A DNA stretch of 32,000 nt. It comes from Pyrobaculum aerophilum str. IM2 (GTDB lineage Archaea > Thermoproteota > Thermoprotei > Thermoproteales > Thermoproteaceae). The stretch lies in the NCBI RefSeq assembly GCF_000007225.1, contig NC_003364.1, positions 570,001 to 602,000 on the forward strand, given 5' to 3'. Of the stretch, positions 1-32,000 are shown in pieces. Position numbers and translations under genes: made by a program. Positions within the stretch are counted from its first letter, which is position 1. Each line of letters starts with the position of its first letter. The notes below the pieces were generated by a model. The model made no database searches. It saw nothing but the letters and a program-made list of their open reading frames with translations, and was not told where the DNA came from.

Positions 1-925
1 CGAGGGCCTCCTCTACTTCTTCAATCCACCTCCTCGCCTCTGGCGGCAAATCGGCCCACTTTGTCTTGCCCGAGGCGTCTTTGAACAACACATCGATTTT
101 AGTAATTGCAATTTGAGTAGGCGTATTTAACAAGACGGCCCTCTTGGCGAGCTCCATATTAAACGGCGCGGCCCTCCTGGGCCTCCCAGTTACAGCTCCG
201 CGCTCGGCCCAGCCCCTCCTCTCCGCTTCCTCTGGTGAGAGCTCGCCGGGCAGGGGGCCGTTGCCCACTCTAGTCACATAGGCCTTGAATACTAACACCA
301 CGTGATCAACCGCCTTGGGGCCGACGCCGGCCTCGCTCAAAACGCCGCTGGCCGTTACGTCTCTGCTTGTGACATAGGGGTAAGTGCCGTGGTAAAGAGA
401 GAGGAAAGTGCCCTGAGTCCCCTCTATTACGACGCCTCCCTCTCTGTGCTCGTGTATCATGGCGGGGACGTCTGCCAGATACGGCTTGAGCTCTTCGAAC
501 TCTCTGGCCAGTCTAAGCCGCCTCAATACTCTGTCGACCATGGCTGCGCCGACGCCCTGCCCCGTGGAGCCGACAGTCTTCATTAAGAACTCGTCTCTCC
601 TCTCCCTCTCTAAGTGTACGTCTTCTATCACACCTGTGTTGTAGTCCACATAGCTACGCCCTTTGCCAAACTGCTTGACTTCTGAGAGGAAGACGTCTAT
701 TTTAATCAAAGCGCCGGGGGCCACTGCCAGTTTAGAGCCGGGGTTTACAAAGCACGTGGGCAGTGAGCGCAATACTGTAACCTCCCCATTCCAGACGACG
801 GTATGTCCAGCGTTGGGAGCCCCCGTCCTCACACACAGCTCCGGCTTATCCGCCATTGCGAGATACGCCGTGATTTTCCCCTTACCCGTGTCGCCGAAAA
901 ACCCGTCTACAACAACATAGAGCAT
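1..925 (-). CDS. purA: adenylosuccinate synthetase (N-terminal ~308 codons; the gene runs off the left edge)
   Basis: Absent from the ORF track because no stop lies in the window. My reverse-strand translation from the ATG at 925 reads MLYVVVDGFFGDTGKGKITAYL...GSTGQGVG...EGTQG...VTRVGNGP. These match the GDxGKGK P-loop and other AdSS motifs. A TATA-like TTAAAAG lies about 25 nt upstream. Confidence 0.85.
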   Translation of the reverse strand, partial: MLYVVVDGFFGDTGKGKITAYLAMADKPELCVRTGAPNAGHTVVWNGEVTVLRSLPTCFVNPGSKLAVAPGALIKIDVFLSEVKQFGKGRSYVDYNTGVIEDVHLERERRDEFLMKTVGSTGQGVGAAMVDRVLRRLRLAREFEELKPYLADVPAMIHEHREGGVVIEGTQGTFLSLYHGTYPYVTSRDVTASGVLSEAGVGPKAVDHVVLVFKAYVTRVGNGPLPGELSPEEAERRGWAERGAVTGRPRRAAPFNMELAKRAVLLNTPTQIAITKIDVLFKDASGKTKWADLPPEARRWIEEVEEAL

Positions 926-1031
926 AAGACGGAACGGGCCAGCTCTTTTAAGCTATTTTCCCGAACTTCACGCGGCTCCCCTTGCCTTGCTAAGGCTAGG
1001 TGTAAAAATAGAAGGTTATGTTCTACTGAGG

Positions 1032-1304
1032 ATGTCCAGCGCAAGTCCCTCGGTGTATGATCTCATAATTCTGCTGTTAGAAAGCGCAGGAGGTAGGCTG
1101 AGCAAGTCAAAAATTCAGAGAGGTCTCCACATTCTGTCCAGACTTTCTGAAGCGTTGGAATTTAAGCCGTATAGATACGGCCCCTGGTCTCCCCAGCTGG
1201 GAGATGAAATAAACAGACTGGTGACAATGGGAGCGGTGCGCGTGGAGAAAACGAAGTGGAGCTCGCCGACAGCGAGGCGGCGGGCCATGCCAGGACTAAA
1301 GTAG
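1032..1304 (+). CDS. hypothetical small protein, winged-helix / Panacea(DUF4065)-like by eye; possibly the 5' half of a frameshifted gene that continues in 1256..1609
   Basis: ATG at 1032, in frame with track ORF 987..1304. TAAAAATA is centred at 1006, which is 25 nt upstream, so the transcript is leaderless. The core KIQRGLHILSRL...FKPYRYGPWSPQLGDEINRLVTMGAV looks protein-like. The last ~15 codons (WSSPTARRRAMPGLK) look non-native. Confidence 0.45.
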   Translation: MSSASPSVYDLIILLLESAGGRLSKSKIQRGLHILSRLSEALEFKPYRYGPWSPQLGDEINRLVTMGAVRVEKTKWSSPTARRRAMPGLK

Positions 1305-1609
1305 GCGGCCAGGAGCTGGAGCTGGTCAGAGAAGTCGGGGAGTTGCTCAAACTGGCCACCGACGACAAGCTTTTGCTCTATACTTATGCGCTGTACGGCG
1401 GTGACGAAAAGTCTGATGTAAAGAACAGCATCTATAGACGGCGCATTGACTTAGCGATTTCGTTATTGCAGAAAGGAGCGGTGTCCTTCACGCTGGCCGC
1501 CCGCCTCGCGGGCTTGTCGCCGTTTGAGCTCATGGAGGAGCTGAAGAAAAGGGGGGTAAAGCCCTTTGTGGCAGAAAGAGAGGATCTCGACGTCATTAAC
1601 TACCGGTGA
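1256..1609 (+). CDS. UPF0175 / COG2886-type HTH antitoxin-like protein (start uncertain: GTG 1256 or TTG 1343)
   Basis: The C-terminal AISLLQKGAVSFTLAARLAGLSPFELMEELKKRGVKP matches the UPF0175 HTH signature. Its stop TGA (1607-1609) overlaps the GTG (1606) of the downstream PIN-like ORF. Confidence 0.6.
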   Translation: MELADSEAAGHARTKVGGQELELVREVGELLKLATDDKLLLYTYALYGGDEKSDVKNSIYRRRIDLAISLLQKGAVSFTLAARLAGLSPFELMEELKKRGVKPFVAEREDLDVINYR

Positions 1610-2147
1610 GACTTGTGGTGGACTCCTCTACGCTTGTTGCTAAATGCAAAGGCCTTATACCTCCTCGAGGGGCTTGCACAACGCGGCGTGGAGATAATTA
1701 TTCCGAGCGCAGTCCGCCAAGAGTTAGCCGGGGCTGGGCGCAATATCCACAACCCGAATTTCACCGTAGTTTCGCCCACATCGCCAACATCCGACGCGAG
1801 TTTGGGCCCCGGGGAGGCAGAGGCTATAGCCTTTGCCTAGAGCATGGGCCGGAGAGCGCCTTATTAGTCACCGAAGACAAGGCGGCTGGGAAAAAGGCCT
1901 GGAGGCTCGGAAAAAGTCCGCCGTGACGTTGGGACTTATCGTACTGGCGGCTAAACACGGCGTAGTCACCACAGATGAGGCGCTGAAACTTATCAAAAAG
2001 TATATTTGGATGACTGACGACGTGGAGAAAGAGGCTATTGAGAAGTTAGGCGGAGGGATCCCTAGCACATGGCGCTCGGCAATTTGTGAGTGCGCGTTTT
2101 TAAGAGGGACGGAAATCGCCCTAGCCCTAACCCCTGTCCGCCCCTAA
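1606..2147 (+). pseudogene. DUF3368 / COG2405 PIN-like toxin gene disrupted by at least three frameshifts
   Basis: Homologous segments are spread over all three plus-strand frames. RLVVDSSTLV is in frame 1, and LNAKALYLLEGLAQRGVEIIIPSAVRQEL...GEAEAIAFA* is in frame 2. LEHGPESALLVTEDKAAGKKAWRLGK is in frame 1, and SAVTLGLIVLAAKHGVVTTDEALKLIKKY is in frame 3. Frame switches fall near 1635-1645, 1830-1842 and the A5 run at 1911-1915. Confidence 0.65.
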
Positions 2148-2221
2148 GCTGATGAAAACGGGCCCAAGGGGCTTCGTGCGAGTTGCTGTGAAACCATATA
2201 TACATTGGTAATGGTAGATGC

Positions 2222-2707
2222 GTGGTTGGATATCTTGACTATAAGTCCAGACCCAGGGAGTATATAGTGGCTAGGTTTAATGAGGCAGCGGCTGAGGCTA
2301 ATCTGGCTGAGGAGATGTTGAGACGAGAGCTTTATCAAAACGCGGCGAATAAGGCCTTTATGGCGTTGAAGGCTTTGACAAGCGCCATAGTGGCGTCTGA
2401 GCTTTGCAATTTAAAGAGGGACGAGAAGAGGCGGGAGTGGTATGAAAAAGTCGGCTACGCCGCGCCTACGACGGGCCTTATTAAAATAGCTAAAGACTTA
2501 GAGGCCTTAGGTTACAAGGGGATTGAGGCGGCTGTGAAGACGGCGTTGTTACTCCACCGCCTCGCCTACAACGGCTTTGATCCCAATTTTGTCGACTATT
2601 TAGACACAGACGAAGTTGTATCCGACATAAAACAAGTCCTGGACTTCGTAAAAACCACAATACAAACGCTCTCCGTGCAAGTGCCTACGCGCATACAGCA
2701 GTGCTGA
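2222..2707 (+). CDS. PaREP1-family protein (Pyrobaculum repetitive protein family)
   Basis: The motifs NAANKAFMALKALTSAI and LLLHRLAYNGFDP resemble the PaREP1 hallmarks NAAGKAxQAWKAL and LHxxxYNGPD. The start is a GTG, with CATATATAC centred about 2199, 24 nt upstream. Confidence 0.75.
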   Translation: MVGYLDYKSRPREYIVARFNEAAAEANLAEEMLRRELYQNAANKAFMALKALTSAIVASELCNLKRDEKRREWYEKVGYAAPTTGLIKIAKDLEALGYKGIEAAVKTALLLHRLAYNGFDPNFVDYLDTDEVVSDIKQVLDFVKTTIQTLSVQVPTRIQQC

Positions 2708-2962
2708 ACAGCCCTCAAGCCAAGTAGTAGAGCCCCCTGCGCATTTCCAGAGGCAGAGCTAGGTATCTGGGGCTAGTAGCAAACCTCACCTCTGACCTCT
2801 GGAACTGTGTTAAGCTCTGAGAGCGGGAGCGGTGTTTGACAATGGGGAGTTGTGGAAAATTCTCCATATCGGCCTTAAGGGCTGTCAAGCCCCCACGCCC
2901 CTCTCTACTTGTTGGAAATTATACTAAAACACTATATATACTGGAAACATCCTCAATATAAG

Positions 2963-4408
2963 GTGGTCACGCAGTACCTCTCCCGCCTCAGGACTCTAGA
3001 CAGGTACGTAGGCGATTACGACGTTGTAATAGTGGGGGCGGGCCCCGCGGGATTATTCGCCGCGCTTGAACTGGCCGAGGCGGGCGGGCTGAAAATAGCG
3101 TTAATAGACGGCGGGTATAGGGCGTCGCAGAGGCACTGCCCCCTTCAGACCCCCTTGGAGAAGTGTACATACTGCGTGCCGTGCCACATAATGTACGGCA
3201 TAGGCGGCGCCGGGACTCTCAGCTCGGGGCTTATTAACTTAAGGCCTGACGTCGGCGGTGATTTACACGAGCTAGTGGGCGACTGGGACAAGGCCATGGA
3301 GCTCATAAACTACATAGACTCTATATTTGTTAAATTCGGCGCGCCTGAACACGTATATGAGCCGAACATGGAGGCTATTAACAAGCTTTCGGCCCTCGCC
3401 GCCAGGGTGAACGCCAGGATTGTGCCAATAAGGCAGAGGCATATGGGCACAGACGGGAGCAGAAAAGTGGTGGAGGCCATGACGCAGTATTTAGAGGGCG
3501 CAGGGGTGGCGGTCATGTACGCCACGTGGGCCTTGGAGGTAGAGAGGGGAGAAAACGGGACGTTCACTGTGAAGACAACTCGCGGAGTATTAAACGCCAG
3601 GGCCGTCCTCCTCGCCCCGGGGAGGGGAGGGGCTGAGTGGCTTGTGTCCCAGCTTAAAAAACTGGGCGCCAGCCTGGACTTCGGCCCGGTGGATATAGGA
3701 GTGCGCGTTGAAGTGCCCTACCACGTAATGCGGCCGCTCACAGACGCAGTACACGACCCGAAGGTAATACTCTACACGTCAAAATACGACGACAAAGTGA
3801 GGACGTTTTGCACAAACCCCCGCGGCTTTGTGGTAAAAGAGGTATACTCAGACGGCACAATAGGCGTAAACGGCGAGACTTATCTAGAGAAGAAAAGTGA
3901 GAACACGAACTTCGCCTTTTTAGTCACTCTGAGGCTCACAGATCCCATGGAGGACACCATTGAGTTCGGAAAGTCCATTGCCAGACTCGCCACTAAGCTG
4001 GGCGGAGGGAAGCCCCTAATCCAAAGGCTTTACGACTTAGAAAGAGGCCAGAGATCCACTTGGGACCGCATCCGCCGCTCAAGCATATCGCCCACATTAA
4101 AAGACGTCACCCCCGGCGACATCTCCTTGGCCCTCCCCCACCGCATTGTGGAGGACATAATTGAGGGGCTGAAGAAGCTGGACGAACTGGCGCCCGGCGT
4201 GGCGAGTCCCCAGACGCTGATATACGCCCCCGAGATTAAATACTACTCGGCGAGGCCGACTGTAGACGCCCACTTAATGACCACAGTGCCCGGCCTCTTT
4301 GTCGCTGGAGACGGCGCCGGCCTCTCCAGAGGTATAAACGTAGCGGCGGCCACAGGCGTACTGGCGGCGCGGGGCATATTGAAATACCTCAGCTCGGCTG
4401 GGGCGTAG
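2963..4408 (+). CDS. FAD-dependent oxidoreductase, COG2509-like, with a Cys cluster insert
   Basis: It has the Rossmann fingerprint [20 protein letters not shown], a [16 protein letters not shown] four-Cys motif and a C-terminal [10 protein letters not shown]. The track ORF begins at TTG 2909. I prefer the in-frame GTG at 2963 because CTATATATAC (2932-2941) lies about 25 nt upstream. Confidence 0.8.
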
Positions 4409-4946
4409 GCCTAGCCCCCCTCCTCACCAGATAGCAGAAAGTGATATAATAGCCTATAAATAAAATTAAATAACGTATATAGTTAGCGGCAGTTCTTTCA
4501 GGGCTATCACCGTACGTGAATATGTAAACATCGGCGAGGACGTTGTAAGGCCAAGCTATTCCAAAGGCAGTGAGATTCGCGCCCACCAACCCGCCGAGCG
4601 CCTTCAAGACGCCCTTAAAACCCCCCACTGAATACGCCAGCCAGAAAGGCCTCACGATAAAATACCAAAACGCCGCAGGTAGCGCGGGAAACACAGCGAG
4701 TAGGGCAACCTCCGGCGTGCCAAAACTAGCCGCGTATAGAAAACCCCCGGCCAGAAGAGCAAAGCGGGGCGGCGGCCTAGATAGGCAAATATCAATAACC
4801 CACATCAACACAATGATATAAACACCCCACACCCTCAAGACAAAATGCACGCCGTGAGGAGGTGGAAATACCCCTATTAAGAGCAGGAGTACAAAACCGA
4901 TGAAAAAAGCAAGTATTATTTGAACTCTACGAAAAAGCCGCTCCAT
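4389..4946 (-). CDS. small polytopic membrane protein (185 aa), partner of the 795-aa surface protein (module A)
   Basis: Hydrophobic segments run throughout. The N-terminus MERLFRR and the C-terminal FIGYYI motif are shared with the 16648..17178 ORF. Its start overlaps the 3' end of the upstream gene by 31 nt. Confidence 0.6.
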
Positions 4947-7303
4947 GCCATTGCGTACGGCTCCTCAGGCCCATTAAAAATCCTGTACGCATCATCATGG
5001 TGCACTCTTAAGAACGTCAAATAGTAATAATACCCGGCCAGGTTTATGTCCACGTAGGTGCTGTAAGTCGCCTCGTGGTACATTATCCTCTCTGTAAGGG
5101 CAACTCCTCTAGTCTGCGGGGTGCCTACTCCACCAATGTAGATATGTGCAAAATCAATTTTCCCATAAGTGCCGGCGTTGTAGCCAGATGAAACGTAATA
5201 CGAAGAGGGAGAACACGTATACTCTTGTGGCGTTTGAACCGTTTTCAAGAGGCTGTCTATACCCCACACAGCTAGTGATCCAGCCACTATTAACGGGTTG
5301 GTATAAAATAGTGATATAAACGTCAAAATAGTACCGACTATATAAACAGCAGCATTTGTGGCAGAAACCAGCCAATTGATATCATATTTATAGGGATCTT
5401 GAATGTATATATCCATAGTTATTGGGCTTCCTACGTAGTTCACATTAGCACTGCCCACTACGGCCACGCAGACTTTTCTCAGTTCTACATTATTTCCCCA
5501 CTTAAGATAAGAGTACGTCAAGCGTCCATTGGGTGTAGTATATTCATAGCCCACAAACATCTGGGATGTGAGTCTGATGTCTGCATAGGCCAGTCTGGAT
5601 CGTAGGGTTATGGGGTCAACCGTCTCGTTGTATCTTGTGCTGGATAACCACACGGTGTACATGAAGATATCCCTTACGTGGCTGCCTCTGGAGACAGGAA
5701 CATCTGGAAAGACTGCTCTGCCACTTATCCAAGTCCTTGAGTTTTCGCGCCAGATCTCCGGCCATCTGTATCCCCAAAGGGATACTCTGAGGTTCTTTAA
5801 TTCGGCGGGAGTCCGTCCGCGAGTCACCGGGGGGTCGAAGACTAAATACAGCGGTAAGTAAGTAGTCGCGTTTGCGGCGTACCACCACTTGGCGGCGTCC
5901 TCAAGACGCACCCAGGCATAGGTACCGAAAGGACCATTGTCAAAAACGAACTCCCTACACCCGTCAAATGTGCCTACATACCGGCTTGATGTGAGCGTTG
6001 TGACTACTCTAGAACCGAGGATTACGGTGACGCTCTGGGTGTTGGTGTTTGTACATGTCTTCACCTTGAAGTTAGAAATCCACAGCCACGCATCCGCCGA
6101 GGCGCCTGGCGCAATACGCGCCACGAAGACGACGCTCTTTATAGGCTTAGAATAATCAAGTACTACCCCAAGCCAGCCGCCTGGCTGTACGAGATCCCAC
6201 CGCCAGTTAGCCCTGAGAAGCCCGTAGGCGCTGAGGGGATCCGCCGGCCTTCTGTATACAACCGTTATAGATATGTTGAGCGGCCTACCTGTTGAGAGGA
6301 TGTCAGTATACACCTCTATATAATAATTACTATATTGCGACACGTCAAATACATAGATCTTCCTGTATACATTTTCAAACCTGTACTCTAGCGGTGATTG
6401 ATACAGCCATACTGAGTTGGGTAGTTGCCCAGGCTGTGTGTAGTACCGCACATTTAGCCAAGCGTAAGGCCCAGGCTCGGGATCGCCCCGGCGCCAGGCG
6501 ACATGTACATATACCCTCTGCACGCCGTAACCTAAATACGCGTAGTGACTTTTCCAATCATCTTTACCGTAGAAAGTGTATTTTTTGCCGTCGAAGCCGT
6601 TTGCTATCCAGAAACGCGCCGCCGTAGACGCTGTATATATCTTAGAGTCAACTACATTCGCATGCACCAGCGGGGCGAAGAGGTAGCTCCCGTAGGCGTT
6701 AACAGTGGTGGAATTAGAGGCGTAATCCGTCGTGCCCGCCTCTCCGTTTGCCCGCGCGGGGGCCTTTTCTGGCTCTTTGAGCGGCTGGCGCCTTGGGGGT
6801 TGGTTTTTAGGCTCTCTTATATCCAGCGGCTTGTTCCCTATGTACAACTTCCCGTTTCTCTCCTCAGCAAATACCCAGAGCTCTAATCTCCCCGCAGTTT
6901 TTATGGCCTTACCTCTCGGCGTATTTATTATCTGAGACTCGCCCAGCTCTGTGGCGTTTCTGGGGAGGATTAGTCTCACTTTGCCGAGACCCTCCACTTC
7001 TAAATCAAAGGCTCTTGGGTGCCCTCTGGCGAAATTATTAAATGCTTTTCTGGGAACCGCGACGTATCTGCCGACGGGCACCGGCACAGTTATGTTAACC
7101 CCCTCCTCTGCGAAGTACGCCGTCTGGTTTACATAAATTTCAACTATAGGCACGGGCTCGATTTCCCTCCCTATTACAACGTAGGGGAATACATCCTCTT
7201 CCAGATCTACTTTTAGAAATACCACGTCCTCAATTCCGTAAGCCCACGCGTATATGACTAACAACACTGCGCCAAGCGCTATTAACGGGAGTTTAGGCAA
7301 CAT
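4916..7303 (-). CDS. large secreted/membrane-anchored surface protein, 795 aa, unknown family (module A)
   Basis: The long ORF has an N-terminal hydrophobic anchor (MLPKLPLIALGAVLLVIYAWAYG) and 7 N-x-S/T sequons. A Pro/charged linker (REPKNQPPRRQPLKEPEKAPARA) is present, along with a Tyr/Trp/Asn-rich body and hydrophobic helices near aa 655-700. TTAAAAAT lies about 24 nt upstream of the ATG. Confidence 0.75.
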   Translation of the reverse strand: MLPKLPLIALGAVLLVIYAWAYGIEDVVFLKVDLEEDVFPYVVIGREIEPVPIVEIYVNQTAYFAEEGVNITVPVPVGRYVAVPRKAFNNFARGHPRAFDLEVEGLGKVRLILPRNATELGESQIINTPRGKAIKTAGRLELWVFAEERNGKLYIGNKPLDIREPKNQPPRRQPLKEPEKAPARANGEAGTTDYASNSTTVNAYGSYLFAPLVHANVVDSKIYTASTAARFWIANGFDGKKYTFYGKDDWKSHYAYLGYGVQRVYVHVAWRRGDPEPGPYAWLNVRYYTQPGQLPNSVWLYQSPLEYRFENVYRKIYVFDVSQYSNYYIEVYTDILSTGRPLNISITVVYRRPADPLSAYGLLRANWRWDLVQPGGWLGVVLDYSKPIKSVVFVARIAPGASADAWLWISNFKVKTCTNTNTQSVTVILGSRVVTTLTSSRYVGTFDGCREFVFDNGPFGTYAWVRLEDAAKWWYAANATTYLPLYLVFDPPVTRGRTPAELKNLRVSLWGYRWPEIWRENSRTWISGRAVFPDVPVSRGSHVRDIFMYTVWLSSTRYNETVDPITLRSRLAYADIRLTSQMFVGYEYTTPNGRLTYSYLKWGNNVELRKVCVAVVGSANVNYVGSPITMDIYIQDPYKYDINWLVSATNAAVYIVGTILTFISLFYTNPLIVAGSLAVWGIDSLLKTVQTPQEYTCSPSSYYVSSGYNAGTYGKIDFAHIYIGGVGTPQTRGVALTERIMYHEATYSTYVDINLAGYYYYLTFLRVHHDDAYRIFNGPEEPYAMAWSGFFVEFK

Positions 7304-7373
7304 GCAAAAAAAACTGGTAATTTTTAAGTTTTACTTCAGTAAAGCCGTTAGCTGGAGTTCTGGCCGCTGTAAC

Positions 7374-7658
7374 CTACTTCATTCTCCTCTCCAGCTCTTT
7401 GCACACATCGCCTAGAGACAAGCCGAGGGAGTTTAGAAGGACTAGGAGGTGGTATAATAAGTCCGCCGATTCCTCAACAACTCTCTCCCTCCCCTCCGCC
7501 AGCGCCGCCACGGCCACCTCAACGGCCTCCTCCCCCACTTTACGCGCTATAGTGGAAACGCCCGAGGAATACAGGCGGTAGGTATAACTCTGGGGGTTTC
7601 CTTCGGCAATTCTCTGGCGGATTACGGCCTCCAGCTTTTCAAAAATTTGACAACTCAT
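7374..7658 (-). CDS. hisE: phosphoribosyl-ATP pyrophosphatase
   Basis: The 94-aa sequence SYTYRLYSSGVSTIARKVGEEAVEVAVAA...EESADLLYHLLVLL is the typical HisE/MazG-like signature. Its start overlaps the hisD stop by 4 nt. Confidence 0.85.
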   Translation of the reverse strand: MSCQIFEKLEAVIRQRIAEGNPQSYTYRLYSSGVSTIARKVGEEAVEVAVAALAEGRERVVEESADLLYHLLVLLNSLGLSLGDVCKELERRMK

Positions 7659-8761
7659 CGCAAGGCCTCTCCGTGGTATTTAAAGCCCTCATACTCGGCG
7701 AGTTTTCTAGCGGCCTCCCGCAGCGTTAACTCCCCTACGGCCTCAGCAATTCCAATTGGCTTCATAAAGGCGAGGGGGGTTATCACGCCGCGCCACCTGG
7801 CTGTACCCCCCGTGGGCAACACGTGGCTAATACCGGCGACGTAGTCCAAGTAGGGGCTCGGCATGTTGACAGACACAGCGCCTACGTTTCTCACTCTGTA
7901 GGCAACCTCCCTCCTCCCCCACACTTCTAAATGCTCCGGCGCGATTTCGTCAATAAAGCTAACCGCCTCGTCAATGCCGCCGACTTTTTTAACTTTAAGC
8001 GGGCCCATGGAGGAAGTCCTCTCCCTTACGTACAGCTCCTCCGCCTTTTTTAACAACTCGCCGTCGGGGGACAACAAATAGGCGAAGGAAGTCGGCCCGT
8101 GCTCTAATTGGGCAAGCGCCCCCCGAACGGCCACCTCTGGCGGAACGCCCTCGGCGTATATAACGAGCTCTGTGGGCCCCTCAATGCCGTCAATTCCAAC
8201 GTATTGAGAGAGTATGTACTTCGCCGCCTGTACGTACAGCCCTCCGGGCCCTGCCACTACGTCAACCCCCATGTGGAAAACCGCGTACGCCAGCCCGTGT
8301 GGGCCTCCCAGGGCTAAAACCGCTTTAACTCCCAACTCCTTGGCCACGGCTAGTAGCTCCTCGGACACGCCCCTCGGCGGCGTCACTACGTAAACCTCCT
8401 CCACTCCGGCCAGCCTAGCCGGCACTGCCAGCATTACGAGCGTAGATATATAACGCGCCGGCACGTAAAGAGCCGCCCGCCTCACAGGCTTCCACAAAAT
8501 TTGCCTCAAAATCCCGCCGTAGAAATCCACGGCGGCAGGGGGAGATATCCGGCTGTAGAGGGCCTCCAGGGACTTAGCCGCGGCTAGCGCCGCGGAGACA
8601 ACCTCGGGGTCGCCTCCCTGCCTCGGAGTTACTAAATGAGGCTCGGGCGCCACGCCGTCAAGTCTCTTTGAATACTCCAGCGCCGCTTTTAGCCCGCCGC
8701 TTTGCACGTCGTCGACGATTTTCCACACGGACTCCAACACCTCCCGGGGGAACCCCCTCAT
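7655..8761 (-). CDS. hisD: histidinol dehydrogenase
   Basis: Sits in his-cluster context. The sequence includes [23 protein letters not shown] and IAPEHLEV (cf. the GPGNxYV, GPSE and APEHL motifs). It overlaps hisF by 4 nt. Confidence 0.8.
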
Positions 8762-9519
8762 ATCCTAACCTCAACCCCCCTCTCTTTTAAATAGCGCTTT
8801 ACTTGCGCAATTGACAAAACGCGGAAGTGGAAAAGAGACGCGGCGAGAACTGCGTCGGCGCCCGCGGCTGCTGCCTCGTAAAAATGCTCCACCCGACCCG
8901 CGCCCCCGGACGCGATTACGGGAATTCTCACAGAGTCGGCCACCCGCCTAATAAGCTCCACGTCATATCCCAAGCCCGTCCCGTCTCGGTCAATTGACGT
9001 GAGGAGTATCTCCCCCGCGCCTAGCTCCTCAACTTCCTTCGCCCACTTCACTGCGTCAAGGCCCGTCGCCTCCCTCCCTCCCTTGACGTATACCTCGTAA
9101 TACTCCCCGTTCCACTTTGCGTCTATTGCCACCACGGTTGATTGACTGCCGAACTCTCTCGCCAACAGAGCCACTAGCTGGGGGTTGCGCACGGCAGCTG
9201 TGTTCACAGACACCTTGTCGGCGCCTGCCCTAAACAACGTCGTTGCGTCCTCGAGGCTCCTCACGCCGCCTCCCACTAACACAGGTATGGACACGGCCTC
9301 CGCAACTCTTTTCACAGAGTCTATAAACGTGGCGCGCCCCTCCGGCGCCGCGGTGATGTCTAGAATTGCTATCTCGTCGGCACCCTCCTCTTCATATCTC
9401 ACGGCCATTTCCACCGGATCCCCCACCTCTCTAATCCCCTGGAAATTAACCCCCTTGACCACTACGCCGGCTTTTCCGTCTATGTCGAGACACGGGATTA
9501 TCCTCAAGGCCACGTCCAC
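8758..9519 (-). CDS. hisF: imidazole glycerol phosphate synthase, cyclase subunit
   Basis: [50 protein letters not shown], followed by SGGAG, is a classic HisF barrel signature. The start is GTG 9519 or GTG 9513. Confidence 0.9.
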
Positions 9520-9576
9520 AAGTTAAAGCCTATATAAAGACTCTTCACACTTATATATCAGGGGGTTTATCGAAAT
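9520..9576. promoter_or_regulatory. divergent his promoter region with two TATA boxes
   Basis: TATATAAA (9531-9538) lies about 21 nt from the alternative hisF start at 9513. TTATATAT (9551-9558) lies about 22 nt from the hisB ATG at 9577. This spacing fits leaderless transcription in both directions. Confidence 0.5.
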
Positions 9577-10137
9577 ATGCCCTATGTGAGGAAGACGCTG
9601 GAGACAGAAGTGGCAGTGGAGCTGAGGCGAGGCGGCGACCTGGCGGTGGAGACCCCCATACCCTTTTTAACTCACATGTTAGAGACGCTTCTCAAATACG
9701 CCGGCTTAGGCGGCGTGGTTAAAGCCGTAGAGCTTAGGAAATTAGACGACGGACACCACGTCATTGAAGACGTAGCTATTGCAGTGGGGAGGGCGCTCGA
9801 CGCGCTTTTAGAAGACAGGCGGGGAATCGCGAGGTTCGGACACGCAGTTGTGCCCATGGACGAGAGCATAGTCATGGCCGCGGTGGATTTAGGCGGGAGG
9901 GCCTACTGGGTAGTAAGGGCGAAGTTGCCCGACGTGACTATCGGCGGGTACCCCCTCAGGATGTTCCCCCACTTCGTAAGAACGCTGGCAGTGGAGGCCA
10001 AGGCCACTATACACATATACGCCAGGGGGACAGATCCCCACCATAAAGTCGAGGCGGCCCACAAGGCGCTGGGCCTCGCGCTGAGACAAGCGCTCTCGCC
10101 GGGGGAGGGCTTGTCAACAAAGGGGGTGTTGGGATGA
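9577..10137 (+). CDS. hisB: imidazoleglycerol-phosphate dehydratase
   Basis: RKTLETEVAVEL...PFLTHMLETL...DDGHHVIEDVAIAVGRAL...DPHHKVEAAHKALG are IGPD signature blocks. Confidence 0.9.
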   Translation: MPYVRKTLETEVAVELRRGGDLAVETPIPFLTHMLETLLKYAGLGGVVKAVELRKLDDGHHVIEDVAIAVGRALDALLEDRRGIARFGHAVVPMDESIVMAAVDLGGRAYWVVRAKLPDVTIGGYPLRMFPHFVRTLAVEAKATIHIYARGTDPHHKVEAAHKALGLALRQALSPGEGLSTKGVLG

Positions 10138-10823
10138 TAATCCCCTCAATAGACATAGAGGGGGGAAGGGCCGTGAAGAGAATTAGGGGCCAGAGGGGCA
10201 ACTATATATTCCAGGGAGACCCCTTAGAGCTTGCCGCGCGGTTTCGAAAAGCCCCGCTAGTCCACGTGGTAGATCTCGACGGGGCTGAGGCAGGAGGGCT
10301 GGTGAATATAAGCGTGATAAGCAAAATAGCCGAAATCTTAGAGGGGCGGTGCGAGCTCGGCGGAGGGTTGAGGAGCCTCGAGGCCGTGGAGAGGGCCCTC
10401 TCGCTCTGCCAATACGCCGTTGTGGGCTCCCTGCCTTTTAAAAACTGGCCGCTCTTCCGCCGGGCGGCGGAGCTGTACAGAGACAGACTGGCCGTGTCTC
10501 TCGACTATAGGGGAGGCGAGGTGTTAGTGGGAGGGTGGAGGGAGAAGGCGGCATCAATAGCCGAGGCAGTTAGGCGCCTTGAAGAGGCCGGGCCGTACGC
10601 GGCGGTTATAGTCACCTCGGTGGAAGTGGAGGGAACAGGCGGCGGCGTTAAGGCGGATATCGACGTGAAGAGTCTAAAGAGAATAGCCAGGCGGGTTTTC
10701 TACGCGGGGGGCGTGAGGGATTGCAACGACGTGGAGAGGGCCTATGCGCTCGGCTTTGACGGCGTTATTGTGGGATACGCGCTGTACGCAGGGGATTTGA
10801 AAAAATGCGCAAATTGGTACTGA
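10134..10823 (+). CDS. hisA: ProFAR isomerase (HisA)
   Basis: IIPSIDIEGGRAVKRIRG, VVDLDGA and GGGLRS are HisA (beta/alpha)8 motifs. There is a 4-nt ATGA overlap with hisB. Confidence 0.85.
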   Translation: MIIPSIDIEGGRAVKRIRGQRGNYIFQGDPLELAARFRKAPLVHVVDLDGAEAGGLVNISVISKIAEILEGRCELGGGLRSLEAVERALSLCQYAVVGSLPFKNWPLFRRAAELYRDRLAVSLDYRGGEVLVGGWREKAASIAEAVRRLEEAGPYAAVIVTSVEVEGTGGGVKADIDVKSLKRIARRVFYAGGVRDCNDVERAYALGFDGVIVGYALYAGDLKKCANWY

Positions 10824-11286
10824 CCAAGGCCTTGGTCTACGGGCAAGCTCACTCGACGCGTCGACCAATAGGCGACGCCGAGTTTAAAGAGGGCTTGCAG
10901 AAAACGCCAGCGGGCAGGGAAAAACAAAGCGAAAACGCCCTTACAGTGACGGAGGCTGTCCTGAGGGAATTCGGCAAGCGTCACACCCGCCGATGAGGGA
11001 TTTGTTTAGGGCCTAGCTGGGCATATACAGAGAGCCGATCCAGTCCCCTGAGGGCGCTGAGGAGCAGGCGACCTTTTCCACCGCATCTGCATGCGGCGAT
11101 GACTTCAAAATGTCATTGTGAAATGCAAAAACGGCAGATCGCGGCGAGAAAGTGGTGTATTGAGATAGTAGCTATGGGCATAAAGCGGGGGCCTTGCCGA
11201 CAGCAGACGGCGGCTACTGAGGAGCGAATCCGCGTGGCGTTGCCCCAACTCTACGCGCGACCTGGTGGCACATCAGAAAGCCTTAA

Positions 11287-11724
11287 ATGATCTTTGTTGA
11301 CTATCTCGTGGGCCACGTCTTTGTGAAGGCGAGATTCGTGGGGGACAGAGGCGATAAAATTGCCGACGCCCTAATTGATACAGGCGCCACATACACAGTC
11401 ATACCGAGGCGCCTCGCCGAAGAGATCGGGGCGCCGCGCACCGGCATATACGCTGAAGTAAAGACCGCCTACGGCGTTGTCAAGCTCGAGCTCACCCACA
11501 TCTTGTTGGAAATTGAGGGCACAAGGGCGCTTGAGGCCGTCCTCGTGTCCGACAGTCTGGAAATACCCCTAATCGGCGTGAGGACGCTCGAAGGGCTTGG
11601 GTTTAGAGTAGACCCAACCACGGGTAAGCTTGAAAAAAGCCTGAGGAATTTCGGCCTCGCATATTCTATTACTATTCTCTCCCGGATAAGTTTTCGAATT
11701 GGGATTAGATACGTCTGTCTATAA
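11287..11724 (+). CDS. retropepsin-like (clan AA) aspartic protease
   Basis: ALIDTGATYTVIPRRLAEEIG carries the D-T-G-A active-site motif, and IPLIGVRTLEGLGFRVDP follows. An alternative leaderless start is GTG 11308, with CCTTAAATGA about 24 nt upstream. The ~30 C-terminal codons lie in low-GC DNA and may not be native. Confidence 0.7.
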   Translation: MIFVDYLVGHVFVKARFVGDRGDKIADALIDTGATYTVIPRRLAEEIGAPRTGIYAEVKTAYGVVKLELTHILLEIEGTRALEAVLVSDSLEIPLIGVRTLEGLGFRVDPTTGKLEKSLRNFGLAYSITILSRISFRIGIRYVCL

Positions 11725-12028
11725 GTATAGTAATCTCCCTTTCTAAGCGGACGGGATAATACAATATACATGAGATTGGGATTGGGCCTGCCAGCGCTTC
11801 CTTCAATTTCCAACCTCTCGCCACTAGGGCCTCCAGTCTCGGATGAAAAGCGCCCTCGGCAGTTTTATGAAAAACTTCCGCGTTTATGCGCGGCCTTTCG
11901 CAATCGCATAGAGCCTCAATTGTAAGCTCGTCTGTGCGTTTAATCGTATCCCAGTCGAGAAGAGAGACAAAAATATTGTGTCGCACATATTTAAATTTAC
12001 ACTCATTAATGCATTTGTCGATATCCAC
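11705..12028 (-). CDS. hypothetical 107-aa protein with CxxxC and CxC motifs (low-GC islet)
   Basis: The ORF lies 21 nt downstream of the 178-aa ORF on the same strand. It contains DKCINEC and LCDCE cysteine pairs. I recognise no family. Confidence 0.5.
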   Translation of the reverse strand: MDIDKCINECKFKYVRHNIFVSLLDWDTIKRTDELTIEALCDCERPRINAEVFHKTAEGAFHPRLEALVARGWKLKEALAGPIPISCILYYPVRLEREITILIDRRI

Positions 12029-12049
12029 TAGAATTAAGAATATAGAAAT

Positions 12050-12586
12050 TTATAAGCTTGATAGAACTTGACTAGTTACCAACTGGTTACTGTTCTTTAT
12101 TTTCACATCTTCTATTTTCCTTTTTCTACCTGCGTGCTCAAAAAGTATTTCCCCATCTTTTATCTCGTAGTTCACAGCCCCTATCCCAATTGCAAACGCT
12201 AGAAGATCGAGGCGCTCAAACCAATCCTCAGCGGGGTGACTGACTGTGAGATTGGGCAATAACATCTGGCCAGCGGCGACTGTGTAATACGCCTTCTCTC
12301 TCATGTCCCGCGCCTTATAAGCCCTCCTTATCAGCTCAGTCTGAATTTTGAGCTTGTCCTTAGTAGTCAGGTGCTCCGCCTCCAGGGCGATTCTCTTGGC
12401 GAACTCGATGCCATCCCCCAGCCTCTCCCCTCTATAAAATTCTTCAATCTCCTCTACAATGCGGTTGATATCAATTTTGTTCTTTTTAAAATCCCTATCC
12501 AACTTTTTAACTAGCCTATCGAGATCTGTCCTATCCATACGTGATTTTTCATCCCCGTGCAAAATACTACTTTTCGAGATTTTCAT
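12050..12586 (-). CDS. hypothetical 178-aa protein (low-GC islet)
   Basis: A clean ATG sits 26 nt downstream of TTATAAA on the minus strand. The N-terminal half is highly charged and helical-looking, and the C-terminal part is mixed. I recognise no family. Confidence 0.6.
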   Translation of the reverse strand: MKISKSSILHGDEKSRMDRTDLDRLVKKLDRDFKKNKIDINRIVEEIEEFYRGERLGDGIEFAKRIALEAEHLTTKDKLKIQTELIRRAYKARDMREKAYYTVAAGQMLLPNLTVSHPAEDWFERLDLLAFAIGIGAVNYEIKDGEILFEHAGRKRKIEDVKIKNSNQLVTSQVLSSL

Positions 12587-12736
12587 ATTATCATCAACAC
12601 AGGAGTTTATAACTCCTTCCCATTCGCAAAGCCGCCAATTTACTGATGGCAGAGTTTATAAACTTTTCCTCGCCTAGCAAAAAGAACCGAGCGGTGGTGA
12701 GATACAGTTTGACGCCTGAAGATGGGAGACGTCTCG

Positions 12737-12750
12737 AAAAAAATAAATGA
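12737..12750 (-). terminator. oligo-T terminator downstream of rtcB
   Basis: The minus strand reads TCATTTATTTTTTTCG beginning 8 nt after the rtcB stop. T7 runs are typical archaeal termination signals. Confidence 0.45.
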
Positions 12751-12757
12751 ATTACGC

Positions 12758-14212
12758 TTAACCCTTCACTACTCCGATGGGCCTCTGCCTCACCACCTTT
12801 TTCGCAAACCCCACTTGGTGCGCGGCCTCAACAACGCGATCGACGTCTTTATACGCCCAGGGCGCCTCTTCGCTTATGACCTCAGTCTCGGCGCTCCTCA
12901 CAATAATGCCCCTCTTGGCCATTTCCTCCTGCACCTTGTGAGGCGGGTACATCCGAATAGCCGCCTCTCTGCTGAGCACTCTCCCGGCCCCGTGCGGAGC
13001 TGTGCCGAATGTGAGCCTCATGGCGTCGTGCGTGCCTACGAGGATCCATGAGGCGGTGCCCATAGAGCCGGGGATTAGCACAGGCTGCCCCACTTCTCTA
13101 TATTTCGCGGGTATTTCCGACCTGCCGGGCGGGAACGCCCGCGTCGCCCCTTTGCGGTGCACCCACACTTTTCTCACAGTGCCCTTCTCGTCCACTACGT
13201 GCTCCTCCAATTTGGCGATGTTGTGAGCGACGTCGTAAACCACCTCCAGACCCACTTTCTCAATTGAGCCAAACACCTTTTTGAAAGCCTCCCTCACCCA
13301 GTGCATGATAATGTGGCGGTTAGTCCAAGCGAAGTTCGCGGCAGAGGCCATGGCCTTTATGTAGTCCTCGGCCACTTTATCCTTGAGCGGCGCGGCGGCC
13401 AGCTCTCTGTCCGGCAAGTTCAGCCCCCACTGCCTCATCTTCCTCTCCATTATCAAGAGGTAGTCAGTGGCCACTTGGTGGCCAAAGCCTCTGCTCCCCG
13501 TGTGTATCATCACGACCACTTGCCCCTCCCTCTCTATGCCGAATAGCTTTGCGATTTTCTCGTCGTATATTTTGTCCACTACTTGAATCTCTAAGAAGTG
13601 GTTGCCTGACCCCAGAGTGCCCAGCTGGTCCCTGCCCCTGGCCTTAGCCTTCTCGCTGACCTTTGAGGGATCCGCCAATTTCCACGACCCCCTCTCCTCT
13701 ATGTACTCCATGTCCTCAGCCCAGCCGTAGCCCTTCTGCACAGCCCACTCAACGCCCTCTGCAAGGACTCTCTCAAACTCAGAGGGAGACAGCCTCAAGT
13801 GGCCCGTGCCGCCGACGCCGGGCGGGACTAGTCTAAAGATCGTGTCCACAAGCTCCTTAAGCTTAGGCCTCACATCCTCCTCAGTGAGGTTCGTCCTCAG
13901 CACTCTCACGCCGCAGTTAATATCATAGCCAATGCCCCCCGGCGAAATGACGCCCTCTTCGGCGTCAATCGCGGCGACGCCGCCGATCGGAAAGCCATAT
14001 CCCTGGTGCGCGTCTGGGAGCACAATTGACCATCGGTATATGCCGGGGAGACAGCCGACGTTTATGCCTTGTTCCAGCGTCATGTCGCTTTTCATTTTCT
14101 CCAATAATACGCTGTCGGCGTAAATCCTGACAGGCACTTTTTGACACGGCTTTACGCCTGGGGGAATCTCCCATACATAGTCGTTAATTTTGTTAATAGG
14201 TATATTACGCAT
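12758..14212 (-). CDS. rtcB: RNA-splicing ligase RtcB
   Basis: GYDINCGVR, GSGNHFLE, HTGSRGFGHQ, PGSMGT and PHGAGR are all RtcB active-site blocks. The track ORF starts at GTG 14233. ATG 14212 (MRNIPINKINDYVWEIP) is preferred because CTTTTAAG is centred 24.5 nt upstream and the N-terminus then matches archaeal RtcB. Confidence 0.95.
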   Translation of the reverse strand: MRNIPINKINDYVWEIPPGVKPCQKVPVRIYADSVLLEKMKSDMTLEQGINVGCLPGIYRWSIVLPDAHQGYGFPIGGVAAIDAEEGVISPGGIGYDINCGVRVLRTNLTEEDVRPKLKELVDTIFRLVPPGVGGTGHLRLSPSEFERVLAEGVEWAVQKGYGWAEDMEYIEERGSWKLADPSKVSEKAKARGRDQLGTLGSGNHFLEIQVVDKIYDEKIAKLFGIEREGQVVVMIHTGSRGFGHQVATDYLLIMERKMRQWGLNLPDRELAAAPLKDKVAEDYIKAMASAANFAWTNRHIIMHWVREAFKKVFGSIEKVGLEVVYDVAHNIAKLEEHVVDEKGTVRKVWVHRKGATRAFPPGRSEIPAKYREVGQPVLIPGSMGTASWILVGTHDAMRLTFGTAPHGAGRVLSREAAIRMYPPHKVQEEMAKRGIIVRSAETEVISEEAPWAYKDVDRVVEAAHQVGFAKKVVRQRPIGVVKG

Positions 14213-14453
14213 GGCACCTAACAGATGTTCCACTTAAAAGCTTTATCTCACCGGCTACATTGGGCGCGACGCGGCTGATGAGCCCCCTCAATAACGCCCC
14301 TGGCCCTCCGCGGCGGCGGAGTAGTGATGGCCCTGTGAGCAGATGCGCTTAGAGGCCTTGAGATAACACGGTTAACTGCGCGTCCAAACGGCGCTGTAAC
14401 GCCTGTAGCGCCGCATATTTATTCAAGGAATAGCTTATAAATCATTCTTTCTT

Positions 14454-16655
14454 ATGATACGGGTGTTAATAGCAGTAATAGCGTTGTTGACAGTACTGCT
14501 CGCGGCCGGCCAGATCCCGCCAGGAAAGCCCCTTATATGTCTCAACGCCAGCGAGGCGGGGCTGGAGGGCTCGCCGCCGATGCTCGCGGGGTTTGTAGTT
14601 GGGAGAGGAGGACAGGAGCCGGTTCAGCTGTACGTCAACGGGACTGTTATTAACGTCGTCGGGATCTGGGACGCCAATTCCACCAAGCCGCAAATTCAGA
14701 ACATCACCGTGCTCCCGCCGGCGATTAAGGGGCTTATCTGCTTCCAGCCGGGGGATCCCGTCCCGGCTAGAGTGGCCAGAGGCCTTTATTTAGAGGTGGA
14801 GGCCCGGGGGAGGAGATACGGCGTGACGATAATAAACGCCAGCGACGACCCCGCCGCGCCTCCCGCCGTGCCTCTTGAGTACTTGCCGAGGGACGTCGAG
14901 GTGATTAGGGGCAGAGTAGTGGCTAAGAGGGAAGTGGGAGAGCGTGGAGGGTTCCCCGCCGGGCTGGGCCGCGTTGAGGTCATGCAGATGATTCAGCCGT
15001 CGCAGAGTTTATTCAGAGATTTCAGCGGCTTTATAATTGCCTCTTTTAAATTGAACTATACTGATAACTACGTCCTCAACCTATACGGCTCCAGTGAGGC
15101 CTGCACCAAGGGGAGGTTTATCCTTCCAAACGGCACGGGCTGGTTCACCCTGGCCTTCACCCCCGCCACGAGAGCCGACGTTTACGGCGGGGCCTCTTAC
15201 CTATACCTCACAATTCGGGCCAGTGTATACGACGCCGATACAGACAAGCCGCTTGCGAACATAACGCTGGGCAACATATACGTCCCCAACCAGCCGAGGC
15301 CGTGGCATTTAGTAACTATTGATTTAAGCCAGTGGACGGGTCTCACAAAGAGAATTGATTTGACCATCTGCAAGCCGTCGGGTGTTTACGTCTACGGTAA
15401 GTACGTCATAGACGCGGTTGTATACGCCGCGGTTCCCGCGAAGTCGTACGCAGAGCCCTTCGCCCTTGAGTCCCCGGGCAGAAACACATTGGTGAAGCCT
15501 CCCACAGGCTCTTCACAGCTCTTTAACGGCACTTATTTGGCAATCCCAGGCCTCACCCCTCCGCCGGGCTATGCCCTGGGAAGCGCCAGGGCGAGTATTG
15601 TAATTAGGACGTGCTCTCCCAGAGCCCCGTCCAGCGTCAACATCTACTGGGGCCCCTTCTACATCGGCACTGTGAGTAGAATACAAGTGGACGGCTGTTA
15701 TTACTACGTGGTGACGCCGGCGGACTTCAGAGGCGGCTTTGACGCCGCCGTCAGATCTAGCTTGTACCTCGGGGGCACGCTACACGCCGTATACATAGGG
15801 CCGTTTAATAACGACGTTTACAACACAGGCCTTAGAATTGACCAACTCAGAATAGAAGGCCTATACAGGCCCGAGATGAACGCCAGAGCCTCGCGAATAT
15901 TCAAAGACTACGCAACTAACTGGGGATATATGACGCTGTCGAGTTTTGTCACAGTATATACTTACAATCCTAATGTGCCTATCATAGCTTATGGGAGCAA
16001 AGTTGATATTAAATTTAGCGCACACGGCTTGTCGTACAGAACGCCTCGCCTCATAATCGCTGTTCAGAAGTATGACGGGATGGTTCATTGCGGCAGTATC
16101 AGCTTTGTGGTAAGGGCCTATTCCAACGGCCAGCCTGTAACGCTAGATCCCGACGGTACGGCTGGCGTATATCAACAAGGCGGTAATTCAGATCTTCTTT
16201 GGGTTGACCTTCTTGTGGACTTTATATCGAATTTATTGGACGAGGCGAAAAACGCCGTGTCGCAATTAGTATTAAAAGTCGTGAGCTGGGTCAGTTTTAC
16301 TATTGGCTTTGTACAAGCAGCCTCGTTTGTTGGCGTTGACAGGGTGAAGACGCAAGACGGAGGAGTTTCATACACTATTTCAATTGGGTCGCTAGCACCT
16401 GATGCAATTGTAATAGACGGGGCGACTTTCTCGCATAGTTTACCCAGCGATGCACCTATTGAGTTTAGAATTGAACGGATTCAGACGTCTTGCGCCGGTT
16501 TTACCCACTCCTTTGGCGACTACTCGATATATCTCGACCCGATGGCTAATTCCCTTAGTACTCAGTACATACACGCTTTCCGGACGTTTACGTGCGGAAA
16601 ACAGGAGATCGGTTGGCCTTCAATATCAGTATGTACCCCGTCGATTTATGGCTAG
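14454..16655 (+). CDS. large secreted/membrane-anchored surface protein, 733 aa, paralogous to 4916..7303 (module B)
   Basis: It has an N-terminal hydrophobic signal/anchor (MIRVLIAVIALLTVLLAAGQ), 9 N-x-S/T sequons and a Pro-rich linker (DDPAAPPAVPLEY). A hydrophobic stretch lies near aa 585-625. Three colinear N-terminal blocks are shared with the 795-aa protein: QLYVNGT/EIYVNQT, NITVLPP/NITVPVP and LEVEARGRRYGVTIINAS/LEVEGLGKVRLILPRNAT. Confidence 0.75.
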   Translation: MIRVLIAVIALLTVLLAAGQIPPGKPLICLNASEAGLEGSPPMLAGFVVGRGGQEPVQLYVNGTVINVVGIWDANSTKPQIQNITVLPPAIKGLICFQPGDPVPARVARGLYLEVEARGRRYGVTIINASDDPAAPPAVPLEYLPRDVEVIRGRVVAKREVGERGGFPAGLGRVEVMQMIQPSQSLFRDFSGFIIASFKLNYTDNYVLNLYGSSEACTKGRFILPNGTGWFTLAFTPATRADVYGGASYLYLTIRASVYDADTDKPLANITLGNIYVPNQPRPWHLVTIDLSQWTGLTKRIDLTICKPSGVYVYGKYVIDAVVYAAVPAKSYAEPFALESPGRNTLVKPPTGSSQLFNGTYLAIPGLTPPPGYALGSARASIVIRTCSPRAPSSVNIYWGPFYIGTVSRIQVDGCYYYVVTPADFRGGFDAAVRSSLYLGGTLHAVYIGPFNNDVYNTGLRIDQLRIEGLYRPEMNARASRIFKDYATNWGYMTLSSFVTVYTYNPNVPIIAYGSKVDIKFSAHGLSYRTPRLIIAVQKYDGMVHCGSISFVVRAYSNGQPVTLDPDGTAGVYQQGGNSDLLWVDLLVDFISNLLDEAKNAVSQLVLKVVSWVSFTIGFVQAASFVGVDRVKTQDGGVSYTISIGSLAPDAIVIDGATFSHSLPSDAPIEFRIERIQTSCAGFTHSFGDYSIYLDPMANSLSTQYIHAFRTFTCGKQEIGWPSISVCTPSIYG

Positions 16656-17178
16656 GCTTTTTAAATACCCCTTTTTCAGGATGGGCCTGGCCCTGGGGGT
16701 TATGTCTTTTTTCCACTTATTTCTATTTGGTTTTTTGAGGGAGGGCCTTTTACTTGCCGCCGTTGTGTCCTATTTCTCCGCCTACGGCGTGGCGTATAAC
16801 TGGCGCTGGGTTTTGCCGTGGGTTGGGGCTGTGGTTGCGGGGGTTTTTATCAGCGGGAGAATTGTGGTGGTTTTTGTATTTTTCCTTTACCTGGCCTTTA
16901 TGTTGGCAGTTCCCCTGTTTTTAACTAGGGGGGTGCGGAGCAGGGTAAAGTCGCTTTTCTTTTTCGTGCTTGGGCATTTCCTCTCAGGCGTCCCGCTTTT
17001 ATTAATTTCGCCGCTGTGGCGGTCTCTGGTCCCACACCCCTTTGAGTTCATCGCCTACGGCCCGGCCATCCCGACGCCTGTGGACTGGCCTTGGTACTTC
17101 GTGGGGTATTACGTTTGGGAGAGGGTCCACAGCTTGTATAAGGGGCTGCCGAGTGGCTTCACGCGGCCGGAGGGCTAG
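16648..17178 (+). CDS. small polytopic membrane protein (176 aa), partner of the 733-aa surface protein (module B)
   Basis: ATG 16648 overlaps the upstream stop by 8 nt. The track ORF's earlier start (16450) lies inside the 733-aa gene in another frame. The N-terminus MARLFKY and the C-terminal FVGYYV motif parallel the 185-aa ORF at 4389..4946. Confidence 0.65.
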   Translation: MARLFKYPFFRMGLALGVMSFFHLFLFGFLREGLLLAAVVSYFSAYGVAYNWRWVLPWVGAVVAGVFISGRIVVVFVFFLYLAFMLAVPLFLTRGVRSRVKSLFFFVLGHFLSGVPLLLISPLWRSLVPHPFEFIAYGPAIPTPVDWPWYFVGYYVWERVHSLYKGLPSGFTRPEG

Positions 17179-17318
17179 GCCGCCGGGTAAAGTTCTTAAA
17201 CCTCTGGGTAGGTGGCCTTGTGCCGGGACTACGCCGGGTGAGAGCGGCGTGTGCCGCCCTGTGAATCCGGCGGGGTGCCTTCCCCTCTAGTTTATATACC
17301 CCTAAATAGAATAATAGT

Positions 17319-17762
17319 ATGAGGGGGGCTGTGGTGAGTATTCAAGTGGCGGTTCTTTTAGTCTTTATCTTGGCAATAGCCGTGGCCTTGGCCGGCTATT
17401 TGTATACTACTTTTTATTCCTCTTTGCAGTATACCTATATTGCCCTTACCCAGGCGTATATATATCCCACGCCGTCGGGGGCTGAGGTAAAAATTTGTTT
17501 TTCCGTGGGGGGCTCCGGCGGACTGACAATAACGGGCGTGGAGCTGGACGGGAGACCAGCGGCGAGTTTTAAGGTATATGTGAGGGGGGCTGAGGCCGGC
17601 GAGGTGAGGGCGGGGGATGTGGGGTATATCAAGGCGGATTTCCCCGGCGTCGTTGTACGGCCGGGCTGGATGCCGACTGGGAGAGTGGTCACTAGACAGG
17701 GGTTTAGCTTTTTGTTCACGCCTTCTGTGTCCCAGGCCGAGGGGCGTTGTCCTGGCGAGTAG
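17319..17762 (+). CDS. archaeal type IV pilin-like protein with a class III signal peptide
   Basis: The N-terminus MRG|AVVSIQVAVLLVFILAIAVALAGYLY fits the prepilin-peptidase motif [KR]-G-[A]-[V] followed by a hydrophobic helix. The downstream LTITGVELDGRPA resembles the beta-domain of DUF1628-type pilins. TTTATATA is centred 24.5 nt upstream of the ATG. Confidence 0.6.
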   Translation: MRGAVVSIQVAVLLVFILAIAVALAGYLYTTFYSSLQYTYIALTQAYIYPTPSGAEVKICFSVGGSGGLTITGVELDGRPAASFKVYVRGAEAGEVRAGDVGYIKADFPGVVVRPGWMPTGRVVTRQGFSFLFTPSVSQAEGRCPGE

Positions 17763-17788
17763 TTTTTATAAGCCCCTCATTTTCTCCC

Positions 17789-19672
17789 ATGTCTCTATCG
17801 CCTGAGGACTTGGCGAAACTAGTGTTGGTGTCTAATCCCGACGCCGCTGGCGGCAAGGTTTTCTTCACTGTGACGAGAATTAGTTTGGAGAACGACAGGT
17901 ATGAGTCGTCTATCTGGGCGTGCGAGGGGGAGGTATGCAAGCCGGTTTTGCCGGGGCCTTTTGACACCGCGGCGAGGGCTTCTCCCGACGGGTCTAAAAT
18001 AGCCTTTTTGTCTAGGCGGGGTTTTGGGGATAAGGATAAGGGAGTTGGCCTGTGGGTCGCTGAGTGGGGCGGGGAGCCAAGGCAGTTGGCGAAGTTCTTG
18101 GGGGTTTTGGACTTTTCGTGGTCTCCCGGCGGCGAGGCCTTGGCGGTGGTGGCGTATGAGGGGTCTCCCGAAGGCGACGTTAAGCACGTTGAGAGATTGC
18201 CGCTGTGGATAAACGACTTTGGCTTTGCTTACAACGTCTCCAGCCACCTCTATCTTGTCGACTCTTATAGTGGAGTTGTGGAAAAGATTACTGACGGCGA
18301 TGTCAGAGTGTTAAAAGCGGCGTGGGCGCCTGACGGCCGGCGTATAGCCTACGCGGTGGCGCGCGACTTGCTTAAGCCTTACTTACAAGACGTAGTGGTT
18401 TTGGACTTAAAAACGGGGGAGCAGATGACTGCGGCCTCTGGGTTCTCCTCTGTGTCTGATATAGCGTGGAGCCCGGACGGGCGCCACATCGCCTTTACTG
18501 GGCATTTGAGGCCAAGGGGGCTGTCCTCGCATTCAAGAATTTGGGTCTTGGAAGAGGGGGAGGGGCCTAGGTGCGTGACGTGCGGCTTTGTCTACAATGT
18601 CGGTAACAGCGTTAATAGCGACGTGAGGGGCCCTAGTTTTGCCAGGGCGTTGTATTGGGCTGGCGACGGGTTGTTATTTCAAGCGACTGTGGGAGGCACT
18701 GTGGGGGTCTTCCGCGCGGCGTTAAGCGGCGACGTGGAGCCGGTCCTGACGCCGGGAGGAGTGGTGGACGAGTTCGTGCCGCTGGGAGGGGCGATTGTTT
18801 ATACCTATATGGAGGCCAATAAGCCGAAGGAGTTGTATATTTGGGACGGAGGGGAGCCGCGGAGGCTCACCCGTTTTAACGACTTCGTCTTAGAACGGTG
18901 GAAGTTGCGCAGGCCCAGCCGTTTTGTGCTAAGGGCCAGCGACGGGGCGGAAGTTGAGGGGTGGGTTCTGTTGCCTGAAGGGCCCGGCCCTCATAAATGG
19001 GTGTTGTACATACACGGCGGGCCCAAAACTGCCTACGGCGAGGGGTTTATGTTTGAATTCCACTTGCTCGCGTCGCGGGGATACGCTGTGGTGTTCTCAA
19101 ACCCGAGGGGGAGCGACGGCTATAGCGAGGAGTTTGCGGATATTAGGTGTAAATACGGCGAGAGGGACTTTCAAGACTTAATGGAAGTTGTGGACTACGT
19201 GCTTAAGAGCTATCCGCTTGACCCCAATCGAGGCGCTGTGGCCGGCGGGTCGTACGGCGGCTTTATGACGAATTGGATAATTGCCCACGTGGACAGGTTT
19301 AGAGCCGCCGTGACGCAGCGCTCAATATGCGACTGGGTGTCTATGTACGGCACGACGGATATAGGGTGGTATTTTGTCGAGGATCAGCTCTGTTGCACTC
19401 CGTGGAGGAACAGGGAGCTCTGCGTTGAGAAGAGCCCGCTTTATTTAGCCAATAGGGTAAAGACGCCGACATTAATAATCCACTCTCTAGAGGACTACAG
19501 GACGTGGGTAGACCAGGGGGTTTTGTTCTTCACGGCATTGAGGCTTCACGGCGTTGAGACGCGGCTGGTCCTATTCCCCGAGGAGAGCCACGAGCTGACA
19601 CGCAAGGGAAAGCCGCGCCACCGGGTGGAAAACTTTAAGGAGATTCTAAACTGGCTGGATAAGTATGTATAA
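17789..19672 (+). CDS. S9-family serine peptidase (acylaminoacyl-peptidase / prolyl oligopeptidase-like)
   Basis: The N-terminal half is beta-propeller-like with repeated WSPDG motifs. The C-terminal hydrolase half has GGSYGGFM (nucleophile elbow), HSLEDYR and EESHEL. ATG 17789 has TTTTTATA 22 nt upstream. The track start at 17747 overlaps the pilin gene. Confidence 0.85.
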   Translation: MSLSPEDLAKLVLVSNPDAAGGKVFFTVTRISLENDRYESSIWACEGEVCKPVLPGPFDTAARASPDGSKIAFLSRRGFGDKDKGVGLWVAEWGGEPRQLAKFLGVLDFSWSPGGEALAVVAYEGSPEGDVKHVERLPLWINDFGFAYNVSSHLYLVDSYSGVVEKITDGDVRVLKAAWAPDGRRIAYAVARDLLKPYLQDVVVLDLKTGEQMTAASGFSSVSDIAWSPDGRHIAFTGHLRPRGLSSHSRIWVLEEGEGPRCVTCGFVYNVGNSVNSDVRGPSFARALYWAGDGLLFQATVGGTVGVFRAALSGDVEPVLTPGGVVDEFVPLGGAIVYTYMEANKPKELYIWDGGEPRRLTRFNDFVLERWKLRRPSRFVLRASDGAEVEGWVLLPEGPGPHKWVLYIHGGPKTAYGEGFMFEFHLLASRGYAVVFSNPRGSDGYSEEFADIRCKYGERDFQDLMEVVDYVLKSYPLDPNRGAVAGGSYGGFMTNWIIAHVDRFRAAVTQRSICDWVSMYGTTDIGWYFVEDQLCCTPWRNRELCVEKSPLYLANRVKTPTLIIHSLEDYRTWVDQGVLFFTALRLHGVETRLVLFPEESHELTRKGKPRHRVENFKEILNWLDKYV

Positions 19673-20918
19673 AAAAGTAAGAGTGGTGCTGGAAAACGGC
19701 GACGTTTTTGAGGGGGTAATGCTCCCGCCTACGCAGTTCAGCGATTCTGACATAGTGGTGTTGAAGCTGAAAAACGGCTACAACGTGGGCTTCAAAAAGG
19801 GCAGAATTAAGGAGATTGTGGAGTTGGGCGAAGTGCAAACCGCGCCTTTATCGGCAAAGCCAATGCCGAAAATAGAGGGGGAAAAGGTATGGCTTCTCGC
19901 CACTGGGGGCACAATACTGTCGAGAGTGGACTACGTCACCGGCGGGGTGTACCCAACGCTCAGCGTTGACTACTTATTTGAAGTGTTGGGGGGGCTGGAG
20001 GCCCCAATAGAGGCGGAGGAAGTTACGGCGAAGTTCAGCGAGGACATGACGCCGGCGCTGTGGGGGGTGATAGCTGAGAGAGTGGCGGAGGCGTTTAAAA
20101 AGGGGGCTAGGGGGGTGGTGGTTTTACACGGCACTGACACTATGCAATACACAGCCGCCGCTTTGGCATTCGCCTTTAAATCGGCGCCGGGCCCCATCGC
20201 CCTAGTCGGCGCCCAGAGATCTAGCGACAGGCCATCAACTGACGCCGTGTTGAACCTCAAGGCCGCCATAGCGGTGACGGCGAGGGCCCCCTTTGCCGAG
20301 TCCGTAGTGGTTATGCACAAGACGAGCGGCGACACAGTCGTGGCGGTCCACAGGGGGACTAGGGTGAGGAAAATGCACACATCGCGCCGGGACACCTTCC
20401 AGTCAATCAACACGACTCCAATCGCCGAGTACTACCCCGAGAAAGAATTACTGCAAGTCTTGACGGACGTGTACAAAGAGAGGGGCGGGCTCGACTACAC
20501 CGCTAAGTTCGAGGAGGCAGTGGCGCTGGTGAAGTTCTACCCCGGCATGCACCCCCGCCTTCTCGAAGCGTTGTTAGAGGTCGGGATGAAGGGGGTGGTC
20601 ATAGAGGGGACTGGCTTTGGCCACGTCGGCGAGGGCGTGTTGCCCGCGGTCAAAAAGCTAATAGACGCCGGCGTAATAGTGGCTATGACGAGCCAGACGC
20701 TGTATGGAAGAGTGAACCTCTATGTGTACAGAAGGGGGAGGGAGTTGCTGTCCATGGGCGTAATACCGCTGGAGGACATGTTGCCCGAGACGGCGTATGC
20801 AAAAATGTCGTGGGCCTTGGCCAATTTCAAGAGAGAGGAAGTCCCTAGGGTATTGACCACGCCAATAGCCTACGAGATGAGCCCGAGGTCGGATCCCCTC
20901 GTCTTCGGAGGGTTATGA
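19665..20918 (+). CDS. gatD: Glu-tRNA(Gln) amidotransferase subunit D
   Basis: An N-terminal GatD-specific domain is followed by an asparaginase-like core (LATGGTI, LHGTDTM). It overlaps the peptidase gene by 8 nt. Confidence 0.9.
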   Translation: MYKKVRVVLENGDVFEGVMLPPTQFSDSDIVVLKLKNGYNVGFKKGRIKEIVELGEVQTAPLSAKPMPKIEGEKVWLLATGGTILSRVDYVTGGVYPTLSVDYLFEVLGGLEAPIEAEEVTAKFSEDMTPALWGVIAERVAEAFKKGARGVVVLHGTDTMQYTAAALAFAFKSAPGPIALVGAQRSSDRPSTDAVLNLKAAIAVTARAPFAESVVVMHKTSGDTVVAVHRGTRVRKMHTSRRDTFQSINTTPIAEYYPEKELLQVLTDVYKERGGLDYTAKFEEAVALVKFYPGMHPRLLEALLEVGMKGVVIEGTGFGHVGEGVLPAVKKLIDAGVIVAMTSQTLYGRVNLYVYRRGRELLSMGVIPLEDMLPETAYAKMSWALANFKREEVPRVLTTPIAYEMSPRSDPLVFGGL

Positions 20919-21445
20919 ACGACGTCATTGCCGTGGCTGACACGCTCTGCAAAACCCCGCGAGTGGGGTGGTTGCAACGGGGCGTGTCCGAGGCTGAGAG
21001 CGTCTGCGCCCACGTCCTTTTGACCACTCTGTTAGCCGGCGAAATCGCGGCGCATTTAAACGCCGAGGGAGTTGAGGTGGACATAGCAAAAGTACTCGCG
21101 GTGGCCGCCGTCCACGACTTGGCGGAGTCCGTGCTGGGGCACCCAGGCCGGGAGGTTAGGGATAAAATACGCTGGGAGGAGGCGGAGGAGGAGGTTTTCA
21201 AGAGGGAGTTCCCCCACTTGGCAGAGCTGTTTAGGTGGTACAGATACGAGACAAACCTAGTGGGCAGGATTGTCTCGTTTGCAGACAAATTGGCGACTTT
21301 AATAAGAGCGTGCAGGTATAAAAAACTGGGTTACGACACAGACGACTTGATAAAAAACCTCTACCGCAAGCTGGCAAAATACGACGACTTAGCGCACATA
21401 CTCGACATCTACGTCGCGCGCTACTGCCAAGGCGTTACCCTTTAG
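20915..21445 (+). CDS. HD-domain phosphohydrolase, YfbR/HDDC2-like
   Basis: PRVGWLQRGVSEAESVCAHVLLT and AAVHDLAESVLG match the YfbR-type H...HD motifs. It overlaps gatD by 4 nt. Confidence 0.8.
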   Translation: MNDVIAVADTLCKTPRVGWLQRGVSEAESVCAHVLLTTLLAGEIAAHLNAEGVEVDIAKVLAVAAVHDLAESVLGHPGREVRDKIRWEEAEEEVFKREFPHLAELFRWYRYETNLVGRIVSFADKLATLIRACRYKKLGYDTDDLIKNLYRKLAKYDDLAHILDIYVARYCQGVTL

Positions 21446-21744
21446 AACTTGTAGACCGTGTTTTTCCCGCGTATATACGCTCCCCGACACTACAGCGCCC
21501 CGCTCCTCCCCCGCATCCCCACGGCGCCTGCGGGACGGCTCAAAGGGCCTTAACCGCTTAAACCCCTGGCGCCTTTAAAGCCGGCCTATAGGCCTCCCCG
21601 CCCCGCCAGGTCGATCCCGCTTCTAACCACCACCCACAGATTTACATTTGGCGGACTCCGAATAGCGCAGTCAGTTTTTATATCAACTCCCGCGTATTAC
21701 TCAACGCCAGCTTAAACCCCCAGCTTATTCGCCGTTATCATGTT

Positions 21745-22220
21745 GTTTCAATTCTTTTGTAGATTCTTCGAGGGAGGAGAGGAGTGGCAGATTACCACAA
21801 CACTTTGCGGTTTCAATTCTTTTGTAGATTCTTCTGTAAAACTGCCCCCGGCCCCGGCCTCCACAACATATACATTGTTTCAATTCTTTTGTAGATTCTT
21901 CGGTTATAGAAGCAAAAATAGTTGAAATACCGAGGATATGTTAGTTTCAATTCTTTTGTAGATTCTTCTTAGCGCTTGGCTGGAAGAAGAGTTAGAAGAA
22001 TTAAAGTTTCAATTCTTTTGTAGATTCTTCATAGGGCTATTACAGAGAATATCTGGAAGAAGCTTAGCAACAGTTTCAATTCTTTTGTAGATTCTTCTAT
22101 GGCTCTTCTTAAGTTATATTTTTGTAAAGAGAAAGTTTCAATTCTTTTGTAGATTCTTCCAGCAGAGGCATTCTATTGGGATAGCGTAAAACAATGTTTC
22201 AATTCTTTTGTAGATTCTTC
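21745..22220 (-). CRISPR. CRISPR array: 8 identical 25-nt repeats and 7 spacers (40, 42, 42, 37, 42, 37, 36 nt)
   Basis: The repeat GTTTCAATTCTTTTGTAGATTCTTC starts at 21745, 21810, 21877, 21944, 22006, 22073, 22135 and 22196. Its reverse complement GAAGAATCTACAAAAGAATTGAAAC ends in ATTGAAAC, the usual 8-nt crRNA 5' handle. An A/T-rich leader lies on the high-coordinate side, so the array is probably transcribed on the minus strand. Confidence 0.95.
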
Positions 22221-22450
22221 TGTGGGTTTTTATTCGGGATGTTAGTTTTTCCCACTTTATAAATTTTTTGTCTCACGTCTGTTTTCCTCCTCGGCGGCTG
22301 GGGCATTTCGGCGGGGCGCCACAGCACGCTTACCACAACACTGGATAAGAAGATAAACATTAACAAAAACACAATAGAAAAAGATAGAGACAACGCTGAG
22401 GGGTATTTGCTTCGAGTCCCAAATTTTACAAAGTAAAGGATTAAAAACAA
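22221..22450 (-). promoter_or_regulatory. putative CRISPR leader with TATA box
   Basis: This A/T-rich tract sits immediately next to repeat 8. The minus strand reads AAATTTATAAAGTGGG (about 22250-22265), roughly 35 nt upstream of the first repeat. The far boundary is approximate. Confidence 0.5.
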
Positions 22451-23020
22451 TTAGACCGTAAAAACTGAAATTTATTCTGTAAACTTATCCAAGGGTTTGA
22501 AATCTTGGCAGAGAGGTGTGTCTAGGCTATTTTTAACTTGAATGGAGCTTTACTGAGGTAAAGCATGGATGCATGCGTGACTGGTTTTGGATGCCGTAGA
22601 TATGCCAGAACGCGTGCGGCGTGTCTATCCTAAGCCGTTAGGGCCTGTTGTCTTGTGAATAAGGCGGCGTTCAGCCGCTTTTTAGGCCGTGGCATCTTTT
22701 CACAAGCCCTTGTTCCGTGATGTCCAGCTTCTCTGCGGCTTGGCATTTCAGTACTGCCGTGGGGCTGTGAGCATGTTAAGGCTGGCGCGGTGGGGGTCGC
22801 CGGCTCTGCGCGCGAGGCCCTAGGGAGACGATTATTGTCGGAGTCGTGTTGGGTTCGGAGGCGATGGAGACAGGCCTAAGCGCGACGCTTCAATAAAAGC
22901 GAGACGGTGTTGATAGCGTTTACGGGAGGCGCTCTTTGCCGGCATAAGGCGCTGAGAGGGGCCATAGGTCGGCGGGCGGTTTCTCCGCCCTCGCCGTGAG
23001 CGCGTTTCTGCCGGGGCTTT

Positions 23021-23545
23021 TTAGAGATATTCTATTCTCACCGACTCTTGGCGGTACGGCAGGATTAAGGACTTGCCCAGGGGGTCCTCTACAACTAGCG
23101 TGAAGCCCCCTTCGTCGATTTTCTTATAAACCTTCTGAATGAATTGGTCTACTTTATCCGCGCTTTCGGGCTCCAGCACTTTAAGCCTCTCTGCGTAGTC
23201 TACAACTTTGTAAAGGAATCCTTCGACAGTTGTTATCATGGGCTCGCCGTGTGTGCCGGGCTCCAGCGTAAAGCCGAGGTCGGGGGAGCTAATTGAGCCC
23301 GTCTTGCTCCGTATGAGAAAGGACTTGGCCACGTCTACGCCGTCCAGCGCCGTGAAGACAATCCGCGTGGGCCGTCCAACCTCTGCGTAATCTATGTCGA
23401 ATAGCCTGTAGCCGCAACTGCTACAAAAGCCGCTTTGAATCAGCACGTTGCCGAAAAACGGCGTTTCGTATAACAACTCAGTATATCTAAACGTCTTCGC
23501 GCCGCATACCGGGCACGTCACTTCGCCGCCGAAAATAACAGACAT
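23021..23545 (-). CDS. ZPR1-type zinc-finger protein (COG1779-like)
   Basis: CPVCG...CSSCG zinc knuckles are followed by a ZPR1 beta-domain-like sequence. The second ATG (23545, MSVIFGGEVTCPVCG) is preferred because the first ATG (23575) lies at the edge of the TATA element. Confidence 0.8.
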   Translation of the reverse strand: MSVIFGGEVTCPVCGAKTFRYTELLYETPFFGNVLIQSGFCSSCGYRLFDIDYAEVGRPTRIVFTALDGVDVAKSFLIRSKTGSISSPDLGFTLEPGTHGEPMITTVEGFLYKVVDYAERLKVLEPESADKVDQFIQKVYKKIDEGGFTLVVEDPLGKSLILPYRQESVRIEYL

Positions 23546-23560
23546 GTGGCCATCGAAGGA

Positions 23561-23578
23561 GACATTTAAAAACATGTC
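23561..23578. promoter_or_regulatory. single shared TATA element for two divergent leaderless genes
   Basis: In GACAT-TTAAAAAC-ATGTC, the TTTAAAAA core (23565-23572) is centred 23.5 nt from both the minus-strand ATG (23545) and the plus-strand ATG (23592). The flanking GACAT and ATGTC are inverted repeats. Confidence 0.45.
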
Positions 23579-23591
23579 TTAACGCGCGCTT

Positions 23592-23858
23592 ATGGAGAAA
23601 TTCGACGCGGCTGTCGGCTTAGCCGTACTGATATTCGTAGCCCTAACGCTACACGGCTTGTGGAGCATATTAAATCCCAGCGCTCCCTACTGCGGCGCCC
23701 TCACGGGGTATGTCCTCTTGGCCGTCCTGGCGGGAGTCTCACTGCTATTAAGCAAGTGGTACAGGAGGCTGGAGACAATAGGCGTGGGCCTGACTCTCCT
23801 CTACCTAGTGGTGATGTGGGCCACTTTTGCAAATCCTGGGCTGTTGCAGTACTGTTAG
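23592..23858 (+). CDS. small membrane protein, 88 aa, ~3 TM segments
   Basis: The ORF has three hydrophobic stretches and correct TATA spacing. I recognise no family. Confidence 0.55.
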   Translation: MEKFDAAVGLAVLIFVALTLHGLWSILNPSAPYCGALTGYVLLAVLAGVSLLLSKWYRRLETIGVGLTLLYLVVMWATFANPGLLQYC

Positions 23859-23896
23859 TACATCAAGTATATAAATCGGTGAAAAAATAATAACAT

Positions 23897-24475
23897 ATGC
23901 CAACGGCAACTAGTAAGAGGAGGAAGAGGGGGAAGATCTTTATAATTGCCCTCATGGCGCTGATATTCGCCGAGACGGGTTACATCCTGGGCATAACGGG
24001 GCTGGGCCCTTTGATTTTTTCCGGGATGGGCGGCGCCACGGCGACTTTTAAAGACGTGTTGGCGATTTCCACAGCGTATGTGTTTTTTAACGGTACTGTG
24101 TCGCAAGCCGCGCCGCCTCTGTACCAAGACGCCTATGTCTACGTCGTGTTGTATCAGCCGGGCGTTGCGCTTCCAGACGCCGTTACGCGGCAGATAGCTC
24201 TAGACGCCAGCGAGAAGCCGGTGTACGTGTTGCCAATTCCGAGCTACAACACTCCAATAGATCCTCACGACTTCTTAGACGTCCTTCCGCAAAACGCTAA
24301 AAACCCAGTGGTTCTCCTCGCATATCAGCCGACAATGAAAACAACAGTAGATGGGTGGCTTATGCAAGTGCAGAGGTGGCTTATGCAAGTGCAGAGCCAA
24401 CTGGGGCAGTTCCAGAGCAATTACGTCAGAGTGGAACTAAAGGGCGGGCAGCCCACTGGGGTGAGGTACTTCTAA
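23897..24475 (+). CDS. N-terminally anchored hypothetical protein, 192 aa, containing an in-frame 7-aa duplication
   Basis: The basic N-terminus (KRRKRGK) is followed by a hydrophobic helix. The C-terminal part reads WLMQVQRWLMQVQSQLGQFQ. I recognise no family. Confidence 0.6.
   Translation: MPTATSKRRKRGKIFIIALMALIFAETGYILGITGLGPLIFSGMGGATATFKDVLAISTAYVFFNGTVSQAAPPLYQDAYVYVVLYQPGVALPDAVTRQIALDASEKPVYVLPIPSYNTPIDPHDFLDVLPQNAKNPVVLLAYQPTMKTTVDGWLMQVQRWLMQVQSQLGQFQSNYVRVELKGGQPTGVRYF
24355..24396 (+). repeat. perfect 21-bp tandem duplication (GTGGCTTATGCAAGTGCAGAG x2) inside a CDS
   Basis: Read directly from the sequence. Unit 1 (24355-24375) and unit 2 (24376-24396) are identical. Confidence 0.95.
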
Positions 24476-25180
24476 CACAGTACACCCGGCCGGCTCCCCT
24501 CCGTTTAAAATTGCCCTGAGGGATTCCCTGTCCCTAATAGAGCAGTAATACACGGGAGTCCCCATTCGGGCTATCGCCAGCCCCGCTTCTATTTTCTTCC
24601 TAATCCCGCCCGTGACATCCACGCCGGCGGTCCCCTCCACGTCTACGTCGCCGATTAGCCTCTCTATTTTCCTCGCCCCTGGGGTTCCCGGAGGCGCTGT
24701 GTATATGCCGTCGGCGTCCATTAGGAAAATTACGGCTTTTGGCTTTAACAGCTTGACGAGCTCTACCGCTATATCGTCGCCGCTTATTACAGTATATCCG
24801 TCGTCTGAGGGGACTATGTCTCCGTGTAGCAGTGGGTACATGCCGTGTTTAATGGCGTGGGTAATTACCTCGCCTCTGACGAGGGCCCTCCCCCAGAAGA
24901 CGTCGCTGGGCTCTACAGGAACGGCGAAGACGCCGGCTTGGGCCAGCTCCTCCACGACATATGCCGTCAGCCTCCTCAACGCGGCTTTTGTCAGCGATAT
25001 TCCCAGGGGGGACAGGCCGAAGGCCTTGACGTGGGGGTGGGCGAAAGAGCCCGCTCCGTGGATGAGGGCGGCTGGCTTTCCCATTATCTCAGCCGCAACT
25101 GCTGATATTCTGCCCCTCCGGTAGGTAAGGGGTTTAGTCTTGTCAGTAATAGCAGATCCGCCGAATTTGATAACGTACAT
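24437..25180 (-). CDS. isopentenyl phosphate kinase (amino-acid-kinase fold)
   Basis: [14 protein letters not shown]...LIHGAGSFAHP is typical of archaeal IPK. There is a 1-nt TAATG overlap with the upstream polyprenyl synthase gene. Confidence 0.8.
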   Translation of the reverse strand: MYVIKFGGSAITDKTKPLTYRRGRISAVAAEIMGKPAALIHGAGSFAHPHVKAFGLSPLGISLTKAALRRLTAYVVEELAQAGVFAVPVEPSDVFWGRALVRGEVITHAIKHGMYPLLHGDIVPSDDGYTVISGDDIAVELVKLLKPKAVIFLMDADGIYTAPPGTPGARKIERLIGDVDVEGTAGVDVTGGIRKKIEAGLAIARMGTPVYYCSIRDRESLRAILNGGEPAGCTVLEVPHPSGLPAL

Positions 25181-26184
25181 TAATACTGTCTTTCCAGTAT
25201 GAAGTACAGTAGCTCTCTCAGAGTCTCGTTATTCGGTATTCTGGCCAAGTGGCGCTCCGCCTCTTCCCTGTACTTGTGGGCGATTTTTAACGCCTCTTCC
25301 CTCGCGCCTACTGAATCTAACAACGACACGGCCTCCCTCACCTCAGCCTCGCCGACGTTTTGCAGAGACAAGATGTGGAGCAGCCTGTCCCTTTTGTCCG
25401 GCGGGAGTTTAGACAGCCCCACGGCCACAACTGCATTCCCCCTCTTGTGTTCCTTGATGTCTTTGCCTATTTCTTTGCCGAATTTTTTCGGGTCTCCGTA
25501 TATGTCGAGGACGTCGTCAATAACTTGAAAGGCAACCCCGGCGTTTAGGCCGAAGTTCCACGCGGCATCTGCTATTTCTGCATCATCGCTTACTGACAAC
25601 GCACCCCATTTGGCGGCGGCGCCTATTAACACGCCGGTTTTTAACGACACCATTTTTATATAGTCGTCTAAAGTCACCTCCCTCCACCTGGCCTTGACGA
25701 AGTAGGGATCCTCCCTGCCCGCGTATTCGAAAAGTATGTCGAGCCTCTCTCCCTCGTCTATTGCCTTAATCACCTTAGCCACCTCTCTGGCGAAGAGAGT
25801 TGGCTTTGGCGTGTCTAAAACTGCCTCTTCAATGGCCTCGCGGTACCAAATCCCTATGAGAATCGCCGCGTTGTCGCCGTAGGCCTTTCTCACCGTGGGC
25901 ATCCCTCTGCGCAAGTCTCCTCTGTCAATAATGTCGTCGTAAATCAGGGAGTAGTTGTGAATTAGCTCGACAATGGCGGCGGCTGGAAGCGCCGGCTTCC
26001 ACTGGCCGGAAATCGCCTCCGCCGTGGCCAGAGTTAGGAGGGGCCTCAGCCTCTTGCCGCCCGTCTTTACTTGGTACATAACGGCGTCTCGAAAGTCCGG
26101 CGCCAAGTCGATGGACAAGTACCGTTCTAACGCCTGCTCCACCGCCTCTCCGTATTTCGCGTGGAGCTTTGAGAGGACGTCCAT
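25180..26184 (-). CDS. geranylgeranyl diphosphate synthase (trans-polyprenyl synthase)
   Basis: The first Asp-rich motif is LIYDDIID and the second is FQVIDDVLD, with KRLRP upstream. ATTTAAA lies about 22 nt upstream of the ATG. Confidence 0.9.
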
Positions 26185-26731
26185 GACAACGAGAAAATAA
26201 TGAGTTTAAATACAAGCGGTGGCGGCGGACCCTCGTACAACAGTTTTACGCTCCTAAACCTCTTTGCGCCGCGTGCGCGCTTTGTTGCCGCGCCGTAGGG
26301 CGGTACACAGCGAAAACACGCCCCCCTCTCGCCCCCTGCCTACCGCGCCAAAAGGCGCTTTGCGCGGGACAACCTCAGCCAAACCTGGGCAAGAAATTGT
26401 TCACTATGAAGAAGGACGAATTTGCGGCCAGGCAAAACTTTAAGTTAATTCACATTTATATCAGGTTTTTACTGTGGCATGTTAGAGTCGCTGATACTAT
26501 TAACATACTTTGGCGCGGAGCTGTGCGGGCGGGAGTGCGGGGGCGGGCGTGCCGTTGTTGCTGGGGATTACGACGCCGTGCTAAATGCTGTAAACTGCGC
26601 CGCGGGAGGTTTTTGAGAGTACTTTGGGGATTAACGTCGTGTTTGTAGCCTACGGAGGCTGAATTAAAAAGCCCTAACGCGCGCCTGTGGAGTATTGCAA
26701 TGAGAAACTCATAAATAGATATACTGTAGCG

Positions 26732-27478
26732 ATGGCGATGGACCCTTATCTCTTCGCCGTGCCGTCTATAGCAGCTCTCGCCGCCCTTGCGCTGAGAAAA
26801 GGCTATTTGACGCCGAGGGGCGCCGTGTCGGCCACAGTGGTGGGCTCCGCAGTGGCCGTGGCCCATATGGGCCTATTCGCCTTGTTGACGTTTTTCTTTG
26901 TAACCTCCTCTCTTTTTACTAAACTCAAGGCCCAGTGGAAGAGGGAGATGGGGCTTAAGGACGTGGCCGGCCGGTCGTTGCGGCAGGTGGTGGGAGTCGG
27001 CACGCCAATTGCAGTTTTTGCCGTGATGTATTTAGCAACGGGAGACTCTAAATTCCTTGGCGCGTCGGCAGTTGCAGTGGCCGTGGCGACGGCGGATACT
27101 TGGGCAAGCGAGCTGGGAGTGGCTTACGGCGGAGTGCCCCGGTATATACTGGCGCCTTGGAGGCGGGTAGAGCGGGGGGTCTCGGGCGGGGTGACTCCCG
27201 TGGGCACCGCGGCCTCTGTCGCCGGCGCTTTTGCAATAGCCCTGTTGTCTCCCCTTGTGGGGGTAGGAGGCCCCGTCGTTGCCATAGCGGCGCTCGGCTA
27301 CCTCGGGGAGTTGCTCGATAGTGTGCTGGGAGCCACGTTGCAGACGAAATATATATGCGGCGGGAGAATTACCGAGACGCCGTCTAGCGGCTGTGTGAAG
27401 CGCGGTTTTTTGTCAAACGAGGCGGTTAATCTTATCACCGGCATTGCCATGGGGTTGCTCTATCTGGCAATTGTTTAA
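26732..27478 (+). CDS. DUF92 / COG1836 integral membrane protein (family of plant VTE6 phytyl-phosphate kinase)
   Basis: It is multi-TM and carries the family motif ATADTWASELG. The start is ATG 26732 or 26738 (CATAAATA is centred 24.5 nt before 26738). The track start at 26687 is probably too early. Confidence 0.75.
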   Translation: MAMDPYLFAVPSIAALAALALRKGYLTPRGAVSATVVGSAVAVAHMGLFALLTFFFVTSSLFTKLKAQWKREMGLKDVAGRSLRQVVGVGTPIAVFAVMYLATGDSKFLGASAVAVAVATADTWASELGVAYGGVPRYILAPWRRVERGVSGGVTPVGTAASVAGAFAIALLSPLVGVGGPVVAIAALGYLGELLDSVLGATLQTKYICGGRITETPSSGCVKRGFLSNEAVNLITGIAMGLLYLAIV

Positions 27479-27500
27479 ATACTGGGAGTAAGTAAGTTAC

Positions 27501-27911
27501 ATGAAGGTCTACGTCGAGGAGCTCCGCGTATCTACCCGATCGCAAGAGGATATAGTCGTCATTACAGAGCAAGTTGAGCGCGTCGTGGAGAAGAGCGGCG
27601 TGAAAAACGGGCTGGCGCTTATATACTTGCCCCACGCCACGGCTATAGTAACGGCTAATGAAAACGAGCCCCGGCTGAAGGATGACATTTTGAATAAAGT
27701 TAGGGCCTTATTTCCTCGCGGCGCCGGCTACCGACACGACGAAATTGACGACAACGCCAACGCCCACTTAGCCAATATCTTCCTCGGCTTCCACGTCGTA
27801 ATGCCGGTAGTCGGTGGGAAGCTGAGAAGGGGGACGTGGCAGGAGTTAATGCTGATAGAAATGGACGGTCCCCGCAGTAGGAATGTGGTAGTGGTCGTAA
27901 TCGGGGATTAA
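27501..27911 (+). CDS. YjbQ / UPF0047 family protein (secondary thiamine-phosphate synthase)
   Basis: VITEQVERVVEKSGVKNGLALIYLPHATAIVTANE...NANAHL...GTWQELMLIEMDGPR follows the YjbQ family pattern. Confidence 0.85.
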   Translation: MKVYVEELRVSTRSQEDIVVITEQVERVVEKSGVKNGLALIYLPHATAIVTANENEPRLKDDILNKVRALFPRGAGYRHDEIDDNANAHLANIFLGFHVVMPVVGGKLRRGTWQELMLIEMDGPRSRNVVVVVIGD

Positions 27912-28008
27912 AAGCCCTGCGGCCAATACAGGGATACTACAGGAAGCGGGATATCACCTAGAGGCCGAGTTGTGCGGTGGGGTTAAATTTTTCCCCTACA
28001 AGACCTAC

Positions 28009-28341
28009 ATGAACTATCGTTTTAACCTCTCTGACTTCAAATCAGTGTTGAAAACTGTGTACACGGGGATGCAGAAAATAGTGGGGGAGGCCAGGGGCTC
28101 CTGCGTCTCGTTCACCCCGAGGAAAGTGCTTGAGTTCGGAGGCGTTGACACAACGGCGCCTGTGGCCCTCACCCTGGTAAAACACATTCTTGAAAAACTG
28201 GTGGAAGCAGGTTTTATGCAGAGGGATGACTCCAGGGCGAGGACTAGATACGTCTTGTGTAAAAACTCACCTCTCTGGCAGAAGCTGAGGGGCGGGGATT
28301 CAGAGACGCTGGCCCTTCTAGAAGCTGTTACCTCTGAGTAA
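28009..28341 (+). CDS. hypothetical small protein, possible winged helix
   Basis: ATG 28009 has TTAAATTTTT about 22 nt upstream. LTLVKHILEKLVEAGFMQRDDSRARTRYVL looks like a recognition helix plus wing. Confidence 0.5.
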   Translation: MNYRFNLSDFKSVLKTVYTGMQKIVGEARGSCVSFTPRKVLEFGGVDTTAPVALTLVKHILEKLVEAGFMQRDDSRARTRYVLCKNSPLWQKLRGGDSETLALLEAVTSE

Positions 28342-28522
28342 GAGCGCTTCCCGCACGGCGGCTGGCAGAGGCGCCAAGCCCCCTCTGCTGTTCAAAGGCC
28401 GCCTGTAGCTCTACACGTGTCCTAACCGCTTCCACCGCACGGGCCGCCTCTATCCAGCCGTCAACCGCCTCGCGCCTGAGATACGCCCCGTCTGGCGCGT
28501 CGTACACACAGAAAACGGCCAT
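28328..28522 (-). CDS. questionable 64-aa ORF
   Basis: It has an ATG start and a protein-like N-terminal half (MAVFCVYDAPDGAYLRREAVDGWIEAARAVEAV). I can see no TATA box, and the tail is Ala/Arg/Ser-rich. It overlaps the convergent 3' end of the previous gene. Confidence 0.25.
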   Translation of the reverse strand: MAVFCVYDAPDGAYLRREAVDGWIEAARAVEAVRTRVELQAAFEQQRGLGASASRRAGSALTQR

Positions 28523-28939
28523 CTCGCCGCCCGCTTTGCGAAACCTTTTCCCCCGTCGCGAGACGCGACATTGCCTCCACGCTCAATCTCACAGCGTTTC
28601 TTATTCGCTGGTCAGCGTAAACGCAAGGAGAGAGTCGGCGTTAGGTACTGGGGGATTAAACGGAGGAGAGAGGTTAAACGGCCACTACGCGTTGCTACGA
28701 AAGGCGCGGCCAGAGGTCAAAGAGGGCGCCGTGCTGAAGGCGCCGACTGGCGAGGATGTAAAATAGTGCTCCGCCGGCGATCTGCGCCAGTGCAAGGCTC
28801 TGAAAGACGCCGTAGGCCGACGGAGGGGTGGACGGGCGCTATTATGAACTCGCGAGCCGCAGTCCTTGTGCCTAATCGCCACTCCCACCTCACAAGCCTT
28901 ACGGCCGCCCCAGCATAGGTCTTTTTTATAGGATGGGAT

Positions 28940-29793
28940 TTGAATATGGGCGAAAAGGCCTTTCTTAAAGGCCTATTAAATATCTTGGGCGTAGAGGACA
29001 ACGACGTAGTATATATAGACGACTTGGCTATTAAGCTAGATGGATCGGCTGCGTCTACTTCTAAACTCCCGTTTCAGACGTGGCGAGATTTCGGCTGGCG
29101 CAACGTGGCGGCGGCTGTGAGCGATTTAAGAGTGAAATTCGCGGCGCCTCAGTTCCTCTTGGCGTCGGTAACGGCCCCCAGTTTAGAAGTGGCGCGGGAG
29201 ATCATCGAGGGGATTAAAGAGGCGTCAGAGGCCTTTTCTGTAAAATACGTAGGGGGGGATTTAAATCAAGGCGTAGAGGCGGTGGTGGACGTGGCGTTGC
29301 TGGGCAAGGCGCAGTATAGAATAGGGCGAGTCCCGAGGCCGGGGGATTTGCTAATCACAGTGCCTTACTTCGGCTACACTTCAATTGCATATAGGCTTTG
29401 GCAAATAGACCACCCAGCGGTCTTGAGGGGCGTTGAAATGCTCAAACGCCCCGTGCCCAACTGGCCCCTCCCCCGTCCTGAGTGCGTTACCGCGAGTATG
29501 GATTCCTCTGACGGGCTCGCGACGTCTTGTGGACAATGGCCCAGGGCGTTGACATAATAGTCAGAGAGTTGCCAACTACTGAGGAGGTGATACGCTTTGC
29601 CTCAGCCCACGGGCTTTCAGTAGAAGAGCTTGTGTTTAACGGCGGCGAGGAGTACTTGCCTGTATTCGCCGTGAGGCCCCACTGCACCGTTAACCCGCCG
29701 TATGTCGTTTTCGCCGAGGTCTCCCAAGGCGAAGGTAAAGTGTGGTGGAGAGGCGAGGTGTTGAAGTGGAAGGGCTGGAGTTATTTCGCTTAA
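28940..29793 (+). pseudogene. thiL: thiamine-monophosphate kinase, interrupted by a frameshift at 29527
   Basis: GEKAFLKGLL..., VAAAVSDLRVKFAAP, YVGGDL and MDSSDGLATS lie in one frame. LWTMAQGVDIIVRELP...FNGGEEYLPVF lies in the frame offset by -1. T29527 would have to be read twice (ACG TCT | TTG TGG). Confidence 0.75.
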
Positions 29794-29818
29794 GCCGATT
29801 TTAAGGGGGCTAATATTT

Positions 29819-30523
29819 GTGTGGTGGGCGGTATATTTTGTTGCGGTAACCGCAATATTAATAGCTATAGTAGGCGTTTTTTCGATTCTCGCTGACACTT
29901 ACAAAGGCGCTTTGGAGGCCTACAGAATTGCCAAATTCGCAGTGGACCAGTGGAGCTCTCTAAGCTCCCAGCTGAATTACACTATTTGCCTCGCCGCTGA
30001 GTCTTTGGCGAAAAAGGCTCTGGTCAGTCTAAACGCCAGCGTTTATAAGGATCTCGGGCCGATGTTCGCAGAGGCAATGGAAGAAGTCAGGCGGCGCACG
30101 TTGTTAAAACGGCTTAACTACAGCTGGGCCTTTAAGGACGACGTATTCATGTGGAATGCGACTTTTCTCAAGTTCAGGACAAGCGGCGCAGTGGACTGGC
30201 TCAGGCCGACGGAGCTAATAAACAGCGTGGAGGAAATAAAGGCGGCCAGCTTCGACCTCTCCGCGTCTAGTATAGAGGACGTCTTGCGGCCGCTTGTGCC
30301 TAAAAACGCTGTGTTACAGGGAGTAGTTCACGGCTACCTCTACGGCAACGGCACGTATTCGGGGTACTTACAGGGAGAGTACTTGTTAAAAGACAAGACC
30401 CCCCTCCGCTGTATAAACGCAACGCTGTCGGTGTCGTTTACAGCATCTCACTATGCCACGCTAACGGTCAACAGCACCTCTCCGTCTGTTTACATATACT
30501 ATCAAGTTTTTATAGATAATTAA
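29819..30523 (+). CDS. N-terminally anchored extracellular protein, 234 aa, 7 N-glycosylation sequons
   Basis: It has a hydrophobic N-terminus (WWAVYFVAVTAILIAIVGVFSIL) and the sequons NYT, NAS, NYS, NAT, NGT, NAT and NST. I recognise no family. Confidence 0.6.
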   Translation: MWWAVYFVAVTAILIAIVGVFSILADTYKGALEAYRIAKFAVDQWSSLSSQLNYTICLAAESLAKKALVSLNASVYKDLGPMFAEAMEEVRRRTLLKRLNYSWAFKDDVFMWNATFLKFRTSGAVDWLRPTELINSVEEIKAASFDLSASSIEDVLRPLVPKNAVLQGVVHGYLYGNGTYSGYLQGEYLLKDKTPLRCINATLSVSFTASHYATLTVNSTSPSVYIYYQVFIDN

Positions 30524-31191
30524 AGTGTTTTTATTGTGCCGTCTGAGCTGGCCACTAAAATTGTGGCATCTCTCCGCTTGGAGAACACGCCATTTTCGAC
30601 AACCCCTGGAATGGCCTTGAGCTCATCTTCAAGATAAGGGTCAATAAATCCGGGGGGGTTCCAGTCTATAATATAATTCCCGTTGTCTGTGACGACAGGC
30701 CCCAGCTTCCCCCCATCTTGGCGTAGTTTGGCGACGCCGCCAAACCTCTTCTCAACCTCTCTGGCCACAAAACGCCAAGCCCAGGGCACCACCTCCACCG
30801 GCACTGGGTTGTTTGACGGTATTCTCTCCACAAGCTTATGCTCTTCGATCAAAACGACGAATTTCTCAGCGGCATAGTCCACTATTTTCTCCCTCAACAA
30901 CGCCCCTCCCTTCCCCTTCAGCAATACCTTGTCCTTAGTCACTTCATCCGCGCCGTCAACGGCTAGGTCAATTCTATCCACAGCCCACATGGGGCGGAGC
31001 CTGTCCCCCAGCCCTACCTCATACGCCAGTATTTCGCTGTCAGACGAGGTGGCCACTAGCAAGACGTCGTCAACGCCCGCCTCGGCGAGCGCTTTTATGA
31101 ACTCGCGCGCCGTAGTACCTGAGCCGAGCCCCACTACCATTCCGCTCTTTACAAGCCTAATCGCCTCTCTTGCCAACAGCCTCTTCAACAT
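30520..31191 (-). CDS. rpiA: ribose-5-phosphate isomerase A
   Basis: VVGLGSGTTA, AVDGADEV and KGKGGALLREK are RpiA signature blocks. Confidence 0.9.
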   Translation of the reverse strand: MLKRLLAREAIRLVKSGMVVGLGSGTTAREFIKALAEAGVDDVLLVATSSDSEILAYEVGLGDRLRPMWAVDRIDLAVDGADEVTKDKVLLKGKGGALLREKIVDYAAEKFVVLIEEHKLVERIPSNNPVPVEVVPWAWRFVAREVEKRFGGVAKLRQDGGKLGPVVTDNGNYIIDWNPPGFIDPYLEDELKAIPGVVENGVFSKRRDATILVASSDGTIKTL

Positions 31192-31211
31192 AGTGGTTAA
31201 AAAGAACGGGA

Positions 31212-31595
31212 TTATGGGAATGCCTCTGCGGTAACTAAGGCCCTTAACACATCTCTAATACTTATCACCCCGACGACCCGGCCTCCCTCCACCACAGGCA
31301 TGTGCCTAATGTTATTCTCAATCATCTTAGCGGCAGCAGATACAATTGATTCCTCTGGCGACACCGTGATTAAACTCTTCTTGGCCACTTGTTCCAAGGG
31401 TGTCTTTAAGTCGATCTCCTGGGCCAAGAACCTCACAATATCGCGCTCTGTGACAATGCCAACTGGGCGGTTTGCCCTGTCCATCACCACAACGCTGCCC
31501 ACGTTGGCCGCGTACATCTTGGCCACGGCGCACTCAACTGGCTCGTCGGCGTAACAGAAAATCACATTGTCTTTAAGTAAATCTCTTACTTTCAT
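31212..31595 (-). CDS. CBS-domain pair protein
   Basis: Two CBS repeats are present (PVGIVTERDIVR and VVGVISIRDVLR). Confidence 0.85.
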   Translation of the reverse strand: MKVRDLLKDNVIFCYADEPVECAVAKMYAANVGSVVVMDRANRPVGIVTERDIVRFLAQEIDLKTPLEQVAKKSLITVSPEESIVSAAAKMIENNIRHMPVVEGGRVVGVISIRDVLRALVTAEAFP

Positions 31596-31691
31596 TGTAG
31601 AGGAGTTAGCAGAGATATATAAGTATTACTGAGTGTAATGAGTGTACTCAGCAATTGCGAAAAAATTATTAGGTAACATCCCACTCCCCTC

Positions 31692-32000
31692 ATGATAATA
31701 CTTGAGATAGACGTGGAGAGGAGGGCTGTCTCCAGGCGGGAGATAGACGCGTCGGGCCCCGTGGAAGCTGCGCTGGCTATTCACAAAGAGCGGGAGACCT
31801 GGCGCCTAGACCCACTGTCGCCGCAAGTCCCAGTGGTATTCGGCATGGGTCCCTTCGTTGGGGGGAGGTTATACGGCGTGCACAGGCTGATATTTATTTT
31901 CAAAAGCCCCCAGACGGGCACGTTGCACGTCTCGGCGCTAGGGGGGGCCGCCTATAAAGCCATGGGCATGGGCGCACAAGCCGTGTCAATAGTGGGTAGA
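31692..32000 (+). CDS. aldehyde:ferredoxin oxidoreductase family protein (N-terminal 103 codons; runs off the right edge)
   Basis: Absent from the track because no stop lies in the window. My translation reads MIILEIDVERRAVSRREIDA...LDPLSPQVPVVFGMGPFVGGRLYGVHRLIFIFKSPQTGTLHVSALGGAAYKAMGMGAQAVSIVGR. This matches the AOR N-terminal domain pattern (DPLxPxNxLxFxxGPxxG...SPxTG...GGxxG). AAAAATTATT is centred 26.5 nt upstream. Confidence 0.8.
   Translation, partial: MIILEIDVERRAVSRREIDASGPVEAALAIHKERETWRLDPLSPQVPVVFGMGPFVGGRLYGVHRLIFIFKSPQTGTLHVSALGGAAYKAMGMGAQAVSIVGR

Follow-up and report, generated by a model that had tools for sequence, protein, structure and literature searches.

Paired genes for a predicted surface protein and a polytopic membrane partner form lineage-restricted modules in Pyrobaculum and Thermoproteus, with mosaic alleles among Pyrobaculum strains

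Introduction

In the Thermococcales, the arCOG07710-centred VARTIG system is of unknown function; it has been proposed to act in the recognition of self and non-self or in conflicts between microbes (Makarova et al. 2021, PMC8416519), and the same authors described no equivalent from other archaea (PMC8416519). In Saccharolobus solfataricus, the rudivirus SIRV2 has a candidate secondary receptor in the membrane-associated cell-surface complex Sso3139-3141 (reviewed in PMC4456609). The S-layer protein of Pyrobaculum, PySLP (292 kDa), contains 19 Ig-like domains and carries a C-terminal transmembrane helix of its own as well as a basic tail; PySLP-type proteins of the Thermoproteales (~2,000-2,700 aa) consist of tandem Ig-like domains, a transmembrane helix at the C-terminus and a basic tail whose last residue is Lys (bioRxiv 10.64898/2026.08.21.746120).

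Here we describe two gene pairs, modules A and B, from a window of 32,000 nt of Pyrobaculum aerophilum str. IM2 (NC_003364.1, 570,001-602,000, forward strand), to which all nucleotide positions below refer. Each pair encodes a large, predicted surface protein and a small, hydrophobic partner.

Results

Two divergent gene pairs around the his genes and rtcB

Module A lies on the reverse strand and consists of a gene for a beta-rich protein of 795 aa, predicted to be secreted (4916-7303; the 795 family), and a gene for a partner of 185 aa (4389-4946), in which hydropathy indicates approximately 5-6 hydrophobic segments. Module B, on the forward strand, encodes a protein of 733 aa (14454-16655; the 733 family) and a partner of 176 aa, counted from the ATG at 16648 (16648-17178). 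All four ORFs were found in the sequence as the first-pass annotation had listed them, and it had also rightly described the overlaps between small and large genes (31 nt in module A, 8 nt in module B), the divergent transcription of the two modules, and the housekeeping DNA between them, namely hisE/D/F/B/A, an aspartyl-protease-like ORF and rtcB. Besides the his genes and rtcB, the neighbours of the modules in the window include an FAD oxidoreductase, and module A adjoins the his operon in all three P. aerophilum-like contigs examined. In the 70 nt that separate hisE from the 795-aa gene, a TATA-like box (AACTTAAAAATT, 7319-7330, reverse strand) can be read 16-27 nt before the ATG; it may mark a promoter of the gene's own, which would give rise to a leaderless or short-leader mRNA.

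Both large genes had been described as richer in A/T than the his genes, with a foreign origin as one possible cause. The compositional difference was borne out for module A, whose GC3 values (0.54 and 0.52) are the lowest among the window's long genes, but not for module B, whose values (0.61 and 0.67) are ordinary; GC3 of the other ORFs ranged from 0.61 to 0.72, except for one short ORF, orf178, at 0.51. Derivation from a mobile element found no support, as there were no viral, plasmid or PHROG matches and the codon-usage distance of the modules was unremarkable. The low GC3 of module A, together with the import of divergent alleles described below, does show inter-lineage recombination.

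Architecture of the large proteins

The 795-aa protein matches a hypothetical protein of P. aerophilum at 99% identity. Confidence in the AF2 models of the two large proteins was low to moderate (pLDDT 56 and 48); the model of the 795-aa protein (pTM 0.65) was all-beta over residues 25-635, and the low-confidence model of the 733-aa protein had the same order of elements. In the 795-aa protein (all positions on the reverse strand), a predicted signal peptide occupies approximately residues 1-22 (7238-7303), within a hydrophobic segment at residues 1-25 and with a modelled helix at residues 5-21; because of an A-x-A motif, cleavage is likely to occur after MLPKLPLIALGAVLLVIYAWA, before YG. Residues 25-160 (6824-7231; pLDDT 70-86) form the N-terminal beta domain, which is conserved and common to the 733 family, ranks among the best-conserved stretches in both large-protein families and remains constant in the L019 mosaic allele described below. 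Next comes a Pro-rich, low-complexity linker (residues ~163-203, 6695-6817) with pLDDT <50 at residues 171-203; such linkers after the N-terminal domains are visible in the sequence, as had been noticed at first pass.

The predicted ectodomain (residues 204-635, 5399-6694) is a jelly-roll-like beta-sandwich according to the secondary structure of the model. It contains the hallmark motif G-Y-R-W-P-E-I-W (residues 511-518, 5750-5773), in which G511, R513, W514, P515, I517 and W518 are invariant, and with which hhalign aligned G-L-Y-R-P-E-M-N of the 733 family. Conserved cysteines in the large proteins are paired, in the 795 family as Cys417/Cys449 and Cys612/Cys697. A hydrophobic or amphipathic helical hairpin follows (residues 640-688, 5240-5386), with modelled helices at 640-666 and 673-688 and hydropathy peaks at 645-677; its equivalent in the 733-aa model (residues 581-602 and 612-623) is amphipathic across that family and not clearly transmembrane. 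The hairpin may serve as a membrane anchor or as a docking element for the small partner. The distance from the hairpin to the C-terminus is ~105 residues in the 795-aa protein and 110-150 in the 733-aa protein. In the former, this C-terminal region (residues 689-795, 4919-5239; pLDDT <50) ends in a conserved F-x-G-P-x-E-P-Y ... W, with F776, E781, P782 and Y783 invariant or nearly so.

N-x-S/T sequons number 7 and 9 in the two large proteins. Fold matches of their models reached TM-scores of at most 0.38, and those of the ectodomain were limited to multi-beta-sandwich adhesin, receptor, capsid or tail-fibre folds; the top Foldseek matches were viral jelly-roll capsid proteins with a TM-score of at most 0.24. 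Jelly-roll matches of the 795-aa ectodomain were generic, and weak ones extended to a GH11 xylanase with CBM and to BcsB. Taken together, the predicted signal peptide of both large proteins, their 7-9 sequons, the all-beta ectodomain and the constant polytopic partner uphold the original view of a surface protein with a membrane partner, encoded twice.

Remote homology of the large proteins

The first-pass annotation had called the modules paralogous, citing three N-terminal sequence blocks in the large proteins and motifs in the small ones. In Smith-Waterman alignments with shuffled controls, the full-length large proteins scored z = 6.1, a value that 0 of 300 shuffles reached, with the score coming from residues 410-631 versus 380-565; the N-terminal residues 1-170, by contrast, were not significant (z = -0.55). 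BLASTP between the two proteins gave an E of 0.057, so that the pairwise comparisons taken alone were marginal; a search with the 795-family HMM did not retrieve the 733 family, and shallow profile-profile comparison returned a probability of 3%. With deeper profiles, the N-terminal blocks by themselves reached a probability of 66% (hhalign E 5.5e-5), and hhalign of the deep profiles gave 94.4% (E 8.8e-8) in local mode, 97% (E 2e-10) in global mode, and 95.7% (E 8.5e-9) with the tool's own alignments. The match was colinear over ~580-650 columns at ~17% identity, with the hallmark motifs of both families aligned. Among reversed and 60 shuffled controls the best E was 0.04 (0.44 for the reversed profile), and the best of the 60 shuffles scored 27.8 against 72.6 for the real comparison; controls overall stayed at ≤28, compared with 73-81 for the real comparison.

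Judged from these profiles, the 795-aa and 733-aa proteins are remote homologues, a relationship visible only by deep profile-profile comparison. Two of the three N-terminal blocks, YVNxT and LEVE-G-x-G, were reproduced by hhalign, but the NITV block was shifted by ~8 residues. Paralogy in this remote sense does not extend to the small partners, between which no homology was detected by Smith-Waterman (z = -0.45), BLASTP (E 0.9) or profile-profile comparison (0.1%, E 0.53). Most 795-family partners lack the supposedly shared motif F(I/V)GYY(I/V), the cited motifs are not conserved inside their own families, and the partners of modules A and B are alike solely in size, position, overlap and polytopic character. 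The weak BLASTP hit, N-terminal blocks that alone do no better than shuffles, the failure of the 795-family HMM to find the 733 family and the dissimilar small partners would all suit two unrelated modules that came to resemble each other in size, composition and membrane partner by convergence. We nevertheless consider this hardly credible given the HMM-HMM probability of 94-97%, the colinear match with its aligned hallmark motifs and clean controls, and a third family that bridges to the 795 family at 86%.

Distribution and pairing

Homologues of the 795-aa protein formed just 4 and 8 clusters in 5.8 and 1.8 billion proteins. The pair of large and small genes was confined to Pyrobaculum and Thermoproteus, the same two genera in which homologues of the 185-aa partner occur (family alignment A4); the 176-aa partner (family alignment A5) is 61% identical to that of P. 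arsenaticum. Neither large nor small proteins matched Pfam (E up to 1), NCBIfam, PHROGs, PADLOC or PDB sequences, and no relatives were found in IMG/VR contigs, GenBank phages or PLSDB plasmids. On the basis of these searches, the modules are an unannotated family restricted to the Thermoproteaceae genera Pyrobaculum and Thermoproteus.

In every locus with sequence past the large gene (~20 loci), a hydrophobic, polytopic ORF of ~160-225 aa lies downstream, overlapping the large gene in most loci of both families, and no orphan small-partner genes were seen. Codon-level conservation of the module A small ORF, proposed at first pass as a check, was found in a relative, with a dN/dS of 0.14 versus L019 that indicates purifying selection. 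The small partner was also considered as an archaeosortase or exosortase; it has no NCBIfam or Pfam sortase match, and Cys, part of the conserved Cys-Arg-His triad of sortases, is not among the residues invariant in A4 and A5; this candidate was rejected. The modules fall into at least three divergent subfamilies, with several, often clustered, copies per genome. A third family (717 + 186 aa) shows the same large and small pairing, P. oguniense carries three modules inside 11 kb, and L013 has tandem modules. Their genomic context differs between species.

Mosaic alleles between near-identical strains

Between near-clonal strains, both large genes proved to be hot spots of recombination with mosaic alleles, a new result that the first reading of the sequence had missed. 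Over the 14-22 kb of flank compared, the genes around the modules are 99.85-100% identical between P. aerophilum strains, with dS ~0. In the comparison with L020, 14.2 kb align with the window at 99.85% identity, and a segment of module B at 14240-15810 (forward strand), comprising the upstream spacer and codons 1 to ~452 of the 733-aa gene, aligns at 68-94%; dS in this gene is 0.29 up to codon ~452 and 0 in codons 453-733, and it is ~0 in the flanks. At least four mosaic alleles of the 733 type (among them P0041, P0044 and P0006) recur in independent assemblies, one of which has RefSeq WP_ accessions, with breakpoints near residues 115 and 440-480.

In module A, the divergent segment (4389-6805, reverse strand) takes in codons ~167-795 of the 795-aa gene and the whole 185-aa gene. 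Between the window and L019, a Pyrobaculum MAG contig, the his genes and codons 1-166 are 100% identical and the remainder is 70-90% identical; the breakpoint at ~6805 coincides with the start of the Pro-rich linker, where identity falls from 100% to about 80%. The dS values of 0.49 for the large gene, 0.31 for the small gene and 0 upstream come from a metagenome assembly that may be a strain chimera. The C-terminal part of the large protein and the small partner co-vary, both being diverged in L019 and both identical in L020. Across the swapped segments dN/dS is ~0.3, with no window >0.63; both genes are under purifying selection, and the overall ratio gives no direct sign of positive selection. 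Piecewise allele swapping of this kind would be expected of a cell-surface recognition or virus-receptor protein.

Discussion

By analogy with VARTIG in the Thermococcales, the modules are best read as encoding a surface complex that varies among strains and acts in recognition or as a receptor. More specifically, each may be a two-subunit, Thermoproteaceae-specific complex of the cell envelope whose ectodomain offers a recognition surface with diverse alleles, a model that we rate as a serious possibility falling just short of probable. The large subunit would be exported through its Sec signal peptide, would probably be N-glycosylated, and would present, in order, the N-terminal beta domain, the Pro-rich linker, several jelly-roll/beta-sandwich domains, the hydrophobic hairpin and a short domain at the C-terminus. 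Its small polytopic partner would be made from the same mRNA via translational coupling, through the overlapping stop and start, and would act as a membrane-embedded anchor or assembly partner; it probably touches the hairpin and C-terminal part of the large subunit, the portion co-inherited with it in L019 and L020. The exposed ectodomain could serve as a receptor or decoy for viruses, or as an adhesin between cells (self/non-self), with frequency-dependent selection keeping its alleles diverse in the population and homologous recombination between strains, at conserved motifs, reshuffling them. Neutral import of divergent alleles is also conceivable and counts against a recognition role.

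Rather unlikely, in our view, is an ordinary lineage-specific envelope complex of structural, enzymatic or transport-related function, with no part in recognition and with mosaics that reflect relaxed constraint plus recombination. A dN/dS of ~0.3 with no window >0.63 would agree with it, functional sites might lie in the strongly conserved motifs (GxRWPEIW / GLYRPEMN, TC...GC and those at the C-terminus), and the weak matches to GH11 xylanase with CBM and to BcsB point the same way; yet divergence is sharply limited to the large and small genes in two independent strain pairs whose flanks have dS ~0, diversifying surface families typically show this kind of copy number, divergence between subfamilies and clustering, and Pfam, NCBIfam and PDB sequence matches are lacking.

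Polymorphic toxins swap their C-terminal toxin domain for non-homologous cassettes that come with cognate immunity genes, and the immunity proteins of pore-forming colicins have 3-4 transmembrane helices. An archaeocin of this polymorphic type, similar to a pore-forming colicin in that its hairpin would insert into competitors' membranes and the small protein would protect the producer, would account for a secreted large protein followed in every locus by a tightly coupled polytopic protein of ~180 aa, for the amphipathic or hydrophobic hairpin, for a variable part in L019 that takes in the C-terminus and the downstream gene, and for multiple, variable copies. We judge it decidedly improbable, as the variable segments are homologous alleles and not unrelated toxin cassettes, the 733-aa gene varies in its N-terminal two thirds while its C-terminus and partner stay constant, orphan partner genes were not seen, and toxin, immunity and PADLOC models gave no match. 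There is even less to recommend the relic of an integrated element, viral or otherwise mobile, that encodes an envelope glycoprotein, an origin which we hold to be very improbable: the low GC3 of module A, the capsid proteins at the top of the Foldseek matches and the varying genomic context between species are set against the lack of relatives in IMG/VR, GenBank phages, plasmids and PHROGs, the absence of an integrase, an attachment-site tRNA or other viral genes nearby, TM-scores of at most 0.24 for those same matches, and the synteny of module A by the his operon in three P. aerophilum-like contigs.

Several described systems invite comparison. Like TraA/TraB of Myxococcus, a polymorphic kin-recognition receptor with a variable domain and a co-operonic partner needed for function, in which allele identity decides the interacting cells, the modules combine a polymorphic, putative receptor-type surface protein with a co-operonic partner; TraA/TraB is bacterial and belongs to the outer membrane, and it is likened here by description, with no sequence relation expected. 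With polymorphic toxin, CDI and colicin-immunity systems they share a large secreted protein followed by a small, cognate-like protein, intragenic breakpoints and allelic diversity among strains, but their variable parts are homologous and can be N-terminal, and no toxin or immunity domain was matched in Pfam or PADLOC. Compared with the S-layer (SlaA/SlaB, PySLP), the likeness would be that a dedicated anchor holds a large, beta-rich glycoprotein, exported from the cell, at the membrane of the same envelope; unlike PySLP as described, the proteins of the modules are 733-795 aa long, multi-copy, without detected Ig families and of different architecture, and unlike in SlaA/SlaB the partner is polytopic and not a coiled-coil stalk. 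Sso3139-3141 is likened by role description, the same kind of role being proposed for the Pyrobaculum modules, although organism and viruses are different and the role in Pyrobaculum is suggested by variability alone.

Nearest by analogy is the VARTIG module. Both are archaeal, lineage-restricted modules around a large, secreted multi-beta-domain protein that is partly hypervariable, and in both the variability stems from exchange among strains or species by recombination, with the chromosomal site fixed. VARTIG belongs to the Thermococcales, however, and the present modules to the Thermoproteaceae, whose proteins showed neither a sequence relationship to it nor a Pfam Ig/CARDB domain (E up to 1). 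VARTIG has a C-terminal sorting signal, whereas the 795-aa protein ends in a hairpin and a ~105-aa domain; it varies in its C-terminal Ig domain, whereas variation here covers residues 1-452 (733-aa gene) or residues 167-795 plus the partner (795-aa gene); and its downstream gene sets are variable, in contrast to the one fixed polytopic partner. On the broadest, and doubtful, interpretation, the Thermoproteaceae would own a polymorphic surface recognition system, in which multi-copy modules of receptor and membrane partner, with alleles built from exchangeable segments through recombination among strains, decide virus adsorption or cell recognition (aggregation, DNA exchange). If true, this would be a crenarchaeal counterpart of VARTIG, drawn from an entirely unrelated protein fold family.

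Two two-gene modules separated by the his genes and rtcB

In this stretch of Pyrobaculum aerophilum DNA, each of the two modules consists of a large gene and, directly downstream of it, a gene for a small membrane protein, here called the small partner. In module A, the 795-aa large gene (4916–7303, −) and its 185-aa partner (4389–4946, −) overlap by 31 nt, while in module B the 733-aa large gene (14454–16655, +) overlaps by 8 nt with a 176-aa frame running from an ATG at 16648 to 17178 (+). ORF analysis recovered all of these genes and both overlaps as the first-pass annotation had described them. The intervening DNA carries hisE, hisD, hisF, hisB, hisA, an ORF resembling a gag-type aspartyl protease, a 178-aa ORF (orf178) and rtcB. 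hisD and the 795-aa gene seem to lie 350 nt apart, but hisE (PRA-PH, 94 aa; 7374–7658, −), missed by a 100-aa cut-off, takes up most of this gap, so that only a 70-nt spacer with a TATA-like box separates module A from the his genes upstream, which are on the same strand. Module A lies likewise 70 nt past the his genes, on the same strand, in two syntenic contigs, one from a Pyrobaculum MAG (L019) and one from a second P. aerophilum strain (L020). No further copy of either module was found within the window. Ahead of its ATG, the 176-aa frame has a further 66 codons without a stop (whole open frame 16450–17178, +), which overlap the end of the 733-aa gene; this extension is probably untranslated, as it is not conserved as protein in relatives.

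The large genes had also been noted as looking more A/T-rich than the his genes. At third codon positions this holds for module A, whose GC3 values (0.54 and 0.52) are the lowest among the long genes of the window (others 0.61–0.72), but not for module B; the short orf178 (12050–12586) is the sole gene with a lower GC3 (0.51). Together with the protease-like ORF (11287–11724), orf178 lies in a low-GC island (11287–12586, GC 0.44–0.52). Differences between the window and L020 are concentrated at 11470–11514, and the 138 aligned codons that match the protease-like gene of L020 show 4 amino-acid changes at a dS of 0.

Several other features were observed on the side of module B. A Pyrobac-1 sRNA is located at 17219–17280 (+), 40 nt past the stop of the 176-aa gene (Rfam RF01722; 68 bits versus a gathering score of 40); none was found beside the modules at 11 other loci. 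It is followed by a 147-aa ORF (17319–17762, +) with a TATA-like TTTATATA upstream, whose start, MRGAVVSIQVAVLLVFILAIAVALAGYLY, resembles a class III (type IV pilin-like) signal peptide of archaea; Pfam gave no match for this ORF, and the other loci contain no homologue of it. Finally, an AT-rich stretch (GC 0.42) without long ORFs contains a small CRISPR array (21745–22220) with 8 copies of the 25-nt repeat GTTTCAATTCTTTTGTAGATTCTTC and spacers of ~40 nt, which was not called by Rfam at the gathering threshold.

Remote homology of the large proteins and lack of detectable homology between their partners

The first-pass annotation had regarded the modules as paralogous in both their large and small proteins. 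Pairwise comparison of the large proteins was marginal: BLASTP gave an E-value of 0.057 for a match in mid-protein, and Smith–Waterman alignment against 300 shuffles exceeded the controls over the full length (z = 6.1), but not over the first 170 residues (z = −0.55), the region of the similar N-terminal blocks noted by eye. The relationship was undetected by hhalign with shallow profiles (5 versus 11 sequences; probability 3%), and HMM-versus-sequence searches inside the window reached only E ~0.15. When the 795-family profile was run exhaustively with HMMER against 1.8 billion representatives, only 8 clusters were returned, none of them from the 733 family.

It was detected by HMM–HMM comparison only. 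Once divergent 795-family members were added, an N-terminal hhalign match appeared (66%, E = 5.5e−5), and deep profiles of 14 versus 13–14 sequences, including members at 25–28% identity from genomes and metagenomes, gave a probability of 94.4% (E = 8.8e−8), rising to 97% in global mode (E = 2e−10); on the tool's own alignments the values were 95.7% and 8.5e−9. The alignment is colinear (residues 9–687 versus 4–637) and superimposes the most conserved motifs of the two families, G-x-R-W-P-E-I-W on G-L-Y-R-P-E-M-N, as well as TC...V-x-IY-x-G...GC. Among the N-terminal blocks, YVNxT and LEVE-G-x-G were reproduced in the 66% N-terminal match, but do not rise above shuffles pairwise. A reversed control yielded E = 0.44, and the best score in 60 column or block shuffles was 27.8, versus 72.6 for the real comparison. 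The HMM–HMM match with its clean controls, alongside marginal pairwise scores, indicates that the 795-aa and 733-aa proteins are remote homologues; the proposed paralogy stands in this sense, but not as a recent duplication.

For the small partners, the proposed similarity was not upheld. Their Smith–Waterman score did not exceed shuffles (z = −0.45), homology was undetectable between family profiles (8 versus 7 sequences; probability 0.1%), and the supposedly shared FIGYYI motif is not conserved among partners in the 795 family. What the two partner families have in common is size, position, overlap, a basic N-terminal tail and ~5–6 hydrophobic segments. Even at a locus whose large gene shares only 29% identity, the 185-aa ORF has a match in the small partner (E = 2e−4), and it is under purifying selection (dN/dS 0.14); the 176-aa ORF shares 61% identity with the corresponding ORF of P. 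arsenaticum. Both small ORFs are therefore real genes, and the first-pass annotation's refuting case, no codon-level conservation in relatives, does not apply.

Conservation and distribution of the module

A hydrophobic ORF of ~160–225 aa lies directly 3′ of the large gene in every locus with sequence past that gene, overlapping it in most. The 795-family loci (L001, L004–L011 and L019–L023) come from Pyrobaculum and Thermoproteus; the 733-family loci are L002, L003, L012–L014 and L016–L018. The module is restricted to these two genera and is without annotation anywhere. Multiple copies occur: L013 carries two modules in tandem, and P. oguniense has three in one 11-kb stretch, where a more divergent 717+186-aa module (L007, 3269–5969, +) lies directly upstream of a 795-type module (773+198 aa), with a 733-type gene 3 kb further. 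The match of the 717-aa protein to the 795 profile (probability 86%, E = 5e−6) defines a third subfamily. Genomic context varies among species, and an all-against-all BLAST of the ORFs of L001–L018 revealed no conserved neighbours beyond the pair itself and further module copies. PaREP1-family genes, which are abundant in Pyrobaculum, were seen within a few kb of modules (L020, 14597–15082 and 17402–17881; L022, 6601–7041; L024, 5857–6312); because of that abundance, their recurrence may be coincidence.

Mosaic hypervariability in clonal backgrounds

The window and L020 are 99.85% identical over 14.2 kb, with 21 differences. Between ~14240 and ~15810, spanning the upstream spacer and codons 1–452 of the 733 gene, identity drops to 68–94%, returning beyond that to about 100% across the remaining 733 gene and its small partner; dS is 0.29 within the segment, 0 in codons 453–733 and 0–0.009 in the flanking genes. 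In module A, the break is seen against L019. This contig is 100% identical to the window across hisA, hisB, hisF, hisD and hisE and on into the 795 gene for ~166 codons, and 70–90% identical from the Pro-rich linker onward, through the rest of that gene (dS 0.49) and the 185-aa gene (dS 0.31) to the contig end.

For the 733 gene, protein variants from independent assemblies revealed at least four mosaics of three parental types; the breakpoints lie near residues 115 and 440–480. With a denoting the window type and b and c two divergent parental types, the four alleles are a, b+a, a+b+a and b+c. Their independent origin, and the RefSeq WP_ accessions of the b+a allele, argue against assembly chimeras as the sole cause. 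Divergent alleles show dN/dS ~0.3, so they are functional and were brought in by recombination; they are not genes in decay. Six of the 21 differences between the window and L020 fall in the 795 gene and all are nonsynonymous, an excess that is not significant.

Predicted architecture

Neither the four proteins nor the family profiles produced a usable hit in Pfam, NCBIfam, PHROGs, PADLOC or PDB sequences. The AF2 model of the 795-aa protein (pLDDT 56, pTM 0.65) begins with an N-terminal helix (a predicted signal peptide), followed by a confident beta domain (residues 25–160), a disordered Pro-rich linker, beta-sandwich domains to ~residue 635 and a helical hairpin (640–688), while the C-terminal ~105 residues are unmodelled. 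The 733 model is poor (pLDDT 48), with the same order of elements. When both models were compared with PDB and BFVD by Foldseek, the matches were all to generic multi-beta-sandwich proteins of jelly-roll, Ig, CUB or CBM type, among them birnavirus VP2, xylanase J with its CBM, BcsB, the Ig domains of PrgB, reelin, CUB proteins and phage tail fibres. TM-scores were ≤0.38, and we do not regard these matches as homology. The large proteins carry 7 and 9 N-glycosylation sequons and conserved cysteine pairs.

An S-layer role was also rejected: the Pyrobaculum S-layer is made by an unrelated 292-kDa Ig-rich protein, PySLP (bioRxiv 10.64898/2026.08.21.746120), so the module proteins are predicted to be additional envelope proteins. 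In a Pyrobaculum MAG, an ORF of >2,400 aa without Pfam match (L001, 9295–13968, +), ~0.8 kb downstream of a 795-family module, could, judged by its size, be a PySLP-type S-layer protein.

Discussion

The original observation is partly confirmed, and its interpretation is partly supported and needs extending: the modules make up a superfamily that lacks annotation, is specific to Thermoproteaceae, and consists of putative two-gene envelope modules with mosaic hypervariability, polymorphic surface modules as such being already known. The best-supported reading is a strain-variable envelope complex, because the large proteins are beta-rich with predicted export and glycosylation, have a dedicated polytopic partner, and belong to a multi-copy, lineage-specific module whose alleles are shuffled against a clonal background. 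The large subunit would form the exposed recognition surface, and the small one would anchor it in the membrane or assist its assembly. That the C-terminal part is inherited together with the partner fits contact between the subunits, but simple linkage would give the same result.

One rival is an ordinary complex, of the envelope or enzymatic, whose divergent alleles were imported neutrally. Against a toxin–immunity pair speaks that the variable parts are homologous to one another and may lie at the N-terminus, and a viral remnant is opposed by the lack of any viral relative, the module proteins having no match among GenBank phages, PLSDB plasmids or IMG/VR contigs. Convergence of the two modules is contradicted by the HMM–HMM result.

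The population-genetic signature of these modules is clear, with clonal flanks at dS ~0 versus segments at dS 0.3–0.5 and several mosaic alleles, and the compact two-gene module is easily tested. In hyperthermophilic Crenarchaeota, very little is known of what determines virus adsorption or self/non-self recognition on the host side. The modules supply specific candidates for work on receptors or recognition with viruses of Pyrobaculum (for example PFV, PSV and TTV), define a new protein superfamily for structural work, and suggest that large surface proteins in Pyrobaculum are not all covered by its first S-layer model. By analogy, the two most likely roles would be virus receptor or decoy, and cell–cell recognition. 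Precedents are the presumed Sso3139–3141 surface complex used by SIRV2 (PMC4456609) and VARTIG, the only hypervariable module comparable to that of Pyrobaculum and Thermoproteus; it was reported as unique to Thermococcales, its authors having found no counterpart in other archaea (PMC8416519).

Follow-up and report, generated by a model that had tools for sequence, protein, structure and literature searches.

A family-59 secreted protein of Pyrobaculum aerophilum and its overlapping membrane-protein gene: a conserved pair beside an independent, predicted pilin gene

Introduction

The S-layer protein of Pyrobaculum arsenaticum, PySLP (292 kDa, 2,667 residues), is built of 19 tandem Ig-like domains, with a membrane helix at its C-terminus and a basic tail that ends in Lys (bioRxiv 10.64898/2026.08.21.746120). 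In the S-layer of Sulfolobales, a large, glycosylated, beta-rich outer protein (SlaA, a single abundant lattice protein) has a membrane partner, the single-span stalk SlaB, which secures it to the cell surface and is encoded by an adjacent gene. Sorting-signal systems (PGF-CTERM/ArtA, PEP-CTERM/exosortase and LPXTG/sortase) combine a conserved C-terminal signature with a polytopic membrane partner. In the P. arsenaticum type IV pilin Par_PilA (PDB 6W8U), cleavage occurs at RG|MT, and a Cys80–Cys139 disulfide connects to the C-terminal extension (PMC7347861). Finally, ‘P. aerophilum family 59’ is a paralogue-family label in the annotations of P. aerophilum IM2 and P. arsenaticum (for example AAL63234.1/Q8ZXW2 and A4WKM6), and comes in public records without function, domain model or reference to a partner gene.

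Here we describe L733, a member of that family by sequence, and S176, the product of the gene overlapping it, in a window of 32,000 nucleotides of P. aerophilum str. IM2 (NC_003364.1:570001-602000; positions are counted from its first letter). The logic proposed for this pair is that of SlaA and SlaB, although there is no sequence similarity. S176 would span the membrane five or six times rather than once, L733 is far smaller than SlaA, the pair occurs in several paralogous copies, and Pyrobaculum already has its own S-layer protein. A search of the literature and databases turned up no experimental, proteomic or transcriptomic data on family-59 members, and neither the S pairing nor the polarity of glycosylation sites nor the allelic divergence between strains appeared in any annotation or paper found.

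Results and Discussion

Genes of the locus and their family

A sequence-only reading of the window had reported three open reading frames of 733, 176 and 147 aa, the first two overlapping by 8 nt and the third about 140 bp further on. All were present as described, with the overlap reading ATGGCTAG and a gap of 140 bp:

14454..16655, + strand: L733, family-59 large secreted protein, predicted to be glycosylated, 733 aa (open reading frame, homologues, AF2 model)
16648..17178, + strand: S176, cognate polytopic membrane protein, 176 aa, starting MARLFKY (homologous overlapping open reading frames)
17319..17762, + strand: P147, predicted archaeal type IV pilin, 147 aa, starting MRGAVVSIQ (pilin profile match)

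All three genes are real, given strain-pair dN/dS values of 0.31 for L733 and 0.17 for S176, and 18 homologue clusters for P147. S176 is nested within a longer mechanical open reading frame beginning at 16450; start positions match among orthologues.

That L733 belongs to no nameable family was borne out as far as characterised families go, there being no relative by sequence in Pfam, NCBIfam, PHROG, PADLOC or PDB, but public records do label its relatives ‘P. aerophilum family 59 protein’. Membership rests on full-length similarity: a profile of L733 orthologues (A1) matched the cluster containing AAL63234.1 (P0017) with E = 4.1e-46 over profile positions 25–728, and the A4WKM6 cluster (P0008, ‘Family 59 protein’) with E = 1.5e-232. 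L733 also resembles the family in its length, in having a signal peptide and in its C-terminal RTFTCGKQE motif. Only 20 clusters were matched among 1.84 billion representatives searched, and the named members, among named genomes, are from Pyrobaculum only.

The large and small genes are conserved as a pair

The pairing was assessed in P. oguniense and in all metagenomic loci having intact downstream DNA. At 17/17 of these other loci an overlapping downstream open reading frame homologous to S176 was present, which upholds the earlier suggestion that the large (L) and small (S) genes are a functional unit. Adjacency and overlap were kept down to about 20% identity, the S homologues being 177–231 aa long with 3–5 or more hydrophobic spans and overlapping L by 8 to 38 nt. 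Pairwise distances of L and S were correlated (r = 0.97, 91 pairs), and the loci examined contained no orphan S genes. The P. oguniense pair is flanked by GatE and KsgA, and that of a 702-aa paralogue by an ABC transporter and eIF-1A; since flanking genes differ between loci, only the L/S pair itself is conserved. The overlap couples S176 translationally to L733, by which S would be produced in step with L.

Architecture of L733

The features of L733 are as follows:

14454..14525, + strand: Sec-type signal peptide, residues 1–24 (MIR, hydrophobic core, AAGQ; hydropathy 2.56)
14526..15533, + strand: N-terminal half, residues 25–360, predicted to be glycan-rich, with all nine sequons and the Pro-rich linker
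15534..16193, + strand: conserved core, residues 361–580, predicted to be glycan-free, with family-invariant YWG, IGP and YRPEMN
16203..16322, + strand: predicted alpha-helical hairpin, residues 584–623 (AF2 helices 584–598 and 606–623)
16581..16652, + strand: C-terminal signature RTFTCGKQE-x-C-x4-YG (conservation in 24 sequences)

The N-terminal hydrophobic segment, previously read as an anchor, was found at residues 1–24, of which residues 2–18 are helical in the AF2 model; an equivalent signal-like N-terminus is present in every family-59 member. L would be exported through Sec and then probably lose this peptide.

The earlier count of nine N-x-S/T sequons was exact, compared with a mean of 3.5 in shuffles (P about 0.006), and the Pro-rich linker was located at about residues 131–145, where the translation reads DDPAAPPAVPLEYLP. 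Across 24 family members, sequons were in excess in residues 1–180 (76 versus 9.6 expected) and in residues 181–360 (52 versus 29), and scarce in residues 361–580 (3 versus 24.7), with the proviso that P values in these sequon statistics are overstated because the sequences are related. N75, N226 and N358 were retained in 13–16 of the 24 sequences. Avoidance of sequons below chance in the core implies that this region meets the glycosylation machinery yet tolerates no glycans. The N-terminal half may therefore be pictured as heavily N-glycosylated and facing outward, and the core, which holds the invariant columns Y398, G400, G441, G449, P450, R472 and P473, as a candidate protein–protein contact site.

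The AF2 model (pLDDT 79.2, pTM 0.82) is all-beta except for one alpha-hairpin, and runs from the signal peptide through stacked beta-sandwich domains and the hairpin to a C-terminal beta domain. Foldseek returned local beta-sandwich matches of carbohydrate-binding module (CBM), cohesin, lectin and tail-fibre-like type, with a global TM-score of at most 0.17 and no global structural match. Such resemblances are generic and uninformative as to ligand. L would adopt a compact fold of stacked beta-sandwiches resembling lectins and CBMs, to which conserved disulfides would lend stability. L733 contains ten Cys.

The hairpin was modelled with low confidence (pLDDT 37–49). Its second helix corresponds to what had been noted as a late hydrophobic segment, which at residues 602–623 is of borderline hydropathy (Kyte–Doolittle 1.65), with a Lys mid-segment. 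If the hairpin crossed the membrane once, the domain that follows it would be cytoplasmic. Equivalent two-helix segments occur in L795, described below (residues 645–677), and, from residue 577 on, in a cassette protein of 717 aa.

Conservation in family 59 is highest at the C-terminal signature, which served as the search pattern for the family after automatic selection by a pattern tool. R710, T711, C714, G715 and C727 were identical in all 24 sequences, and Q717 and E718 in almost all. Throughout the alignment the invariant residues were Gly, Pro, Cys and aromatics together with two Arg and one Thr; none was an Asp, His, Ser or Lys, and there is hence no catalytic signature.

A glycoprotein that is secreted, has domains of beta-sandwich or jelly-roll type, differs in its alleles between strains and finds its best Foldseek matches from a viral library among tail-fibre and tail proteins could also be seen as half of a domesticated viral or mobile-element envelope pair, or as a component of the S-layer lattice. 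This is very improbable: tblastn against 50,697 records of phages and viruses gave no match, neither IMG/VR contigs nor PHROG contained a relative, the viral structural matches were local only (TM-score at most 0.15), the flanking genes are housekeeping genes, and the S-layer protein of Pyrobaculum is already known, as the 2,667-residue Ig-domain protein (bioRxiv 10.64898/2026.08.21.746120).

That L733 is itself the S-layer protein is ruled out, PySLP holding that role in Pyrobaculum (bioRxiv 10.64898/2026.08.21.746120). Both come from the same genus and are secreted, probably N-glycosylated, all-beta surface proteins, but L733 has 733 aa, lacks a membrane helix at its ...CTPSIYG end, and has a separate polytopic partner where PySLP carries its own C-terminal membrane helix.

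S176 and a proposed surface assembly

Five hydrophobic spans are clear in S176 and a sixth, aromatic one is possible; nothing in Pfam or PDB matched the protein. In the family profile K/R-rich segments alternate with hydrophobic spans, a pattern from which we infer a membrane protein of five to six spans with a cytoplasmic N-terminus, whose sole sizeable loop on the outer face would be the conserved Pro-rich WR..VP...P.P.D.P.Y. Invariant positions of the family are R99, S102, R125, P142, P144, D146, P148, Y150 and H161.

Our leading reading, held tentatively and at somewhat less than even confidence, is that L and S are a two-component module of the cell envelope, a binding or recognition structure held at the membrane. 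S would anchor or assemble L there, probably through contacts with the L hairpin (584–623) and the invariant C-terminal RTxxCGxQE...C. The resulting membrane-tethered, glycan-coated and possibly oligomeric assembly would act at or under the S-layer in binding or recognition rather than as an enzyme.

The invariant Arg, Ser, Asp and His of S could point to catalysis or transport instead of anchoring, and with them the C-terminal signature can be read differently, S being a dedicated maturation, insertion or processing factor, perhaps an enzyme or chaperone embedded in the membrane, akin to a sortase or archaeosortase, that recognises RTxxCGxQE...C and leaves L released or attached elsewhere. 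Strict co-inheritance of L and S agrees with such a factor, as do the status of the motif as the most conserved part of L, the invariant polar residues R99, S102, R125, D146 and H161, and a signal peptide whose probable cleavage would leave L without a clear membrane span. We nevertheless regard it as unlikely. The tripartite substrate C-terminus of (archaeo)sortase systems is absent, for the motif has no trailing membrane helix and basic tail and L has no hydrophobic span after residue 710, and so is their Cys/Arg/His partner: S has no invariant Cys, is much smaller than archaeosortases, matches none of the models of sorting systems and is unlike archaeosortase, rhomboid, CPBP and all Pfam/PDB families, and no Pfam/NCBIfam match linked the pair to such a system. 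A dedicated enzyme for each substrate copy, in each paralogous cassette, would moreover be unusual.

Divergence of the pair between strains

The L/S pair is unusually variable between strains of P. aerophilum, the tract being 85–92% identical while its flanks are 99–100% identical. Strain-pair dS was 0.36 (L) and 0.41 (S), compared with 0.002–0.014 for flanking genes. Comparison with strain locus L020 puts the breakpoint near codon 110 of L, and the recombination tract spans L and S and ends before the P147 gene (99.5–100% identical between strains). In one strain L is frameshifted. Under the module reading, each genome would hold several old paralogous cassettes, and recombination would exchange cognate L/S alleles between strains; the divergent tract may also be one or two chance recombination imports, without selection on the cassette.

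Co-divergence of L and S alleles between otherwise near-identical strains also recalls a polymorphic toxin–immunity (archaeocin-like) or kin-recognition cassette, in which L would be a secreted effector or recognition protein and S the immunity or receptor protein. The small polytopic membrane protein gene lying directly downstream and co-inherited with L is placed as a cognate gene of that kind would be, several cassettes occur per genome, some adjoining paREP2b and TnpB-like genes, and the frameshifted L fits as well. However, the layout of such systems, a conserved N-terminal delivery region and a variable C-terminal toxin domain, is missing: divergence is spread along L and its C-terminus is best conserved, the opposite of polymorphic toxins, and neither a toxin, peptidase, nuclease or pore-forming domain nor invariant catalytic residues were found in L. 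With dN/dS below 1 everywhere, subfamilies with the appearance of old and stable groups of orthologues, not of products of fast turnover, and no unpaired S gene in the loci examined, we consider a toxin–immunity or recognition cassette distinctly improbable.

P147 is a predicted pilin and an independent neighbour

The gene following S176 can be assigned, by sequence, as that of an archaeal type IV pilin. A profile of 11 P147 homologues matched PDB 6W8U with E = 1.3e-12 (query residues 6–142, chain 2–130), and BLASTP gave 29% identity (E = 2e-10), so that Par_PilA, homologous over the full length, is a paralogue, not an orthologue. The class III signal proposed earlier was recovered in the N-terminus MRG|AVVSIQVAVLLVFILAIAVALAGYLY, where a short charged segment with RG (R2 and G3 nearly invariant in the 11 homologues) precedes a hydrophobic helix, with hydropathy up to 2.94 over residues 1–34. 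As in Par_PilA, the RG motif lies ahead of the hydrophobic N-terminal helix and the C-terminal domain is beta-rich, and the invariant C60 and C144 are analogous to the Cys80–Cys139 pair (PMC7347861). The signal peptide differs in having three residues (MRG) against seven, and P147 is without any N-x-S/T sequon whereas Par_PilA is N-glycosylated. In agreement with the earlier reading, no type IV pilus ATPase (PilB/FlaI-like) or platform gene (PilC/FlaJ-like) was present among the Pfam-scanned open reading frames of the window or the gene calls of an identical strain locus, an absence that does not count against pilin identity.

Two further features lie between S176 and P147:

17219..17280, + strand: Pyrobac-1 sRNA gene (Rfam RF01722), in the S176–P147 spacer (68.4 bits, gathering score 40)
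17291..17298, + strand: TATA-like element (TTTATATA), some 24 nt before the P147 ATG

The TATA-like element, a putative promoter, suggests a separate leaderless transcript. An in-frame stop at 17307–17309 excludes a longer P147 N-terminus. The sRNA gene stands outside the L/S unit; it was absent from 14 other family-59 loci, and in strain loci L020 and L022 it is duplicated around an insert of 1.9 kb that places two opposite-strand genes between S and the pilin gene.

The grouping of all three genes into one surface module, as first proposed, did not survive these comparisons. Joint action of L, S and P147, for instance as an anchored, pilus-associated adhesin, is the least probable of the readings considered here, even though the three are co-directional and close together in the window and in identical strain loci, and P147 does have the marks of a genuine pilin. 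None of the 19 other family-59 loci checked has a pilin homologue, the gene after S in P. oguniense is GatE, and in P. aerophilum the sRNA gene, the TATA-like element and, in two strain loci, the insert come between S and P147, before which the recombination tract also stops. P147 is thus an independent neighbour gene of the L/S pair.

A second, analogous cassette

The window contains another large and small gene couple, on the opposite strand:

4389..4946, − strand: S185, small polytopic partner of L795, 185 aa (overlaps L795 by 31 nt)
4916..7303, − strand: L795, large protein of the second cassette, 795 aa (open reading frame)

The sequence-only reading had taken this as a recurrence of the same pair. 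In architecture it is so: L795 has a signal peptide, seven sequons and a hydrophobic two-helix segment, and homologues of L795 still have a small overlapping open reading frame beside them where identity is down to 29% (L024 and L025). Common descent, however, is unproven, and the couple is best described as analogous to L/S. S185 fell outside the S176 family (an HMM of 16 S-family sequences gave no significant match, and hhalign 0.2%). L795 matched family 59 with a BLASTP E of 0.057 and 3 bits in hmmsearch, its C-terminus is without the RTxxCGxQE motif, and hhalign gave weak and unstable values of 5.9%, 51% and 11.5% with three different alignments, always over the same TC...DGC...RPE stretch. 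Neither L733 nor S176 nor P147 matched any PADLOC model or PHROG; the sole such match among the tested proteins was a weak one of S185, to a PHROG of unknown function.

A conserved pair of overlapping genes

A sequence-only reading had placed three co-oriented ORFs and a further large + small pair (4389–7303) in this window, and all five ORFs were found where they had been reported.

Protein-coding features of the locus (ORF calls)
14454–16655, + strand: L, large protein of 733 aa
16648–17178, + strand: S, small polytopic partner of 176 aa
17319–17762, + strand: P147, pilin of 147 aa
4916–7303, − strand: L795, large protein of 795 aa
4389–4946, − strand: S185, small partner of 185 aa

The genes for L and S overlap by 8 nt (ATGGCTAG), those for L795 and S185 by 31 nt, and 140 bp separates S from P147. 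L has a hydrophobic N-terminus (residues 1–24), ten Cys, a Pro-rich region at approximately residues 131–145, a stretch of marginal hydrophobicity (residues 602–623) and exactly the nine N-x-S/T sequons previously counted, which exceeds the composition expectation (mean of 3.5 in shuffles, P ~0.006); four cytoplasmic proteins encoded in the window carry a single one each, the chance level. S shows five clear hydrophobic spans. With ORFs, overlap, sequons, gap and minus-strand pair all present, the initial observation was confirmed as a whole. Its interpretation survived in part: L and S form a unit and P147 carries a class III signal, but neither a three-gene module nor a recurrence of the pair at sequence level was upheld. 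The region is identical in P. aerophilum assemblies (GCA_013329805.1), and the surrounding genes are housekeeping ones (RtcB, S9 peptidase, GatD, HD hydrolase and histidine biosynthesis).

Scans of all five proteins against Pfam, NCBIfam, PHROGs and PADLOC gave nothing usable; L matched nothing in these collections or among PDB sequences, and PDB sequence-profile searches with L and with S gave no match. A word-indexed search of 5.8 billion proteins recovered ten clusters for L, all named ones from Pyrobaculum, and when 1.84 billion representatives were searched exhaustively by profile, no more than 20 proteins reached E ≤ 1e-3, with lengths of 660–794 aa among the full-length ones. A genome scan with strict search patterns yielded a single locus. 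Cluster look-ups showed that these carry the public names ‘P. aerophilum family 59 protein’ or ‘Family 59 protein’ (AAL63234.1/Q8ZXW2, A4WKM6), and L is therefore a member of a numbered, wholly uncharacterised paralogue family; literature searches on family 59, PAE locus tags and Pyrobaculum glycoproteins did not turn up any paper that mentions these proteins.

The proposal that L and S are a functional unit was borne out by their adjacency in other genomes. In P. oguniense, the genes for a 740-aa L orthologue and, downstream of it, a 180-aa S homologue likewise overlap by 8 nt, in other surroundings (KsgA and RNase Z upstream, GatE downstream). Among 18 metagenomic loci collected by the C-terminal motif of L, all with intact downstream DNA had an ORF of 177–231 aa that overlaps the L gene by 8 to 38 nt and encodes several hydrophobic spans, the two exceptions being apparently frameshifted. 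All of the small ORFs downstream of L homologues could be aligned with S, and pairwise distances in L and S were closely correlated (r = 0.97, 91 pairs), indicating that partners have not been swapped. A functional tie to an ABC transporter upstream of a 702-aa family 59 paralogue was rejected, because that synteny is restricted to close relatives.

S itself has no Pfam or PDB relative, and scanning each member of its alignment individually gave nothing more. Residues R99, S102, R125, P142, P144, D146, P148, Y150 and H161 are invariant in the family, whose hydropathy and charge profile suggests an internal N-terminus, five spans, an external conserved Pro-rich loop (WR..VP...P.P.D) and an internal basic tail, with a possible sixth, aromatic span.

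Conservation, fold and glycosylation-site polarity of L

The family 59 alignment comprises 24 sequences in four subfamilies, with identity down to ~20%. Invariant positions are P88, C96, F198, P225, P365, Y398 and G400, followed by G441, G449, P450, R472, P473, R710, T711, C714, G715 and C727, and C29, G36, G39, T228, Q717 and E718 are near-invariant; judged from the alignment, these are structural residues only. No invariant Asp, His, Ser or Lys was found among the 24 aligned members, which speaks against an active site of the hydrolase or toxin type. A toxin–immunity or kin-recognition cassette, another way to account for a strictly paired L and S, appears distinctly improbable. The strongest conservation lies at the extreme C-terminus ([FY]RT[FL]xCGxQE...C); S might be a maturation factor dedicated to this motif, a role that we consider unlikely.

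AlphaFold2 gave a pLDDT of only 48.5 for L with 11 close orthologues, and 79.2 (pTM 0.82) with the 24 diverse sequences. The latter model has a signal helix (residues 2–18), beta-strand domains from residue 27 to ~574, two low-confidence helices (584–598 and 606–623) and, from residue 626 onwards, a C-terminal beta domain. Its high pTM points to compact packing in which the domains flanking the helices would lie together, so that a hairpin is preferred over a single membrane span.

Sequons are distributed unevenly along L. Pooled over the 24 family members, 76 were observed against 9.6 expected in residues 1–180, 52 against 29 in residues 181–360, 3 against 24.7 in residues 361–580 and 10 against 17 in residues 581–733, a comparison whose P values are inflated because the sequences are mutually related; despite this kinship, the polarity is seen in all subfamilies. 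Three sequons (N75, N226 and N358) are positionally conserved in 13–16 of the 24 sequences. The enrichment implies that L is genuinely N-glycosylated and, by the same token, probably extracellular. The depleted region is the most conserved core of L, containing YWG, IGP and YRPEMN, and below-chance sequon numbers there suggest a core exposed to the glycosylation machinery yet required to be glycan-free, as would be expected of a protein–protein interface.

The envelope of Thermoproteales is unusual, and the L/S pair is a genuine orphan module of it, functionally uncharacterised. Our preferred reading, held tentatively and at a little under even confidence, is that the two form a membrane-tethered, glycan-coated, non-enzymatic surface assembly, in which secreted L would be held or assembled at the membrane by polytopic S; the secretion and glycosylation signatures, the pairing and the co-divergence are its observed elements. 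That the pair should instead be a viral or mobile-element relic, or a component of the S-layer, is very improbable: no relatives turned up among phages by tblastn or in IMG/VR, there was no PHROG match, and L is excluded as the S-layer protein on literature grounds, since a preprint identifies that of Pyrobaculum as an Ig-domain protein of 2,667 residues (bioRxiv 10.64898/2026.08.21.746120).

Allelic divergence among near-identical strains

Two P. aerophilum-type loci, L020 (an isolate assembly) and L022 (a metagenome), were compared with the window. The S9 peptidase, GatD, HD and pilin genes of both, and RtcB of L020, are 99.2–100% identical to it at the DNA level (L022 includes only the 5′ end of RtcB, at 87%), compared with 85–86% for L and 88–92% for S. 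Relative to L022, L and S have dS values of 0.36 and 0.41, respectively, against 0.002–0.014 for flanking genes, and dN/dS values of 0.31 and 0.17. The divergent tract has sharp bounds (69–92% identity inside, 99–100% in the flanks) and looks like a recombination mosaic: against L020 it spans ~14785–17230 of the window, from approximately codon 110 of L to the sRNA downstream of S, and against L022 (741–3678 of that locus) it reaches into the 5′ end of RtcB. As read from these alignments, the pattern in the three strains marks L and S as old cognate alleles, probably relocated by homologous recombination. In L020 (1137–3340) the L gene is interrupted at a G/C run in the linker region (GGAGGGCCCCCGCCGGG), leaving pieces of 167 and 567 aa; it may be a pseudogene or a homopolymer slippage variant there, or the assembly may be in error.

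What is defined here is a compact orphan module, consisting of a predicted secreted beta-sandwich glycoprotein and a cognate multi-span membrane protein, which is multi-copy, remains paired over deep divergence, has named members only in Pyrobaculum and is conspicuous as a sharply divergent tract among near-identical strains. These properties make it a candidate virus- or cell-recognition structure, and strict pairing, glycan polarity and allelic divergence are the reasons it merits attention.

The pilin and the sRNA lie outside the module

P147 has 18 homologue clusters, all organism-named ones from Pyrobaculum; one cluster bears the UniRef annotation of an archaeal type IV pilin N-terminal domain protein. 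A profile built from 11 homologues matched the cryo-EM-solved P. arsenaticum pilin (PDB 6W8U) over nearly its full length (E = 1.3e-12; 29% pairwise identity with P147), superseding a weak NCBIfam UpsA match (E = 0.02); scans of individual alignment members added nothing. The N-terminus of P147 reads MRG|AVVS, with R2 and G3 nearly invariant, similar to the RG|MT at which the P. arsenaticum pilin is cleaved (PMC7347861), and the signal cannot be longer, because an in-frame stop lies four codons upstream. An invariant Cys pair (C60, C144) parallels the Cys80–Cys139 bridge of the P. arsenaticum pilin. The latter is N-glycosylated, whereas P147 is without any Asn and hence any N-glycosylation sequon. 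The class III signal attributed to P147 was therefore correct, given this homology, the conserved RG, the upstream stop and the Cys pair.

Its assignment to a module with L and S was not borne out. No P147 homologue was present in the 19 family 59 loci checked, a TATA-like element (TTTATATA) lies ~24 nt ahead of the P147 ATG, the recombination tract ends ahead of the gene, and the spacer between S and P147 holds both an sRNA gene and, in sister strains, an insert; a pilus module built of L, S and P147, for which a genuine pilin beside the pair would speak, is accordingly scarcely credible. The sRNA gene is Pyrobac-1 (17219–17280, + strand; Rfam RF01722, 68.4 bits), with weaker overlapping matches to Pyrobaculum H/ACA-like sRNA families, and it was rejected as a module component because it is missing from 14 other family 59 loci. 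Two genes of familiar kinds, a true type IV pilin paralogue and an sRNA gene that was already known, are now separated from the former ‘module’.

In L020 and L022 the S–P147 spacer contains an extra 1.9 kb with two opposite-strand genes, around which the sRNA is doubled as direct repeats (L020 3930–3991 and 5902–5962; L022 3610–3671 and 5581–5641). As these repeats bound the insert in sister strains, the window represents the ‘empty’ or deleted form of the indel. The inserted genes (L020 4264–5701, − strand; L022 3944–5381, − strand) encode two predicted surface or membrane proteins without Pfam matches, of which the first (350 aa) combines an N-terminal signal and sequons with a C-terminal membrane helix that precedes RRR, and the second (131 aa) is Cys-rich and also has a signal; the variable island therefore has additional envelope genes.

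Further cassette types in Pyrobaculum

Only four clusters of homologues were found for L795, the named ones being from Pyrobaculum, and these homologues keep their own overlapping small polytopic ORF even at 29% identity in a different genomic context, making this a second conserved cassette. Homology of L795/S185 to L/S was tested five ways and not established: L795 matched family 59 at a BLASTP E of 0.057 and at 3 bits by hmmsearch, hhalign gave 5.9%, 51% or 11.5% depending on the alignment, with the same TC...DGC...RPE region each time, and S185 was unrelated to the S family by profile comparison. The recurrence proposed for this pair thus holds for architecture but not for sequence.

A third cassette (717 + 186 aa), in P. 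aerophilum strain GCA_003400025.1, shows no sequence similarity to family 59 or the L795 family; its 186-aa protein contains EPPADPLY, resembling the P.P.D.P.Y motif of the S family. It belongs to a cassette cluster (8001–18109 of locus L026) that runs from a family 59 paralogue (702 + 179 aa) through paREP2b and TnpB-like genes to the 717 + 186-aa pair and an L795-family paralogue (715 aa). All three large proteins begin with a signal peptide, have sequons biased towards the N-terminus and contain a segment of two helices 110–140 residues from the C-terminus, and the three types may share a common ancestor. More speculatively, and on balance rather doubtfully, at least three Pyrobaculum cassette families (family 59 with its S-type partner, the L795/S185 type and the 717 + 186-aa type) might constitute an unrecognised class of archaeal polymorphic surface-recognition systems, alike in architecture without detectable sequence similarity: in each, a large protein with a signal peptide, a beta-sandwich stack glycosylated in its N-terminal part and an alpha-hairpin would be paired with a small polytopic partner encoded by an overlapping gene, and cognate L/S alleles would be maintained and exchanged by recombination. 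If so, they could serve as virus receptors or decoys, or in recognition of kin and mating partners.

In a Pyrobaculum MAG (L024 7697–10370), 0.8 kb separates an L795-type pair (789 + 191 aa) from a downstream ORF of >2,449 aa, the same size class as the Pyrobaculum S-layer protein; the available 891 residues of this ORF had no Pfam match.

Elsewhere in the window, UPF0175 (antitoxin-like) and PaREP1-family ORFs (1256–1609 and 2222–2707, + strand) sit at the left end, upstream of an FAD-dependent oxidoreductase. A small CRISPR-like array at 21745–22220, with eight repeats of ~25 nt (GTTTCAATTCTTTTGTAGATTCTTC) and a period of 61–67 nt, lies inside a gap otherwise poor in ORFs (21445–23021), the length of which is strain-dependent.
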